Assembly (NCBI GenBank): GCA_004431415.1
Contig: QPMI01000533.1
Coordinates: 124,001 to 188,000, forward strand
Length of the DNA: 64,000 nucleotides
Source of the DNA: Cyanophora paradoxa CCMP329
Taxonomy: Eukaryota > Plantae > Glaucophyta
Direction of reading: 5' to 3'
A model generated the notes under the pieces. That model saw only the letters and a list, made by a program, of their open reading frames with translations. It made no database searches and was not told where the DNA came from. The translations under genes and the position numbers were made by a program. How positions within the stretch are numbered: position 1 is the first letter of the stretch; every line of letters starts with the position of its first letter. Positions 1 to 64,000 of the stretch are shown here, one piece after another.

Positions 1-138
1 GGCGGGGGAAAATGCGGGGTACGGGGACACGCAAGATCTCTGCGGGGTCTGCGAGTGGACGAATCTGCCGTCGCGCGACCCGGTGCGAATCCGTTGTCTC
101 TCATATATATGAACATATGCGCACCGGTACCGTGGACG

Positions 139-1130
139 ATGCCCGACATTGATGACTCTCGTTCTCTCACGCTAATATACGTATACAGGCCTCCATACTG
201 AAGCACATGCAGTCTCCTTCGCACGTGGTGCGGTGCCGCGCGACGGTGCCGGTGTCCCATGCGCGGCGCCCTCTGATGCATAGGGGCGGCAGGAGCGGGT
301 GCGCATCTACAACAGGTTTCTGAACGACGTCATCACTATCTGCGAGGACGTCCTCAATGCGTGCGTGCGCCGTTATTATCTAATACACGTGCCTCTCAGA
401 TGCATTGATAAAACTCTCGGCTTCCTAATTACACACTTAAATTAACTCTGCGCACGCATGCGCAGCGTGGAAGAGAACGCGGGGGCGCTGTCGCGCGTCG
501 AGGGAACGCTGTCCGACAAGGACCTCGACACGGTAATACCGGCCTGGCTCTTATGTTAATTTGTCTATAATTTAATTGCGGATGCGGTGCATGCGCGGCG
601 CGTTCATACCATAGAAGAGCGCCGCCATCTGGCCAGTGGGAGGATTAATGTTTCTGGCGGTCGTTTCCTGCAGCTAGCGCTGATCATGAGCTGCGCGCGA
701 GCATGCGCAGGCTCGCGACATGCTGGAGCGCATGAACAGCGCGCGCCAGCGCTTCACGACAGCGGTCGTCGCAGTCGGCTGCTACCGCGACTGGGAGGAA
801 GGTTGCCGCTTCCTCGTGAAGTTCAGGGGCCAATGCGTGGATCTCGTCGAGGAGGCGGAGGAGCTGGCCGGCCTGCCGCGCCGCCGCTGGCGCCGCTGGC
901 CCAACGGCCGCAGCGCCGTCTCGGACCTCGGGCCCCGCGCCTTCCGCGTCATCCAGCGCCTCGCCAAGTACCCCAATGTCGTCGATCTCGACCACTACCG
1001 CGAGCGGACCGCGCCGCCCCCGCCGCCCCCGCTCGTCTCCATTCGCGCCCCTTCGGCTCCGGGCTCGGATATCGATCCGCATCATGCAGCTGCAGCTAGC
1101 CCCGAAGCTGCGCATGCCCGCGAGTCGTGA
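139..1130 (+). CDS. Spliced hypothetical protein gene (5' end uncertain)
   Basis: Short AG/GT-bounded exons (FLNDVITICEDVLNA near 316-360; VEENAGALSRVEGTLSDKDLDT near 466-531) and a last exon in ORF 720-1130 (MLERMNSARQRFTTAVVAVGCYRDWEEGCRF...). No recognised domain. Confidence 0.35.
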
Positions 1131-1466
1131 ATCTTGTGATTTCGACTAGGATGACTGTGATTCGAGTGCGACTGGGCCGGCTCGGCGGCTCGCGATCGGC
1201 GGGCGAAGAGAGGGAGAGGGGACGGGGGGCCGGGGCGCCGAGGCTCAGTTTAAAGAGGAGGCGCTGGGCCACGTGCGCGGGAAGCTAAGGAAGCTCGCCT
1301 TCAGTTCGGGGGCGGGTTAAGATGAACAGATCATGATCATCGATATCCGATGATCGGGCCCGGCTAGCGCTGGGGCTGCGAAATACTATTAATGCTAGGC
1401 GAAAATATTAATAATGCTAGGAAGACAGGAAGGGGAGGGGGCGGCTTGAGCATGCGGGGGGCTTTC

Positions 1467-1532
1467 TTTTTGGTGAATTACCGGCCACAGCCTCGTAGAG
1501 ACACCAGCACTGCGGGGGCTGCCCAGGGGGCA
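1467..1532 (+). repeat. ~65-bp dispersed repeat, copy 1 of 3
   Basis: 34-bp core AGACACCAGCACTGCGGGGGCTGCCCAGGGGGCA (1499-1532) matches the reverse complement of 14876-14909 exactly and the copy ending at 34830 with 1 mismatch; the shared TTTTTGGTGAA lies upstream. Confidence 0.85.
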
Positions 1533-2297
1533 TATGGGGGGCACCTGACGAGCGGAAAGAAATATAATATATATATATATAAATGGGGAGACATTGAATT
1601 TCCGCATCACGTGTTAGGCCTGTAGCTAACTCCTGATCGTCACGCAGGTCTAGATCTGCGGCCTCTCAGAGTTTAACTAATCGCTAACTACAATCGCGGC
1701 AAGCTAGGCAAGCTACTGCTTACTGAGTCCACTGCTTACTGCCACTGCCGCTGCTTACACGAACACGAACGAACACGAACGACACGAACACGCATTATGC
1801 TGTGCGCCTGGTAATCATATATATCTAGTATATCGAGCAACGCAAGAATTGAACGTCGGAGACTGCGCATGCCCTGGTCTAAAAGGTGTCTGCAGAGAAG
1901 AATAAAAAAGCCTAGGTAGAAACCGTGAACCGTATCAGTTCCCAACTAGTACTAGTACTGAGCTGCACTGGATTATCTAAGATACGAAAATCGAAATGTC
2001 TTAGGCACACAGATCGCGGAGCCTCCGCAGAACGACTGCGAGTCCGACGACAACGAACGAGCACTGACACCGCGCTGGCCAGCGCGATATCGATTGCGGC
2101 GATCACCTCCAGAGCTGCTCCTAACGAGATCGAAGCAACGCAGGCCTAGGCAGCTACAGAAACCGAGTCGAAGCACTATATATATGGACATATACCGGCT
2201 TCCACCCGAACTAAGCTAGATACTGACGACAAGCGCACCAATAAAATATTATCGCTCACGATTGCAAGATGCGTATGCAATGAGAGAGAAGACGGAT

Positions 2298-5200
2298 TTA
2301 GAATCTGCCGAAGAGGAGCGCCGCGGCAGCGAGGAGCGCCCAGGCGGCGGTGGCGACGACGGCGGCCGGGGAGATCCCGGAGGGCGACGAGGAGGAGGCG
2401 AGCAGGGGCGCCTGGAAGCTCGCGAAGCGCTGCTCGAGCTCGGCCGTGATGGTGCGGTTGGTCCGCGCCAGCTGTTCTCTCATCTGCTGCACGGGGATCG
2501 ACGTCTGCGCGGGAAGCGGGCGGCGCGGTCAGCTGCAGCCGAGCAGAGCAGAGGCGAGGCGAGCACGGGGCGCCGGCGCGCCTGCTCGATCTCGATGACC
2601 GCCGAGTTGGAGACGGAGCGGAATCGCTCGGGGAGGATGTCGAGCCGCAGGCCGAGGACGGCGCCGGGCTCGACCGAGAATGCCTTGCCGAGCTGCACGA
2701 TGAGGAGGCCCGCCGATGTCTGCAGCGCCTGCCGCCGCCGCCGCCCGCCGCCGGAGGCAGAGCTGAGCGTGCACGAAGCACCTGGCGAGCGAACGGCGGT
2801 TAATTAACGTTGGGCAGCCTTTTCGTAATGGGCTCAATTTCCGAAATTTCCCACCTTCGCCGAGCATCTTGATGGTGTCCTCGACGAAGAGGGCGGGGCA
2901 GTTTCCGGAGCCGCCGGTCGGCGACCCGGAGGTCGAATCCAGCTCGACGCGGATGGAGCGGAGGCCGTTGGACTCGTCGAAGCGGGCCGTGCCGGCGGAG
3001 ACGAAGGGGCAGACCTCCGGCGTGCACCCGCCGATGAACTCGCACCACGCGTCTGCCCGACCGCCGGCGCCCGGCACCGCTCAGCTTCTCCTCGTCGACG
3101 GCGGGGACGGCGCGGCGCACCGAAGTCGGCGGGGAACTTGCAGCGGCCCGTCGCGATCTCGCAAGACTGGCAGAGCGAGCAGGCCGAGCAGCTCCTGGCC
3201 ACGCCGCGCGCCCCGTCGACGCCGCCGCCCGAGCTTGAGTTGCCGCCGGCCGACGTCAGATACACGTTGTGGAACTGCGCGGTCCCGCAGGGGCGTAAGA
3301 AATCGTTCCCTTGCTGGAGCCTTGCTGCGCGAGGCGACGGATCGCGCGTATATACGGACCGGGCCCTCCGCGACGTTGTTGCTCGCGATGAAGGAGGGCT
3401 CCCCGACAAAGGCGACCCCATCCCCGAAGAGGCCTGCCACGCCCCGTCAGGCCTATGTCGAAAGCAACGGCAGCGCGCCGCGGGGCAGGGAGCGCGGACC
3501 TCCGCCCGCGCTGTCGGGGCCGAGGACGGAGTTCTGCAGGAAGCGCGGGCCGCGGAGGTCGACCGTCCCACCGAGCAGCGCGAGGCCGCCGCCGAACGCG
3601 CCGCGCGCCGTGTTCTTCGCGAAGAGGGCCCCCGCGATGCGGCTCGACGCGGCCGCGTGCGAGAGGAGGGCGCCGCCGCCGATCTGGACGTCGCGCTCCG
3701 CGTGCCCGTCGAAGTAGGGGAAGCCGGCGCGGTTGTCGTAGAAGATCGTGTCGCCGTCGATGCTCACGGAGGTGTTGGCGAAAAGGCCGCCGCCCGCCGC
3801 GGCGTGGCTCGACGCGAAGAGGCAGCCCGAGATGGGCACGGTGCCGTCGATGGGGGCGAAGATGGCGAGCGCGCCGCCCCAGCCCGTCGTAGGGCCGACG
3901 CCGTACTGGGCGGCTTCTTCCTCGTGGTGGAAGCCCGCGTGGTTGCCGCGGAACTCGACCTGGTCGAACATCGCCCAGGTCGAGGCCGCCGACGCCCCGC
4001 CAGCCGCCGCGTCCATCTGCCCGACCATCACGGCCCCTCCGGCCAGCGCCACGTTGTCTGCTCGCAGGGGACGTGAGACCGCAGAGACGGAACTAACACA
4101 ACTGCAGGCTACGATGACAGAGCGCGCGGACCGGCGAACGAGCACAGGGTGAAGTTTGCCCTGCACCCGTGGAAGACGCGCGCCGCGCCGCCAAACATCC
4201 CCCAGTTGGCGGAGAAGGTCGAAGCGTAGACAAAAAGGGAAGCGCCGGCGCCGCTGCAGGTGATACCGCCGGCCGCCAGCGGGGGTACTTGCTCGTTGTC
4301 GCTGACCTGCGTCAGCTCAATGCGAGCCTCCGTTGAATGGACCCAGACGGCGCCTCCGCCAGAGCCCGACAGCTGCGAGCGCGTGACGGACACGCGGCTC
4401 GTGGTGGCGATGGCCGCCCCAAAGGCGGCGCTGTTGCTGTCGAAGATGGCCACGTCGAACTGCACGGTCTCTGTCGCGCTCAGGATCGCCACGGCGCCGC
4501 CTATATAGCTCTTGACGTCCGCTGGGTCCGTGAATTCGAGCGTGGCGGCCCATCCCGCGTCCTCCTCCGGCGAGTCGGGTGGGCCCGGAAGCGCCGAGTT
4601 GTTCTGCGGCCGCCAAAGGCGCAGAGCCGCTCAGAACACCCGAGGGACAATTCGGAGGACCTTTGGGGGGCGTCGCACGTGGAATGCCGTCACAGAGAAG
4701 GAAGCCGTGCGGGCGCCGGAGACGAGCACGGCGCCGCCGACGGGGGCCGCGTTGGACGCGAACAGCGTGTCCGTGAAGCTGGCCTCGCTCCCGTCGAGGA
4801 TGGCGACGGCACCGCCGCCCCGGCGCGCGGTGTTCTGCGTAGTGTCAGCTGCAGGCCAGCGCAGCAGTAGGATAATTATCGAATATTTGAGCGCTGGAGG
4901 GCCGACGGCACCTGCACGAAGATGCATCCGTCGAACGCCGCAGACGCCCCGCCCAGGAGCGCGACGGCGCCTCCGCGCCCGCCCACGCTCGCGTTCAGGT
5001 TGCCGTTGCGCACGAAGACGATGTGCTGGAGAGGGATGAGCCCCGCGTGCGTGCATTCTTCGACGATCGAGAGCGAGGCACCTTGAACACGATGTTCTTC
5101 AGCCCGACGACGGAGATTGCGGCGCCAGAGAGCCGCTCGTCGGCCCTGAACGAACTCTCCGCCGTGCCGCACGCGGCGATGCTGACGCCGAGGAACGACA

Positions 5201-8200
5201 CCAGCGGCGAGGCGTGCGAAAGCGTGATGGCTTGACCCAAGCCACCGCACGTCAAGAGAGTGTCCTCGCTGCACACGGCGATGCATCAGAAGGCGAAACT
5301 CAGAACCGGACTAGCTTAGTAGAGCACGTAGACGCACGCGGAATTGGTCCCCTGACGAAGTCCGCTCAAGGAACGAATCTGAAGGAGACAAGGTCAGAAA
5401 TGTTTGCGAAAACTCCGCTCGCAGCTACAAGGATGCCGCCAACGTACCCAGATGCGCGCCCCGGCCGCAGACGGCGAAGCGGGGAGGTCCCAGGTGCTAT
5501 TGACGCTCTGGTAGTATATATCCGGCTTCAAGAAGATGCCGATCTGTTCGAGGAGACCGAAGGCATCAATCAGCGATACGGCAGCAACAGCAGCGCGGGG
5601 TCGCGCCTGCAGCGGGGCGCCCGAGCCGGCCGTCTGCGTCCTGTTGTAGGCGTAGCGGAGCGCGGCATTCGGGTCGGTGAAGTAGAAGTCGAGCGTGTCG
5701 GGGTCGCGGAGCGGGTCCTGGGGGTCGAACCCGACCTCCCCGAGCGACGCGTCGACGAAGACGCGCTCGTCGTACGGGGTCTCGAGCGAGACGTCGAGCA
5801 CGACGGCGTCCGACGGCGGGCAGACCGTGCTGGTCGCGTTGCTGGCGACGACCGCAACGTTGACGTTCACCGTGCTGTTCTCGTACAGAATCGCCCACAG
5901 CTCGGTCGCCCCGCCTGGACTGGGCCTGTTGCAGGCGAGCGGCGCGCACGACCCGTCGCTGCGGAGATCGATGACGACGGACTTGGGAGAGTTGGCGGTC
6001 TCGTCGTCCGCCCGGAACCGGTAGAGACCCGTCTTCGCGATTTTCAGCGACACCTTTTCGCTCACGGTCAGCCGATCGCTTCATGAAGAAATGTGATTGG
6101 AGACCGAGCACCTGCACGGCGTTCGCCATGGGCACGGTGATAGAGCAGAGCGCGACGTCGAAACCGGCGGCCGGCGCCGTGCTGCTCTGGTCGGCGGTGG
6201 CCGGGCAGCTCGCCAGAGCTGGCAGCGTGTTTCTCCCCAGCGTCCCGGCAACTTTGCGGTCAGGCGGGCAGCCCCCGACACCTGGAGGCCAGCCTCAATC
6301 AGCAGCGGAGCACGAATTCCGGGAACACAAGAACATGGCCGTTCACGCACTCCGGTCGATGATGATGGTCCCGTTCGGGCCGTTGTAGGAGCGCGCGCCC
6401 GACTCGTTCAGAGACTGCAGCTGCGCGAACTGCAGAATGTGCCCCTCGCGCATCGCTGCGAGCGAAGCGATCGATATCAACGCCGGCAATCGCGGCAATC
6501 TAATCTAAAATCGAAACAAGATCCTGGTACCGGAAAGGGCCTCGAGGGTTGCACGGCTCTCAGGGTCGAGGGCGGCGAGGGTCGCCTCCCGGTCGAAGAC
6601 CCAGTTGCTCTCGTAGCGCTCCGCGTCCGCGCTGAAGATGGCGGTCGGGTCCTCCGGCCCGCTGCTGACGTTGGCGGCCGCCGACAAGCGCATGTCCACG
6701 GCCGCGGGGTTCTCCGTGGTTACGAAGTCCGGGTCCGGAGCTGCGGCGGGCGTGGAATTCGAATGCGGCCCGAGGCCGTTGCGCACGGGCGCGCGGCACG
6801 CGACTCACCGCCTTCCTCCTGCAGCAGCGCGCGACCGGTCGTGGCGGGGCGAGACGCGTCGCTGTCCGCCTGCCCCTCGAGCTCCTCGCCAAGAACTGAA
6901 AACGCAAATCGGAGCTTTAGAGCGTTGGTTGAAGGATTGGCGTCGGGTTCGCGCACGGTTACGACGCAGCGTGAGCGATTGCCCACAGGTGCGACAGAGG
7001 TCGTCGATTCCAGCCGCGTCAAGTTTGTACAAGTTCGTGCGCATGGTTGGATAGCTCGTTCTGCTTGCGGAGGGCGCGGGAAAGAGATTGAGGATTTGAA
7101 CCGGAGGACGGGGAAGCAGCTCCAGGAGGACGCACATGTCGCCCGGGGCACGGCCTCCGAACATGTACGCCGTCTTCGTGTCCGACAGGTACCCAAGCGC
7201 GCCGTCTGCCGGAGGCGGTCGCGCCGACTGCCGGAGGCGTTTTTGACATACACAGCTATGCAGAACGCACTGGTTTCGGCGGGTAGGCTGCCGGTCACGT
7301 TGAGCTTGTACCAGCAAGAGCAGTGGGGCTTGAATACGTAGGCGTCGTTCACGAGGCTGCTGGCCCCTGTTGCGCCGCCGCCAACGACCCACATATCATT
7401 GGAGTTTATGGTCATGACCCAGCTCCTGCAATGAATGTAAACTTACGCGGTTATCATCTAAATTGAATCCGAGATCGCACCAGGCGTAGCGGCGCATAGC
7501 AGGGACTGTCACAGATATCGACACCCACACAGGCGTCGCGGACGCAAGGTCCACATAGCTGGGGAGACGGTGAGTGCACTTGATAAACCGAACGCGGGTA
7601 GGGAGCTCAGCGAACCCGAACGCCGGCGTAGAGATTGTGTGGCCTCCGAGAGTGTACCTTTCAGTAGCGCAAGATTAAAATATTGCTAGTCAGCAGTCGC
7701 GGCTCTGCCATCCGCACTGACCATCTGGACCCAAGAAGCGCGCAACTTGCCCCCTTCCGCGCAGGAATAGCGTGAGCAGTAGCATTGGCTTTGATCAATT
7801 CGGTCCACGTGCTCGAAGAGAGGGTGAACTTGTGAAGGTCTGATGAAAGCTCAAGCAATTGAAATTTACAGGATATCGATTTGCAAGCGGTGGATCGCTG
7901 TCTCACCGTTAACGTTTTGGCTAACGCTGCTCCAAAAACCGCTGGATATGTAAATTGCACCATCGTAGAGCGTCTGTAGTGCGCCCAGTTCAAAATAAAC
8001 ATTGACGTATTCGCGTGCAAGCCAAGCATTGGGCCGAGTGGGCGGGTCGATGTCACCATGCAGTGAGAGCGGCGAGGCCCCACTGTATTGGAGGTGGACA
8101 GTACGGACGCGGTGTTTGAAGCGAGGTCTGTACGAGATGCGGATTGGGGGGCGCGGATGCCGAGATATTAAAGCACAGTAAGCACCAAATCGAATCAAGG

Positions 8201-11200
8201 AAGGACTGACGTCCCACCCGACATACGGCGGCGGATTCACCGGAGTAGCCCCTGTCAGTGTTCAGTGTTCAGACGACATGTATTGTGCCGTTTTGAAGCG
8301 CGGAACAAACCTCCGTATGTGTAAACATACTGGGTTCCATCGTATACAGCCGTAGCCCAGAGCTTGCCCTCGAGCGCCAGACCGGACGGAAAGGCGACTT
8401 GCTCCCACGTAGGGGGATCTGAACATGCCAAACCAGCGTATCATGAAAAAGCGAGAGTCTCGCAAAAGCAAATACGCTGAATAAAAAGCCCAGTGACCCG
8501 TATTTAGGCGGAGGCGGAAGTAGTGAGTTGCAGTGGAGCCGTCCGACCTCGTGTTGTTGCAAAGAGGCTGATCCAAAGTGCAGATTAAATCATTCAATCA
8601 TGCAAACAAATTTTGAAAGCCTCCAAACTGACCACGACTCCAGTCACTCCCCCTAGGTAGATTCCGGGGCATTGCACTCCCTGCTACGAGTGAATGCACG
8701 TTGAAGGAGTCTTTGCGTCGAAGGCACACCATCACGTAAAGACTCGATATGCTGTTGTATGTAGCAACGACTCCCTGCAAGTGCGGTGTGAGCGATGACG
8801 AACGGCAGGCTTAGGCTGGCCCATGGCCTGGTGCTTTCGCGCGCCTGCATTCCTCCCTCCAGCGGCGCCGTCCCAGAGGTGGGCGGGTTCTTCGTGATAG
8901 CGAGCAACTGCACATGCGGTCCGCAAACTGACGGTGAGTATTGTGCGCGGCAAGCTTCGAGTGCATGCACGCACGTCTGGGGGCAGGAAGGGGGAAGGCG
9001 TCGGAGTCTGCGTCGGCGTCGGGCTAGGCGTTGCGGACGGGCTGGGCGTTGCGGATGGGCTGGGCGTCGCGCTGGGCGTTGCGGATGGGCTGGGCGTCGG
9101 GGTCGGCCGGGCGGGCGTCGGCGACGGGCTGGGCGTCGGCGACGGGCTGGGCGTCCGGCCCGCGATCGGAGAGGGGGAGGGCGTGGGCGTGGCTGCCGCC
9201 GCCCCCGGGACGCACGGCTCCGCCGCGTCGACAACGACGGTGCTGTTCGAGACGACGCCAGAGCCGACGGCCGAGTACGCGTACACGACGAACGTGTACG
9301 TGACGGCACCCACCGGCCGGTAAAGAGTCGAGAAGAACGTTGGCGTGCCGGTCGAAATCTGCAGGCGGCCGCCGCCGACGTCGGCCGCGGCCGTCTGGAA
9401 CATGCTGGAAGTGGTGAGCGGACGGGTCCCCAGAAGTGTCGATCGAAACGCAGTCGTCGTAAACGGAGTTGCGGTGTATGCGGCGGTCACCTTCGAATAA
9501 AATAGCACGAGAACGCGTCAATAAATGAACGGTGCGCTCTCTACGGACCGACTGAGAGACTGGCTGACCTGCACGGAGAGGGACCTAATGGCGGCCCCAC
9601 CGACCGAGGCTGTGCCGCCCAGGGTCCACGAAGCCTCGAAATTGCGGCAGCTGGACCTGGTCACCGACAGCGTGTACGGGAACCCCGGCGCGGCGCCCGA
9701 AGCCGCGAGGATCTGCAAGATGGCGCCGTCCGTGAATCCGGGCGTCTTCACGAAGAGCCGATCCGACGGGAGGCTGCCCGCATACTGCGGCGCCGAAGTC
9801 GGCTGGGCAGAGTCCGAAACGGGGCCGGCCATTGCCATCACTTGGAAAGAGTACACAATGCCTGAGAGAAACAACGTCCGTTTGGCGCGGGCCACGTGTG
9901 TACGCGAATTTTTCGAACTGCTGAGCGCTACGTACCGGGCTCGAGACCGGGGATGGTCGCCGAAGTTGTGCCGGCCGACTGCGTGGGAAAATCTGGGAGC
10001 GAGCATCAGGTTGCCGATCTCTGCACAGCGCCTCTCAAAACCATTAACGCGTTCGCACAGTCGGCGTAAACGATTCCCGCAGGGGCGCCGCTCGGAGAGA
10101 AGCTCTTCAAAAGGAGATCCGAAGTGGACGTTTGGAACGCCAGGTCCGGGACGCAGGCCGCGGTGGGCGCGCTGTTCAGGAGCCGGTGCGTGCCCGCCGC
10201 GCACGGCGAAGGCGGCACCGTCGCAGCCCGCGGGGGCGAGATGACGACCTGCGAGGTTCGGGAGCGCAAGCGCGCGTTGCGACCTCATGATCAGCGCCTG
10301 CACCGGAACGGCCAAGCATGCGAGACTGACGCTGGCACCTGGAAGAAGGCGACAGGGGGGATGCCCGCGGGCTGGGACGCTGCCGGCGTCCACGACAGCG
10401 TCACGGAGAACTTGCCCTTGTTCGCCGTGTCGGTCTGGGCCGAGACGAAGCGCACGACGGTGGGCGCGTTGGGAGGAGGATCTGCGGAAGGCCCGCCCGC
10501 GCGTCGGCCGCGCGTATGCGCAGAACCAGGCCCGTCTTCGCACGCGCACCGAGGGTCTTAGCGACCAAGGCCCCAGTCGACGAGCGGAGCTCGGAGCCGT
10601 CGGCTCGCAGAGCGACCACCTCGATATCGTACTCTGTGAGACCGAAGTTCAAGGACTAGAAGGCAAACTTTCCTCGGGGCAGAACGCACCCGTCCGCGCG
10701 AGCAAGTTTGGGATAGTATAGGAAAACGTCGTGAGCAGATCCGAGCTCGCAACGGCTCCGGCATAGACGTTCGCGGAGCCAGCCTCCTGAGCGACGCTCG
10801 CCGCCGGGAGGGTGCGGCAGTAGCCCGCCTTGGCGACGGAGCTCGCCCACATCGCGTACCCCCTGGGGCACACGGACCCCGACACGCTCTTGCCGTACAT
10901 GGTGGCAATCGGGAAGATCGTCTTGCGGGCGACGGCGGGATCGACGACGAGGCTGTTGACCGGGACGTGCGCGGTCGTCGCCCCTGCCGCCGTGAGGCCA
11001 CCAGCGCCCCGCCTGTTGTAGCGAATCTGCGCAAGTGAATTCGAAGAGGTAATTAAGTCGAAGTCTGGAGTCGGCCCGGCCCGCGGGAAAATTATTCTTA
11101 CCCGGAAAATCGCCACGGCGGCGGACATCTGCGAGACGGCGTCCACCTTCCAGCCGAGCGAGATGGCGTTCGAAGCTCTGGTTGGACGGGCGCGCGAAAT

Positions 11201-14200
11201 TAAACTCCGCGTGAGGGCGGGGTCTGGGGGCAGCGGGCCCGGGCGCGATGCGAACCTGGAGGTGACTGCGACGGTCCAGGGCCAGCTTGGCGGGGCCAGC
11301 TGCAGGACGGCCCCGGTCCCGCCGGAATCGGAGCTCTCGGTCAGACACTTCGTCTCCCTGCGTCACCCAGTCACGATCGGTGGTTAAAGAAAGTCTTCGA
11401 GAGACTTCCAAACACGCACCAGATCGTGAAGTCGTTGAAAGGCTGCGCAGACGCAGTTTTGAATGAATGAAGACGGTAGGACTTGCGCGCTTATTCGAAA
11501 TTAAATGTGTCACCTGGATTTCGAGAGGAAACTTGAAGAGCTCAAACTCAAGGCCGGACTGAATGAGACGCGTCAGAAGAAAGGCGCCACCGTGCTTGAA
11601 GAAAGCTTAAGCGGCCGCGAACCGACTTGGGGGGCTTCTTTGCGATGGTGCTGAACTGAATGTTCATCGCGATGTATGGAATAATGCTGAAGGGGCGCGC
11701 TCAGCTGGGCTCGTCTCCAAATTTAAAGAAAGTGCAAGTCGCCGCACCCTGCCGCGATGCGGAAGTTGTTCACCCCTTTGCAGTCCCGACTGACCTACAA
11801 TCACGCGATGGACGGTGCCGCATTAGAGCCAGAGACGAGAATCGCGAAGAGACGAGAGAAGAGAGGTGGGAACCGGTGTCCAAATAAAGCCCACTCGGAA
11901 GGTCACGCCAGTCTGCAGGCCTGTGCACACACGGAGGGTTTGAATATTGAAAGGGCACAACCCCCCGACCCGGAGTCCAGCTGCAGTCTACTCACCCACA
12001 ACTTGAACACCTGCAAACCGAGCGCGCGCACATTGGATTAAACGTTTAATTCATTCGCGACAGGGCACGCGACCGCAGACATGCTCACCGTACGCGCCCG
12101 CGGTCAACTCAATCTCCGGCTCGAACAAGAGGTAGAATGCCAGGCCTAGCGGTAGAAACGCGATCACGCACATGGCAGCAGGGCTTCGGGGCGAATTAAA
12201 TGCATGCAAGCCACGCACTCAACTCGGGGGAGAAGGTCGGCGTCGGGACCTTGATGACAGGCGGCTTGTTGTTGTACCAGCCAACGTCTGGGGTCAAGCG
12301 ACCCCCAGAGAGCTTGGCGCCGGCCTGAACCCCGATCTCGATGCCAGCATCGAACACGGTCTGCGCGCAAATCATGCCCGCTTCGGGTGAGAATACGAAC
12401 ATGGCCCGGCTCACCGTGAGATCGAAATTGATCTCTCCAGAGAATCCTACTTTAATCTGAACAAGGAATAAGAAAATGCTTGAATACCCTTTGGCCTCTC
12501 ACGGACATTAATCTGCGACATAGGCAGGTTAGACAGACTAAACCCAGCGTGCATGGAAAGAAAGCCTATGTGTGCTCACGTTTGGCTGGAACGTGAAGAC
12601 GACGGGACCTGCGGGCGCGATTCAGACGAGCCGTGCCCCAGATTTGATTACCAAGCGAGTACTTGCACGCGCGAGCGGACCTGCAACGACCTGCTTTGCT
12701 GTGAACTGTTTGGTGAACACTTCTTTCAACACTTCGAGAGTGATTTCGATGTTGATTCGGAGCTCCCCACGAATGCGAGCTTTGGCCTCGGCAAAGACTG
12801 CGCGAGCAAAGCGTGTCGTCAATATACCTCCAGAGGCGCGACTCTGGGCGATCAATCAGGTGCGGGCAGATGGACCGTGGAAAGTGAACTCTCTGATATT
12901 GTAGTTAGATAGAACCAGCTTCATTTGTATGCCGACGCCACTGTAGAAGTAAAGCTGCTCAGGATCGAAGTACACCTGGGCCTTCACGTCGACACCGACG
13001 GAATTCGAGCCCAAGACTTCCTTCGCCCCTACAGACGCTTCGAATTCCAACCGAGGCCACTGCGCGAGAGACAAGACCGGTGTTCTCCATGAACACGCTG
13101 CGAGGTCGATCGAGTCTGCGAAGACAGGCACCTTCGCGGCCTGCCCTTTGAGGCGGTCGTCCCAGTTGAAAGAGACGCTGGCAATCGAGTTCCTGAGCGA
13201 CAGCTCGCACGATCCTGCACGGCTCGTCACGCGACCGGCGGCGCGGCCCCAGTCCAATGATCTCGTGGCCCGATATCGACTGCGACTCGCGCGCGCGATC
13301 GGGGCGAGAGTGCGCGCACCTGTCGCGCACTCGACGAGCGTGAGAATGGTGTTGATCGCCGAGACCGTTCTATCCACGGTCTTCGCGGCGATGTTCAGAC
13401 CAATGTTGACGACCGTGCCGGCTGCATTGACCACCCCCCTCAGCGGAGCGGTTAGGAAAGAGAGTTTGCCGCCCGTCAGGGAGTCGAACTGCCCGCAAAA
13501 TTAGACCAGTGATGGTTTCGTAAGCGGGCAGCGAGTTTAGGGAGAGAGCATGCCTTGTTGAGCCCCGTATTCACAGCCTTCACGGCGGTGTTGACCCCTT
13601 TCTGAGCGGCTGCGATGCCCGATTTGGCGGCGGAGCCGACTACGTTAACCGCCGTTTTCGTGACTTTCAGCGCCGATTGCTGTTCGCGAAGAAATTCAGG
13701 ATCGATCGCAGGCCTGATAATGATAGGAGTCGGCGTGGCTTACGATGCTTGCCAAGGCGCCCCCCCAGGCGGACTTCCCGATCGATGTCACGGCGCCCAC
13801 CGCCTTGTTCACAACTGCACCCGCGTTTAATTTCACTCACAGAAAGTCAAAGCATCATTTAATCGTGCGCGCAGTTTCCCGACCTTTTGTTACGGCCTTG
13901 CCGATTGCTTTGTGCACAAAGAGAAGCTTCCTCCCCCGAGAGGCCGGGTCCCTTGTCCGCGACGCTTTCTCCGCGTGATTCTCTGTGTATATGTTAATAC
14001 AAATGTCGTTGTGATGCTAATACGAAATTCTCTAAAGAAGACAGCAGCGAATTGGGTGGCCGAATTCGAATTCGAAGACGCACTGAGGCGATGAAACGAG
14101 TCCAGAACGCTCCGGTTTTGCGTTTGAGGCGACCTGGCCAGGGTCTCGAGCGAAGCGAACCTCGAGCTAAGGTCGCAGGAGAGTCACAAACGTGATAAGA

Positions 14201-15829
14201 AAATATAAAAGATACAAATGTCAAAAACCAGATGTCATAAAAGATATAAAGTCACGATACATTATGCAGATGTCAAAACAAGCCTAGGCCTAGGCCTGAC
14301 ACCCGGATCCGCGATTGCTATTTCAAGAAAGAAAGCGCGTGCGCACCGGAGGAGGTCGCGGGCGTCAAACTCGGATTGCGCCGCGTCGTCGTCGTCGTCG
14401 TCGCCGCCGTCGCCGTGGGCTTGGGCGTCGGGGCCGTCAGACGCGGGGCGCTTCCTCGCGGCGTGCGGCGCCCTCTTCGAGGAGCGCGAGCGCTCGTAGT
14501 AGTCCATCTCGAGGTGCTCGAAGATGTCGCCGAGGCCCGCCGCCTCGGCGCTGACCCGCGCGCACGTCCCGCGCAGCCGCTGCCCGCCGCTCGAGCTAGC
14601 GGCAAGCTCGCAGTCCGCCTCCGAGGCGACGCCCAGCACGCGGACCATCAGGCCGGCCAGCATCTCGTCCACCTCGCGAGTCTGGCGGCCGCGGGCCGGA
14701 ATCGACGCCGGCGCAGGGCAGCGCCTGCAAGAACGCGAGTGAGCCGAACGAAAATCTCCCCTGCCCAGCTGGCTGCTCTGCAAAATTTAAAAGTATGGAG
14801 GCGGGGGCGCACCACGTCTGGCCCCCGACCAGGATCCTGCAGAAAAAAGCACAGTTGAGAATTCGAAGAAAATAGTGCCCCCTGGGCAGCCCCCGCAGTG
14901 CTGGTGTCTAGAGACTGTGGCTGGTACTTAAGCTTCACCAAAAACAAATAGTGCAACAAGCGAATATTAGAATTAACGACGGGATCGAAAAACGATGTCT
15001 AAAATATTAAGCGGAAAAAGAAGTACTAGTAAATTTTCATTAGCATGATGTACACGAACGCATGCGCACGTTCCCGGGGCGATGGGCAGGCTTCGCCCTT
15101 TCTCCAGCAGAATATCAATGCGGTCGGGCGAGCCGGAGCAGTCGACGGCCAGAACCGCGGATTCAACGTCGAGGTCCACAACTGTTTAAGAGCCGGTTAT
15201 GGTCAGGAACGCTATTGAAAGGCACGTGCACAAGGAGTATAAATTTGATTATGATTTTAAAACCCGAATATACACGGGGGCGCGTCATGATCACCTGGTG
15301 CTTTCTGGACAGCGTTGAGAGTGTACCGCACTTGCAGCCCGGACAAATCCACGAAGTTCTTTGCGGTGTGCCAGTGGACGTGGCCTGTCGCGTGGTTCCT
15401 CGTCCGCTTCGCGTCCCAGCCAAGGAACCGATGAGGCGCCGCTCCGGTCGCCCGCCGCACGAAGGCCCCGGAGGGAGCTGCGGGCCGGGGCGTTCGCAGT
15501 GCTTAGCTAATAGCGAAGCTAGCGCTAGCTATAGTGCCGTCACATACAGACCGTCGGAAGTTTATGCAGGAGAGAATAGCGCGCGGGGCCGCGGATATAC
15601 AGATAAGCGCACCGGTACCTAGGGCTCCGAAGCCATCGTGCACGTGATAGCGAAGCGGCTGCGCTGTGGTCTCCGATTTGTGGCCAGAGGACTGCTTCGC
15701 CTCTCTGGCGTCGCACACGCGCGGCGCGGCCGAAGCCGCGAGGACCGCAACCGCAACGAGGAGGAGCGCCGGCACCGGCACGCGTCCGTATGCGGTCGCC
15801 GCCGCCGGCCGCTCGCGCCGCCGGCGCAT
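2298..15829 (-). CDS. Giant multi-exon secreted/cell-surface protein, copy L (signal peptide, FN3-like, PT linker, Kelch-like repeats, Pmp-like beta-helix, C-terminal hydrophobic/GPI-like signal)
   Basis: ATG 15829 MRRRRERP...[16 protein letters not shown]; FN3-like [11 protein letters not shown] and [15 protein letters not shown]; (TPSP)n linker; Kelch-like [24 protein letters not shown]; repeated GGA(V/I/L) and FxxN motifs ([26 protein letters not shown]); ends [32 protein letters not shown]. Could be more than one gene. Confidence 0.75.
9003..9195 (-). repeat. Coding Pro/Thr/Ser tandem repeat (TPSPSP linker)
   Basis: Repeated gggctgggcgtcggcgac / gggctgggcgttgcggat units; ORF 8732-9508 reads [25 protein letters not shown]...; shorter counterpart at ~40570-40725. 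Confidence 0.9.
14876..14944 (-). repeat. ~65-bp dispersed repeat, copy 2 (intronic)
   Basis: Reverse complement of 1467-1532; arm counterpart of 34762-34830. Confidence 0.85.
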
Positions 15830-16501
15830 CGTTAGCCGCGGGCTGTTAACGTCTCTCCGCGGCCCCCCTGCGCTGCCAGGCTGCACGCCGCGGCCGGGGC
15901 AAGAGGCTGGTTTGCTCTTTGCTAATATAACCGCTGAAGGGAAGCCGGGCGGCCGGATATATATCGATAGCGCAACCGCTGCGAGCCTGCGACGTATGTA
16001 CGTACGTAATAGTACGGTAATACTACGTATACTCCGCCGCCGCGCAACTACGTACGTACGTATACTACGGTATACTCGCCGCCTAGCCTTAGTAGCCAAG
16101 TAGTACGGAAGGGTCGGTGCGCGGCCGTGCGCCCACTGCGCCGGCGCCGCGGCCCGCGGCCGCGGGCTGCGGGCCGGCGCGGGTCCGGGGCCTCCGGGCG
16201 CGGCCGGCGGCCGCTCGCGATCGGACTCTATCATCGGAGGCCTAGGCTGTCCGACGGTCTCCGACCCTCGGACCGACGTCGACTCCGGATCTGAGTCTCC
16301 GATCGCGACGGTCGTTTCGGATCCGGGAAATCGGCGGGAATCCGCCGGGCCGCGGCCGGGCTCGGAGAGCCTCGAGCTCGGAGGCTGGTCGGAGCTGTCG
16401 TTCCGGGCTCGGAACCAGTTCGATTCCCAGTGACTCAGTGAAATTTCCCACTAGTACTCGTCGTCGTACTCGAAGTACCTTCTAAGAGGCCATTCCGAAG
16501 T

Positions 16502-16594
16502 TCAAGATCATTGACAGTTCGACTCTTCGCGATCATTACCGGTAGACAGTTCGACTCTTCGCGATCAAGATCATTGACAGTTCGACTCTTCGCG
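16502..16594. repeat. Three direct copies of a 19-mer with 31-32 bp period
   Basis: GACAGTTCGACTCTTCGCG at 16513, 16545 and 16576; copies 1 and 3 also share the upstream TCAAGATCATT. Confidence 0.85.
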
Positions 16595-17110
16595 TGGCGA
16601 GTCACTGGCGACGCGACGCGCGTGCACGTGCCACGGTGGGCATGCGCGCCGCATTGCGCGGGCCAGCGCGGCCGGCGCGGCGGCCCGCCGGGCCCGGCGC
16701 GCGCCCGGCGCGGCGCGGCGGCGCGCGCCGGCCGGGCCCGGCGGGCCGGTGGCGGGCGCCGGCGGCCGGGCGCCGCGCGGGCCGGCGGCGGGCCGGGCCG
16801 CCGCGCGGGCGGCCCGGGCCCCGGGCCCCGGGGGCCGGGGGCCCGGGGCCCGCCGGCGCCCGCTAGCGCTCGGCTGGTCCCCCCGCCCGGGCCCACGCCG
16901 CCCACGTGCACGGTGCACGGCCCCTGGGAGAGATATCGATAGGAACGTTTGAATGTTGCAGACGGCTACTAGTAGCCTGGGCCGCTGCCTGGCAATTGCA
17001 AGCCTGCTAAAAGCTACAACTCACAGCGGTACGCTTGTATGGGGAAGAACTTCGCCGGAGGTTTGGTGCAACTTCCCCAAAAGTACTAGTACTCCAGATT
17101 CTCCAAATAA

Positions 17111-17333
17111 TTGTAGGATTGCCGCGTATACGTAGTTGAATTGCCAAATTCGACCGGGAAAAAAACCGGACTTGCCGTGGCGATCAATTGCCGAAACTCT
17201 GGTTTTCTTCTATGGCGCCATACAAAAGCGGCCGTTTAGCCCTATCCACTAGTACGCCCTATCCTATCCACAAGTTCGGCCTCTCGTCAATATACGGCAA
17301 TTTGAATCATCGGCTAAAAAAGCAATCCTACAG
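17111..17333. mobile_element. Degenerate MITE-like element
   Basis: TGTAGGATTGC (17112-17122) inverted against GCAATCCTACAG-TA (17322-17335), with weaker inward similarity (AATTGCC / GGCAATT); AT-rich interior; right end resembles the CTGTA end of the 32111 MITE. Confidence 0.4.
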
Positions 17334-17754
17334 TAATTGCTTCTAGCTATTGTAACATGTACAGCAACATCATATATATAGCTTAAAACCATGCATGCGC
17401 ATTCGCGTATGCATAAGACATTGCATATGCATAACGATCCTTGTCAGGCAGGGATTTAGGGTCCTTTTTTCTGGAAAGTCTGCTGCACTCGGTGCACGAT
17501 GGTCCTAAGAAGAAAGGATCATCGGATCAACTAGATTACAGTTGCCGGACCAGACCCTTCGGGGCATGGGGACGCCCTCTAGATCTAGAGGGCTGCAGCG
17601 AGCAGAGCTGACGCCCGCTAACGGGCGCCAGGTGCTACGTCTCCGGAATAGCTATTTGCGAGTGTAGCCACATCACTAAAAAGTCGGTTCGTGAATACGA
17701 GAAACAGGTCCGGTCCTCAGATTTCGTCGGAAGTCGGCCATCGATATATATCCG

Positions 17755-19125
17755 ATCGCGATGAGGTCGACGTCCTCAGCTCCTCGCCCGTCACGCGCCC
17801 GCGCGCTCAGGCGCGAGCTGAATTCCAAGCCCAATTGCAAGACAGCCCGGATCTGACATCGGTTCTAATTAGATTCTAATACAAAAGCGCTCGCCAGTGT
17901 GGAGGATGCGGCGGAGGTGCCCCCCCGCCACTCGCGCCCGCTCCTCGCTCCGCACCAGCGCCGCCTCCGCCGCCTTCCGACGCGAGACTGCCCAGGCTTG
18001 GTGGCCGCCGCGGGCCGGCCGGTTTGGGTCCAGGCTTCGCGATCGGAGGATCGGAGGATCCGGATCATACCGCAGTTGTTGAGTAGAAGGGCGGGGAAAG
18101 AAGGGGGGCCGGGGTGTGGGGGGGGGGGGGGGGGGGGGAGGGGGAAGGAGGGGAGGCCTAGGGGGAGGGGGAGGACTAGGGGATGAGGAGGATGAGGAGG
18201 GGAATCGGGTGGGGGGGGGGGGGGGGGCGGGCGTTGGCGGACCGTCCCGCGACGCGCTCGCACGCGTACCCCCCTGCAGGTCGGCATGCTGATACCACGA
18301 GGGGGGAGGGATATAATATGCTGGTTCGGAGGGAGAAGGGGGGGCGGGGTGCGCAGGGCAGCCTGGCAGGGTGACGGACCGCCGTTTGTAATTATTATAT
18401 TAATGTACTCGTGCAAATTCGAATTCGGTATGCTTATGCCAAGCTGCGGGGTACATGTACAGAGATGCGGACGCAGATCTAGATTTAGAGGGTGGGGCGG
18501 GGCGCGAGCGGAGCGCTAGCGCTAGCGCGGGCCGCGGCCGGGCGAGCTCGAGGGGCGGCATAAACCCCTAGTTTGAGGTTGTCGCCTCGAGCTCCGATCC
18601 GCCCTCCGATTCAACCGAAACGAAGATGCGAGCGACTGCAGGAAAGTCGGCGGATGTACATGTGCCACGGTGATCGGGCGGTCGCCGAGCGCGCGTAGGC
18701 CTAGGACGCTAACGCGGGCGGCCGTGAACGGACGCGTTCCGTCGTGGTCTGCAGGCCAGCTGCAGGTTCTCCAGGCGCTGATCTATAAGCTACGCGATGG
18801 CCCAGTTGCTGTGTGATCATGATCATGAGCGCCCCGGCCCCGCCGCGGCGCCGCGAATTCGAATGCGAAAGCGCGTGCGCTCGAGGTGAGCCGAAACAAC
18901 TCCGGATCCCCGGAGCGGGAAGTTTCACAGCAATCATGATCACCTCGCGATCGACTCAGCGGCGATATCGCGATAGTAAAAATAGAGCTTCGAAGCTCGA
19001 AGCCGTACGAACCGTAGTACTACGGTAGGTCGTACGCGTGGACCGGCGTACGCGTGGTCCGGAGTCCGGAGTCCGGAGTCCGGACTCGCCGTGGCCCAGT
19101 CAGTGGAGACTCTGAGACCACGAAG
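17755..19125 (-). pseudogene. Heavily deleted inverted relic of the histidine kinase gene (50758-62700)
   Basis: Reverse-complement matches: ~18560-19125 to 51080-51445; ~18250-18475 to 52285-52395; 17991-18036 to 54122-54157; 17885-17990 to 55503-55607; short fragments at 17755-17800 to ~56092-56460. Degenerate peptide QLGHRV...LQTTTERV is frameshifted. Confidence 0.85.
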
Positions 19126-19457
19126 TCTGTGACGGACTAGCCTACTGTAGAACTAGTTGGGGAAGGGAAAATCACTTCCCCTGTCCCTGTCCCTCGGGCC
19201 CAACCCTACCCCAAATCCCATTTCCCCGACCTCCGCAAAACCCGGGCCGCGCGGTACACCCTGAAAGCCCATCCCCAGGGGACCCCGAAACCGTGTCTCC
19301 CGGTCCCGTCCGACCAAAGGGTGATCCAGGAACAGGCACCAACACCCGGGACAAAAACGGGTCCAGCGACGCACAGGGAGCAGATATACGGGCCAGACCA
19401 GTTCGAGGTCGTTGCGCGCATCATGCCCGACATTCCGTTCTGCGAGAGCTAGGCCGG

Positions 19458-19565
19458 TGTAGTGCGCCAAATAAAATGGCGCGCCATCTTATTTTTATGG
19501 CGCACGCTTTTGAGCCATCGCAGAAAAAAATGCGCCGGCCAGCGCAGCCGGAGCTTGCGTTGGGG
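19458..19565 (+). repeat. Left TIR
   Basis: TGTAGTGCGCCAAATAAAATGGCGCGCCATC...; first 73 bp identical to the right TIR, then 1 substitution and 1 indel. Confidence 0.97.
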
Positions 19566-19681
19566 GGGTTACTACGACTCGCAGCGTATGATGCAATAGT
19601 ACTATACTACTAGGCTAGTAGGTAGTGCGCACAGCAGCAGCCGGCAGACAGCACTGCGGCAGCGGGCGGGGCGGTCCGCAC

Positions 19682-22600
19682 ATGGCGCCCAAGAAGGGCA
19701 AAGTGGCCAAGCAAGGGCCTTACTACGACCAAAGGTTCGATACTCTTGAGCTGTGATGCGAAGGCGCGCACCGGGCGCCGCGCTGATCATGATGCCCGAC
19801 CGCGCGTGCACCTTGCCCGTGACGCAGCGACGGTGACCATCGAGGTCGAGGGAGGCACGGGATGGCCTGCGGAGCTCATGAAGGATGCGGAGCGGCAGCT
19901 CCGCTTCACGCAATCCGTCGGACCTGCGGGCCTGGACCTGTACTTCTACGATCCGGAGGCGGACACCCTCGATCTGAGGACTGCGTCTCGGAAGCTGCCG
20001 AAGCTCAGTCCCGGATGTTTCTTCTACGTCGTGCGGCGGGACATGCAGCCAGCGCACGAGGACGGCGACAGCAACGCCGACCCCGAACTTGTGAAGCTCA
20101 TGAAGCGCGGCAAGGCGCAGCAGCCGGTTCAGGCGGCGACTTCGTCGGACTCGGCGCAGCTGAGTTCGCTCGTGGAGGTGTTGCGCTTGCAGGTCCAGAC
20201 ATCCGTCGGAGCTGCGCTCGCCTCTGCAGGTGAACCTCGAGCAAAGAAGAGGGCGGCGACAGGCGCGAACTACCTGAAGGAGGACACGGATGGCAAGCGC
20301 GGCACTGGGGACTGCAACACGGCACGGGACGTCGTGCGGCTACTGTGGGACGAGCCGATCGAGGGATCGGGGGGGGAGTACACTCCGGAGACATGCCCGC
20401 GAGCCTGGCTGTTTCTGAAGGTGCCGTCCCTTCATTTCAGTTATCGAGCTAGAATTTAAGTTTATATCTCGAGCTCACGCTCTCTCGCGGATGCAGAAGT
20501 GCGGGGCGGCACCCGCAAAACGCACGACACGCTGAGCAGACTGCGGCCGCTGCTCACCCCATTCGACAAGAAGGACCTCAGCCACCTTCAATCCCTCACG
20601 AGATGCAAGAAAGAGATCTATTTTCATAACATTGAGAACATGTGCGTGCGTTGAAGATGGGGCAACGATGCCACGCCCCTGATGCGTACACTCCGAACAG
20701 ACTGTGCATTCTAAGGATGAGGAAAGCGGAGCAGGAGGTGCCGGACGACCACTACAAGCTTGAGGGCATCTCGCGACCCGGCATTCTGGATGTCGCCGAC
20801 TTCATCCTAGGGACTCACAAGCTGACGGCGATGGAGGAGAACGTAGCCGGCTGGATGGATGGCAAGGACAAGGTGGACAGCGGAGAGTGAGCAAGAGTTC
20901 CATTATTTCGAGCAACACATACGAAACTGACCGGTGGAAACAATTTACCACGCAGGTACAAGGCGACCGGGGCGAAGAGGAAGGCCAATTGCAAGAAGAA
21001 GCAGGAAATCGAACATCACGACTCGTGCGAAGGTACGCGACGCTGTTCCAACGCAATCCCAACGCATATTTCAACACCTCTCAACGCATACGTTGATTGA
21101 CATACGATGAATAGTGTTGACGTAATCAACTTCCCTCCGTGTTGGCACAAGGCTCACGCGCACTTTTGCACTTGCAGAGCCGGCAAGGAAAGTGGCAGAG
21201 CAGAAGGGCAAGGCACGCGTCCGCGCCCCCCCGACAGACGAAGGTGCGCAATGTGTACAACGCATGCACAACGCATCGAAAACGCAAGCGTTGGTATTGC
21301 GTTGGTTGATTGCGTTGCAAAGATACAGCGCAATTTTCGTTGATTCCGTGCCCGCAGAGTCCGACGAGGAGGATGACGTAGAGGACAAGCTCGAGGACGA
21401 CAACGAGAGCGGGAATGAGGACGAGGACGAGGGCGAGGACGAGGGCGAGGACGAGGACGAGGACGCAGAGGCGGCAAGCTCGAGGAAGCGCAACCGCAAG
21501 GCAGAGACGAAGGGTCAGGAGGCGAAGCAGGAAAAGCAGAAAGCAGGGAAGCGCAAGAAGCAGGAGAAGGAGATGGAGAAGGAGGCGAAGAAGCCCAAGG
21601 CCGCAGCAATGACAGAGAAGGTGCAGTCTTAAAAACGCAATCTGTGCCAGTCCCGGGCATAGTGCAGAGTTTTAATACCGCAGCACAGAAGGAGGCCGAG
21701 GCGAAATCGAAGGAGAAGGGCAAGGCGGCGGCAGCGAAGAAGGCCGCAGCAGAAAAGCAGGCCGCAAAAACGGCGGAGCAGGCAGCAGCACAGGAAAAGG
21801 TGCAGTGTTGCGCGGCACTCTCTGCGAGCGTTCCGGGCCTGGGGAACAGTTTTAATAACGCAGCGCAGAAGGAGGCCGAGAAGAAAGCGAAGGAGAAGGA
21901 GAAGGCGGCGGCAGCAAAGAAGGCTGCAGCCGAGAAGGAGGCCGCGAAAACGAAGGCGCAGGCAGAGGCTGCCGCGGCAGCACAGGAGAGGGTGCAGTTT
22001 TTCGCGTCACTCTGTGCGAGCGCCTGGCATAGGAAAGAGTTCTAATCACGCAGCGCAGAAGGCGGCCGAGAAGAAGTTGAAGGAGAAGGACAAGGCGGTG
22101 GCAGCGGAGAAGCTGGCAGAGGCGCCTGCAGAGAAGAGCCGAAAGAAGAGGAAGGCTGCATATGAGCTGGCGGCGGAGCCAATAATCCCAAATCCCCGAC
22201 AGCTGCCGCCCTTCCCAAGCTTCTCAATCCTGGAAAGCAGAGCAGCTTTCGGCAGCTTCGCAGCAAGGCAGAGCGCGCAAAAGCCAAGTCAGGCGGAGAG
22301 AGTCCACTCGCCCCCAAGATACTCCCTCCCGCCCGGGCCGGTTGGCCTACGTAAACCAGGAAACCGGGTGCGCACGGGCAGTCCTCGCAAATTATTATAC
22401 AATCGGTACTGTAATAAATCAGACTGTAATTATACATGTGCAGCTCGAACTCTACAGACGGCGGCTCGATCCTGGAGCTTTCATCCAAACCCTTTCTCAG
22501 GCGAGCATAGCATTGCAACGCATACTCAACGCTTGCGTTGTACATACGTTGATGTAGCGTTGTTGTAAATCAGAACGGAGAAACCTCTCAGTCTCAGTCG

Positions 22601-23998
22601 TGCTCAGCACTTCATCCGCGAACAAGAGCACATAAGTGCATACGATGCGAAGTCGTCGTATCTGTGCTTCACAAAGCCCAACGACGACCTCCCTCCGGGC
22701 TCGGAGCAAGTTGTTGCGGTATGGGATCACCAACCAGGGGTGACGTCGCACCCCTGGAGGCTGTGCAACACGCACAAGTACGCCCAGCTCGAACCCCGTC
22801 TCGCAGCGGAGACATCGTCGGGGGGAGGCCCCCTCGTTGTGGTCATTGAGTGGCCGCGGGATGACCCCATCATCATCGGGGCCGCCATTAAACAGGGGGA
22901 CGAGGTTGTCCAATATATGACGCCATACATATTTCAGCCAGTCAAACAGGATGACGGTGGCAGGAAACGGGGCAAGCGTGAAGTCGTCCCCGTCGCCGTC
23001 GATGACACATTTCTAGACGCTGTCCGAACCTGCAGCACTCCCACGCGGTATGCAATGCCCCATTCACGTCACAAATATTCAGATAATGTCTGCAGGTTGA
23101 ACGTCGCAGAAGGAGCCGCAGAGGATGCCCGCCCGCAACTCTCGAGACCCATTCTGAGGCGAGCATAACTTTTCAACGCTTACACAACGCTTTCCAGCGC
23201 TAACGTTGATATTGCGTTGCCGTGTTTCAAATGCAGAACGGACAAAAAGCTGTATGTCCAGCCGTCTCCGGAAGACGGCGGCGGTGTTGTGTGCGTGCAA
23301 CGGCATATTTTGTGGGCATTGCGTTATTACTTACACGTCTTGGCAGAGATGTGAACCACGCGTTGAGGCCTCACCCGATTTTGTGGCACCTGGGTGGGGC
23401 CGCATTTCCAAGAAGGCCCTCGCAGATGAGGTGGCAACGCACATCTGGAACGGACGGAAACAGATCGTGAAAACAGTTCTCAAGCTGCGATGGCCGCCGC
23501 ATTTCGATCTCGAGCCACGAACGCGTCTCGTGGTTCGCGGCAGGAGGAGTACGGAGAGAGAACACACCATCCTCGTGCCATTCGACCAGTCCAAGACAGC
23601 ATACGGACAGGCACCCGGGCGCGTCCTGCACTTCGACACATCCACGGTTTACTACGTGCAGTACGCTCAGGTAGAGCTCGATTGGGATGCCGAGTACGAA
23701 CTCTTCCTAGCCCTGCAGGTAACTACGCAATTCCAATGCATGCGTTGCGTTTCCGCTGCTCACGTGTTGGATGCAGCACGAGGAGACGGACGCCGAGGGC
23801 GAGATGACTTTTGCACTTCGGAATGGCCCCGCGGTCACTGTAGGAAAGGTGGAGGATCGCAGGACCTTCCGCCGTTCTATCTCGTACCGGCCACACCCGC
23901 GGCCGCTGCGTGGCGAAATATCGGACTTCAACGAGGGAACAGTGGAGGGCAAGGACAACTGGTGGCACAAGTGGGACATCTTCATGCTCAAGAAGTAG
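19682..23998 (+). CDS. Transposon accessory (cargo) gene, multi-exon, unknown function; basic N-terminus, acidic tract, K/A/E-rich repeats, C-terminal globular regions
   Basis: ATG 19682 MAPKKGKVAK; exons include TVTIEVEGGTGWPAELM..., ESDEEDDVED..., KAAAAKKAAAEK repeats, WRLCNTHKY...VVVIEWP, and a last exon ...KDNWWHKWDIFMLKK* (TAG 23996-23998); GT-AG and GC-AG introns. Confidence 0.7.
21570..22130 (+). repeat. Tandem exon+intron units (~180-190 bp, three intron copies)
   Basis: Related introns GTGCAGT...TAATNNCGCAGC(A/G)CAG start at ~21620, ~21800 and ~21992, each followed by a K(E/A)AE..K.KEK.KA.AA exon. Confidence 0.85.
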
Positions 23999-24352
23999 AT
24001 TCTGTTGAAGTAGAAGTAGATTAATGTGCAGAAAGTAGCCATTGTGCAACTGCTTCAGCTTGTGTTCTCTGCACAATTTACAAGTCTTACTTTACAAGTC
24101 GTACTTGTGGTACTGATGGGGATGAAAGTTGAAGTGTGGGCAGGCTGGACGTGCTCACAGTGAAGTGGATACTGCTTAGTCGAGTGGGATGGAAATTCAA
24201 AGGATTTGGCCGCTCGAACTCGAAGGATGAGTTTAGTAGGTAACTCAGTGACTAGATCTGTAGTCACAAGTACTAGACAAGTACTCGAGAAGCTCTGAAG
24301 CAATTTGTAGTATTCTAGAGTTCTCAGATTTGTACTACAATCATGCGTCCAA

Positions 24353-24540
24353 CGATCATGAGTCATGAGGCTAACTAGTCGGGTTCTAAAGTTGAACTAC
24401 GATCATGAGTCATGAAGCTTAGTAGTCCGGTTCTAAAGTCGAACTACGATCATGAGTCATGAAGCTTAGTAGTCCGGTTCTAATGTCGAACTACGATTAT
24501 GAGTCATGAAGCACATTAGTCTGGTTCTTAAAGCGAACTA
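24353..24540. repeat. Four tandem ~47-bp repeats between the convergent transposon genes
   Basis: Unit CGATCATGAGTCATGAAGCTTAGTAGTCCGGTTCTAAAGTCGAACTA x4 with few substitutions; no unique spacers. Confidence 0.92.
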
Positions 24541-24876
24541 CAGCCAGGGTTCTTGAAACGCACGCACACAAGTAGACTAGCTATAGTCGTGTTCAAGATC
24601 TAAAATTGTACTATGACAATGAATGTAGTATCAATAAAGTATAGTAGTAGTAGCAATAAAGTATAAATTATAGTACATGATTCCTAAAGAAGAAGAAGAG
24701 TATATATGTATAAGACACGCCCCAGCCGAGCGCGCGCTGCATGCAGCCTGGCAGGACACAACGCATTCCCAACGCATGCGTTGCGTTTCCGTTGCACACC
24801 CGGTTCCCTCTCTCAGTTCCCTTTCAATTTTCGCATCTCTGTCAGTTCCCTTTCAAGCAAATTTCTGACAAACACT

Positions 24877-27800
24877 TCATACACCATGCCTAGTGTTGGC
24901 CATATTCTGCTGGAATGTCTGCATCATCATCTGAAAGTGCTGCATCATCTGCTGCATCTGCTGCATCTGCTGCTCCATGCTGGGTGCCGGGGGCATAACT
25001 GGGCGCACAGGGCTCGAGGACATAGCTAGCCTAGACTGAGGGGCTAGTGGGTAACATGGTGCTGCCAAGGCGGCTTCAAGCTCTGCCTGCGTGTAACTTG
25101 GCCCGGAGTTGGGGAGGACAGGCACCCCGTGTGTGTCCCGAGGTGCGGGCCCAACTCGAACTGGCCCACGAATGGGAGAGCTGGATCCAGAGGATGGCAG
25201 GGTAGAAGAAGAGAAAGACGGCCCCAGAGGGAGTGGGGACCAATAACGGGAACCGCCCCTGGGACTGGGCCAAGACCCTCGCAATTGGGGCTGACCCAAC
25301 AGGGGCAGCACCACCCCAGGTGCATAGTGCGGCAGAGGTGGCGGGCGTGGGCCGGGCGGAGCCGCAGCACGGGCCGGGCCGGGCGGGCCGCAGCAGGAGA
25401 CGGGGCGGCGGGGCCGCAGCAGGAGACGGGGCGGGCGGGGCCGGAGCGCGGGACAGGCCGGGCGGGGCCGCAGCAGGAGACGGGGCGGGCGGGGCCGCAG
25501 CAGGAGACGGGGCGGGCGGGGCCGGAGCGCGGGACGGGCCGGGCGGGGTCGCAGCAGGAGACGGGGCGGGCGGGCCGCAGCAGGAGACGGGGCGGGCGGG
25601 CAGGAGCGCGGGACGGGCCGGGCGGGCCCGCAGCAGGAGATGGGGCAGGCGGGGCCGCAGCAGTAGACGGGGCGGGTGGGCCGGAGCGTGGGCTGTGGCT
25701 GCTTGGGCTGCACGTGCTGCGGCTGCTTGGGCTGCACGCTGAGCGGCATCCTCCTCCTCTTTCTTGAGATAAGCTAGAATTCGCAGCTTGAGAGCCTCCT
25801 TGTTACCTGTGTGCGGCAGGTTTGCAGCACGGAGGAATGCCTGCAGGGGCTTGTTGGTGGTGTGCATGCCAGGGGCCAGAAGCTGCGAGAAAAAGGAAAT
25901 TAGAAGAGGAAGTCCAACGCAACTGCACCGCAAGCGTTGAATTGAAGAACGCAAACGTGTGCTTTGCGTTGCTACAAAAACGCACCCGTCGTATCCCATC
26001 AACAGACGGGATGGGGCCGTACTTGTCGTCGACAGGGCCATCTGCTGTTGCATTGTCGGCGACGATCGATTCTGCCGTTGCGCCACGCTGGCGCGGAATG
26101 ATTTTCTCCCGACACTGGCCGTCTCCGGGTAGATGCGCTCACGCTTGTTCTTGCACCCGTACTTGCTGCACTGGCAGCTCGAGCAGCACACCAGGCCGCT
26201 TGTGAAACAGCCGCATTTCTCTGGAAGGCAGCCATCCCTGCACTTGCACGGGTCCACGTCGAGACCGGGGGCCTGGCCACAGAAGCTCTTGAATGCTGTC
26301 ATGAGAGGAACGGTGCCGTTCATTATGTTGTTCGCACGGTTCTCCTCAATTGTCTTCCAGATTGTCTGCATACCTGCACCAGTTTTTTGATGAGTGTGCA
26401 ACATTCGTGCAAATGGGACTACCCCTGCACGTACCGCCCACGAGGTTCATGTTGATCAATTGTGCTCCCTGAATGGGAGTGTCAATGAAACCCGCCATCG
26501 TCCTGATCGTGTAGAGGCCATGCGGGACGTCCACCACTTCTGTGACGATCCCAGGTACCCTTGCTTGTAGGAGGACGTGCATGCCGAGCTGTTTGACAAG
26601 GACGGCCACACGATCCCCGATACTGTAGATAACAGGACCTGCTCCCTGCTTCTCCGCGCACGCCTTCATCTGGTCTCTGTACACGGCAAGCCGTGCGCAT
26701 GCCTGGACATTCCCGAATGCACGCACAAACTGATCGATCTGTCCAACGCATGCGTTGAGAATGCGTTGGATGAGAGTGCGACAAAATTTGCAATGAATTG
26801 ACGGCACTTACTACGTAGAACACCGGGATATCCTTCAAGAGCGGGCTCTCCGCCCTCTGCAGAAGAGCGTTGGCGATATCTTCTTCGTACTTCGCCATGT
26901 CATCGCACACTCTGTTCACTTCCTCCATGTTTGCAACCTGACAACACAATTACCAACGCATGCGTTGGGATGCGCAGACATTCCGTTGCGCACTCCGAGG
27001 AGGTCCTCAATGTCCTTCTCGGTGTACGGCCTTGTCGGATCCGACGGTGGCTCAATTCCCAAAGGCCTTCGTGAAGGTCTGCGCCCGGTCATGGCCTCGA
27101 TGGGTGTCATCTTGTGCCCGTTCGCGAACTTCATGCTGTTGTGGGACTCCATTGCCTGAGAATCCAGCATCGATCAGTGCACTTGGAATTTTCAAATGGG
27201 GTATGGAAAGGATTTTAAATACATCGGGAATGGCTAGGGCCCAGTTCGCCCAGTCCTCCGCATTCTGGTTCCGGCGTTCGTAGCAAATAGCCTCGAGCGT
27301 CGGCTTCGAGTCCCTGTTCGCGCGCTCCACAGAGCCCTGGTGCTCTGGAGTGTACGGTTTCCCGTAGGCGATGGACGAGTTCGGGTAGGCCGCCATAAGG
27401 ACCTTCATGATCTGCCATACTCCGTTAACATAATTAATATTGAAGTTTACAAGAGATAACGGGGGATTTCACATCATTCTTGAACTCCGATCCGTTGTCG
27501 CAGGACAGGATTGTGCATGCACCGAAGTAGGCAAATTTCTCGCGAAGACGATCAGCAACTTCGCCTGCGCACTTTGATTCGCAAGCCTCCAAGATGAGGA
27601 AACGAGTGTAGTGGTCCTGCGTTCGCCGTTGTTCGTTACCGGATGCAGAAATCTGCGCATGACCGTGCCGAAAACTGACCTTTATGGCCAGGACAAATGC
27701 CCAGAATCGCGGAATGACGTCCGTGACAAAGACCGTCTTGTAGCAGCCCGGAAATTCGGGATCCGGGATTTTCTTCTCGTACCGGCACACGTGCACTGCT

Positions 27801-29350
27801 TGCTCCCAGTACCAGACCCTCTCGAGCTCGCCTGAGCTCTCATTCCACTTCCACCCCGGCAGCCACTCCTGCAACTCCCAGGTAAATTTTAACACGCGGC
27901 CAGGCGCATCAATAACAACATCTCACCATGCGGGGGCAGGGGCCCCATGCCTTGGGCATCTCAAAGAAGTCGACAATTGCCCGATCCCAGAAACCAATCA
28001 CCTTGATTGGATGGAGGATCCCGTCGGGCTGCCTCCTCTTGTTCTTGAGCTTGCAGACTGGACTGCAGCCCCATCCCCACGACCGCAGGTGAGTCTTAGT
28101 CACGATTGGTTTGTCGGTGGACAGAAAACTCACCAAATCTTGACGTAGATGCGGACCAGGTAGCGAGGAATCGCGTACCTTTGCTTCGCATTGTTGTATA
28201 CACCGGTGCCACCTTTGTGCCCGCTCTCAAGGTGTTCGCGCTGCGCACGATCATGACCGCGTCACAAACAGTGCAATGCAGTGGACATAAAAATTAAAAT
28301 GTATTCTGTTCAACGCATGGTCAACGCATGTGTTGAGAATGTCCAACGCTAGCAACCCAACGCTTGCGTTGAAGATGCGTTGCGCGTGCGCAGAGAATTG
28401 CGTTGTACCGCGATCGCACCTGGATGCAGATGAAAATGTCCTCGTCACACACCAGCTCCCTGCCCAGTGGGGGGCGTCGCCCGAATTTCCTCGCTTCAAG
28501 CGGTTGTCAACCTGCTTCTCCACCACCAGCCGAAGCTTGCGCCTTGGCCGCGGGTTGGGCATGGCGAGCTCCTCCGCTGTCAGGTTGTCTGTCGGATCTG
28601 GAACCTCGCGCAGCGTGTACTTCCCCTCATGAACTCGCGCCAATTCTTCACCCGCTTCACATGCTCTGGGCTGCCGCTGGGCTCGGGCGCGTCCGGGTTT
28701 TCGAGGATGTACTTAACGTGTTCGATGTCGGCGCGAGATAGCAGCACCGCTCCGGGCTTCACACGCTGTATAGCGGCTCGATATTCTTCGAAAGTTACGC
28801 GCTGCACTGATGCTGCTGGGACCGGTTCAGCGCCTCGGGATTCGGCGAACATCCGCTGGACTCGGTGGCGAAATTCGGTGGTGTCGATGCGCTTGCCGGC
28901 TGCTGCGGCCGAGCCCTTCTTTTGTTGTTGCTGCCTCGAGCTCGAGCTCGAAGCCGCTGCCTCTGCTGGCTGTGATTCTGAAGCTGCTGCGCCATCTGCG
29001 CCCACAGCTGCAGGTGCTGGTGGCTGCTTCCGAGGGCGCCCGCGCGGCCGCGGCGGTTCACTAGTATTTGGCCGCTTTCGATTACGCGGCTTACTGCTCG
29101 AACTCGCCGCCTGTCCGCTCGAGGTGGACGGCGCCTGCTGGCCGCTCGATGGTGCTGACTGCTGTTGGTTGCTCGATTGCGATGACGATGCCGCTGCTGC
29201 GTTGCTGGGCATGTCGATGCGAATGTTAGGAAACAGAGTCTTGCACAGGAAGTTATTGCCGCAGAGCCCGGACAGATTCTCTGCGGGTGGACACCTGCAT
29301 TCGAACTTGTTGGGAAGGTCTCTGACATCTGGATGCTCCCACCACCTCAT
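24877..29350 (-). CDS. Ginger2-type DDE transposase/integrase (HHCC-like, rve core, Cys-rich CXC-like, SAP-like, Pro-rich and Q/M-rich tail)
   Basis: HLESGHKG and CSPVC; catalytic D in AIVDFFEM (~27970), D in LSCDNGSEF (~27498), E in HQGSVERANR (~27326); DHYTRF; CKCRDGCLPEKCGCFTSGLVCCSSCQCSKYGCKN; LQAFLRAANLPHTGNKEALKLRIL. The reading frame shifts inside the GC-rich repeat at 25370-25690 (decay or sequencing error). Start and stop approximate. Confidence 0.88.
25370..25690 (-). repeat. GC-rich minisatellite (PPAPSPAAA-type coding repeat)
   Basis: Repeated gggccgcagcaggagacggggcgggcg units interspersed with gccggagcgcgggac. Confidence 0.9.
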
Positions 29351-29498
29351 TGCTGATGTGCCTAGGGCCGCGCCTTCGGGCTCGGTGCGCGCGCGCGGCT
29401 CCCCGACCGCTTCCCGCCAGTGCGGTCCTATACCGGTAGCCCGGCGGTAGGCTATAATGATAGGCGATTTCGATCGCGACAGCTAGCCTAGCAGTACT

Positions 29499-29607
29499 CC
29501 CCAACGCAAAGCTCCGGCTGCGCTGGCCGGCGCCTTTTTTTCTGCGATGGCTCAAAAGCGTGCGCCATAAAAATAAGATGGCGCGCCATTTTATTTGGCG
29601 CACTACA
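29499..29607 (-). repeat. Right TIR
   Basis: ...GCGCGCCATTTTATTTGGCGCACTACA followed by TSD GCCGG. Confidence 0.97.
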
Positions 29608-30817
29608 GCCGGGCGCGAGCGCGGTCTGAGGAAACCTCTTAAGGTACCCCCCGGCCGCTTTCTCCCCCGGGCGCCGCAGCTCGGCTCGGCTCAACAATGG
29701 TTACGCCTCTCGCGCGCGTGACAGTTTGCTGTGGCTCAGCGGCTAGCCGTGCCAGCCGCGCACGCTTCACCCGCGCCAACCGCGCACGCCCCGACGGAAT
29801 TGCACAAGCCGGCCGCAAGCCGGCCGCACTTGGCCGTCTATGCCACTTGCAACAAGCCGACGCCCGCGCGGCGCGCGCGCCGCGCGACGCAGAGCCCCCG
29901 CGCGCGCGCGATGCGCATGCCTGCTGCAGCCGCTGATCATGAGCTGGCCCGCTGCGCCGCTTTCTGAGCGGAGCGTGAGCTTGAGCAGCGTCCCCGCGCC
30001 CGCGCCCAGATCGCGCGGAGGCCCAGGCCAGGCCACTCGTGCACCCGCCACGCCTCACGCGCGCGACGGTCGCGGGGCATGCGCAGGAGCTCGAGCACGT
30101 CCACATGTACACAAGGTTAACGTTCAATTTGCGAGCCATCCCCCGGCCCGCCCCCGGGGCTCGCGCCCTATATAGCTAGGCCCTGAGGCCTACCTCTAGA
30201 GGACAGCTCGTCTCGATCGCGAGGACAGCTCGCCTGGCATGGCCAGCCTGGCCTCGGAGCCGGCCCGGCGGCTCGCGCCCGCGCGGCCGGCCGCGGCCAC
30301 CGCGCGCCTTCATGATGATCAAGGCTTCTTAAGCTTAAGCTTAAGTACTAGTCCCTGCTCTCTGCATCTAGATCTTGGATTCGCCGAGTTTAAAGACCCT
30401 TCCCCGGACCCAACTGGCAACTGACGCGCGCGGCAAGTCAGTGGCTCTTTTTACTGGCCTTCTTCGGATTCGAACCGGGGGTCCACGGACTTCGGTGTGT
30501 GTTTTCCCTTCCCCGGACCCCCGCGGCGGCGTGCACGAGCACCACCCCTTCCGAGCGCGCGCCGCAGCGGGCCCTTTATTAATTTAGCACAGGAAAATAT
30601 TTAGTACTTCGTCAAAACTGCAACTTTAGCAGCTGGTAAAATTTTTAGAAGGTCAGTCTTCGCATGCGCAGGGCCCGGGTTTTGTATGGCAAAGATGGGA
30701 CTACCCCTACAAATTCTCGGCTTTAGCAGGCGGGAAATATTTATAGCAGATCGCCCAAAAACATTTAGAACTATAAATATGCGGCCCACTAAAGATTTCT
30801 AGCTCTCCAGTAGTAGA

Positions 30818-30987
30818 AATCGGGAGTCGGGATCCGGAGTCGGGACTCGGGAGTCGGGAGTCGGGACTCTCCAGCCGGGCCCGAGTCCGGGGTCCCGGAG
30901 TCCGTCCGACGGTCCGCCGCCGGACCGCCGGCGTCCGGGGACTCGGGAGTCGGGACTCGGGAGTCGGGAGTCGGGAGTCGGGAGTCT
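30818..30987. repeat. GGGAGTC/GGGACTC 7-mer simple repeat clusters
   Basis: tcgggagtcgggactcgggagtcgggag runs at ~30820-30870 and ~30940-30987. Confidence 0.85.
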
Positions 30988-32110
30988 TGGGGCCCGCCGG
31001 GCCGGGACCGTCGATCGCGCCGCGAGCGCCCCCGCCGCCGCCCCGCGGGCCGCGGCCGCGGCCCGCGCGCGCGCGCGACTCGACCGTCGGACAGCGAGCC
31101 TCAGGCGCGGCTGTTTTCGAATTCGGGATGATGAACTTTCGGAACACAGTCACTGAGTCTCTCTCTCGTCACGGCGTAACCCAGTCTAGTTACCCAGAGT
31201 CTCGTTACACAGACCGGACCTGGGAAAGTCTCTCCTATCAATGGCGAAATTGATCAGCTGCATGCGCAGACTCTGAGATACCGGTAGCGCTCGAGCTGGA
31301 AGTTGCCTCGAAGTTTCGAACTCGGAACTGGTAACATTCAATTAAATTTTTTATATTCAATGAATCGAGCTCGCCGCGGGCCGCGGCCCGCGGGCGGCCG
31401 GCGCGCCGCGGCCGCCGGGGCCGCGGCCCAGCGCCCGGCCGTCGGCCCCGAGTCGGGCGGCCAGCCCGGCGCCCACTGCGCCCATGCAGCTGCAGCGCTA
31501 GCCGGCCCGGGCCCGGGCCGGCCCGGCGGCCGCCGCCGGGCCGGCGCCCGGCCGGCCCGCCGCGGGACGGGCCGCGGCCGTGTACAGTGTATGATAGAGC
31601 ATCATTATCATGATAACATCACTTTTGCCATTGCATGCACTGCGGCAACTTGAATGATCATGATGCGAGTTAACGTTTAAACTTTGAATTCAACCCTCTA
31701 GAAGATCTCGCGGGCCCCGCGGCCCGCGGGCCTCTAGAAGCTTTTGAAGATCTCTCTGATCATAATCGACGATATCAACAGGCTTTCTGTACATGTACCG
31801 TGATGTACGTACGAATGCAACAGGCTTTCCGAAAACAAAACACCTCTTGAAGTTCTCGGGAGGTTCTCCAAGAACCTCTGACTAGGCTTCGGAGTTCATG
31901 CATATGCATGCATGCGTAGCATACAGTACTAGCACTGCGGCATTGCGTACGCCGCTGTACGTCGACGTCTGCGCTGACTCCGCGGGCCTAGGAGGCTAGG
32001 CCTGTACTGAATCATTACTGATACCCCCCTGTGTGGCCTGATAGGCTATAGCCTATAGCCGCTGAGCTAGTCCTACGCGGCTACGCCGGAGGCTGGCCAT
32101 ATGGCCCATA

Positions 32111-32345
32111 CTGTAAACGTAGGAATTTTCGACAGCGTCTTTATTTCGTCTATATTCGTCAGACCCTCGCGCGAATATTTGATACTCTTGAACAGAATTT
32201 TTGTATGGAGAAGGGTACCAGCGGCTGACCCGTCTATGGCGAAGTCGCAGGGTTGACGAAAATATGATGCTGGCGAACCATATTTTCGTCACGATTTTCA
32301 GGTTTTGTCGAAATTAAGTCTCGACGAACTTTCCTACGTTTACAG
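32111..32345. mobile_element. MITE (~235 bp) with TA TSD, Tc1/mariner-superfamily-like
   Basis: CATACTGTAAACGTAGGAA (32107-32125) is the perfect reverse complement of 32331-32349; ends read TA|CTGTAAAC...GTTTACAG|TA; imperfect extension to ~40 bp; internal GACGAAAATATG / CATATTTTCGTC inverted pair. Confidence 0.75.
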
Positions 32346-32759
32346 TATGCATATGGGGCCATATCCCTGTGAAGTTCCCGTCTGCGGCAGCTCCGATCGC
32401 GAGCCTACGACGCGAGGCCGACCGCGATCCCGAGGCTTGGGCACTGGCCGTCGGGGCTAGACCCTTGCACCGGGGCTGGCCCAAAATCTCAAGTCCTTGC
32501 ACCGGGGCGCCACTAGTACTGCCGCGCCAGCTGGCCCTAGCGGCTAGGCGGCTCCAAATTATAATTAAAATCTCTCGGCAAAACCCCTTGGCTGGCAACT
32601 CAGTGGCAACACTGGCAAGCCGGCGCCAGCGTTTCGGCCGCCTAGCCCGTCGCCCCCTGGCCCAAACTGGCCGGCGAGCTAGCCGGCTTGCCAAGTTGGC
32701 CGCCGGCCACTGGGCCAGTATAGTGCCCTACCCGAGGCTCCTCGCCGATCCGATATCGA

Positions 32760-32885
32760 TGATCGCGCGCGAGTCATCGATTCCCGGAGTCCGATATCGA
32801 TGATTCGCGACTCGCGCGCCGAGTCGCGAGACTCAGAGTCGCGAGTCGCGACTCGCGACTCGCGCGAGTCGCCGAGTCGCCGACT
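32760..32885. repeat. Palindromic low-complexity GAGTCGCGA/TCGCGACTC cluster
   Basis: gagtcgcgagactcagagtcgcgagtcgcgactcgcgactcgcgcgagtcg. Confidence 0.75.
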
Positions 32886-33731
32886 GGTACCGGTACGTGG
32901 TACCTCCAACTAGGTACACCGAGTAGAACTCGAAGTTAATTTAAAAAACAATGTTCAGAAAAAAGGCTCTCGCCTCGAAGAAACGTCTCTAAGTAGCTTC
33001 TTCAAGTAGGAATCGGTGTTATTTTTCACTAAAGAGGTCTTGAAACTGAAGCCTCCGAGGCCTCCGAGGCTCCGCCCCTGACGGTCGGTCGTGCAGGGCC
33101 GGGCCCGGCGCGGGCCACACTGTGCCAGGCTGGCAGCTGAGGCTGCCAGCCCCACTGCCAGGGCCCAGCCGCCCAGGGAGTGGCAGCACTGGCAGGGACT
33201 CCTAGTAGTACTCGTCCTCGATATCCCGGAGTCCGTCGATATGCATGCATATATATATGTATGCATTTGCCCCATGGCCATGGGGTTCGCCGAGTCCGGA
33301 TCCGCCGGCGCCGGAGTCGAGGACTAGAGCGAGCGGACTCCGGGACTCTTAGATCTCCGGCCGGTGTCGGACTGCCAGGCTGTCACAGTGTGCCGCGCAG
33401 CCACGTACTGAGTGCATGCGCGAGCGGCGCTCCGGCCGCGCTGCTCTAGAACTGCCTACAGCCAGGCCTACTTGTACTGCCGATCCTAGGCCTAGATCCC
33501 ATCGGATAGCTTCGCCGATCGCGAGTTGCACGGCGGGGGAGTATACGTACGTATACTACGAACGTACGTCGCAGCGGTTGCGCTATCGATACATATCCGG
33601 CCGCCCGGCTTCCCTTCAACGCCGTGACGGTTATATTAGCTAAGAGCAAACCAGCCTCTTGCCCCGGCCCGGGCGTGCAGCCTGGCAGCGCCGGCGGGCC
33701 TCGGAGAGACGTTTACAGCCCGCGGCTAACG

Positions 33732-36700
33732 ATGCGCCGGCGGCGCGAGCGGCCGGCGGCGGCGACCGCATACGGACGCGTGCCGGTGCCGGCGCTCCTC
33801 CTCGTCGCGGTTGCGGTCCTCGCGGCTTGGGCCGCGCCGCGCGTGTGCGACGCCAGAGAGGCGAAGCAGTCCTCTGGCCACAGATCGGAGACGACAGCGC
33901 AGCCGGTCCGCTATCACGTGCACGATGGCTTCGGAGCCCTAGGAACCGGTGCGCTTATCTGTATATCCGCGGCCCCGCGCGCTATTCTCTCCTGCATAAA
34001 CTTCCGACGGTCTGTATGTGACGGCACTATAGCTAGCGCTAGCTTCGCTATTAGCTAAGCACTGCGAACGCCCCGGCCCGCAGCTCCCTCCGGGGCCTTC
34101 GTGCGGCGGGCGACCGGAGCGGCGCCTCATCGTTTCCTTGGCTGGGACGCGAAGCGGACGAGGAACCACGCGACAGGCCACGTCCACTGGCACACCGCAA
34201 AGAACTTCGTGGATCTGTCCGGGCTGCAAGTGCGGTACACTCTCAACGCTGTCCAGAAAGCACCAGGTGATCTTGACGCGCCCCCGGCCCGTGCATATTC
34301 GGTTTTAAAAACATCATACAAAGAATTAGATTCATACGTATACTCCTTGTGCACGTACCTTGCAAAGGCTTTCAATCGCGTTTCTGACCATGACCGGCTT
34401 CTTACAGTTGTGGACCTCGATGTTGAATCCGCGGTTCTGGCCGTCGACTGCTCCGGCTCGCCCGACCGCATTGATATTCTGCTGGAGAAGGGGCGAAGCC
34501 TGCCCATCGCCCCGGGAACGTGCGTTTATGTTTATATCACGCACATAAATAATAGTTATAACTAATTATAACCTCGTTTTTTACGCTCAATATTTTTTTC
34601 GAGCCGTGCTTTTATATTCAATCGTTGCATTTTGTCTTCTGCTAAACTGCGTGTACATCATGCTAATGAAAATTTACTAGTACTTCTTTTTCCGCTTAAT
34701 GTTTTAGACATCGTTTTTCAATCCCGTCTTTAATTCTAATATTCGCTTGTTGCACTATTTGTTTTTGGTGAAGCTTAAGTACCAGCCACAGTCTCTAGAC
34801 ACCAGCACTGCGGGGGCTGCACAGGGGGCACTATTTTCTTCGCAATTCTCAACTGTACTTTTTTCTGCAGGATCCTGGTCGGGAGCCAGGCTTGGTGCGG
34901 CCCCGCCTCCATATTTTCTCTAGAGCAGCCAGCTGGGCAGGGGAGATTTTCGTTCGGCTCACTCGCGTTCTTGCAGGCGCTGCCCTGCGCCGGCGTCGAT
35001 TCCGGCCCGCGGCCGCCAGACTCGCGAGGTGGACGAGATGCTGGCCGGCCTGATGGTCCGCGTGCTGGGCGTCGCCGCGGAGGCGGACTGCGAGCTTGCC
35101 GCTAGCTCGAGCGGCGGGCAGCGTCTGCGCGGGACGTGCGCGCGGGTCAGCGCCGAGGCGGCGGGCCTCGGCGACATCTTCGAGCACCTCGAGATGGACT
35201 ACTACGAGCGCTCGCGCTCCTCGAAGAGGGCGCCGCACGCCGCGAGGAAGCGCCCTGCGTCTGAGGGCTCCGCGACCGACGCCCACGGCGGCGGCGGCGA
35301 CGAGGACGACGACGCGGCGCAGTCCGAGTTCGACGCCCGCGACCTGCTCCGGTGCGCACGCGCTTTCTTTCTTGAAATAGCAGTCGTGGATCCGGGCGTC
35401 AGGCCCAGGCCTAGGCTTGGTTTGACATCTGTATACGTATAATGTATCGTGACTCGCCTGCGACCTCAGCTCGAGGTTCGCGTCGCTCGAGACCCTGTCC
35501 AAGTCGTCTCAAACGCACAACGGGAGCGTTCTGGACTCGTTCCATCGCCTCAGTGCGTTTCTGGTCTCATTTCGCTTCTTTCTTCTTGAGAGCACTTATC
35601 TCGTGATCGAAAATTTGCACACAGAGCATCTCGCGGAGAAAACGTCTCGGGGAAATGACCTGGTCGACGTCTATCGGGGCAGGAAGCTTCTCTTTTGTTG
35701 CAAAAGTTTCGTCAACATTGTGAAGAAAGGCGTAAATGGTCAGAACCGCGCGCGGGGTTCATTCTCTTATTTCCGCGAGCCGAACGCACGCGCAGTTGTG
35801 ACGAAGGCGGTGAGCTCCGTGACATCCATCGGAAAGTCCTTGTGGGGGAACGCCATGGCAGGCATCGTACGCCACGCCGACTCCTTTAATTACAAAAGGC
35901 CTGCGATCGATCCTGACTTTTTTGGGGAACAGCAAGCGGCAATGAAAGCCACGAAGACGGTGGTTAACAAAGCCGGCTCCGCCGCCTTATCGGGCATTGC
36001 AGCTGCGAAAAAGGGGGTCAACACCGCCGTGAAGGCTGTGAATACGGGGCTCAACAAGGCATGCTCTCTCTCTAAACTTGCTGCCCGCCCTAAAATCTAT
36101 CGCTAATGTAATTTTGAGGGCAGTTCGATTCCCTCACGGGCGGCAAGCTCAAATTCCTTACCGGCCCGCTGAGGGGCGTGGTCAATGTAGGTGGCTTGTT
36201 GATCAACACTGGTCTGAACATCGCCGCGAAGGCCGTGGATAAGACGGTCTCGGCGATCAACACCATCCTCACGCTCGTCGAGTGCGCGACAGGTGCGCTT
36301 TCACCACAATCGATATCTATCTCGAGCCATAAACAAACGAAATCTTGGCAACGGAACGGCACGCGTGACAAGACAAGCCGCGCAGGATCGTGCGAGCTAA
36401 CGCTCAAGAAAACGATTTCCAGCGTCTCGTTCAACTGGGACGATCGCCTCAAAGGGCAGGCGACAGAGGTGCCTCTCTCCGCAGACTCGATCGACCTCAC
36501 AGCGCGTTCATGGCGAACACCGGTCTTGTCTCTCGCGCAGTGGCCTCGGCTGGAATTCGAAGTGTCTGTAGGGGCCAACCAACTCATGGGTAAAAGTTCT
36601 GTCGGTGGCAGCGCGAAAGCCCAAGTCTACTTCGACCCCGAGCAGCTCTACTTCTACAGTGGCGTCGGTGTCCAGTTGAGGCTGGTTCTGTCGAATTACA

Positions 36701-39700
36701 ATATCAGAGAGTTCGCTTTCCACGGTCTGCCCGCTCCGCACCTGATCGCCCAGAGTACTAGTCGCGTCGCTGGTGTATATTGACGGCGCGATCCGTATTA
36801 TTGATATTATATGATATTATGATATTGATATATCCGTATTATTGATAGTATATGATATATATTATATACGTATATACTCGCGCCTTTGATATTATGTATT
36901 GACGGCGCGATCCGCCTGCGCCAGCCTTTGTTGAGGCCAAAGGGCGGCTTCGGGGAGAGCTCGGAATCAACATCGAAATCGCTCTCGAAGTGATGAGAGA
37001 GATCTACACCAAACAGTTCACAGCAAAGCAGGTCGTCGCAGGTCCGCTCGCGCCTACACGTACTCGCTTGGTAATCAAATCTCGGGCACGGCTCGTCTGA
37101 ATTCCGCCCGCAGGTCCCGTCGTCTTCACGTTCCAGCCAAGCGTGAGCAAACACAGGCTTTCTTTCCGTAAACACTGGTTTTTATCAGTCTAATCCGCCT
37201 ATGCCGCAGATTAATGTCCGTGCTCATGAGAGGCCCAAGGGTCTTCCAGCGTTTTCTTATTCTCTGCTCAGATTAAAGTAGGATTCTCTGGAGAGATCAA
37301 TTTCGATCTCAAGGTGAGCCGGGCCATGTTCGTATTCTCACCCGGAGCGGGTATGATTTGCGCGCAGACCGTGTTCGATGCTGGCATCGAGATCGGGGTT
37401 CAGGCCGGCGCTAAGCTCTCTGGGGGCCGCTTGACCCCCGACATTGGCTGGTACAACAACAAGCCGCCTGTCATCAAGGTCCCGACGCCGACCTTCTCCC
37501 CGGAGTTGAGTGCGTGGCTTGCATGCATTCGATTCGCCCTGAAGCCTCGCTGGCATGCGCGTGATCGCGTTTCCACTGCCAGGCGTTGCATTCTACCTCG
37601 TGTTCGAGCCGGAGATCGAGTTGACCGCGGGCGCGTACGGTGAGCATACCTGCGATCGCGTTCGCTATCCCGAATTAATTAAACGTTGACTTCAATGCGC
37701 GCGCGCTCGGTGTGCAGGCGTTCAAGCTGTGGGTGAGTGGAATGGACTCCGGATCCGGGGGTTGTGCCCTTGCAATATTCGAACCCTCCGTGTGTGCGCA
37801 GGCCTGCAAACTGGCATAACCTTCCGTGTGGGCTTCATCTGGACACCGGTTCCCACCTCTCGTCTCTTCGCGATTCTCGTCTCTGGGCTCTAATGCGGCA
37901 CCGTCCATCGCGCAATTATAGGTCAGTCGGGACTGCAAAGGGGTGAACAACTTCCGCATCGCAGCAGGGTGCGGCGCCCCGCCCCTTCTCTGGGGAACGA
38001 GCCCATCTGAGCGCGCCCCTTCAGCATTATTCCATACATCTCGATGAACATTCAGTTCAGCACCATCGCGAAGAAGCCCCCCAAGTCGGTTCGCGGCCGC
38101 TATTTTCAAGGGCGGTTGCGCCTTTCTGCTGACGCGTGTCTTTCAGGCCAACCTTGAGTTGGAGCTCTTCAAGTTTCCTATCGAAATCAAGGTATCATTT
38201 CTATCTTGTTTCTATCTCGTGCACAAGTTTTGCTGATGTTGATTGCTTATTTTCTGCGTCTGCGCAGCCTTTCAACGACTTTACGATCTGGTGCGTTTCG
38301 AAGTCTCTCCGAGGCTTCATTCGAACTGGCCGATCTTGACTGGGTAACGCAGGGAGACAAAGTGCCTGACCGACAGCTCTGGTTCCGGTGGCACGGGGGC
38401 CGTCCTGCAGCTGGCCCCGCCGAGCTGGCCCTGGACCGTCGCAGTCACCTCCCGGTTCACGCCGCGCCCGCTGCGCCCTTGCCCCGCCCTCACGCGGCGG
38501 CTCGCCCCTCCCTCCATCCAGATCGTCGAACACCATCTCGATCGGCTGGAAGCTGGATGCCGTCTCGCAGATGTCCGCCGCGGTGGCGATTTTCCGGGTG
38601 CGAACTCAACTTTCCTCTCACGCGGCCGTGTCCTCTCGAGGCTGCGGCCAGCTGAGGGTTCGTCCCGTGCGCAGATCCGCTACAACAGGCGAGGCGCTGG
38701 TGTCCTCGCGGCGGCACTGGCGCCGACCGCCTACGTCCCGGTCAACAGCCTCGTCGTCGATCCCGCCGTCGCCCGCAAGACGATCTTCCCGATCGCCACC
38801 ATGTTCGGCAAGAGCGTGTCGGGGTCCGTGTGCCCGAAGGGGTACGCGATGTGGGCGAGCTCCACCGCCAAGGCGGGCTACTGCCGTACCCTTCCGGCGG
38901 CGAGAGTCGATCAGGAGGCTGGCTCCGCGAACGTCTACACTGGAGCCGTTGCGAGCTCTGATCTGCTCACTACGTTTTCCTATACTATCCCGAACTTGCT
39001 CGCGCGGACGGGTGAGTTCCGCCCCGAGGAAATCTTAAAGCCTGCCTTTTAGTCCTTGAGCTTCTGTCTCACAGAGTACGAAATCGAGGTGGTCGCTCTG
39101 CGAGCCGACGGCTCCGAGCTCCGCTCGTCGACTGGGGCCTTGGTCGCCAAGACCCTCGGTGCGCATTCGAAGACGCTCGTGGTCCTGCGGGTCTGCGCGG
39201 CCGACGCGCGGATCTTCGCGCAGATCCTCCTCCCAACGCGCCCACCGCCGTGCGCTTCGTCTCGGCCCAGACCGACACGGCGAACAAGGGCAAGTTCTCC
39301 GTGACGCTGTCGTGGACGCCGGCAGCGTCCCAGCCCGCGGGCATCCCCCCGGTAGCCTTCTTCCAGGTGCCAGCGCCAGTCTTGCTTGCTCGGTCGTTCC
39401 GTTGCAGGCGCTGATCTTGAGGTCGCAACGCGCGCGCGTGCCCGAACCTCGCAGGTCGTCATCTCGCCCCCGCGGGCTGCGACGGTGCCGCCTTCGCCGT
39501 GCGCGGCGGGCACGCACCGGCTCCTGAACAGCGCGCCCACCGCGGCCTGCGTCCCGGACCTGGCGTCCCAAACGTCCACTTCGGATCTCCTGCTGAAGAG
39601 CTTCTCTCCGAGCGGCGCCCCTGCGGGAATCGTTTACGCCGACTGTGCGAACGCTTTAATTGTTTTGAGAGGCGCTTTTCAAACGCCGTGCACGTAACGC

Positions 39701-42700
39701 TTGCTTGCGCCCAGACTTTCCCACGCAGTCGGCCGGCACAACTTCGGCGACCATCCCCGGTCTCGAGCCCGGTACGCAGCGCTCAGCAGAGCGCGTGTGC
39801 TCCCTGCCGCGGACCGCGCCAAACGGACTTTGTTTGTCTCAGGCATCGTGTACTCGTTCCAAGTGATGGCGATGGGCGGACCCGTTTCGGACTCCGGATC
39901 CACCCAGCCGACCTCGGCGCCGCAGTATGCGGGCAGCCGTCCTTCGGATCGGCTCTTCGTGAAGACGCCCGGGTTCACGGACGGCGCCATCGTGCAGATC
40001 CTCGCGGCTTCGGGTGCCGGACCGGGGTTCCCGTACACGCTGTCGGTGACCAGGTCCAGCTGCCGCAATTTCGAGGCCTCGTGGACCCTGGGCGGCATCG
40101 CCTCGGTCGGCGGGGCCGCAATTCGGTCCCTTTCCGTGCAGGTCAGCCAGTCTCGCATTTCATTCTCTGCGAAGCACGATTTAATCTATGGACGCGTGCT
40201 CGTGCTCTGTTATTCGAAGGTGACCGCTGTGTACAAGGCGACTCCAACAGGGGCGATCGCGTTTCGATCGACGTTCCCAACTACCACTACGCTTACCCGC
40301 AAAGCCACGTACAAGGCAGAGGCGACCGACGTCGGCGGCGGCCGCCTGCAGATTTCCACCAACACCGCACCTCTTTCCACCATTTCCGGTTTCCTGAGTA
40401 AACTGAGGGGTACTGACCAATCCTTGTTCCCGACTACGTACCGGCCGGTGGGTGCCGTCACGTACACCTTCGTCCTCTTCGCGTACTCGGCCGTCGGCTC
40501 TGGCGACGTCTCGAACAGCACCGTCGTTCTCGACGCGGCGGAGCCGTGCGTCCCGGGGGCGGCGGCGGCGACGCCCACGCCGTCCCCCTCTCCGATCGCG
40601 GGCCAGACGCCCAGCCCATCGCCGACACCCGGCGAGTTGACGCCCGCCGGGCCCACCCCGACGCCCAGCCCCTCCGCAACGCCCAGCCCGACCCCAACCG
40701 CTTCCCCGACGCCCTCGCCCTCGCCGGTCGGACCCTTTATTTCGCCTCGCCTGTGGCGCGTTCTCGGCGGCCGCGTCCTTACGCGCCCCCGCGCCCGGTC
40801 CAGGTCCCCCACTGGGCCCAGCTGCTCTCGTTCGCGAAGATCACCACGGCCAGCGGAACTGTGCCTTCTTCTCGCGACACGCAGGTCTGCTGACCCGCAT
40901 TCGACGCCGCGTTCTGCACATACTGACGATATCGATTCTGCAGGGAGTCGGCGTGACATACGGAGGCGCTAACTATTTGTATGCTATGGTGCGTTCGTGC
41001 TGCGGAATGCAAGATCACTGCAGAGCAATGCCGGAACGCTACTGAATGCGTCGTGTTGATCAGGCGGGGGGCTGCCGGAATGAAATCGCCTATTCATCGC
41101 CTAGATGCGGCGCTGGTAATCACTACTACCGACTACGCCTCGACTCATGTGCGAAGTTGTTTTAATCCTGGGTCAAGTACCGGTGCTCACGCTCGATTTC
41201 ACAAACAGCGCCCGTCGCTTGGGAATCTGTAGCCTTTACTTCAGGCCTCGATATCGAAGACAAAGTGCGTTCATCAAGATCATATGCATTCTTCGACTCT
41301 GACTCGAATTCGTCACAAATCCGATCACAGCGGAAAGCGCAAGTGATGTTTGACGGAAACAAGTACATCTACTTTTACGGAGGTGCACTTGTACATCTCG
41401 AACTGCAACGCAAACACAAATTTCATGTTTCGACTCGCAGGCGCCGACTGGGATGACACGTGGTCACCCGGTACCCGCATGTCGCAAGCCGTTATACGCT
41501 TTGGTGCGCGTCTCGTATCGCGCGACACGTCGGTCCGTCGCGAGACACGCAATTGATATTGCGCTCTAGACGTCGAAACCCTTGTTGGAGAGGTTTTGAA
41601 TAGTGATGACGGCCAGTCGGGAAGAAACGGGCACTGCGCCGTGCGTTGCCATTTACTTTTAAATAGAAATATATTTTTGCAAACACTTTCGTCCTTTTAG
41701 GTCTTCAACGACGGAATCATCTACATGAGCGGCGGTTACCTTGGCTCGTTTTCGTTTTCGGATGGTGCGTAGCGAGCGCCAATTCACACGGACATTCGGC
41801 GCCTATTGATCTCTTGAGAACATTGTAACTCTAACGAACGGCACCGCCCAATCAGATCTGAAGAAATTCAACACGACCAGTAAAATCTGGACGACCCCAA
41901 TTTCAAGCAGCGATTTAACTAAACGGGAGGGTCACATTTGCGCCTTCATGAACGGCGCCGTGTGGAGCATTGGAGGCTATGGACACGAAACTAATCCCAA
42001 CTCGGGCACTATCATTAGTCCCATCCAATTCGCGTACGTGATCCTTATGCGCGATTCCCGTGCGCGACTCCAGCGCTTCTGTGCGCGCAGCTACGCGAAC
42101 GTCACCGCTTCTCCAGTAAGCTGGACGCTCCTCTCAGCAGCTCCTTTCAACGACGCGACAAAACTCCCGTCACCGCGCACGTTTCCCTGGTCCATGCGCA
42201 TTTCGCACATCCGGCGATTCTAAAAATCAAAACACGATTGGTATCTAATGCGTGACTGCAGGAACTGGGTTATGACCGTCAATTCCCTCCCAATATGGGT
42301 GCGATGCGCAGATGCGCAGATGGCTGCACAAAAGCCTTTGCAATTATGAGACGTTGCTAAATAGCGCTGCTAAGTAGTTTTTGAAAAAAAAAAAAGAAAG
42401 AGTAGGCTAAGTAGTTTTCCAAGTAGTGCTTACTTAGCTGCAGGTCATTGTTGGCGGCAAGGATTCTAGCTCGGTCTTATCCGACGCTTGGGTACGGAAT
42501 GGATATTCAGGCTCTGTACATGTTCTTTATACATTATGCCTGACTATGCTTGCGCGCCTGTGTTGGTTTGCGATCATGCTCATCCAGGCTTTCAAGCCAC
42601 GTGAGTGCCGCTGTATGCAGCATGGTACAGGACCCAGCTTACGTCAGCCTGTCGCAGATTGCATGGCGCGCTGCTCTTCCACAGGATGGGAGAAGATCAA

Positions 42701-45700
42701 TGTTACTGGAACGCTTCCTGACTCATACGGTTCGGATTCGCCTTCAGCAATTACTTATGCCGGACGCCTTAACATGCGCATGCTCCGTCCGACCGACGCG
42801 CAGGAGGCACAACTGGATATTTCCCGTCTTTGAAGCAAGCGTACAAGTTTGGCGGTAGGAAAGCATCGGGAACTAATGGCCCCGACATTGTGGGCGACTT
42901 GCACTACGCAAATGTGACAAGTGAGTCGCCATGCGGGACGCCGGGACGCCATGCGGTTTCCCAGCAACTTGGTTTATGTGGCTGCAGTTAGCGATGCGTG
43001 TCCGTGCGATTCATCGAGGCGCCGATCTTTTCTGCAAGGTTCGTCTCCGTCCGGGGCGGCTCGCGACCGCGATATCGCCAGACTCTCGGCTCACGCGTGC
43101 TCGTGGGCAGAGCCGGCGCTCGAGGGACCGGCGGACAGCGACGGGCTCCGCCCCGCCACGATCGGTCGCGCCCTGCTGCAGGAGGAAGGCGGTGAGTCCG
43201 TGCTGCACGCCCGTGCGCACTGCACAAGGCTTGGGCCGCATTCAAATTCCGCGCCCGCCGCAGCGCCGGACCCCGACTTCGTGACCACGGAAAACCCCGT
43301 GGACATGCGCTTGTCGGCGGCCGCCAACATCAGCAGCGGGCCGGAGGACCCGACCGCCGTCTTCAGCGCGGACGCGGAGCGCTACGAGAGCAACTGGGTC
43401 TTAGACCGGGAGGCGACCCTTGCCGCCCTCGACCCCGAGAGCCGCGCAACCCTCGAGGCCCTTTCCGGTACCCCCATTTCGTTTCATTTTTCAGATTAGT
43501 TTGCCGCGAGTGCCGGCAATGATCGCGTTTTCGCAGCGATGCGCGAGGGGCACATTCTGCAGTTCGCGCAGCTGCAGTCTCTGAACGAGTCGGGGGCGCG
43601 CTCCTACAACGGCCCGAACGGGACCATCATCATCGACCGGAGTGCGTGAACGCCGGAATCTTCGTCTTCTCGGATTTCATGCTCCCGGTGCTGAGCTAGA
43701 GCGGCCATCAGGTGTCGGGGGCTGCCCGCCTGACCGCAAGGTCGCGGGGACGCTGGGGAGAAACACGCTGCCGGCTCTGGCGAGCTGCCCGGCCACCCCC
43801 GACCAGACCAGCACGGCGCCGGCCGCCGGTTTCGACGTCGCGCTCTGCTCTATCATCGTGCCCATGGCGAACGCCGTGCAGGTGCTCCAGCGCCAATCTC
43901 ACTTCTCCGTAAAGCAAACGCCTGACCGCGCGCGAAAAGGTGTCGCTGAAAATCGCGAAGACGGGTCTCTACCGTTTCCGGGCGGACGACGAGACCGCCA
44001 ACTCTGCCAAATCCGTCGTCATCGATCTCCGCAGCGACGGATCGTGCGCGCCGCTCGCCTGCAACAGGCCCACCCCAGGTGCGCGCGCTGTGCTGGGCCT
44101 CTGGGCCATGGCGCTCGATCCCAATACCCCTTCGACTGCAGGCGGGGCGACCGAGCTGTGGGCGATCCTGTATGAGAACAGCACGGTAAATGTCAACGTT
44201 GCCGTCGTCGCCAGCAACGCGACCAGCACGGTCTGCCCGCCGTCGGACGCCGTCGTGCTCGACATCTCCCTCGAGACTCCGTACGACGAGCGCGTCTTCG
44301 TCGACGAGTCGCTCGGGGAGGTCGGGTTCAACCCCGAGGACCCGCTCCGCGACCCCGACACGCTCGACCTCTACTTCACCGACCTGGATGCCGCGCTCCG
44401 CTACGCCTACAACAGGACGCTGACGGCCGGCTCGGGCACTCCGCTTCAGGCGCGACCCCGCGCTGCTGTTGCTGCCCTGTCGCTGATGCTGTCGGTCTCC
44501 TCGAACAGATCGGCATCTTCTTGAAGCCAGATATGTATTATCAGAGCGTGAATGGCACCTGGGACCTCCCGGCTTCGCCCTCTGCGGCCGGGGCGCGCAT
44601 CTGGGTGAGTCGGCGGCATCCACGTATACATGGCTGCAAGCCGCGTCTTTGCAAACATACCTGAACCTTTTTCTTTTAGATTCGTTCCTTGAGCGGGCTT
44701 CGCCAGGGGACCAATTCCGCGTGCGTTACTGTGCTCTAGTCCAGCTCTGACTTTTGCCATCTGATGTGTCTCCGTGTGCAGCGAGGACACTCTCTTGACA
44801 TGTGGCGGCTTGGGTCAGGCCATCACGCTCTCGCACGCCTCGCCGCTGGTGTCGTTCCTCGGCGTCAGCATCGCCGCGTGCGGCACGGCGGAGAGTTCGT
44901 TCAGGGCCGACGAGCGGCTCTCTGGCGCCGCAATCTCCGTCGTCGGGCTGAAGAACATCGTGTTCAAGGTGCCCCGCTCTCGTTAGTCGAAGAATGCGCG
45001 CACGCGGGGCTCATCGCATTCCAGCACATCGTCTTCGTACGCAACGGCAACCACAACGCAAGCGTGGACGGGCGCGGAGGCGCCGTCGCGCTCCTGGGCG
45101 GGGCGTCAGCGACGTTTGACGGATGCATCTTCGTGCAGGTGCCGTCGGCCCTCCAGTTCTCAAATATTCAATTATTATCCTACTGCTGCGCTGGCCTGCA
45201 GCTGACTCAAAGCAGAACACCGCGCGCCGGGGCGGCGGCGCGGTCGCCATCCTCGACGGGAGCGAGGCCAGCTTCACGGACACGCTGTTTGCGTCCAACG
45301 CGGCCCCGGTCGGCGGCGCCGTGCTCGTCTCCGGCGCCCGCACGGCTTCCTTCTCTGTGACGGCATTCCACGTGAGACGCCCCCCAAAGGTCCTCCGAAT
45401 TGTCCCTGGGGTGTTCTGAGTGGCTCTGCGCCTTTGCGACCGCAGAACAACTCGGCCCTTCCGGGCCCACCCGACTCGCCGGAGGAGGACGCGGGATGGG
45501 ACGCTGCTCTCGAATTTAAAGACCCGTCGGACGTCAAGAACTGGATGGGCGGCGCCGTGGCGATCCTGGGCGCGACAGAGACCGTGCAGTTCGACGTGGC
45601 CATCTTCGAAAGCAACAGCGCTCTCTTCGGAGCGGCCATCGCGACCGCGAGCCGCGTGTCCGTCACGCGCTCGCAGCTGTCGGGCTCTAGAAAAAATTCG

Positions 45701-47772
45701 CAATCTGGGCCTGCGGGAGGCGCCATCTGGGTCCATTCAACGGAGGCCCGCATCGAGCTGACGCAGTTCGACGGCAACGAGCAGGCGCTCCCGCTGGCCG
45801 CGGGGGGTATCACCTGCAGCGGCGCCGGCGCCTCCCTTTCCGTCTACGCTTCGACCTTCGCCGATAACTGGGGCATGTTCGGCGGCGCGGCGCGCGTCTT
45901 CCACGGGTGCAGGGCGAACTTCACCCTGTGCTCGTTCACCGGTCCGCCCGCTCTGTCATCGTAGCTTACGATTGCGTTGGTTCCGCCTCTGCGGTCTCAC
46001 GTCCCCTGCGAGCAGACAACGTGGCGCTGGCCGGAGGAGCCGTGATGGTCGGGCAGATGGACGCGGCGGCTGGGGGGGCGCAGGCGGCCTCGACCTGGGC
46101 GATGTTCGACCAGGTCGAGTTCCGCAGAAACTACGCAGGCTTCCCCGCCGAAGAGGAGGCGACCGAGTACGGTCTCGACCCGACGACGGGCTGGGGCGGC
46201 GCGCTCGCCATCTTCGCCCCCGTCGACGGCGCCGTGCCCATCTCGGGCTGCCTCCTCGCGGAGAACCACGCGGCCGCGGGCGGCGGCCTCTTCGCCAACA
46301 CGTCCGTCAGCATCGACGGCGACACGATCTTCTACGACAACCACGCCGGCTTCCCTTACTTCGACGGGCACGCGGAGCGCGACGTCCAGATCGGCGGCGG
46401 CGCCCTCCTCTCGCACGCGGCCGCGTCGAGCCGCATCGCGGGGGCCCTCTTCGCGAAGAACACGGCGCGCGGCGCGTTCGGCGGCGGCCTCGCGCTGCTC
46501 GGCGGGACGGTCGACCTCCGCGGCCCGCGCTTCCTTCAGAACTCCGTCCTCGGTGCCGACAGCGCGGGCGGAGGTCCGCACACGCTCCCGGCGCCGTGCG
46601 GCGCGCTGCTGTTGCTTTCGCCCTAGGCCTGACTGGGCGTGGCAGGCCTCTTCGGGGATGGCGTCGCCTTCGTCGGAGAGCCCTCCTTCATCGCCAGCAA
46701 CAACGTCGCGGATGGCCCGGTCCGTCTATACGCGTGATCCGTGGCCTCGCGCAGGAAGGCTCCAGCGAGGGCACGATTGCTTACGCCCCTGCGGGACCGC
46801 GCAGTTCCACAACGTCTATCTGATGTCGACCGGCGGCAACTCGAGCGCGGGCGGCGGCGGCGCGGCCGACGGGGCGCGCGGCGTGGCCAAGAGCTGCTCG
46901 GCGTGCTCGCTCTGCCAGACGTGCGAGATCGCGACGGGCCGCTGCAAGTTCCCCGCGGACTTCGGTGCGCCGCGCCGCCCCCGCCGTCGACGAGGAGAAG
47001 CTGAGCGGTGCGGGGCGGGCGGGCAGACGCGTGGTGCGAGTTCATCGGCGGGTGCACGCCGGAGGCCTGCCCCTTCGTTTCCGCCGGCACGGCCCGCTTC
47101 GACGAGTCCAACGGCCTCCGCTCCATCCGCGTCGAGCTGGACTCGACCTCCGGGTTGTCCACCGGCGGCTCCGGAAACTGCTCCGCCCTCTTCGTCGAGG
47201 ACACCATCAAGATGCTCGGCGAAGGTGGGAAATTTCGGAAATTGAGCCCATTACGAAAAGGCTGCCCAACGTTAATTAACCGCCGTTCGCTCGCCAGGTG
47301 CGACGTGCACGCTCAGCTCCGCCTCCGGCGCGGGGCGGCGGCGGCGGCAGGCGCTGCAGACATCGGCGGGCCTCCTCATCGTGCAGCTCGGCAAGGCATT
47401 CTCGGTCGAGCCCGGCGCCGTCCTCGGCCTGCGGCTCGAAATCCTCCCCGAGCGGTTCCGCTCCGTCTCCAACGAGGCGGTCATCGAGATCGAGCAGGCG
47501 CGCCAGCGCCCCGCACTCGGCTATGCTCTGCTTTCGGCTGACCGCGCTGCTCGCCGCCCGCGCAGACGTCGATCCCGGTGCAGCAGATGAAGGAGCAGCT
47601 GGCGCGGACCAACCGCACCATCACGGCCGAGCTGGAGCAGCGGTTCGCGAGCTTCCAGGCGCCCCTGCTCATCTCCTCCTCGTCGCCCTCCGGGATCTCC
47701 TCCGCCGCCGTCGTCGCCACCGCCGCCTGCGCGCTCCTCGCCGCCGCGGCGCTCCTCTTCGGCAGACTCTAA
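33732..47772 (+). CDS. Giant multi-exon secreted/cell-surface protein, copy R
   Basis: ATG 33732 MRRRRERP...[16 protein letters not shown]; same domain order as copy L; Kelch-like YIYFYGG, REGHICAFMNGAVWSIGGY, VIVGG, WEKINVTGTLP; ends [32 protein letters not shown] (47772). The exonic indels I checked against copy L are in frame. Confidence 0.75.
34762..34830 (+). repeat. ~65-bp dispersed repeat, copy 3 (intronic)
   Basis: TTTTTGGTGAAGC...CACCAGCACTGCGGGGGCTGCACAGGGGGCA. Confidence 0.85.
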
Positions 47773-49341
47773 ATCCGTCTTCTCTCTCACTGCATACGCA
47801 GTGAGTGAGCGATAAAATTTATTTATACGTGTTTCGTCAGTCTAGAGTATACTTAGTTCGGGTGGAAGCCGGTATATGTATATAGTGCTTCGACTCGGTT
47901 TCGAATTCTACAGCTAGCGCTACCTGCATTCCTGGATCCGGAGCAGCCCGGCCGTGGAGGAGCCGTGGAGATGATCGCTGCAATCGATATCGCGCTGGCC
48001 AGCGCAGTGTCAGTGCTCGCGACCGTTCGTTCTCGTCGGACTTGCGGTCCGGTCGTTCTGCGCCGGCCAGCGCCAGCGCAGCATCCGATAATCCACGCTC
48101 GCTGTTGCCGTCGCCGGGCTCGCGATCGTTTTGTGGAGGCTTTTCGATTTGTGTATCGCATCTTCGCATTGCAGCATTATGATTAGTCCAATTATGTATC
48201 GTACATGATCCAGCACAGCCTAGTTAGGAACCAATCTCTTCAGCGGTTTCTATCTATGCTGTTTTGTTTCGTCTCCGCAACTAGCTTCTAAGCGCAGTTT
48301 CAATTCTTGCTTTATATATAAAATTACCATTTGCTCTTATATAAAATTGCCACTTGCACGGCTTAATTATATATATATGTAATGCGTGTTCATGTCGTTT
48401 CTCGCCTTGAACGGTAGCTTGCCAAGTTGCTTTTGCGTGATGCTAGGTATCGATTAGCGATATCGATTAGCTACAGGCGACAGACCGTCGGACATGCGTG
48501 ACCCTATACCGCGATAGCGATCGAGGCCAAAGGTTTCTGAGTACGTATACCGTAGTACGCGATTTGGAAATTCAACATTAAAATTCGCCCCATTTCCCGC
48601 AGCTGCAGTATGTGCCACGTGCAACTGCAAGGCCCCTTAGGCGGAAGTAAAGCAAGCAGTCACAGGGCGGCGACAAGGGAATTCGAATATTAATGTTGAG
48701 TCGGGCGCGCCCTCGGCCCCGCCGCGAAACATGTGCACGTGTATATATTACGTGATCGCGACTGAGAATATTGATTTATATTCGACATTAATATTTAAGC
48801 ACGTGCACCGTCCTGTCAGGCTGGACTTGAGACTTGATGGGACAGAGGGACTCAGTGACTCGAGGGGGGGGGAACCCTTAATGGCGAGAGGGGGGAACTT
48901 CGTAACCCCTGATGCATTTGGCCACGGGGGACGCAGAATTACGAAGGGATGTGCATGTGCACGTGCGCGCATGCTGGTGGCCATTAAATATATATTGTGG
49001 TACGGGTGGCCATGGGGTTGGGTTGGAGGGAAGGGCAGGGGGGGCGGGAAGGCGGACTCCGGGAGGCCGCGGGGAGGGGGGGAACGGGGGGCGGAGGCCG
49101 CGGGAAGCGGGGGAGGGGGGGAGGGGGGAGGGAGGTGGCGAAGGGGCCCCCGGGGCGGAGGGGAGGAGGGGGTTGCGGGGGTGTATAGGATAGGAGCGGG
49201 GGCTGGAGCTTGAGGGCCGGGGCCGCGGTCACTCGCGGAGCTGCCGGAGGGCGGTCGGAGGGGTGAGGGGTGGGGAGGGGGGGGGGGGGGGGCGGAAGCC
49301 GCGGGGAGGGGGGAGGGGGAGGGAGGGGAAGGGAACCGCGG

Positions 49342-50721
49342 TCACTCGCGGAGCTGCCGGAGGGAGGCCGCGACGTGCATGCGCACGCGCGCGTCGCCGC
49401 CGGCCGCCCGCCGGCACGCCTCGTACGCCGCCCGCGCCCCCGCCGCCTCCCCCGCCGCGGCCAGCGCCTCCGCGCGCCTCAGGTGACCTTAAGATCAGGT
49501 GAGCCTGATCATGAGCTCGGAGCGGAGGCGAGACGGCGTACCCCTGAACCAGTCGGGCAGGGCGTCGACCGCCCCGTCCGCGTCGGAGAGGGCACCGGCC
49601 GGGTCGCCGACCCTCAGGCGGGCCTCGGAGCGGCCGCAGAGGAGCTGCGCCCTCAGGCGCGCGGGGAAGCCCCCCGCCTCCGCCTCCCCCGCCCCCTCCA
49701 GGCCCCTTGAGAAGGCCGCGGCGGCCTCCTCCGCCCGCCGCTCCTTCAGCAGCACGTCGCCCTGCGCCGGCGGTCGCAGTCAGAGTCCGATTTCCACTTG
49801 AAAGGGTTCGAATTCGGAAATTCAAAGGCCGGCGCGCCTCCTGCTTCGCCCGCATCGCCTGAGCGATCGCGTCGCTCACTGAGATGCCGAGCGCCTCCCG
49901 CAGAGCCTGGCCCGCCTCCAGTCGTGAGGAAGAGGCGCGGCACCGGGCGGGCGGGCGGGAGGGCGAACCTCGCGGGCCCGCTCCGGCTCGCATCCCGAGA
50001 CGAGCGCCTGCACGGCGCCGCGCGGCGCATCGCCTCAAAGTTAGCGCCGCTTGAAGAGCGGAGGGCGGGAAGACGCACCTCTCGCCCGTCGGGAGCGAGG
50101 AGAACGGCGTTCGGCGCAGCGTCGCAGTGCCCGAGGCAGCGCGCCCCGGAGACAGGCACGCGCGCGTCGGCGGGAAGCGCGTCCTCGAACCACGCCTGCG
50201 CCTCCGCCGCGCCGCGCTGCGCGCAGACGCTCGACTGGCACACGAAGACCGCGCCCCGCGCGCCCTCGGGGACGCTCTGGCGAGCACGCGCGGGTGAGCA
50301 CGAGCATGAGCGCGCGGATTGCGTGGTTTGGATCCGGAACCGCGCTCACAAAGGAAGGCTTGGAGGTCGTCTCCGTGTGGACGAACTGGGCGCGCGCCCC
50401 GCGCCCGACGGTGGCGCCTGCGGCGGCTGGCGCAGACGCTCGGCCCCGCCGGCGAAGTCTCGCGCCCGCGGGGTCTGCGCAGCGCAGCAAGATTGAGCGG
50501 AGCCGTTCATTCGTGATGAGCACACGGCCGGGTCGCGGCCCTCAAGCGTCGCACCCGTGCGTCCCACGCCGGCGAGGAAGGCGCTCTCGCCCAGCCGCAG
50601 CGCCGCGCCGCCTGTGCGCCCGATTGGTCTCCACGCGCGCGAAGCTCTCAAGCAGGCACGGCGCCACACGCGCACCCGGCAAAGGCCGCGGAGCAGCCTG
50701 CAGGAACGCCGGCAGCGCCAT
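49342..50721 (-). CDS. Thioredoxin-like [2Fe-2S] ferredoxin domain + TPR protein, probably plastid-targeted
   Basis: Spliced N-terminus MALPAFLQAAPRPLPG|GAALRLGESAFLAG (transit-peptide-like); VFVCQSSVC...ARCLGHCDAAPNA; TPR-like GDVLLKERRAEEAAAAFSRGL, LLCGRSEARLRVGDPAGALSDADGAV, GHLRRAEALAAAG; stop at 49342-49344. Confidence 0.8.
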
Positions 50722-50757
50722 TGGAGCGCACCTCTGCAGCTGCTTCTGCTGCGAGCT

Positions 50758-53700
50758 ATGCTAGAGCTCGAGCCGCGAAGCCCGCAGTGCCACTGCGACT
50801 GCCACACCGCGCCGGGGTACGCGCAATTCGGAAGCCGACCCAGCCGCACGCGCCTGGCGATGCACGTTGCGCGTCCGCCGACTCGCTGGGGCTGGCGCTG
50901 GCCGCGCGTACGCGTCGGGCTCGTTCGGCTCGTCCTCCCGCTCCTGCTCATCCTTCTCGTGTCCTCTGTCGTCGTGCGCTTCCCCGGGGACTCGCCACCG
51001 CCCCAGAAGCACGCATTGTCACAACCAAGCTTCTCGCTGACGCGCGCGCGCGCGCGGAGCGCCCGCCCGTAGATCATCTCCGTGGTCTCCACGACCTACG
51101 CCGATCGCACAGCTTCGAAGCTCTCTTTTTACTATCTCGAGGTGATCATGATTGCTGCGATCGTTCCTGCTCCCGAGTTTTTTCGGCTCACCTCGAGCGC
51201 GCGCGCTTTCGCATTCGAATTCGCGGCGGGGGCGCTTATGATCACATAGCAACTGGGCCATCGCGTAGATCAGCGCCTTGAGGATCTGCAGACCACGACG
51301 GAGCGCGTCGCCTCGCGCACCGCCGCCCGCGTCCTCCGCGCGCTCGGCGACCGCCCAATCACTTCCGCCGACTTTCCTGCAGTCGCTCGCGTCTTCGTTT
51401 CGGTTGTATCGGAGGGCGGGGGCGACAACCTCAACCTCCTAGGGGTCCGCCCTGTCCCTTCCTCGCGCTCCTCCCGTCTTTTCGAATTCCTGATTGGATC
51501 CCGCGCAGCTGGCGCTCCCGAACCGAGAAACGGTCGTGCTGCGCCGCGAGCCGCCCTCGTTCCTCGTTTCGAACCCGCGCGCGCTCCTCCCGTTCACGCT
51601 CGTCGAGTCGCGCATCAACGGCAGCTTCCCCGAGCTCGCCCCCGGCACCCCCGTCGTGTGCCCCCTCGACCTCCCACTTGCGGCCGCCCGCCGCGCGCCT
51701 CACGCCCCCGCCGGTCGATCGCTTCGTCTCGTACATCGACCGGACCACGGGCCGCTTCGAAACGCTCTCCGTGCTGCGCAACGAGACAGTGGACGTGCGG
51801 GCCCGGCCCTTCTTCGCCTCCGCGGCCAAGACCCGGCGCCAGGCGAGCAGTCTCCACCTGCAGCCGTCATCTTAACCTCGCGGCGACTGACGGCGCACTC
51901 TTTGCAGGACTGGACCGCCGCTTTCCCGGTGCGAGTGACTTTTCCGCGCGGATTTCGAATGTGCACGCCCAGGGATCCGAACCCGCGGCTCGGGCCAGTT
52001 CACGTCGTTCGCGGGCGGGGGCGGCCAGCTCCTCCACGCGACGCGCGTACCCCCCATCTCGCGCAGGCGCCCTTCGAATTCCGCCCCGCCCGGAATCGAA
52101 CGCGGGACTCGCACGCGCAGGCCCATGTACGAGGGGAGCCCGCTGGCCTCGCATGACCTCCCCGGTCTCGCGGGCGAGGTCGTACCCCGCTCCCTCCTGC
52201 CCGACCCCGGCGTTGCCCCCCCGAACGCCTCCCTTCGCGCCGTGGTCCGCCCCGCCCGCCCCGCCCGCCCCGCCTTGCCCCGCCTTCTGCGTCCACATCA
52301 CTGTACCCCGCAGCTCGGCATCAGCATGCCGAACCTGCACGAGTACATCACCAACGTCAAGGTCGCCGAGCGGGGTACGCGTGCGAGCCCGTCACCCCGC
52401 CCTGCGCCCCCCCCCTCCCCCCCCCTTTCCCACCCACCCCCTCCTCCTCCTCCCCGCCCCATGGCCACCAAACCCCACACCCCCTTTCCCCCCCCCCCTT
52501 CCCCACCCCCCTCTCGCCCCTTCCACCGAAGCTCCAGACTGTACCCCCTGCAGGCTTCGCCGTTCTCGTCGCGAACGACGCGAAGGGCGTTCCCCGCGCC
52601 ATCGCGTACCGGGTACGTAAATGCATGCGCAAATGCATCCCGTCTCGATCTGGCCATGGCGCCCCTTGCCAGACCTGAACGGCCCACGGCCCCCGCCCCC
52701 CGGCCCGCCCCGCCCGCAGAATCCGAAGGCGCTCGTCCGGTTCATCCCTTTCGACCCCGTACAGGCGCGGCCTGTACCCCCCTCTCTCCCTTCGAACTGC
52801 AATTTGATCTCATCTCTTGATCTGATCTGGTCTGATCTGATTCTTTCTGCCAGGGCGTCAACGTGACGTTCGCGGACACTGCGGACCTGCCCGACCCCGA
52901 GCTGAAGGCCTGTTCCCCCCCCCGCCCCCCTCCCCCTTCACCTCCTCCGACTTCTCCCCCCCTGAAGCGGACTCTCACGCGCGGGCGCGGAGCGCAGGCG
53001 TTCATGGAGAGGCTGCCGCCGGACCTGGCGGCCGTGCCGCTGCCCCCGCGCCTCGCCTCCGCCGCCTTCGATCCCTCCGCCGGCTTCATGCAGGCGAGCC
53101 CGCGCCGCCCGCGGCCGCGCTCGCCTCCGCACCCGCGCGATCGAATCGGATCAAATCCGATCGCGTCGCAGGAGGCGGACTTCGAGGTGGGGGGCCGCGA
53201 GTACGCCGGCCGCTGGCGCAAGCTCATCGGCGAGGCCAGCGCGTGCGCGGCCGGCCCGGCCCCGCCCGGAGCAAGCGCGTCTCGAGCCTCTGGGGCGGGC
53301 CGGGGGCAGGTGCGGGGACTGCGCGCTGCACCTGGTGCTGGGCGTGGCGGCCCCGCGGGCCGAGCTCCGCTCTGACGTCGAGACCCTCCAGGCGCGTCCG
53401 GATCCGCCCGAGATTTCTGATTCTATTTTCGGCTTCCACCCCCCCCCAAACCCCCTTTCTGGCTTCTTCCCCCCCCTCCCCCCCCCCCCTTCTCTTCTCG
53501 GGCCCTCTCCCGCACCCCGCCCACTCGCGTGGCCCTGACAGCTTCAGCGCCGAGAGCGCTCCTGCTTGTCGCCCGCCCAGGCTTTGGATTCCGCCGTCAT
53601 GCCGGCGTGGATCGCTCCTCCAATCCGCCCCGCTCCGACAGTGACTGGGGCCGCCGCCGCCGCCGCCGCCTCTTCCGCTCCTCAGCCCACTCCAGCTTTG

Positions 53701-56700
53701 ATATCACTCCGGATCCTGCATATCGTGCCGGCTTTACCCCGGCGTGGATCGATATCAGTCCTCTCATCCGCCCCGCCCCGCTCCGACAGTGACTGGGGCC
53801 GCCGCCGCGTGCGCAGAAGGCGACGGTCGCGGTGTCGGCGGTCTGCGGCGGCCTCACGCTCCTCCTCGGCCTCTTCGTCGTCTTCGAGGCGCGCCCGCGA
53901 GCGCGGCGAATTCGCTCGCGGCCCGCCTGCGGCTACACACATCTCAGGCGCATTTGCCCGCCTCTCGCGCGCACGCGCAGGTCCGGCGGGCGATGGGCCG
54001 CTTCCACCTCCACCTCGCGCGCCTCTCCTTCTTCAGGTGCCGGTCCGGCCCCGCCCGGTCCTAGGCCTAGACCTCCCGCCCCTTTGGAGCCGCTCTCGGC
54101 TGAACTCGAGGGGCTTGGCACAGCCTGGATCCGGACGGACCGGCCGCCAAGCCCGGGGCCCGGGCCCGGGCCCGGGCCCGGGCCCCCGCGGCGCCGAGCG
54201 GGAGCGTCGACGTCCCCGGGCTTCCGGGCGGGCCGGGCGGGCCTGGCGGGCAGCCCCTCCCGCCCCTCCCGCCCCTCCACTCCGCCCTCACGGAGCTCGA
54301 CGAGGTGCCTCCGGACCCGCCCGCGGCGAAACGAGTCCAAGAAATTAATTATAAACGCCAAAGTTTAACGATAGCGGAACTCGACGCCAGCGCGTGCCAA
54401 GTTGCAATTGATTGATGCTCTAGATCTCAGCTTCAACGACCATTAAGTATAAAATCAACGTTAATGAAAGCGGAATTAGCTTCAACGTTCATTAGAGATT
54501 CGCGACTCTGGCTTTTGTGTTCCTCCAACTCCATGTTTATACAAAAAGCCCTCTCCACCAGGCCAGGAAGGCGCTGGCTTAAGTTCGCGGCGCCAGAGCT
54601 TTGCGGGCCCTGTTCACATTATAACATAATTAATGCGATCTCTCTCCGTCAGGCGGGGGAGGCGCTGGCGAAGGCGGAGCAGGCGGTGGGGGCGGTCGCC
54701 TCGATCTCGGACGCTCTCCTCGTCGCCGACGCCCGCGGCGCCCTCCTCCACTCCAACGCCGCCTTCCACCGCCGCTTCCGCGCCGGCCGGTGCGTCACGA
54801 GATTTGGGAGAGGCTTTCCTCGAATGAGACTAAAGGCTTTGCCTTTGCTATCCTAATCATAGTAGTCTCTCACCACTTAGATTGAATAGCTCCAAGCTTC
54901 AAGACTTCTATTTTCAATTTCCTATCTGCAGCTGATATTCTCTTACAGGGGCCCGAATCCGGAAGCTGGCCCGGACCCGGACCCGGAGCCACACGTGCTC
55001 TCCTTCTTCGCGCCCGAGGACCGCCCCGCCCTCGCCGCCTTCCTCGCCCGATCGGCGGCCTCCGCCGCGGCCGGCGCCGGCGCCGGCGCCGGCGCCGGCG
55101 GCTCCAGCGGGGGCCCGGGCGCCCCCAGCGCCGGCGGGACCCTCGAATGCACTGGCCTCTGCTCGACCCAGGTGCTCTTCTTCAATTTCAATCTGCTTTA
55201 ATTTGCGACGCGCGCGCGAATGCGGCCGCGCAGGACGGGGGGCGGGCGGCGTGCCCCGTGGAGGTCTCGGCGGGGCGCATGGAGTACGGCGGGCGCTCCC
55301 TCCACATCCTCGTCCTCCGTGACAGTGCGTTCGCGTCCTCCGCAATGGTAATGGCTTCCGCCCCGCAGCGCCAGCTTAGAACTTATAAGCAAGAGCAGCA
55401 AGACGGTTCTAGACAGATGGAGAGGTTCTTTACCTATCGTCAGCGCCTTCCATCATATATTTCTACCTTACTCACAAGCTTCGAACTTCGCTCGGGCATG
55501 CGCAGTCTCGCGGCGGAAGGCGGCGGAGGCGGCGCTGGTGCGGAGCGAGGAGCGGGCGCGCGTGGCGGGCGAGGACCTCCGCCGCATCCTCCACACCGGC
55601 GAGCGCTCTCATCTCATTGGGTTCTTATTAGATTCGGATGCTAGATTCAAGGCCTTCTACTGGGCCTTCTTCTAGATTCTGATTATGATTAGATTCTATT
55701 TTGGATGTTGATTAGATTATGATCATGATTAGATTCTGATGTAAGACCGGCGAGCGACCTGAGCCTTCGACTTCGTTCTTGAGACTCTTAGAATAGATCC
55801 AGGGCCGCATTCGAACACAGCTAGAATTCTAAGGAGATTCTATGTTAGAATTGGATTCTGATGTTAGATGCGCCGATGCTTTGAAAGATATTTGGATCCA
55901 GAGCCGCCGATCAAACACAGCATGATGCTATGTTAGATGTTAGATGTTAGATGCCGCCTTCTTATTAGATTCGGATGTTAGATGCTATGCGTTAGGCTTA
56001 TTTAAGATCCGGGGCCGCCTTCAAACACAGCACGCAGCTCATGTAATTGGCGCAGCGAACGCGCCGATCATCGGGGTGGATCGGGAGGGCCGCGTGACGG
56101 AGTGGAACCGCGCCGCCGCCCGCCTCACCGGCATCCCCGCCGTGCGCCCCCCATTGCGCTCCAGGCTGTCTTTAGACTTGGCCTCCCGCGCTGCGCTCCT
56201 TTTAAGACGCGGCTGAGAATATCGAAGCCTCTTTATCTCGTTTATTCCTCATAATAACTATATCAAAGTTTTTCTGTCTCTACGCCGTCGTAAGATTCTA
56301 ATCCGCACACAAGAAGGACCGCTCCTCAGGCCTATCTCTATCAGGGCTTCTGACTATTTTGACTTCTTGGCGCCCCGCCCCGGCAGGGGGCGATCCTGGG
56401 GCGGGAGCTGGTGGACGTCGTGGACGAGCGGGACCGCATGAGCGCCCGGCTCCTCATCGCCCGCGTGCGCCCGCCCCGGCCGCCCCCGCGCCTCGAGCCT
56501 AAACTAGCTTACTAGTTCAGCGTAATCGGCGTAAACTATATTAGCTAGCTTAAACTTTAGCACCGGCCCCGGCGGCCCCGCGCCTTGAGTTCGAATTCGT
56601 GTCTTCCGTCAGCCTTCCCTCTTAAGTGCCTCCGGATCCGTGTAACTAGCTGTCCATGGCGTACCTGTAAATACTCATGGCTTAGCTATAGATACATAAT

Positions 56701-59700
56701 GAGCGCGAACCAGGTTACCCTTCAATTCTAGCTTTTCCTCAATTCACATTCGGCTCGCAGGCGCTGGACGACTCGCCGGGGCAGGAGGACGCGGAGCCCG
56801 TCGAGCTGGGCCTCGCCGCCCCGCGCCGCTCCGGGCCCGGGCCCGGGCCCCGGCGGGGCCGCCGCGGGAGCGCCGAGAGCGGCGGCGGGGGCTATAGCCA
56901 GTCGGACTCCTCTTCGTCGTTCTCCTCCTCCGCCTCCTCCTCGCGGCCCCGGGCGCAGCAGACGCGGCTCCTGCTGAGCGCGACGGCGCGGCGGGACGCG
57001 ACGGGCGCCGTCGTCGGCGCCATCGCCGTCGGACAGGTGCGAATTCGAATTCTAAGAGACGGGAGAGGGGGGGGAAAAGGGACAGGTAGAGCTGGCTTCA
57101 TTTTCTGATGGTGTTCTTCTTCTGCATTAAGAAATCGATTTAGACACACTGGACTATAGCTAATCTCGATTCCCGCCAACAGGACGTGACGGAGCACCGG
57201 ATGCGCATCGAGGTGGAGGCCGCCAACGAGGCGCGCGCGCCCGCTGCCCGCCCGCTGCCTCTGGCTTCACCTCTGTGGCCTCATGAGCACCGCCCTGCGC
57301 GCGCACAGACGAAGAACCGCTTCCTCGCGTACACGGTCCGACGTTGCCGCCGGCCCCCCGCCCCTGCCCTGCAGTCGGGCCGACCGCGATCGATATCGAC
57401 ATTGCAGGTGCACGAGCTGAGGACGCCCCTCAACGGTGCGCCGATCCCAACCTTCAAATTTCGGGATCGGCCGCGCGTCGATCCCGAAAGCAGGCGTGCT
57501 GGGGATGAGCGAGCTGCTGGCCGAGACCCCCCTCGACGAGGAGCAGGTGCCCCCCTTTTCAAGCCTGCTCTTCGTGCTCTTGAATGTATTCGCTTGGTCG
57601 CAGGTCGATCTCGTGCACTCCGTTCGGTGACCCTCTTGTGTTTTCCATGCATATCTATATGGCCGGCCCGAACCCACCCCCCGCCCGCCCGCCGGCCGGC
57701 CGGCAGGGTCTCCGCCGAGCAGCTCCTCGTCATCGTGAACGACCTGCTCGACGTGCGCCCGCGCGCCCCGATCGAGATTCCTGAAGCCCGAACCTGGATC
57801 TAGACCTGATCGAGACCCGCCCCGGCCCTTGTTCACGGTGCACTCATTCCGATCCGCCCCACTCCCGCGCAGCTCCACAAGATCGAGGTGCATGCGCCGC
57901 CCCGCCCCGCCCCGGCCGCAGGCCCGAGACCCTGATCCTGATCTCGAGGGCAGGCGGGGCGGGTGACCCTCGAAGCGATCCCCTTCGACCTCCGCACCGT
58001 CGTCGTGCGCACCGGCTTCAGCCCGCCGCCTTCAGCTTCCTATAAGCTCAAGAAGGCTCAAGTTTAAAGGCTAGGCTAGGCTAACTATAAGCTTGCTAGA
58101 AATCTGATTAGCTAATTACAAGCCAACTCGATTTATATAGAATTTAATATAGCTAGAATTTAAAGCTAATTATAAGCCAATAAACTAAGGGCTATAACTA
58201 AGGGCACCCCGACCCGCCGCCTAAAGCTTGCTAGAAAGCTACTTAGCTGATTGCAAGCCAGCCGATCTTCCTAAAGAGGCTGCAATCGGAAATTAGTTAG
58301 ATTTAAGCTTGACTTGAAGCTTAACTAGTTGAGCTAAGAACTTGAAGCTTGACTCACTAGTCCTTTCCTTTCTTCCTGTGTCTTGACCTCTGGCCCCGCC
58401 CCGTCCCCTTCGCACGCGCAGGAAGAAACGGTCGAGGTGCGCCCCGCCTTCACGCCCCACTTTGATTCGCGCATAGCGCCTTGGCCCTAACATAAAACAA
58501 AGCTATGCCTTACGACTTCCTCAGGCAATCGCGCCGGCGGCCTTCGCGAAGGGCATCGAGGTCGCCGCGCACCTCCCGCCCCTCGTGCGGCCCCCCCCCC
58601 CCCCCCCCCCTCTCCTTCAACAAGAGCTGTAGCTAGCTGTGTGTATAGCCTAGTACCCGCCCTCCGCCCCGCCCCGTCCTCCTCCAGCCACGACCCTCTC
58701 CTCCTGCTGAACTCCGGTCAGGGCGTGGAGGGCGGCCCGCCCCTGCCCTGCCGCGTCGTGGGGGACCCCTGCCGCCTCAAGCAGGTGCCCTGTTCCCCCA
58801 ACTCGCCCTTGACGCAACCTGACCTCAGGATCCGATTCGCCCCCACAGATCGTGACGAACCTGACGTACAACGGTGCTTGACGTACAACATTAGCATCCA
58901 ACTATATCCAACGCCGGATTCGAACCCGCGGCCGGCGGCAGGGATCAAGTTCACGGGGCGGGGCCACGTGATCGTGCGCGTGCACGCGACGCGCGTGGAC
59001 GCCGCGCGCGGCGAGGCGGAGATCCGCATCGAGGCGCGCCCCCGTCTTCCTCTAGATTTCCCGGCCCGCCTTCTTCTTCTTCATGTGCGAGAGAGATGTT
59101 TGACGCTGAGGTTGCAATTGCGCATGCCGCTCTCAGGTCCGCGACACGGGCCTGGGCATCGACGAGTGCGCCTCCGATCCGCTGCCCCGCGAGCTCTTTG
59201 CCCCCGCCCGCGAGCCCTGACACCCGCGCAGGGGCGGCCTCGAGCGGATCTTCCAGGAGTGCGCCTGGCCGGGCGCCCGTCCGGTCCTGCCTTAGATCCT
59301 CCCCTCCTGCCTTCGATCCCCGCCGCCTATAGCTAATTCCCCTCCTGCCTTTTATCCTCCCGCGACCCGGCAGCCGACCCCTCGCTGACCTCCTTCCCCC
59401 GCGCCGGCAGCTACGTGCAGGCGGACGCATCCATCACGCGCCTCTACGGCGGCACCGGCATGGGCGCGCCCGCCCGCCCCCGCACCGCCCCGCCCGTCAT
59501 AGAAACCACTCTATAATTAATCCACGTAGTCCTTGAAAGCACATGAAACTCCAACCAAGAGCCCAAATGAAGTTCACCTAGTTCTAGAGAGCCGAACAAG
59601 AGCCGAGCTCGTCTCGAATGCTAATGGAGGGGCTCGCGATCGCGCGCGGGGCGCAGGGCTGGCGGTCTCGCGGAAGCTGGCGGAGCTGATGGGCGGGGGC

Positions 59701-62700
59701 GTCGCCGTCGCCTCGCGCCCCGGCGAGGGCAGCGTCTTCACCGTCGAGCTCCGCCTCGCCCTGCCCGCCGAGCCGCAGGCGGGGCTGAAGGAGGAAGAGG
59801 AAGCGGAGGAAAGGTTCGAATTCGATGGCCGTTTCTTTAATTTCTTGCGACGTGACCGGCGGCAGGGCGGCGACGGCATCGCCGGCGCCGGCGGCGGCGC
59901 CGGCGGCGCTGCCGGAGGACGCCGAGGGACGGGAGGAGGAGGAGGAGGAGGAGGAGGGAGGAGACCTGGCCGGATTCGAAGCGGAGCTGCTGCGGGCGGG
60001 GCGGGGGTACAGCCAGGGCCAGGGGCGCGGTCCGGTCGATCGCGGCATCCCCTCGCTCGCCTGCTGGGAGGCCAGCGCAGGCGCCGGCGCCGGCACCGGC
60101 GCCGGCGCCGGCGGATCTGGTTCCGGGAACGATGCCTTCTCCGTCGCGGCGCCGCCGGGGGGCTCGGGATTCGAATTCCCGCCCCTGCACGTCTACGTCC
60201 CGGACCAGGAGGTACTCCTTCGATTCTTAACGTTATTAGTATAGAAGTCGACGTCCGGGCCCGCTTGAACGTGGCCCTTGTAGAAGCTATAAGTCCGGGC
60301 CCGCTTGAACACACGCGTGGTCTTTCGCTTCTCATTTCTTCTTCAGGTCGGCCGCATCGTTTTGGAGTACGCCGTCTCGGCGGGCTGGTCCCCCGCCCTC
60401 GCCCGCCTGGCGGGCTCCCCGGAGGACCGGTCGCCTTCGCCCGCGCCGGGCGAACGCTCCCCCGCCGCGGCCGCGGCCGCGGCCGTCGTGCTCTGCGACG
60501 CGAGCGTGCCCCCCGATGCGGCCGCGGCGCTGGCGGGCGGCCTGCCGACGGCGCGAGTGGCGCTCGTGCGCCTCACTTCGGCCGTGCCGTCCGCGCGGCG
60601 GCGGCGGTCCCGACGCTCCTCGGGGCGCTCGGGAGGCGAAGGCGATGAGGCGGCGCCGGCGGCGGCGCTTGCCGCGTGCCTGTCGATCCCGAAGCCAGTC
60701 CGCCCGCACCGCCTCGCCGCCGCCCTCCGCCGGGCCCTCGCCGCCCTCGCCCCCGGCCCGCCCCCGACCGCATCGCTTGCCACTGCCGAGCCGGCTCCGC
60801 CGCGGCCGCCTCCTCCGCCGCCTCTTAGAGAGGACGGGCCCCTTGATATGGCCCCGCTCGACATCGCTGCGCCAGCCGAGCTCAAATCGTCTGAACCCGC
60901 CGCCGCCGCCGCCGCCGCGGCGACTGGCGACGAGGGCATGATCATGAGCTCGGCGCCTGCGACGGCGGTTCGGGGCGCGCCGGCCGAGGGAGCCGGCGTC
61001 GACGGCCGCGGGCCGGCGCCCCGACCAGCCAGCCCCATCTCTGTCCTGTGCGCCTGCAGCTCTGGTTTAAAATTTGTCCCCGCTGATCGCGCCGCCTCCT
61101 ACGTCCAGGGTGGTCGACGACGTCGATTTGAAGTGAGTCCGAGCCCGCCCTTCGAATCTTCGCACCCCGCCCCGGCTCGCGTCGCGAGCGCCCGGGGCGG
61201 GCGGGCGCAGCCGGCGGGTGTGCGCGGCGATGCTGGCGCGCGCCTCGCCGCCCGCCCGCGTCGAGCAGGCCGCCCACGGCCGCGAGGTCCGCCCCGGCGC
61301 CGGCCCGCCCCGCCCGCCTCAGCCCGTTCCGGCCGCCCCGGCCCGGCCCGGCCCGGCCCGGCCTACCTTGATTCGGAGAAGTGTTCTGGAGAAGCTTTCC
61401 CCCGGGATTCGAAGCCCGCCCCCCGCCGCCCGCGGCCGCCCCGGCCCGGTCGACCCGACCCTCGGCTCCTGCGCAGGCGGTGGAGGCGGTGCGGGGCCGG
61501 GCCGCGCGCGGCGAGCCGCCCTTCGCCCTCGTCCTCATGGACATGGAGGTGCCTCCCCCCCCCCCCCCCCTCCCGCCCCGGCTCCTCCCATTTGCCCTCT
61601 CCGCCCTGGCCAGCGTCCAGCGTCCAGCGCCCAGCGTTCGCCGCCGCCGCCGCTCGCTCTCTTCGAGCCGCCCGCTCCGGGATCCGCGCCGACGCCGCGC
61701 CCTCGCTCGCGCCCGCGGCAGATGCCGGTGATGGACGGCCTCTCCGCCACGCGCGCCATACGCGCCCTGGTCCGACCCCGGCCCGGCCCGGCCCGGCCTG
61801 GCCCGTTATCCTCTTTTGACTTGCCCTGTCCTCTGCTGCGCAGGAGGCCGAGGGGGTTACGGGCGGCCCGCCCTCCGCCATCGTGGTGCGCGCTCCCGCT
61901 CCCGCGGCCGGCTCCCGCGCACAACATCGTTGTCATCATGGCGGGGCGCGGAGCCGGGGCCGTCATGAGATCTGAACCTCAGTATAGATCTAGATCTAGA
62001 TCTTGAATATAGATCTAGATCTAGATCTTGGCCCCGGGGGCGCTGCCCCTGGTTATGACTGAAGGCCCGGCATTTGCCTCCGGCCCCGGCCCCGACCTCG
62101 CAGGCGCTGACGGCGAACGTGCTGAGCGCGAGCCGCGAGGAGTGCGCCGCCGCCGGAATGGACGGCTTCCTCGCAAAGTGAGCGCCGCTTGAACATAAAC
62201 TTTAACTGTCTCTCCTCCTTCCGAATTCCGTCTATAAGAAGAATATCCTATAGCTAATTATAAGAGAGTGAGAAGTCTACCGAATTGAATCTCAGTTTCA
62301 TAGAATCTAGATCTAGAGTTTGACGCCGCCGCTGGCATGCATATGGGACGGCTTCATATCAAAGTGGGCTCCGCCCTAATTTGAATCGTGTTTATTTTCG
62401 CCTTCGATCTATAGCTATTCGAATTCGAAACATAGTTTCATAGAATCTAGATCCAGAGTCTGCAGCGGGCCGGGCCGAGGCCGGGGCCGGGATCCGGACT
62501 CGACATCACTCGCGTCGCTCAGCGTCGCGGGCGCTGACGCACGCGGCAGGCCCGTGCGGAAGGGGCAGTTGGAGGAGGTCGCGCGGCGCTTCTCCGGAGG
62601 GCGCGGGGGCGAGCGCCCGTCCCCAGCGGTCGCGGCCGCGGTCGCAGCCGCGGCCGACGGCCCGGATAGCGACATCAGAAGGGTGTCCCCCGGGCCATGA
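50758..62700 (+). CDS. Membrane-bound hybrid sensor histidine kinase (TM, Cache-like sensor, TM, PAS-PAS, HisKA, HATPase_c, REC)
   Basis: TM1 LVRLVLPLLLILLVSSVV; TM2 VAVSAVCGGLTLLLGLFVVF; PAS motifs DALLVADARG..NAAF and NAPIIGVDREGRVTEWNRAA; H-box KNRFLAYTVHELRTPLNG; GDPCRLKQIVTNLTYNGIKFT; VRDTGLGI; YGGTGMGLAVSRKLAELMGG; REC VVDD..LVLMDMEMPVMDG..ALTAN..MDGFLAKPV; TGA 62698-62700. Start could be ATG 50758 or 50860. Confidence 0.92.
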
Positions 62701-63255
62701 TTGCAAGGGGGGAAGGGGACCCCCTTGCTTCCCGTTCCCTCGCTTCAGCCAAAAAGTTTTCTATGAGGCCGTTTTCGAGGTCCAGTTTGCAACAAAAATG
62801 TGCCGAAATTGGGTTGCGACACGTGTTTGTCGCTGCGGCCGTCCATGCAAAAAGGGGTTTTCGAGGGCGAAGACCAGTACTAGTTGTCTCTCGCCTTGAA
62901 GCCTGGAAACCAACTTCTCTGTCATTCCGGTCTTCGAATTCCTTGCGCGGTTCTGCATGGAACCAGTTCTCCCTATAGCTAGCTGTCTCCTCTAGATTTC
63001 GGCTTCCTCACAGTGCGTCGCGTACGCCTTGCTCTTCGTTGCGCGGTTCTGCATGGAACCACTTCTCCCTAGCTGTCTTGCTCGATCTCCTCTAGATTTC
63101 CCCTTAAATTACTCGCACTGCGCCGCGTACGCTGCATGGTACCCGTGCCGCCTGGACTAGTTGTCACTGCATCAAGCTTGCACCGAAGCACCGACGCACG
63201 CGCGCGCAGCCCGTGGGCCGGTGTGGCGCGTACACTGGGGCTTAAGAAAGTCTGG

Positions 63256-63325
63256 GGGAAACATGCACGTGTTTCCCGGCCAGCCGGGAAACACGCGCCA
63301 GTTTCCCGGGAGGTGGGAAACAGAG
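63256..63325. repeat. GGGAAAC/GTTTCCC inverted-repeat cluster with a perfect 13-bp hairpin
   Basis: CGTGTTTCCCGGC-CA-GCCGGGAAACACG at 63268-63295; related motifs recur at ~63725-63752. Confidence 0.7.
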
Positions 63326-64000
63326 CTGCAACCTGCCAGGCTGGTCGTGAGGCGAGTCAGCAGCGCGGGGGCGCAGCGCTGTGCCACTGCGTACGCAGAC
63401 CTTAGCTACATAGCTGATGACGGCGCTGCAAAGAGCCGATGGCCAGATTGACCCGGTTGGCCATGTGCTGCTGTGCCCGGGTTCGTCAAGAAAACGAGCG
63501 CGCGCTACCAAAGCGTGCGGTTCAAAGTTGCTTACAGCTCATTTGGAGACGTTCTAGGTGGTTAAAACATGTGCTTTGGGGTCGGCGTGGTCCACCGATC
63601 AAATGTCGGGCTGAGCCCGGAACGCATCGCTGGCGCGCCATTCTGCTGCAGATGTGCTTTGATGTGATCAATAAAGCAAATTGGAGACCCGCGGCTCACG
63701 CCGGAGAGCGATCGCTGTTACGTGCTGGCCGGGAAACACCAGGTGGGAAACGCGGGCGAGTTGCATGGCTTGGCCAACTACGTCATCTTCGCGATCGAAG
63801 GCCGCGTGCTGCTCCGCGGGGGCCGTGGGTGCAGCCTCTGCTCGCCGTCGACGTCGCACCGCTAGCGCTGCGCCGACCTCGTTGGCGCCCCGGCAGCTGT
63901 CCGACGGTCCCTCGGCGCCGGGCGGCCGAAACCCTCGAGTGTCGCCTCGGACCCGCGCTTGGCCGCCTCCGCCGCTCTTGCGAGCTGACCAGCTCTTGCG

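Follow-up and report, generated by a model that had tools for sequence, protein, structure and literature searches.

The window, a stretch of 64,000 nucleotides from Cyanophora paradoxa CCMP329, contains a Ginger-like DNA transposon of 10.15 kb at 19458-29607 with the ends TGT..ACA. The terminal inverted repeats (TIRs; TGTAG..CTACA) are ~108 bp long and 97% identical, and in the one copy examined the 5-bp target duplication GCCGG flanks the transposon on the left and on the right. The element carries two converging genes, the orphan gene ORF2 and an integrase-like transposase gene. The features, including the introns that carry arrays of a short palindromic motif, are as follows.

19453..19457, no strand: left target-site duplication GCCGG
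19458..19565, + strand: left TIR, ~108 bp, starting with TGTAG
19476-19503: three ATGGCGC repeats in the left TIR
19556-19562: array half-site at the inner edge of the left TIR
19683..23998, + strand: ORF2, orphan gene with 14 introns and ~1,080 codons, frameshifted in this copy
21033..21177, + strand: ORF2 intron 4, dyad at 21082, lateral units at 21049, 21060 and 21072
21244..21357, + strand: ORF2 intron 5, dyad at 21280 with two lateral units on each side
22501..22573, + strand: ORF2 intron 10 (GC-AG), dyad at 22527, paralogous to intron 12
23159..23236, + strand: ORF2 intron 12 (GC-AG), degenerate dyad at 23195
23719..23776, + strand: ORF2 intron 14, dyad at 23734, flanks in common with the 24770 site
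24352..24541, no strand: four 47-bp tandem repeats between the converging genes, without the array motif
24748..24799, − strand: array beyond the transposase stop codon in a putative 3' UTR intron, perfect dyad at 24770
24877..29350, − strand: integrase-like transposase gene with 10 coding introns, start at 29350 or 29212, frameshifted in this copy
25883..25985, − strand: transposase intron 10, dyad at 25926
26703..26811, − strand: transposase intron 8, perfect dyad at 26744
26938..26993, − strand: transposase intron 7, perfect dyad at 26954
28241..28419, − strand: transposase intron 1, two dyads at 28322 and 28358 plus lateral units
29499..29607, − strand: right TIR, half-site at 29502
29608..29612, no strand: right target-site duplication GCCGG

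Near-identical copies of the transposon were found on at least 11 C. paradoxa contigs, and ORF2 and the transposase occur together on at least 5 contigs. A divergent ORF2 copy is located on tig00022080. The two-gene family is stable and multicopy, and the transposon has recently been active in Cyanophora. Eight of the 10 array introns exactly match published AUGUSTUS models of sibling copies. For transposase intron 8 the published models put the acceptor nearer, at ~26739, and the array is still intronic. The centre of a large flanking inverted duplication falls near 24770; this was dismissed as coincidence, as the position of that centre drifts by hundreds of bases from one part of the arms to another.

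The transposase comprises a putative H2C2-like zinc finger, a D..D(36)E core, a CXC-like domain and a SAP domain. The core matched rve with an E value of 3e-5 (below the gathering score), retroviral integrase structures with 2e-4 and phage transposase families with 5e-8; the D..D(36)E signature is visible in P0012, and a ~60-aa insertion follows the first catalytic Asp. The putative zinc finger upstream of the core matched Integrase_H2C2 below the cut-off (E 0.001), with the H..H..CxxC residues present. On inspection, P0012 contained neither a GPY/F nor a YPYY motif, and no relatives of the core outside the family were found in the protein set, viral contigs or metagenomes. The transposon was filed only as Ginger-like. 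It resembles Ginger2/TDD elements (PMC2836005) in its TGTNR ends, TIR length (~108 bp compared with ~45-300 bp), target duplication (4 or 5 bp in that group, 5 bp here as in TDD-4/5), putative H2C2-like finger (here below the cut-off), integrase-type DDE core and lack of GPY/F and YPYY. However, it measures 10.15 kb, whereas the listed autonomous Ginger2 elements span 2.8-6.7 kb, and it differs further in its second convergent gene and 24-25 introns, in the insertion within the core, and in a GC-rich target (GCCGG, single site) instead of the RTATAY preference; no intronic arrays are described for Ginger2/TDD in PMC2836005. Two other assignments were rejected. Ginger1 has a 4-bp CCGG/CCGT duplication, compared with 5 bp (containing CCGG) here, and a C-terminal OTU or Ulp1 domain in place of CXC-like plus SAP, and its GPY/F is absent here. 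IS3EU/GingerRoot elements have a 6-bp duplication, mostly TA..TA ends and no HHCC, as opposed to 5 bp, TG..CA and a putative H2C2-like finger.

ORF2 consists of an N-terminal region, a middle that is acidic and then Lys/Ala-rich, and a beta-rich C-terminal region. It had no match in Pfam (E ≤ 1), PHROG or PDB, and protein searches returned no homologues outside its own transposon family. Single-sequence AlphaFold models of both halves reached pLDDT values of 35-36 and were unusable; their matches to C2/Ig-like folds (E > 0.02) were set aside.

The initial annotation had described helically phased palindromes in about ten introns of both genes. We located 11 CAACGC-WW-GCGTTG dyads in 10 of the 25 transposon introns (that at 24748-24799 being putative), and the other 15 introns were free of arrays. 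The perfect 14-mers reported at 24770, 26744 and 26954 were all recovered, as were the variants at 21082, 22527, 23195, 23734, 25926, 28322 and 28358; the variant placed at 21281 lies at 21280. Most dyads are accompanied by additional CAACGCAW units 11 bp away, and the flanking half-sites were present as listed before, the run 21049/21060/21072/21082 having steps of 11, 12 and 10. In 1,951 bp of intron, CAACGC occurs 35 times, compared with 3.65 ± 1.9 expected and a maximum of 10 in 2,000 dinucleotide shuffles; the motif was picked post hoc, yet it is also the top 6-mer and the top 8-mer of the introns. Its density is 17.9/kb in introns, 0.85/kb in the remaining element and 0.52/kb outside the element. 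CAACGCAT was counted 17 times in introns and not once in the other 62 kb of the window (0 in the remaining element, 0 outside it). The ~11-bp period was borne out by 14 of 22 same-orientation site pairs spaced at 11, 22 or 33 bp (null mean 1.04, maximum 7 in 20,000 runs). The host control was the 54 kb of flank in the window, which is intron-rich and includes several promoter regions; neither arrays nor CAACGCAT occur there, in line with the earlier remark that none were seen outside the element. Each TIR does carry a single site at its inner edge, shortly before the start of the neighbouring gene, at the two places already noted (19556-19562 and 29502), and the 8-mer appeared in 0.6% of shuffled TIRs. 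The motif repeated within the TIR itself, ATGGCGC, differs from the array motif. Along the element, arrays occur about once per kilobase, more evenly than 10 random introns (P ~0.02-0.03, post hoc). CpG transitions account for 6 of the 15 one-mismatch variants, and CpG retention near the arrays gave no significant signal. No mention of the 14-mer or its variants was found in the literature. Scans for the array pattern yielded 0 viral, 4 metagenome and 3 prokaryotic-genome matches, near chance expectation; the metagenome matches were rejected as relatives, since they look bacterial; three of the four come from a single locus next to an integrase-like gene and a tRNA-like sequence.

Both protein binding to DNA and pre-mRNA hairpins had been suggested for the arrays, and their anatomy fits the former. 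Across the 11 arrays, conservation covers positions 1-7 and 11-18 from the axis and leaves positions 8-10 free, giving 8-bp units with free 3-bp spacers; at positions 8-10 the two sides of the axis are complementary in no more than 3, 2 and 2 of the 11 arrays. The dyad centre is always W-W, and in 4 of 11 its two bases are non-complementary; since just 6 of the 11 dyads have AT there, a methyl-adenine (ApT) reading was abandoned. WW follows each of the 34 exact hexamers in array introns (18 sense, 16 antisense), and the distance from dyad to splice site ranges from 21 to 90 nt for donors and from 22 to 123 nt for acceptors. Because the spacers are non-complementary, the centre is WW, the strands are used symmetrically and the splice-site distance varies, the array anatomy favours a predicted protein site on double-stranded DNA over an RNA hairpin. 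Hairpins or RNA-protein sites governing the splicing of the transposon introns would agree with every array being intronic and with folding z-scores of −0.6 to −2.7. However, array-free introns reach −1.7 and −1.9, predicted folds pair the units out of register, sense-strand mismatches lack a G-U bias (2 G-U and 3 A-C in the core) and no Rfam match was obtained, which together with the spacers and splice-site distances makes such a role very improbable. The array introns had also been called otherwise dissimilar. This is correct for most pairs, which have a mean of 8.3 of 32 non-motif columns identical, at chance level, but not for 23734, 24770 and 26954 or for the paralogous ORF2 introns 10 and 12, downstream of which no internal protein repeat was found. 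Sites 23734 and 24770 are identical in 20 of 32 such columns (p ~3e-5 before correction for 110 comparisons), with gapped similarity to 26954. Some arrays share flanks and were therefore copied inside the element: array cassettes are copied between introns, and the 11 dyads represent about 7 independent lineages. Intron-sized cassettes apparently copied between sites are also known from Introner elements (PMC9860276), but the arrays here have no common intron ends and no TIR or target-site duplication at intron ends, and none lie in host genes of the window. The shared flanks, the intron 10/12 paralogy and the CpG transitions would suit arrays that descend from an independent foldback MITE or Introner, or from a neutral cassette copied ectopically, and that have no present function. 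Against this, most array pairs are alike in the motif alone, intron ends are not shared, the host flank has no arrays and a half-site is built into the TIRs; motif positions and phase are sharp while flanks are at chance level, which implies selection. We regard functionless relics as decidedly unlikely.

Taking the arrays as DNA-protein sites, we infer that they are candidate cis-acting platforms for an element-encoded protein, that this is most likely ORF2 and that it may counter CpG-methylation silencing, a combination to which we give a little less than an even chance. The central CAACGC-WW-GCGTTG dyad would be bound by a dimer, from which more subunits would extend outward along CAACGCAW units at intervals of one helical turn. 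Strong binding would be restricted to clustered, phased sites, which host flanks do not have, and introns may host the sites as the sole free space in a gene-filled element. The distinct TIR motif ATGGCGC would leave the array motif for a second protein and points weakly to ORF2, whose co-occurrence with the transposase also speaks for this reading. The lack of any recognisable domain in ORF2 or relative outside the family counts against it, as do the CXC-like and SAP modules of the transposase, and transposases alone can activate cognate copies (10.64898/2026.08.24.746577). The non-significant CpG retention, the reduction of the dyads to about 7 lineages and a host control of 54 kb weigh on the same side. 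The likely purpose would be to mark the element's own copies and to keep or make them active, in a manner resembling VANC and TnpA in plants. In C. paradoxa, 32% CpG methylation is found, enriched on transposons and silent genes (PMC12344493). Because the host silences transposons in this way, VANC/TnpA-like self-activation is our best guess for the role.

The VANDAL/VANC analogy drawn initially is apt in the sense of "works like". The 9-bp motif bound by VANC21 occurs in introns as well as in intergenic and terminal regions (PMC5735166). Both systems pair a transposase with an accessory gene and have a short motif that has built up in the non-coding DNA of the element itself (here judged against the 54-kb flank) and has been multiplied by local duplication, in a host that silences transposons by DNA methylation. 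In contrast to VANDAL, with its Mutator-type transposase, the core here is of the integrase type, ORF2 has no similarity to VANC or any catalogued family, the host is a glaucophyte, and binding and demethylation are putative. The arrays here are built around dyads and keep a strict 11-bp phase; VANC targets, by contrast, are tandem repeats in the account of PMC5735166, which mentions neither palindromes nor spacing. TnpA of Spm/CACTA requires high-density clusters of a CG-containing motif (10.64898/2026.08.24.746577). ORF2 would likewise be an accessory protein on dense clusters of short CG-containing motifs in cognate copies, but TnpA motifs are concentrated at the termini and its effect is terminal, whereas here the sites lie in introns inside the element and each TIR has one half-site.

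Phage Mu and the P element have internal transposition enhancers. The transposase, through its CXC-like and SAP modules and alone or with ORF2, might bind the arrays in this way, folding the 10-kb element and bringing its ends together, an arrangement that would give full-length copies an advantage over deleted ones. The half-site retained inside both TIRs, the even array spacing and the additional DNA-binding-type modules speak for such enhancers; but each TIR has only a single half-site, at its inner edge, the multi-copy TIR motif is different, and the arrays are distant from the ends, most without need of TIR proximity, and we consider enhancers unlikely. Alternatively, the arrays could recruit a host transcription or chromatin factor, as borrowed intronic enhancers or insulators. 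The geometry is silent on the identity of the binder and ORF2 has no recognisable DNA-binding domain, yet the intron-rich host flank, promoter regions included, holds neither arrays nor CAACGCAT, and the literature yielded neither the 14-mer nor its variants; recruitment of a host factor thus appears quite unlikely. Returning to the element-encoded binder, the full scenario would be that a Ginger-like glaucophyte transposon independently evolved self-recognition and anti-silencing, with a putative ORF2 polymer growing in 11-bp steps from the dyad on intronic platforms spread by copying. We put this forward as possible but doubtful.

Even without anti-silencing, the locus defines a young Ginger-like family that has two genes, one of them for an orphan accessory protein, and of which no earlier description was found in the literature. 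The tested cases of transposon-encoded, sequence-specific counter-silencing found in the literature are from plants (VANC and TnpA), and the present candidate belongs to a different transposon superfamily in an algal lineage remote from them. Its code is unusually explicit (8-bp unit, dyad, 11-bp phase), so the repeated origin of anti-silencing and the family-level specificity of a short motif become directly testable, in part with the existing C. paradoxa methylome and RNA data. If true, such a system would exist beyond land plants and in a superfamily other than Mutator and CACTA.

The element is bounded by terminal inverted repeats (TIRs) and a flanking duplication, and its two genes converge: ORF2 is encoded on the plus strand, and the other gene, on the minus strand, encodes an integrase-type transposase.

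19458-29607, 10,150 bp: Ginger-like DNA transposon, delimited by TIRs and flanking duplication

The TIRs are ~108 bp long and 97% identical (TGTAG..CTACA), and GCCGG flanks the element on both sides as a 5-bp duplication. The transposase has a D..D(36)E core that weakly matches rve and retroviral integrases, together with an H2C2-like finger, a SAP domain and a CXC-like region. By its ends, TIR length, 5-bp duplication and absent GPY/F, the element appears to fit Ginger2/TDD best (PMC2836005), from which it differs in its GC-rich target; because of this target, and because the placement is by these features, it is filed as Ginger-like only. The transposase also carries a Trp-rich insertion of ~60 residues that separates the first catalytic Asp from the following core strand (27680-27940, minus strand), and its 3' region contains ~13 copies of a Pro/Ala-rich 27-bp repeat (25349-25687) and a Gln/Met run ahead of the stop (24919-24978).

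Database queries were single exons or unspliced stretches of the window, or protein identifiers from earlier matches; the joined spliced model served only to list stop positions and was never a query. Against 1.84 billion representatives, ORF2 exon 11 gave two matches, both 100% identical and both Cyanophora paradoxa gene models. Further searches yielded near-identical models of ORF2 or the transposase on 11 contigs of the C. paradoxa assembly. Because the two genes are moreover neighbours on at least five contigs, and exact 8-mers from the window cover 93-100% of residues in 18 of 19 sibling models, the family is young, multicopy and stably two-gene, and its host is almost certainly C. paradoxa. 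Single-base frameshifts interrupt both genes of the window copy (~19755, 20505, 28640, 28490 and others); since they fall at homopolymer runs and their positions vary among sibling models, long-read assembly error is suggested.

A 14-kb host inverted duplication with intron-rich genes and 77-94% identity by block surrounds the element: its arms (2026-16049 and 33524-48062) are separated by a 17.5-kb spacer that contains the transposon. Just to the left of the element are inverted partial copies, perhaps a decayed paralogue, of a gene at 51.5-62 kb (18564-18951 versus 51134-51446, 71%; 17886-17997 versus 55496-55607, 93%). This intron-rich host gene (~51500-62000) resembles, by eye, a sensor histidine kinase with a HELRTPLN-like motif near 57410. 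A 70-bp repeat, possibly a small mobile element, occurs in both orientations (1463-1532, 14876-14948, ~34790-34830).

Twenty-five introns were modelled, 14 in ORF2, 10 in the transposase and one a putative 3' UTR intron. They were checked against published models, in which the exon peptides on either side of each intron were located separately, and 21 of them match AUGUSTUS models exactly, these being predictions trained on RNA-seq and not direct reads. Introns of C. paradoxa are short and dense (PMC6704402), and those of the window agree. Arrays, consisting of the dyad CAACGC-WW-GCGTTG with or without lateral CAACGCAW units, were present in 10 introns and absent from 15, and every site listed in the initial annotation was found. 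CAACGC occurred 35 times over 1,951 intron bp compared with 3.65 in shuffles, and CAACGCAT 17 times in introns compared with none in the remaining 62 kb. The proposed ~11-bp phasing was borne out, with 14 of 22 same-orientation site pairs spaced by 11, 22 or 33 bp against a null mean of 1.04. So was confinement to the element: at ≤2 mismatches, 11 dyads lie inside it, all within the ten array introns, and three isolated ones in the 54 kb outside. With this 54-kb host control, the arrays are real, far from random and confined to the element. Scans of public collections for the pattern returned only chance-level, apparently bacterial matches. Three of these (L001, L003 and L004) represent one apparently bacterial, prophage-like locus, with the same 11-bp-spaced units flanking a tRNA-like sequence beside an integrase-like gene; the units are possibly integrase arm sites without a descent link to the element's arrays.

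Folding the 11 arrays on their axis placed CAACGCW at the axis and CAACGCAW one turn outward, with three free bases in between. In array introns, WW comes directly after each of the 34 exact hexamers (18 sense, 16 antisense). Spacer bases match their complements across the axis no more often than by chance, 4 of the 11 dyads are centred on AA or TT, dyad distances to donor and acceptor sites are not fixed, and RNA folds are modest, overlapping those of array-free introns. From unit layout, WW, strand balance, spacers, splice-site distances and folds, we infer a protein site on double-stranded DNA extending laterally along one helix face. An RNA structure, to which the chance-level spacer complementarity, the folds and the free splice-site distance are unfavourable, is very unlikely. 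The arrays lie ~1 per kilobase; random introns are spread less evenly (post hoc, P 0.02-0.03).

The array introns had been described as otherwise dissimilar, which stands for most pairs, alike in nothing outside the motif; the exceptions are related. The 23734 and 24770 cassettes (named by dyad start) have 20 of 32 non-motif columns in common, that at 26954 gives a gapped alignment to both, and introns 10 and 12 of ORF2 share 74% identity across ~100 bp, the proteins downstream being without detectable relatedness. Because the intron holding the 23734 cassette is on the plus strand and those of its relatives are on the minus strand, cassettes were copied as DNA, independently of transcript orientation. 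That most pairs share only the motif argues for selection on motif and phase rather than a single recent neutral spread. A MITE/Introner relic or neutral cassette is improbable, about as much as sites for a host factor. An internal transposition enhancer is somewhat less improbable, if still unlikely.

ORF2 appears to be an orphan, with no match in Pfam, PHROG or PDB and no homologue beyond the element family in protein searches, including that with exon 11. Its middle runs from an acidic stretch of 46 residues (59% D/E) into a long, Lys/Ala-rich basic one and is no more than compatible with a chromatin-associated protein. Exons and introns 6-8 (21598-22112) form a triplicated 180-190-bp unit of ~78% identity, its introns array-free. 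On tig00022080, the ORF2 model differs from other copies by ~15-20 substitutions plus indels and the adjoining transposase model is nearly identical (P0010 and P0012, the latter the transposase); a chimera or faster ORF2 evolution is possible. Between the convergent genes, four 47-bp tandem repeats with two TCATGA palindromes each (24352-24541) form a further candidate element for protein binding or termination, and two AATAAA follow (~24633, ~24655).

One array half-site, as initially noted, is present at each TIR inner edge, 121 bp upstream of the ORF2 start and 152-290 bp upstream of the transposase start. The TIRs' own repeat, ATGGCGC, is unlike the array motif and present in three copies per end; two of the three form a 12-bp palindrome (19458-19510, 29560-29607), candidate transposase sites. 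An element-encoded protein probably binds the arrays. ORF2 is ranked first because the TIR already holds this different motif for the transposase, which is still a candidate since transposases themselves can activate cognate copies (10.64898/2026.08.24.746577). In C. paradoxa, transposons and silent genes carry CpG methylation (PMC12344493); the array motif includes one CpG, and the CpG o/e of 1.00 in the element versus ~1.2 in the flanks is consistent with past methylation. Near the arrays, CpG retention is not significant. Because of this methylation, and because the motif is found a short way upstream of each gene as well as all through the interior, self-recognition and activation by ORF2 at the arrays is our tentative first choice.

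Neither the 14-mer dyad nor a two-gene Ginger with intronic arrays was found described in the literature, as covered incompletely and with Repbase excluded. There is precedent in plants: VANC proteins bind motifs located in introns, between genes and at the termini (PMC5735166), and TnpA requires dense motif clusters (10.64898/2026.08.24.746577). The suggested analogy to VANDAL/VANC holds for the layout, which works like theirs; the element itself falls outside that family. The array geometry points to DNA-protein binding. ATGGCGC would serve the transposase and the array motif ORF2, which would recognise the arrays in the element's own copies and activate those copies.

Follow-up and report, generated by a model that had tools for sequence, protein, structure and literature searches.

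Related systems and the Cyanophora locus

Large palindromes and inverted duplications, such as the ampliconic palindromes of the primate Y chromosome, undergo gene conversion from arm to arm. Region-limited concerted evolution, where conversion homogenizes paralogs apart from an island kept divergent by selection or heterology, has reportedly been modeled by Innan and by Teshima & Innan. The opsin and RH gene pairs are examples. In the plant receptor-like protein and NLR clusters of the Cf-4/Cf-9 type, variation lies mostly at LRR residues exposed to solvent, and patches are exchanged among many members. The trypanosome VSG, Borrelia vlsE, and Neisseria pilE/pilS systems need silent donor banks, and their donor and recipient segments are near-identical. 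No paper was found on Kelch families or on gene conversion in the Cyanophora nucleus.

The window analyzed here is a stretch of 64,000 nucleotides of Cyanophora paradoxa DNA. It contains a 14-kb inverted duplication with one paralog per arm, in head-to-head orientation. The arms (L and R) are as follows.

2026-16049, - strand: L arm, with the whole L paralog inside (start about 15829, stop about 2298); from blastn, inverted-repeat pairs, and global-alignment mapping
33524-48062, + strand: R arm, with the whole R paralog inside (ATG at 33732, stop at 47770-47772); from blastn and inverted-repeat pairs

The two paralogs are 85-99% identical, or roughly 90% alike, with the exception of one internal block. 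High identity extends across the introns and the flanking noncoding DNA and is not limited to the exons. The R paralog begins with a signal-peptide-like sequence at its ATG, and a C-terminal hydrophobic helix precedes its stop codon. The best explanation is that both genes encode a large type-I surface protein, with a probable order of signal peptide, unnamed N-terminal region, beta-sandwich-like exon, Pro/Thr linker, six-blade Kelch propeller, PMP-like repeats, and membrane helix. Word searches of protein libraries with the scaffold open reading frames returned either no relatives or matches to the PT repeat only, and an AlphaFold model of scaffold exon 46069-46569 by itself had a pLDDT of 33.

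As in the primate Y palindromes, two inverted arms with a unique spacer are near-identical through noncoding DNA, and perfect tracts exceed the expectation for uniform divergence. The Cyanophora arms differ in being only 85-99% identical and patchy, with an internal 2.3-kb segment that is wholly excluded, and conversion would here be deduced from a single genome. The locus shares with the known cases of region-limited concerted evolution a constant part of low dS beside a far older island in one gene pair. Its island, however, is a whole intron-bounded domain with intron turnover, and divergence there changes in a step instead of forming a shouldered peak. A repeat-built binding domain that differs between clustered paralogs otherwise exchanging sequence recalls the Cf-4/Cf-9-type clusters, but here the domain is a Kelch propeller, only two copies were encountered, and the block itself shows no patchwork. 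The constant scaffold and exchangeable cassette bounded by conserved sequence that one may picture for this gene resemble the VSG, vlsE, and pilE systems, whereas no donor is present in the 64-kb window and the two cassettes are anciently diverged.

Boundaries of the divergent block

The L arm was compared with the reverse complement of the R arm by blastn. L 2026-6885 matched R 48062-43115 at 89% identity, and L 9044-16049 matched R 40714-33524 at 77-94%. The alignment was blank between L 6884-9044 and R 40715-43116. In a global alignment, the identity of 0.83-0.93 fell at R 40714/L 9045 to about 0.5, which is the level of a forced alignment, and recovered at R 43117/L 6883. The features at and around the block are listed below.

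40715-43116, + strand: R divergent block (Kelch cassette), 2402 nt, GC 0.53; from the blastn blank, the identity profile, boundary alignments, and bridging DNA contigs
6884-9044, - strand: L divergent block (Kelch cassette), 2161 nt, GC 0.56; from the blastn blank, the identity profile, and boundary alignments
40560-40726, + strand: R Pro/Thr/Ser linker, with which the upstream scaffold exon ends; L homology extends as far as 40714, and the predicted donor is at 40727 (GTCGGA)
8975-9200, - strand: L Pro/Thr/Ser linker, about 66 nt longer than that of R; predicted donor GTGCGT at 8974
43111-43191, + strand: first scaffold exon past the R cassette; homology to L restarts at 43117, with a dS of 0.17 over 24 codons
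6809-6895, - strand: first scaffold exon past the L cassette; homology to R restarts at 6883

The left edge of the block lies within the PT repeat, about 12 nt ahead of the R donor, and the right edge lies 7-13 nt into the next scaffold exon, such that both edges are within about 12 nt of exon edges. The PT repeat on one side and the conserved exon start on the other are candidate recombination ends flanking the cassette. The sequence-only reading had claimed that R 40730-43119 and L ~6880-9000 barely align as DNA, that the boundaries are sharp with one of them in the PT repeat, and that the block is lower in GC. The alignments, the identity profile, and the GC contents of 0.53 (R) and 0.56 (L), with 0.63 for the flanking sequence, bear out each of these statements.

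That reading had also named an assembly chimera at the boundaries as a possible source of the pattern. Independent DNA runs yielded contigs covering 40537-43326 and 40714-43326 that are identical to the window there. Because these contigs bridge both R boundaries, the R block is not an assembly chimera. The depth rises from about 52 in the R cassette, whose contig is at single-copy level in two runs, to about 100 in the parts collapsed from L and R. Some contigs match R up to 43438 or up to 40344 and then enter sequence absent from the window; these loose ends hint at further related loci elsewhere. No RNA contig covers the region, and none of the runs recorded as RNA contains the stretch. The two RNA-labelled runs gave a match to the PT repeat only, which is no proof of silence.

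Kelch modules in the two copies

The exon models are predictions from splice sites, open frames, and homology between L and R. In our own models the open chains comprise 13 exons (L) and 15 exons (R), within which the Kelch exons are the following.

40804-42971, + strand: R Kelch exons K0-K9, predicted, 14 exons, 387 aa; an open chain in which all acceptors are AG and all donors GT, with introns of 58-145 nt
R exons 1-7 of 14, + strand: 40804-40884, 40944-40988, 41064-41148, 41209-41264, 41331-41382, 41441-41503, 41570-41640
R exons 8-14 of 14, + strand: 41701-41764, 41856-42189, 42262-42298, 42444-42491, 42588-42600, 42685-42729, 42804-42971
6957-8907, - strand: L Kelch exons K0-K9, predicted, 12 exons, 373 aa; an open chain in which all acceptors are AG and all donors GT except for GC at 8844
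L exons 1-6 of 12, - strand: 8907-8845, 8774-8730, 8567-8498, 8418-8311, 8251-8186, 8127-8057
L exons 7-12 of 12, - strand: 7973-7907, 7839-7722, 7657-7481, 7425-7271, 7205-7136, 7060-6957
42299-42443, + strand: intron of R only, 145 nt, with in-frame stops and a length that is not a multiple of three; L is continuous here
42588-42600, + strand: candidate 13-nt microexon between two introns of R only (96 and 84 nt); from splice sites and homology to L
7658-7721, - strand: intron of L only, 64 nt, whose retention would break the frame; R exon 41856-42189 runs through this place without interruption

Two of the donors in the R chain are weak. The scaffold-exon indels between L and R are all multiples of three and both cassette chains are open, and for these reasons both copies look functional.

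The two blocks had been described as encoding homologous repeats despite their unlike DNA, and the peptide matches found by tblastx are indeed colinear. The joined L and R models are 38% identical in amino acid sequence over 349 positions (blastp E 2.6e-59), with a Smith-Waterman score of 502 versus 39 ± 6 for shuffles. The R model contains six Kelch units, about 45-60 residues long, in each of which a hydrophobic strand is followed by a Gly-Gly doublet and an aromatic/Trp strand is conserved. In L the doublet is found in four units, and two units are degenerate at homologous places. When Pfam was scanned exon by exon, the best match was that of L exon 7424-7272 to PF24681 (E 7e-6, 25.9 bits against a cutoff of 50). 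Further exon-level matches were weak: one to PF01344 (E 0.008) and one of R exon K7 to PF24681 (E 0.008). These weak profile matches, together with the repeat pattern, suggest that the block encodes a Kelch propeller. A library-wide profile search, in which the query was an alignment of exon K7 of R with exons K7a and K7b of L, gave 94 matches with E <= 1e-3, with several repeats matched in each. All were generic multi-Kelch proteins (best 76 bits) from libraries that contain no Cyanophora proteins, and the search is thus silent on Cyanophora donors. The top matches belong to Kelch/beta-propeller Pfam families and sit on a bacterial-type metagenome contig. By local blastp, the joined models are 25-38% identical to the 94 retrieved proteins.

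Ten of the 16 intron positions in the cassettes are common to L and R in identical phase, which shows that both cassettes go back to a single ancestral module within this gene structure. The other six are copy-specific, just two of them unambiguously. An introner-like origin of the copy-specific introns was considered and rejected, as no similarity was found among the introns or with the rest of the window. A single 174-nt exon of L (7252-7425) had been proposed to correspond to a stretch of R split by introns 42299-42443, 42492-42587, and 42601-42684. The three R introns stand on their AG/GT sites and homology to L. The L exon does not stand as drawn, since splicing at its donor would put the next Kelch exon out of frame; the corrected exon is 7425-7271 (155 nt), and its donor, GTGCGT, is placed homologously to that of R. 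Intron 42299-42443 must be spliced because of its length and its in-frame stops. Introns 42492-42587 and 42601-42684 are multiples of three and stop-free within a single open frame (42438-42830), and read-through of both is therefore possible; these two introns and the 13-nt exon between them are candidates for either splicing or read-through.

Origin of the divergent block and its implications

The cassette has reached saturation at synonymous sites (pS 0.75, with a dN of 0.65), and 65% of the four-fold sites under conserved residues differ. The introns within the block are unalignable between L and R. Over 1056 codons of the scaffold exons, dS is 0.116 and dN is 0.048. The sequence-only reading had proposed comparing dS in the cassette and scaffold, and the two are clearly unequal. 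GC3 is low in both cassettes and far below that of the scaffold exons. The flanks contain 11 perfect tracts of 91-188 nt (the longest being 188, 155, 146, 143, and 131), whereas simulated tracts had a mean of 46 nt and a 99.9th percentile of 81. The value of dS ranges from 0.00 to 0.33 per scaffold exon and from 0 to 0.75 among scaffold segments overall. The older strata include the following.

35453-36780, + strand: scaffold exons of the N-terminal part, with intermediate divergence: dS 0.28-0.42 overall and up to 0.75 in pieces (0.28-0.75 across the strata, omega 0.2-0.4), GC3 0.62-0.74
40138-40438, + strand: another, small variable patch, located in the scaffold exon that precedes the linker and corresponding to L 9572-9323; identity 62-76%, dN = dS = 0.44 (40138-40340), with a 51-nt indel

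By these values, the mosaic of the flanks reflects a continuum of coalescence times and not a single duplication date, and differences in constraint between exons and introns contribute to it. GC-biased conversion was considered as well. The correlation between identity and GC across windows (rho 0.51) is confounded by exon/intron differences and is lost in the unbiased test on windows of open reading frames (rho 0.12, p 0.41, with imperfect frames); the correlation is not robust.

We think it fairly probable that these are old paralogs homogenized by arm-to-arm gene conversion that is unable to cross the Kelch heterology island. Two old head-to-head paralogs would sit in a palindrome-like inverted duplication, where repeated conversion would maintain 85-99% identity over the greater part of the 14-kb arms and also in their introns. 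The Kelch module of about 2.3 kb would have left conversion long ago, through selection for two different propellers or just an early structural change, and would have diverged in place. It would now be too different for heteroduplex formation, so that conversion tracts would end at its edges; this would account for a step-like boundary both within the PT repeat and where the next exon starts. Several points run against this explanation. The identity profile is a step and not the gradual decay expected around a selected site, and the two edges, a low-complexity PT repeat and a conserved exon, would also fit the ends of a family-wide recombination. The part of exon-intron constraint in the mosaic, the loss of the GC correlation, the loose contig ends, and the purely predicted state of the exon models count against it as well. 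Two copies give no tree, and divergence in place is inseparable from an old import. Such an import, which we regard as possible but rather unlikely, would have followed a recent duplication or a last full homogenization. The whole propeller of one copy and its flanking introns would have been replaced from a distant family member by ectopic recombination or conversion, in an event ending in the PT repeat and the conserved next exon. The closeness of both boundaries to exon edges, the recombination-prone repeat at one of them, the common intron positions expected of a donor from the same family, and the loose contig ends at 43438 and 40344 all speak for it. A single swap, however, does not explain the age strata of the flanks together with the fresh perfect tracts, and the unusually low GC3 is found in both cassettes and not in just one. 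No donor was found, as a third cassette is absent from the 64-kb window, and the single-copy depth of the R cassette contig excludes a near-identical copy in those strains. The earlier suggestion that the cassette is anciently diverged and protected from homogenization is thus supported by its saturated synonymous sites beside a scaffold dS of 0.12 with perfect tracts and age strata; the companion suggestion of a swap among distant family members has gained no positive evidence. We are more doubtful still that Kelch propellers are exchanged as intron-bounded cassettes within a larger Cyanophora surface-protein family, with the PT linker and the next exon as recombination ends.

Surface-exposed recognition domains frequently evolve fast, and the small patch with equal dN and dS could be taken as a sign that, after a recent duplication, the Kelch block evolved tens of times faster than its flanks by targeted mutagenesis and/or extreme diversifying selection. 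With unalignable introns and saturated synonymous sites, however, the excess of change goes beyond amino acids, and between two and six intron positions differ. We know of no eukaryotic mechanism that would mutate a block of 2.3 kb yet leave its edges defined to about 10 nt, and this explanation is hardly credible. It is very improbable, too, that the block is an assembly chimera or that its Kelch parts are decaying pseudo-exons with over-fitted exon chains. The lack of an RNA contig in two RNA-labelled runs, the low GC3, the GC donor at L 8844, and the two weak R donors would be in keeping with artefact or decay. Against this, exact contigs from independent runs bridge both boundaries in R, the block for which reads were checked, and chains of 13-15 exons are open with ten phase-matched common junctions. 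The hallmarks of a propeller are kept at 38% identity (E 3e-59), and unconstrained decay would not preserve them.

The locus is probably a tidy but precedented case of region-limited concerted evolution, and a clean natural example of copy-correction between duplicated genes that stops at a domain boundary. It also provides material on intron turnover: two to six intron differences are specific to one lineage, and the candidate 13-nt microexon is among them. A whole six-blade Kelch propeller would have been kept different for a very long time on an otherwise common protein body. The Kelch cassette may be a ligand-binding specificity module, and the two propellers may bind different partners; if so, a single maintained scaffold would serve the alga for two specificities. 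If the same boundaries recur in more family members, this would be domain-level shuffling of recognition heads in glaucophytes, of which, to our knowledge, nothing of the kind has been described. Should cassette exchange prove true, a constant stalk with swappable heads would constitute a germline combinatorial recognition system in a glaucophyte.

Divergent block within the inverted duplication

The left arm of the inverted duplication (L, 2026-16049) was found to match the reverse complement of the right arm (R, 33524-48062) in blastn pieces of 77-94% identity, and the two arms are separated by a spacer of 17.5 kb. Each arm contains one large multi-exon gene, and the L and R genes are transcribed in diverging directions:

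33732 (ATG) to 47770-47772 (stop), plus strand: R gene, with a signal-peptide-like start and a stop directly after a hydrophobic helix
about 15829 to about 2298, minus strand: L gene, the counterpart of the R gene

The sequence of the window is GC-rich with many short introns; the published C. paradoxa assembly has a GC content of 67.6%, with 9.2 introns per gene that average 86 bp (PMC6704402). Indels within the scaffold, the exons of both genes outside the Kelch-encoding block, are all multiples of three, and thus both copies look functional. No significant domain was found in the scaffold with a Pfam profile scan. Its C-terminal half contains sub-threshold Chlam_PMP repeat matches, with GGA-type motifs recurring at 45120-46623 (PF02415, Chlamydia polymorphic membrane protein repeat; 19.2 bits, cutoff 20.6). 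These are possibly interesting in light of reports of chlamydial gene transfers in C. paradoxa (PMC6704402).

No blastn similarity was detected between L 6884-9044 and R 40715-43116, and a forced global alignment gave about 50% identity within this block versus 0.83-0.97 on both sides, with step-like edges at left and right. The left edge is at R 40714/L 9045, where homology stops within the Pro/Thr/Ser repeat that closes the upstream scaffold exon (the PT linker), about 12 nt upstream of the predicted R donor. At the right edge, R 43117/L 6883, homology returns 7-13 nt into the following scaffold exon. In essence, then, the divergent block consists of the exons lying between two introns, together with the two introns themselves. 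The GC content of the block is 0.53 (R) and 0.56 (L) versus 0.63 for the flanks. A sequence-only reading had described cassettes that barely align as DNA, have lower GC, and end sharply, once in the PT repeat, and all of this is borne out.

The same reading had named an assembly chimera as a possible source of the pattern. Contigs from two independent DNA runs cover R 40537-43326 and 40714-43326 with zero differences, the contig depth of the R block (about 52) is half of that at collapsed L/R places (about 100), and all variant letters reported on the R flanks match the L copy. The R block is thus real and single-copy, with no assembly chimera.

Kelch modules and predicted introns

The exon chains were built by coordinates from three-frame views, colinear tblastx matches, and splice sites:

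40804-42971, plus strand: 14 predicted R Kelch exons; the first shared scaffold exon comes next
8907-6957, minus strand: 12 predicted L Kelch exons; the first shared scaffold exon comes next
42588-42600, plus strand: candidate 13-nt microexon, predicted, between introns of 96 and 84 nt, neither of which shifts the frame or contains a stop

Both chains are open throughout. The acceptors are all AG, the donors are mostly GTGCGT-like, and the predicted introns (55-162 nt) are consistent with the published mean. The exception among the donors is that of the first Kelch exon (K0) in L, predicted as GC at 8844-8843 (minus strand), where the R counterpart has GT at 40885; either the intron is of the GC-AG type or the site has been weakened. 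The skipping of K0 would preserve the frame in L (63 nt) and R (81 nt).

The predicted products of 387 (R) and 373 (L) amino acids contain six blade-like units with the usual Gly-Gly doublets. The single-exon Kelch profile matches are weak (best PF24681, E 7e-6, under the gathering score), and a library-wide profile search returned multi-Kelch proteins exclusively. The support for a six-blade Kelch propeller is good but not formal; the joined (spliced) protein models were used in local scripts alone. The two modules are 38% identical over 349 positions (blastp E 2.6e-59), with a local score of 502 versus 39 ± 6 for shuffles, and the identity is fairly even across the Kelch exons (25-62%).

The two chains share ten intron positions, all in the same phase; four further positions are found only in R and two only in L. 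Two of the six copy-specific introns, R 42299-42443 (145 nt) and L 7721-7658 (64 nt), are unambiguous, since the frame would be lost if they were retained. The remaining four, both introns beside the 13-nt microexon among them, have lengths divisible by three and contain no stop, so that read-through is possible in principle; around 42588-42600 it would interrupt a blade strand midway with about 30 extra residues. The three R introns proposed from sequence alone were recovered in these models, as was the corresponding L exon, although its end was moved from 7252 to 7271 because the donor there is homologous to that of R and the next Kelch exon stays in frame.

Age of the block and of its flanks

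By the Nei-Gojobori method, dS is 0.116 and dN is 0.048 for 1056 codons of clear scaffold exons. In the cassette, pS is 0.75, which is saturated, dN is 0.65, and 65% of four-fold sites differ even under identical residues. Cassette and scaffold dS, whose equality would have spoken against ancient divergence, are clearly unequal, which makes the block older than the most recent common ancestor of its flanks by an order of magnitude or more.

The flanks are themselves mosaic. L and R are perfectly identical over eleven tracts of 91-188 nt, where a uniform model gives a longest tract of 46 nt on average and 81 nt at the 99.9th percentile; these tracts are still improbable under the lower, exon-only divergence. 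Those of 131-188 nt are candidates for the latest conversion events:

33945-34132: perfect tract
34922-35076: perfect tract
46357-46502: perfect tract
44831-44973: perfect tract
35125-35255: perfect tract

Over their 5' 1.6 kb, the arms share 97-99% identity. The dS of scaffold exons ranges from 0.00 (79 codons, 34993-35250) up to 0.33, and two further regions are more diverged:

35453-36780 (L about 14185-12850): N-terminal exons of intermediate age, dS 0.28-0.42 as a whole, with pieces reaching 0.75
40138-40438 (L 9572-9323): small variable patch in the scaffold exon, shortly before the PT linker, 62-76% nucleotide identity

For the N-terminal exons, omega is 0.2-0.4 in the 36118-36780 pieces, and neither a Pfam match nor relatives in a protein word search were found. 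At 40138-40340 the small patch has dS = dN = 0.44 and a 51-nt (17-codon) indel, and the exon is 91-93% identical on both sides of it. Such a spread of coalescence times is expected if gene conversion between the arms has been repeated and patchy, but not from one recent duplication.

Most scaffold exons of the gene have a GC3 of about 0.9, but the value falls to 0.61-0.68 for the cassette, to 0.62-0.74 for 35453-36780, and to 0.53-0.58 for the small patch, and these are the parts that have diverged most. Expression-linked codon bias cannot vary inside one transcript, and thus recombination history, as GC-biased conversion, is a natural suspect for these differences, whose cause is unexplained. 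Identity and GC correlate across windows (rho 0.51, confounded by exon/intron differences), and ORF windows with imperfect frames showed no link (rho 0.12).

Origin of the two propellers

We consider it probable that these are old paralogs homogenised by arm-to-arm conversion. Conversion would keep them alike wherever homology suffices, and the propeller module would have left the exchange long ago, now acting as a heterology barrier at which conversion tracts end. Its departure may reflect an advantage of having two different propellers, or a drop in conversion caused by early indels and changes in introns. The age contrast and the mosaic flanks support the earlier suggestion of a cassette protected from homogenisation.

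The import of one module from a third family member, with breakpoints in the PT repeat and in the conserved exon, is a less likely origin that deserves some weight. The block edges coincide with exon edges, and contigs (runs X6 and X16) match R up to 43438 and 40344 and continue into sequence absent from the window, so that further related loci probably exist elsewhere in the genome. However, no donor cassette was found within the 64-kb window, the R block is at single-copy depth, the flanks contain several age strata, and the odd low GC3 is common to both modules. Artefact or decay, for a block whose R copy is read across by independent runs, is very improbable, and hyper-fast local evolution of a block saturated at synonymous sites slightly more so.

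The observation of the divergent block is solid. Close donors, the defining feature of donor-cassette systems, are lacking within the 64 kb. The L/R pattern works like region-limited concerted evolution, as in palindrome arms and gene pairs with a protected island. It also resembles plant receptor clusters, in which a conserved body carries a variable recognition domain. Judged by the usual role of propellers, the two genes may provide two ligand specificities on one maintained scaffold.
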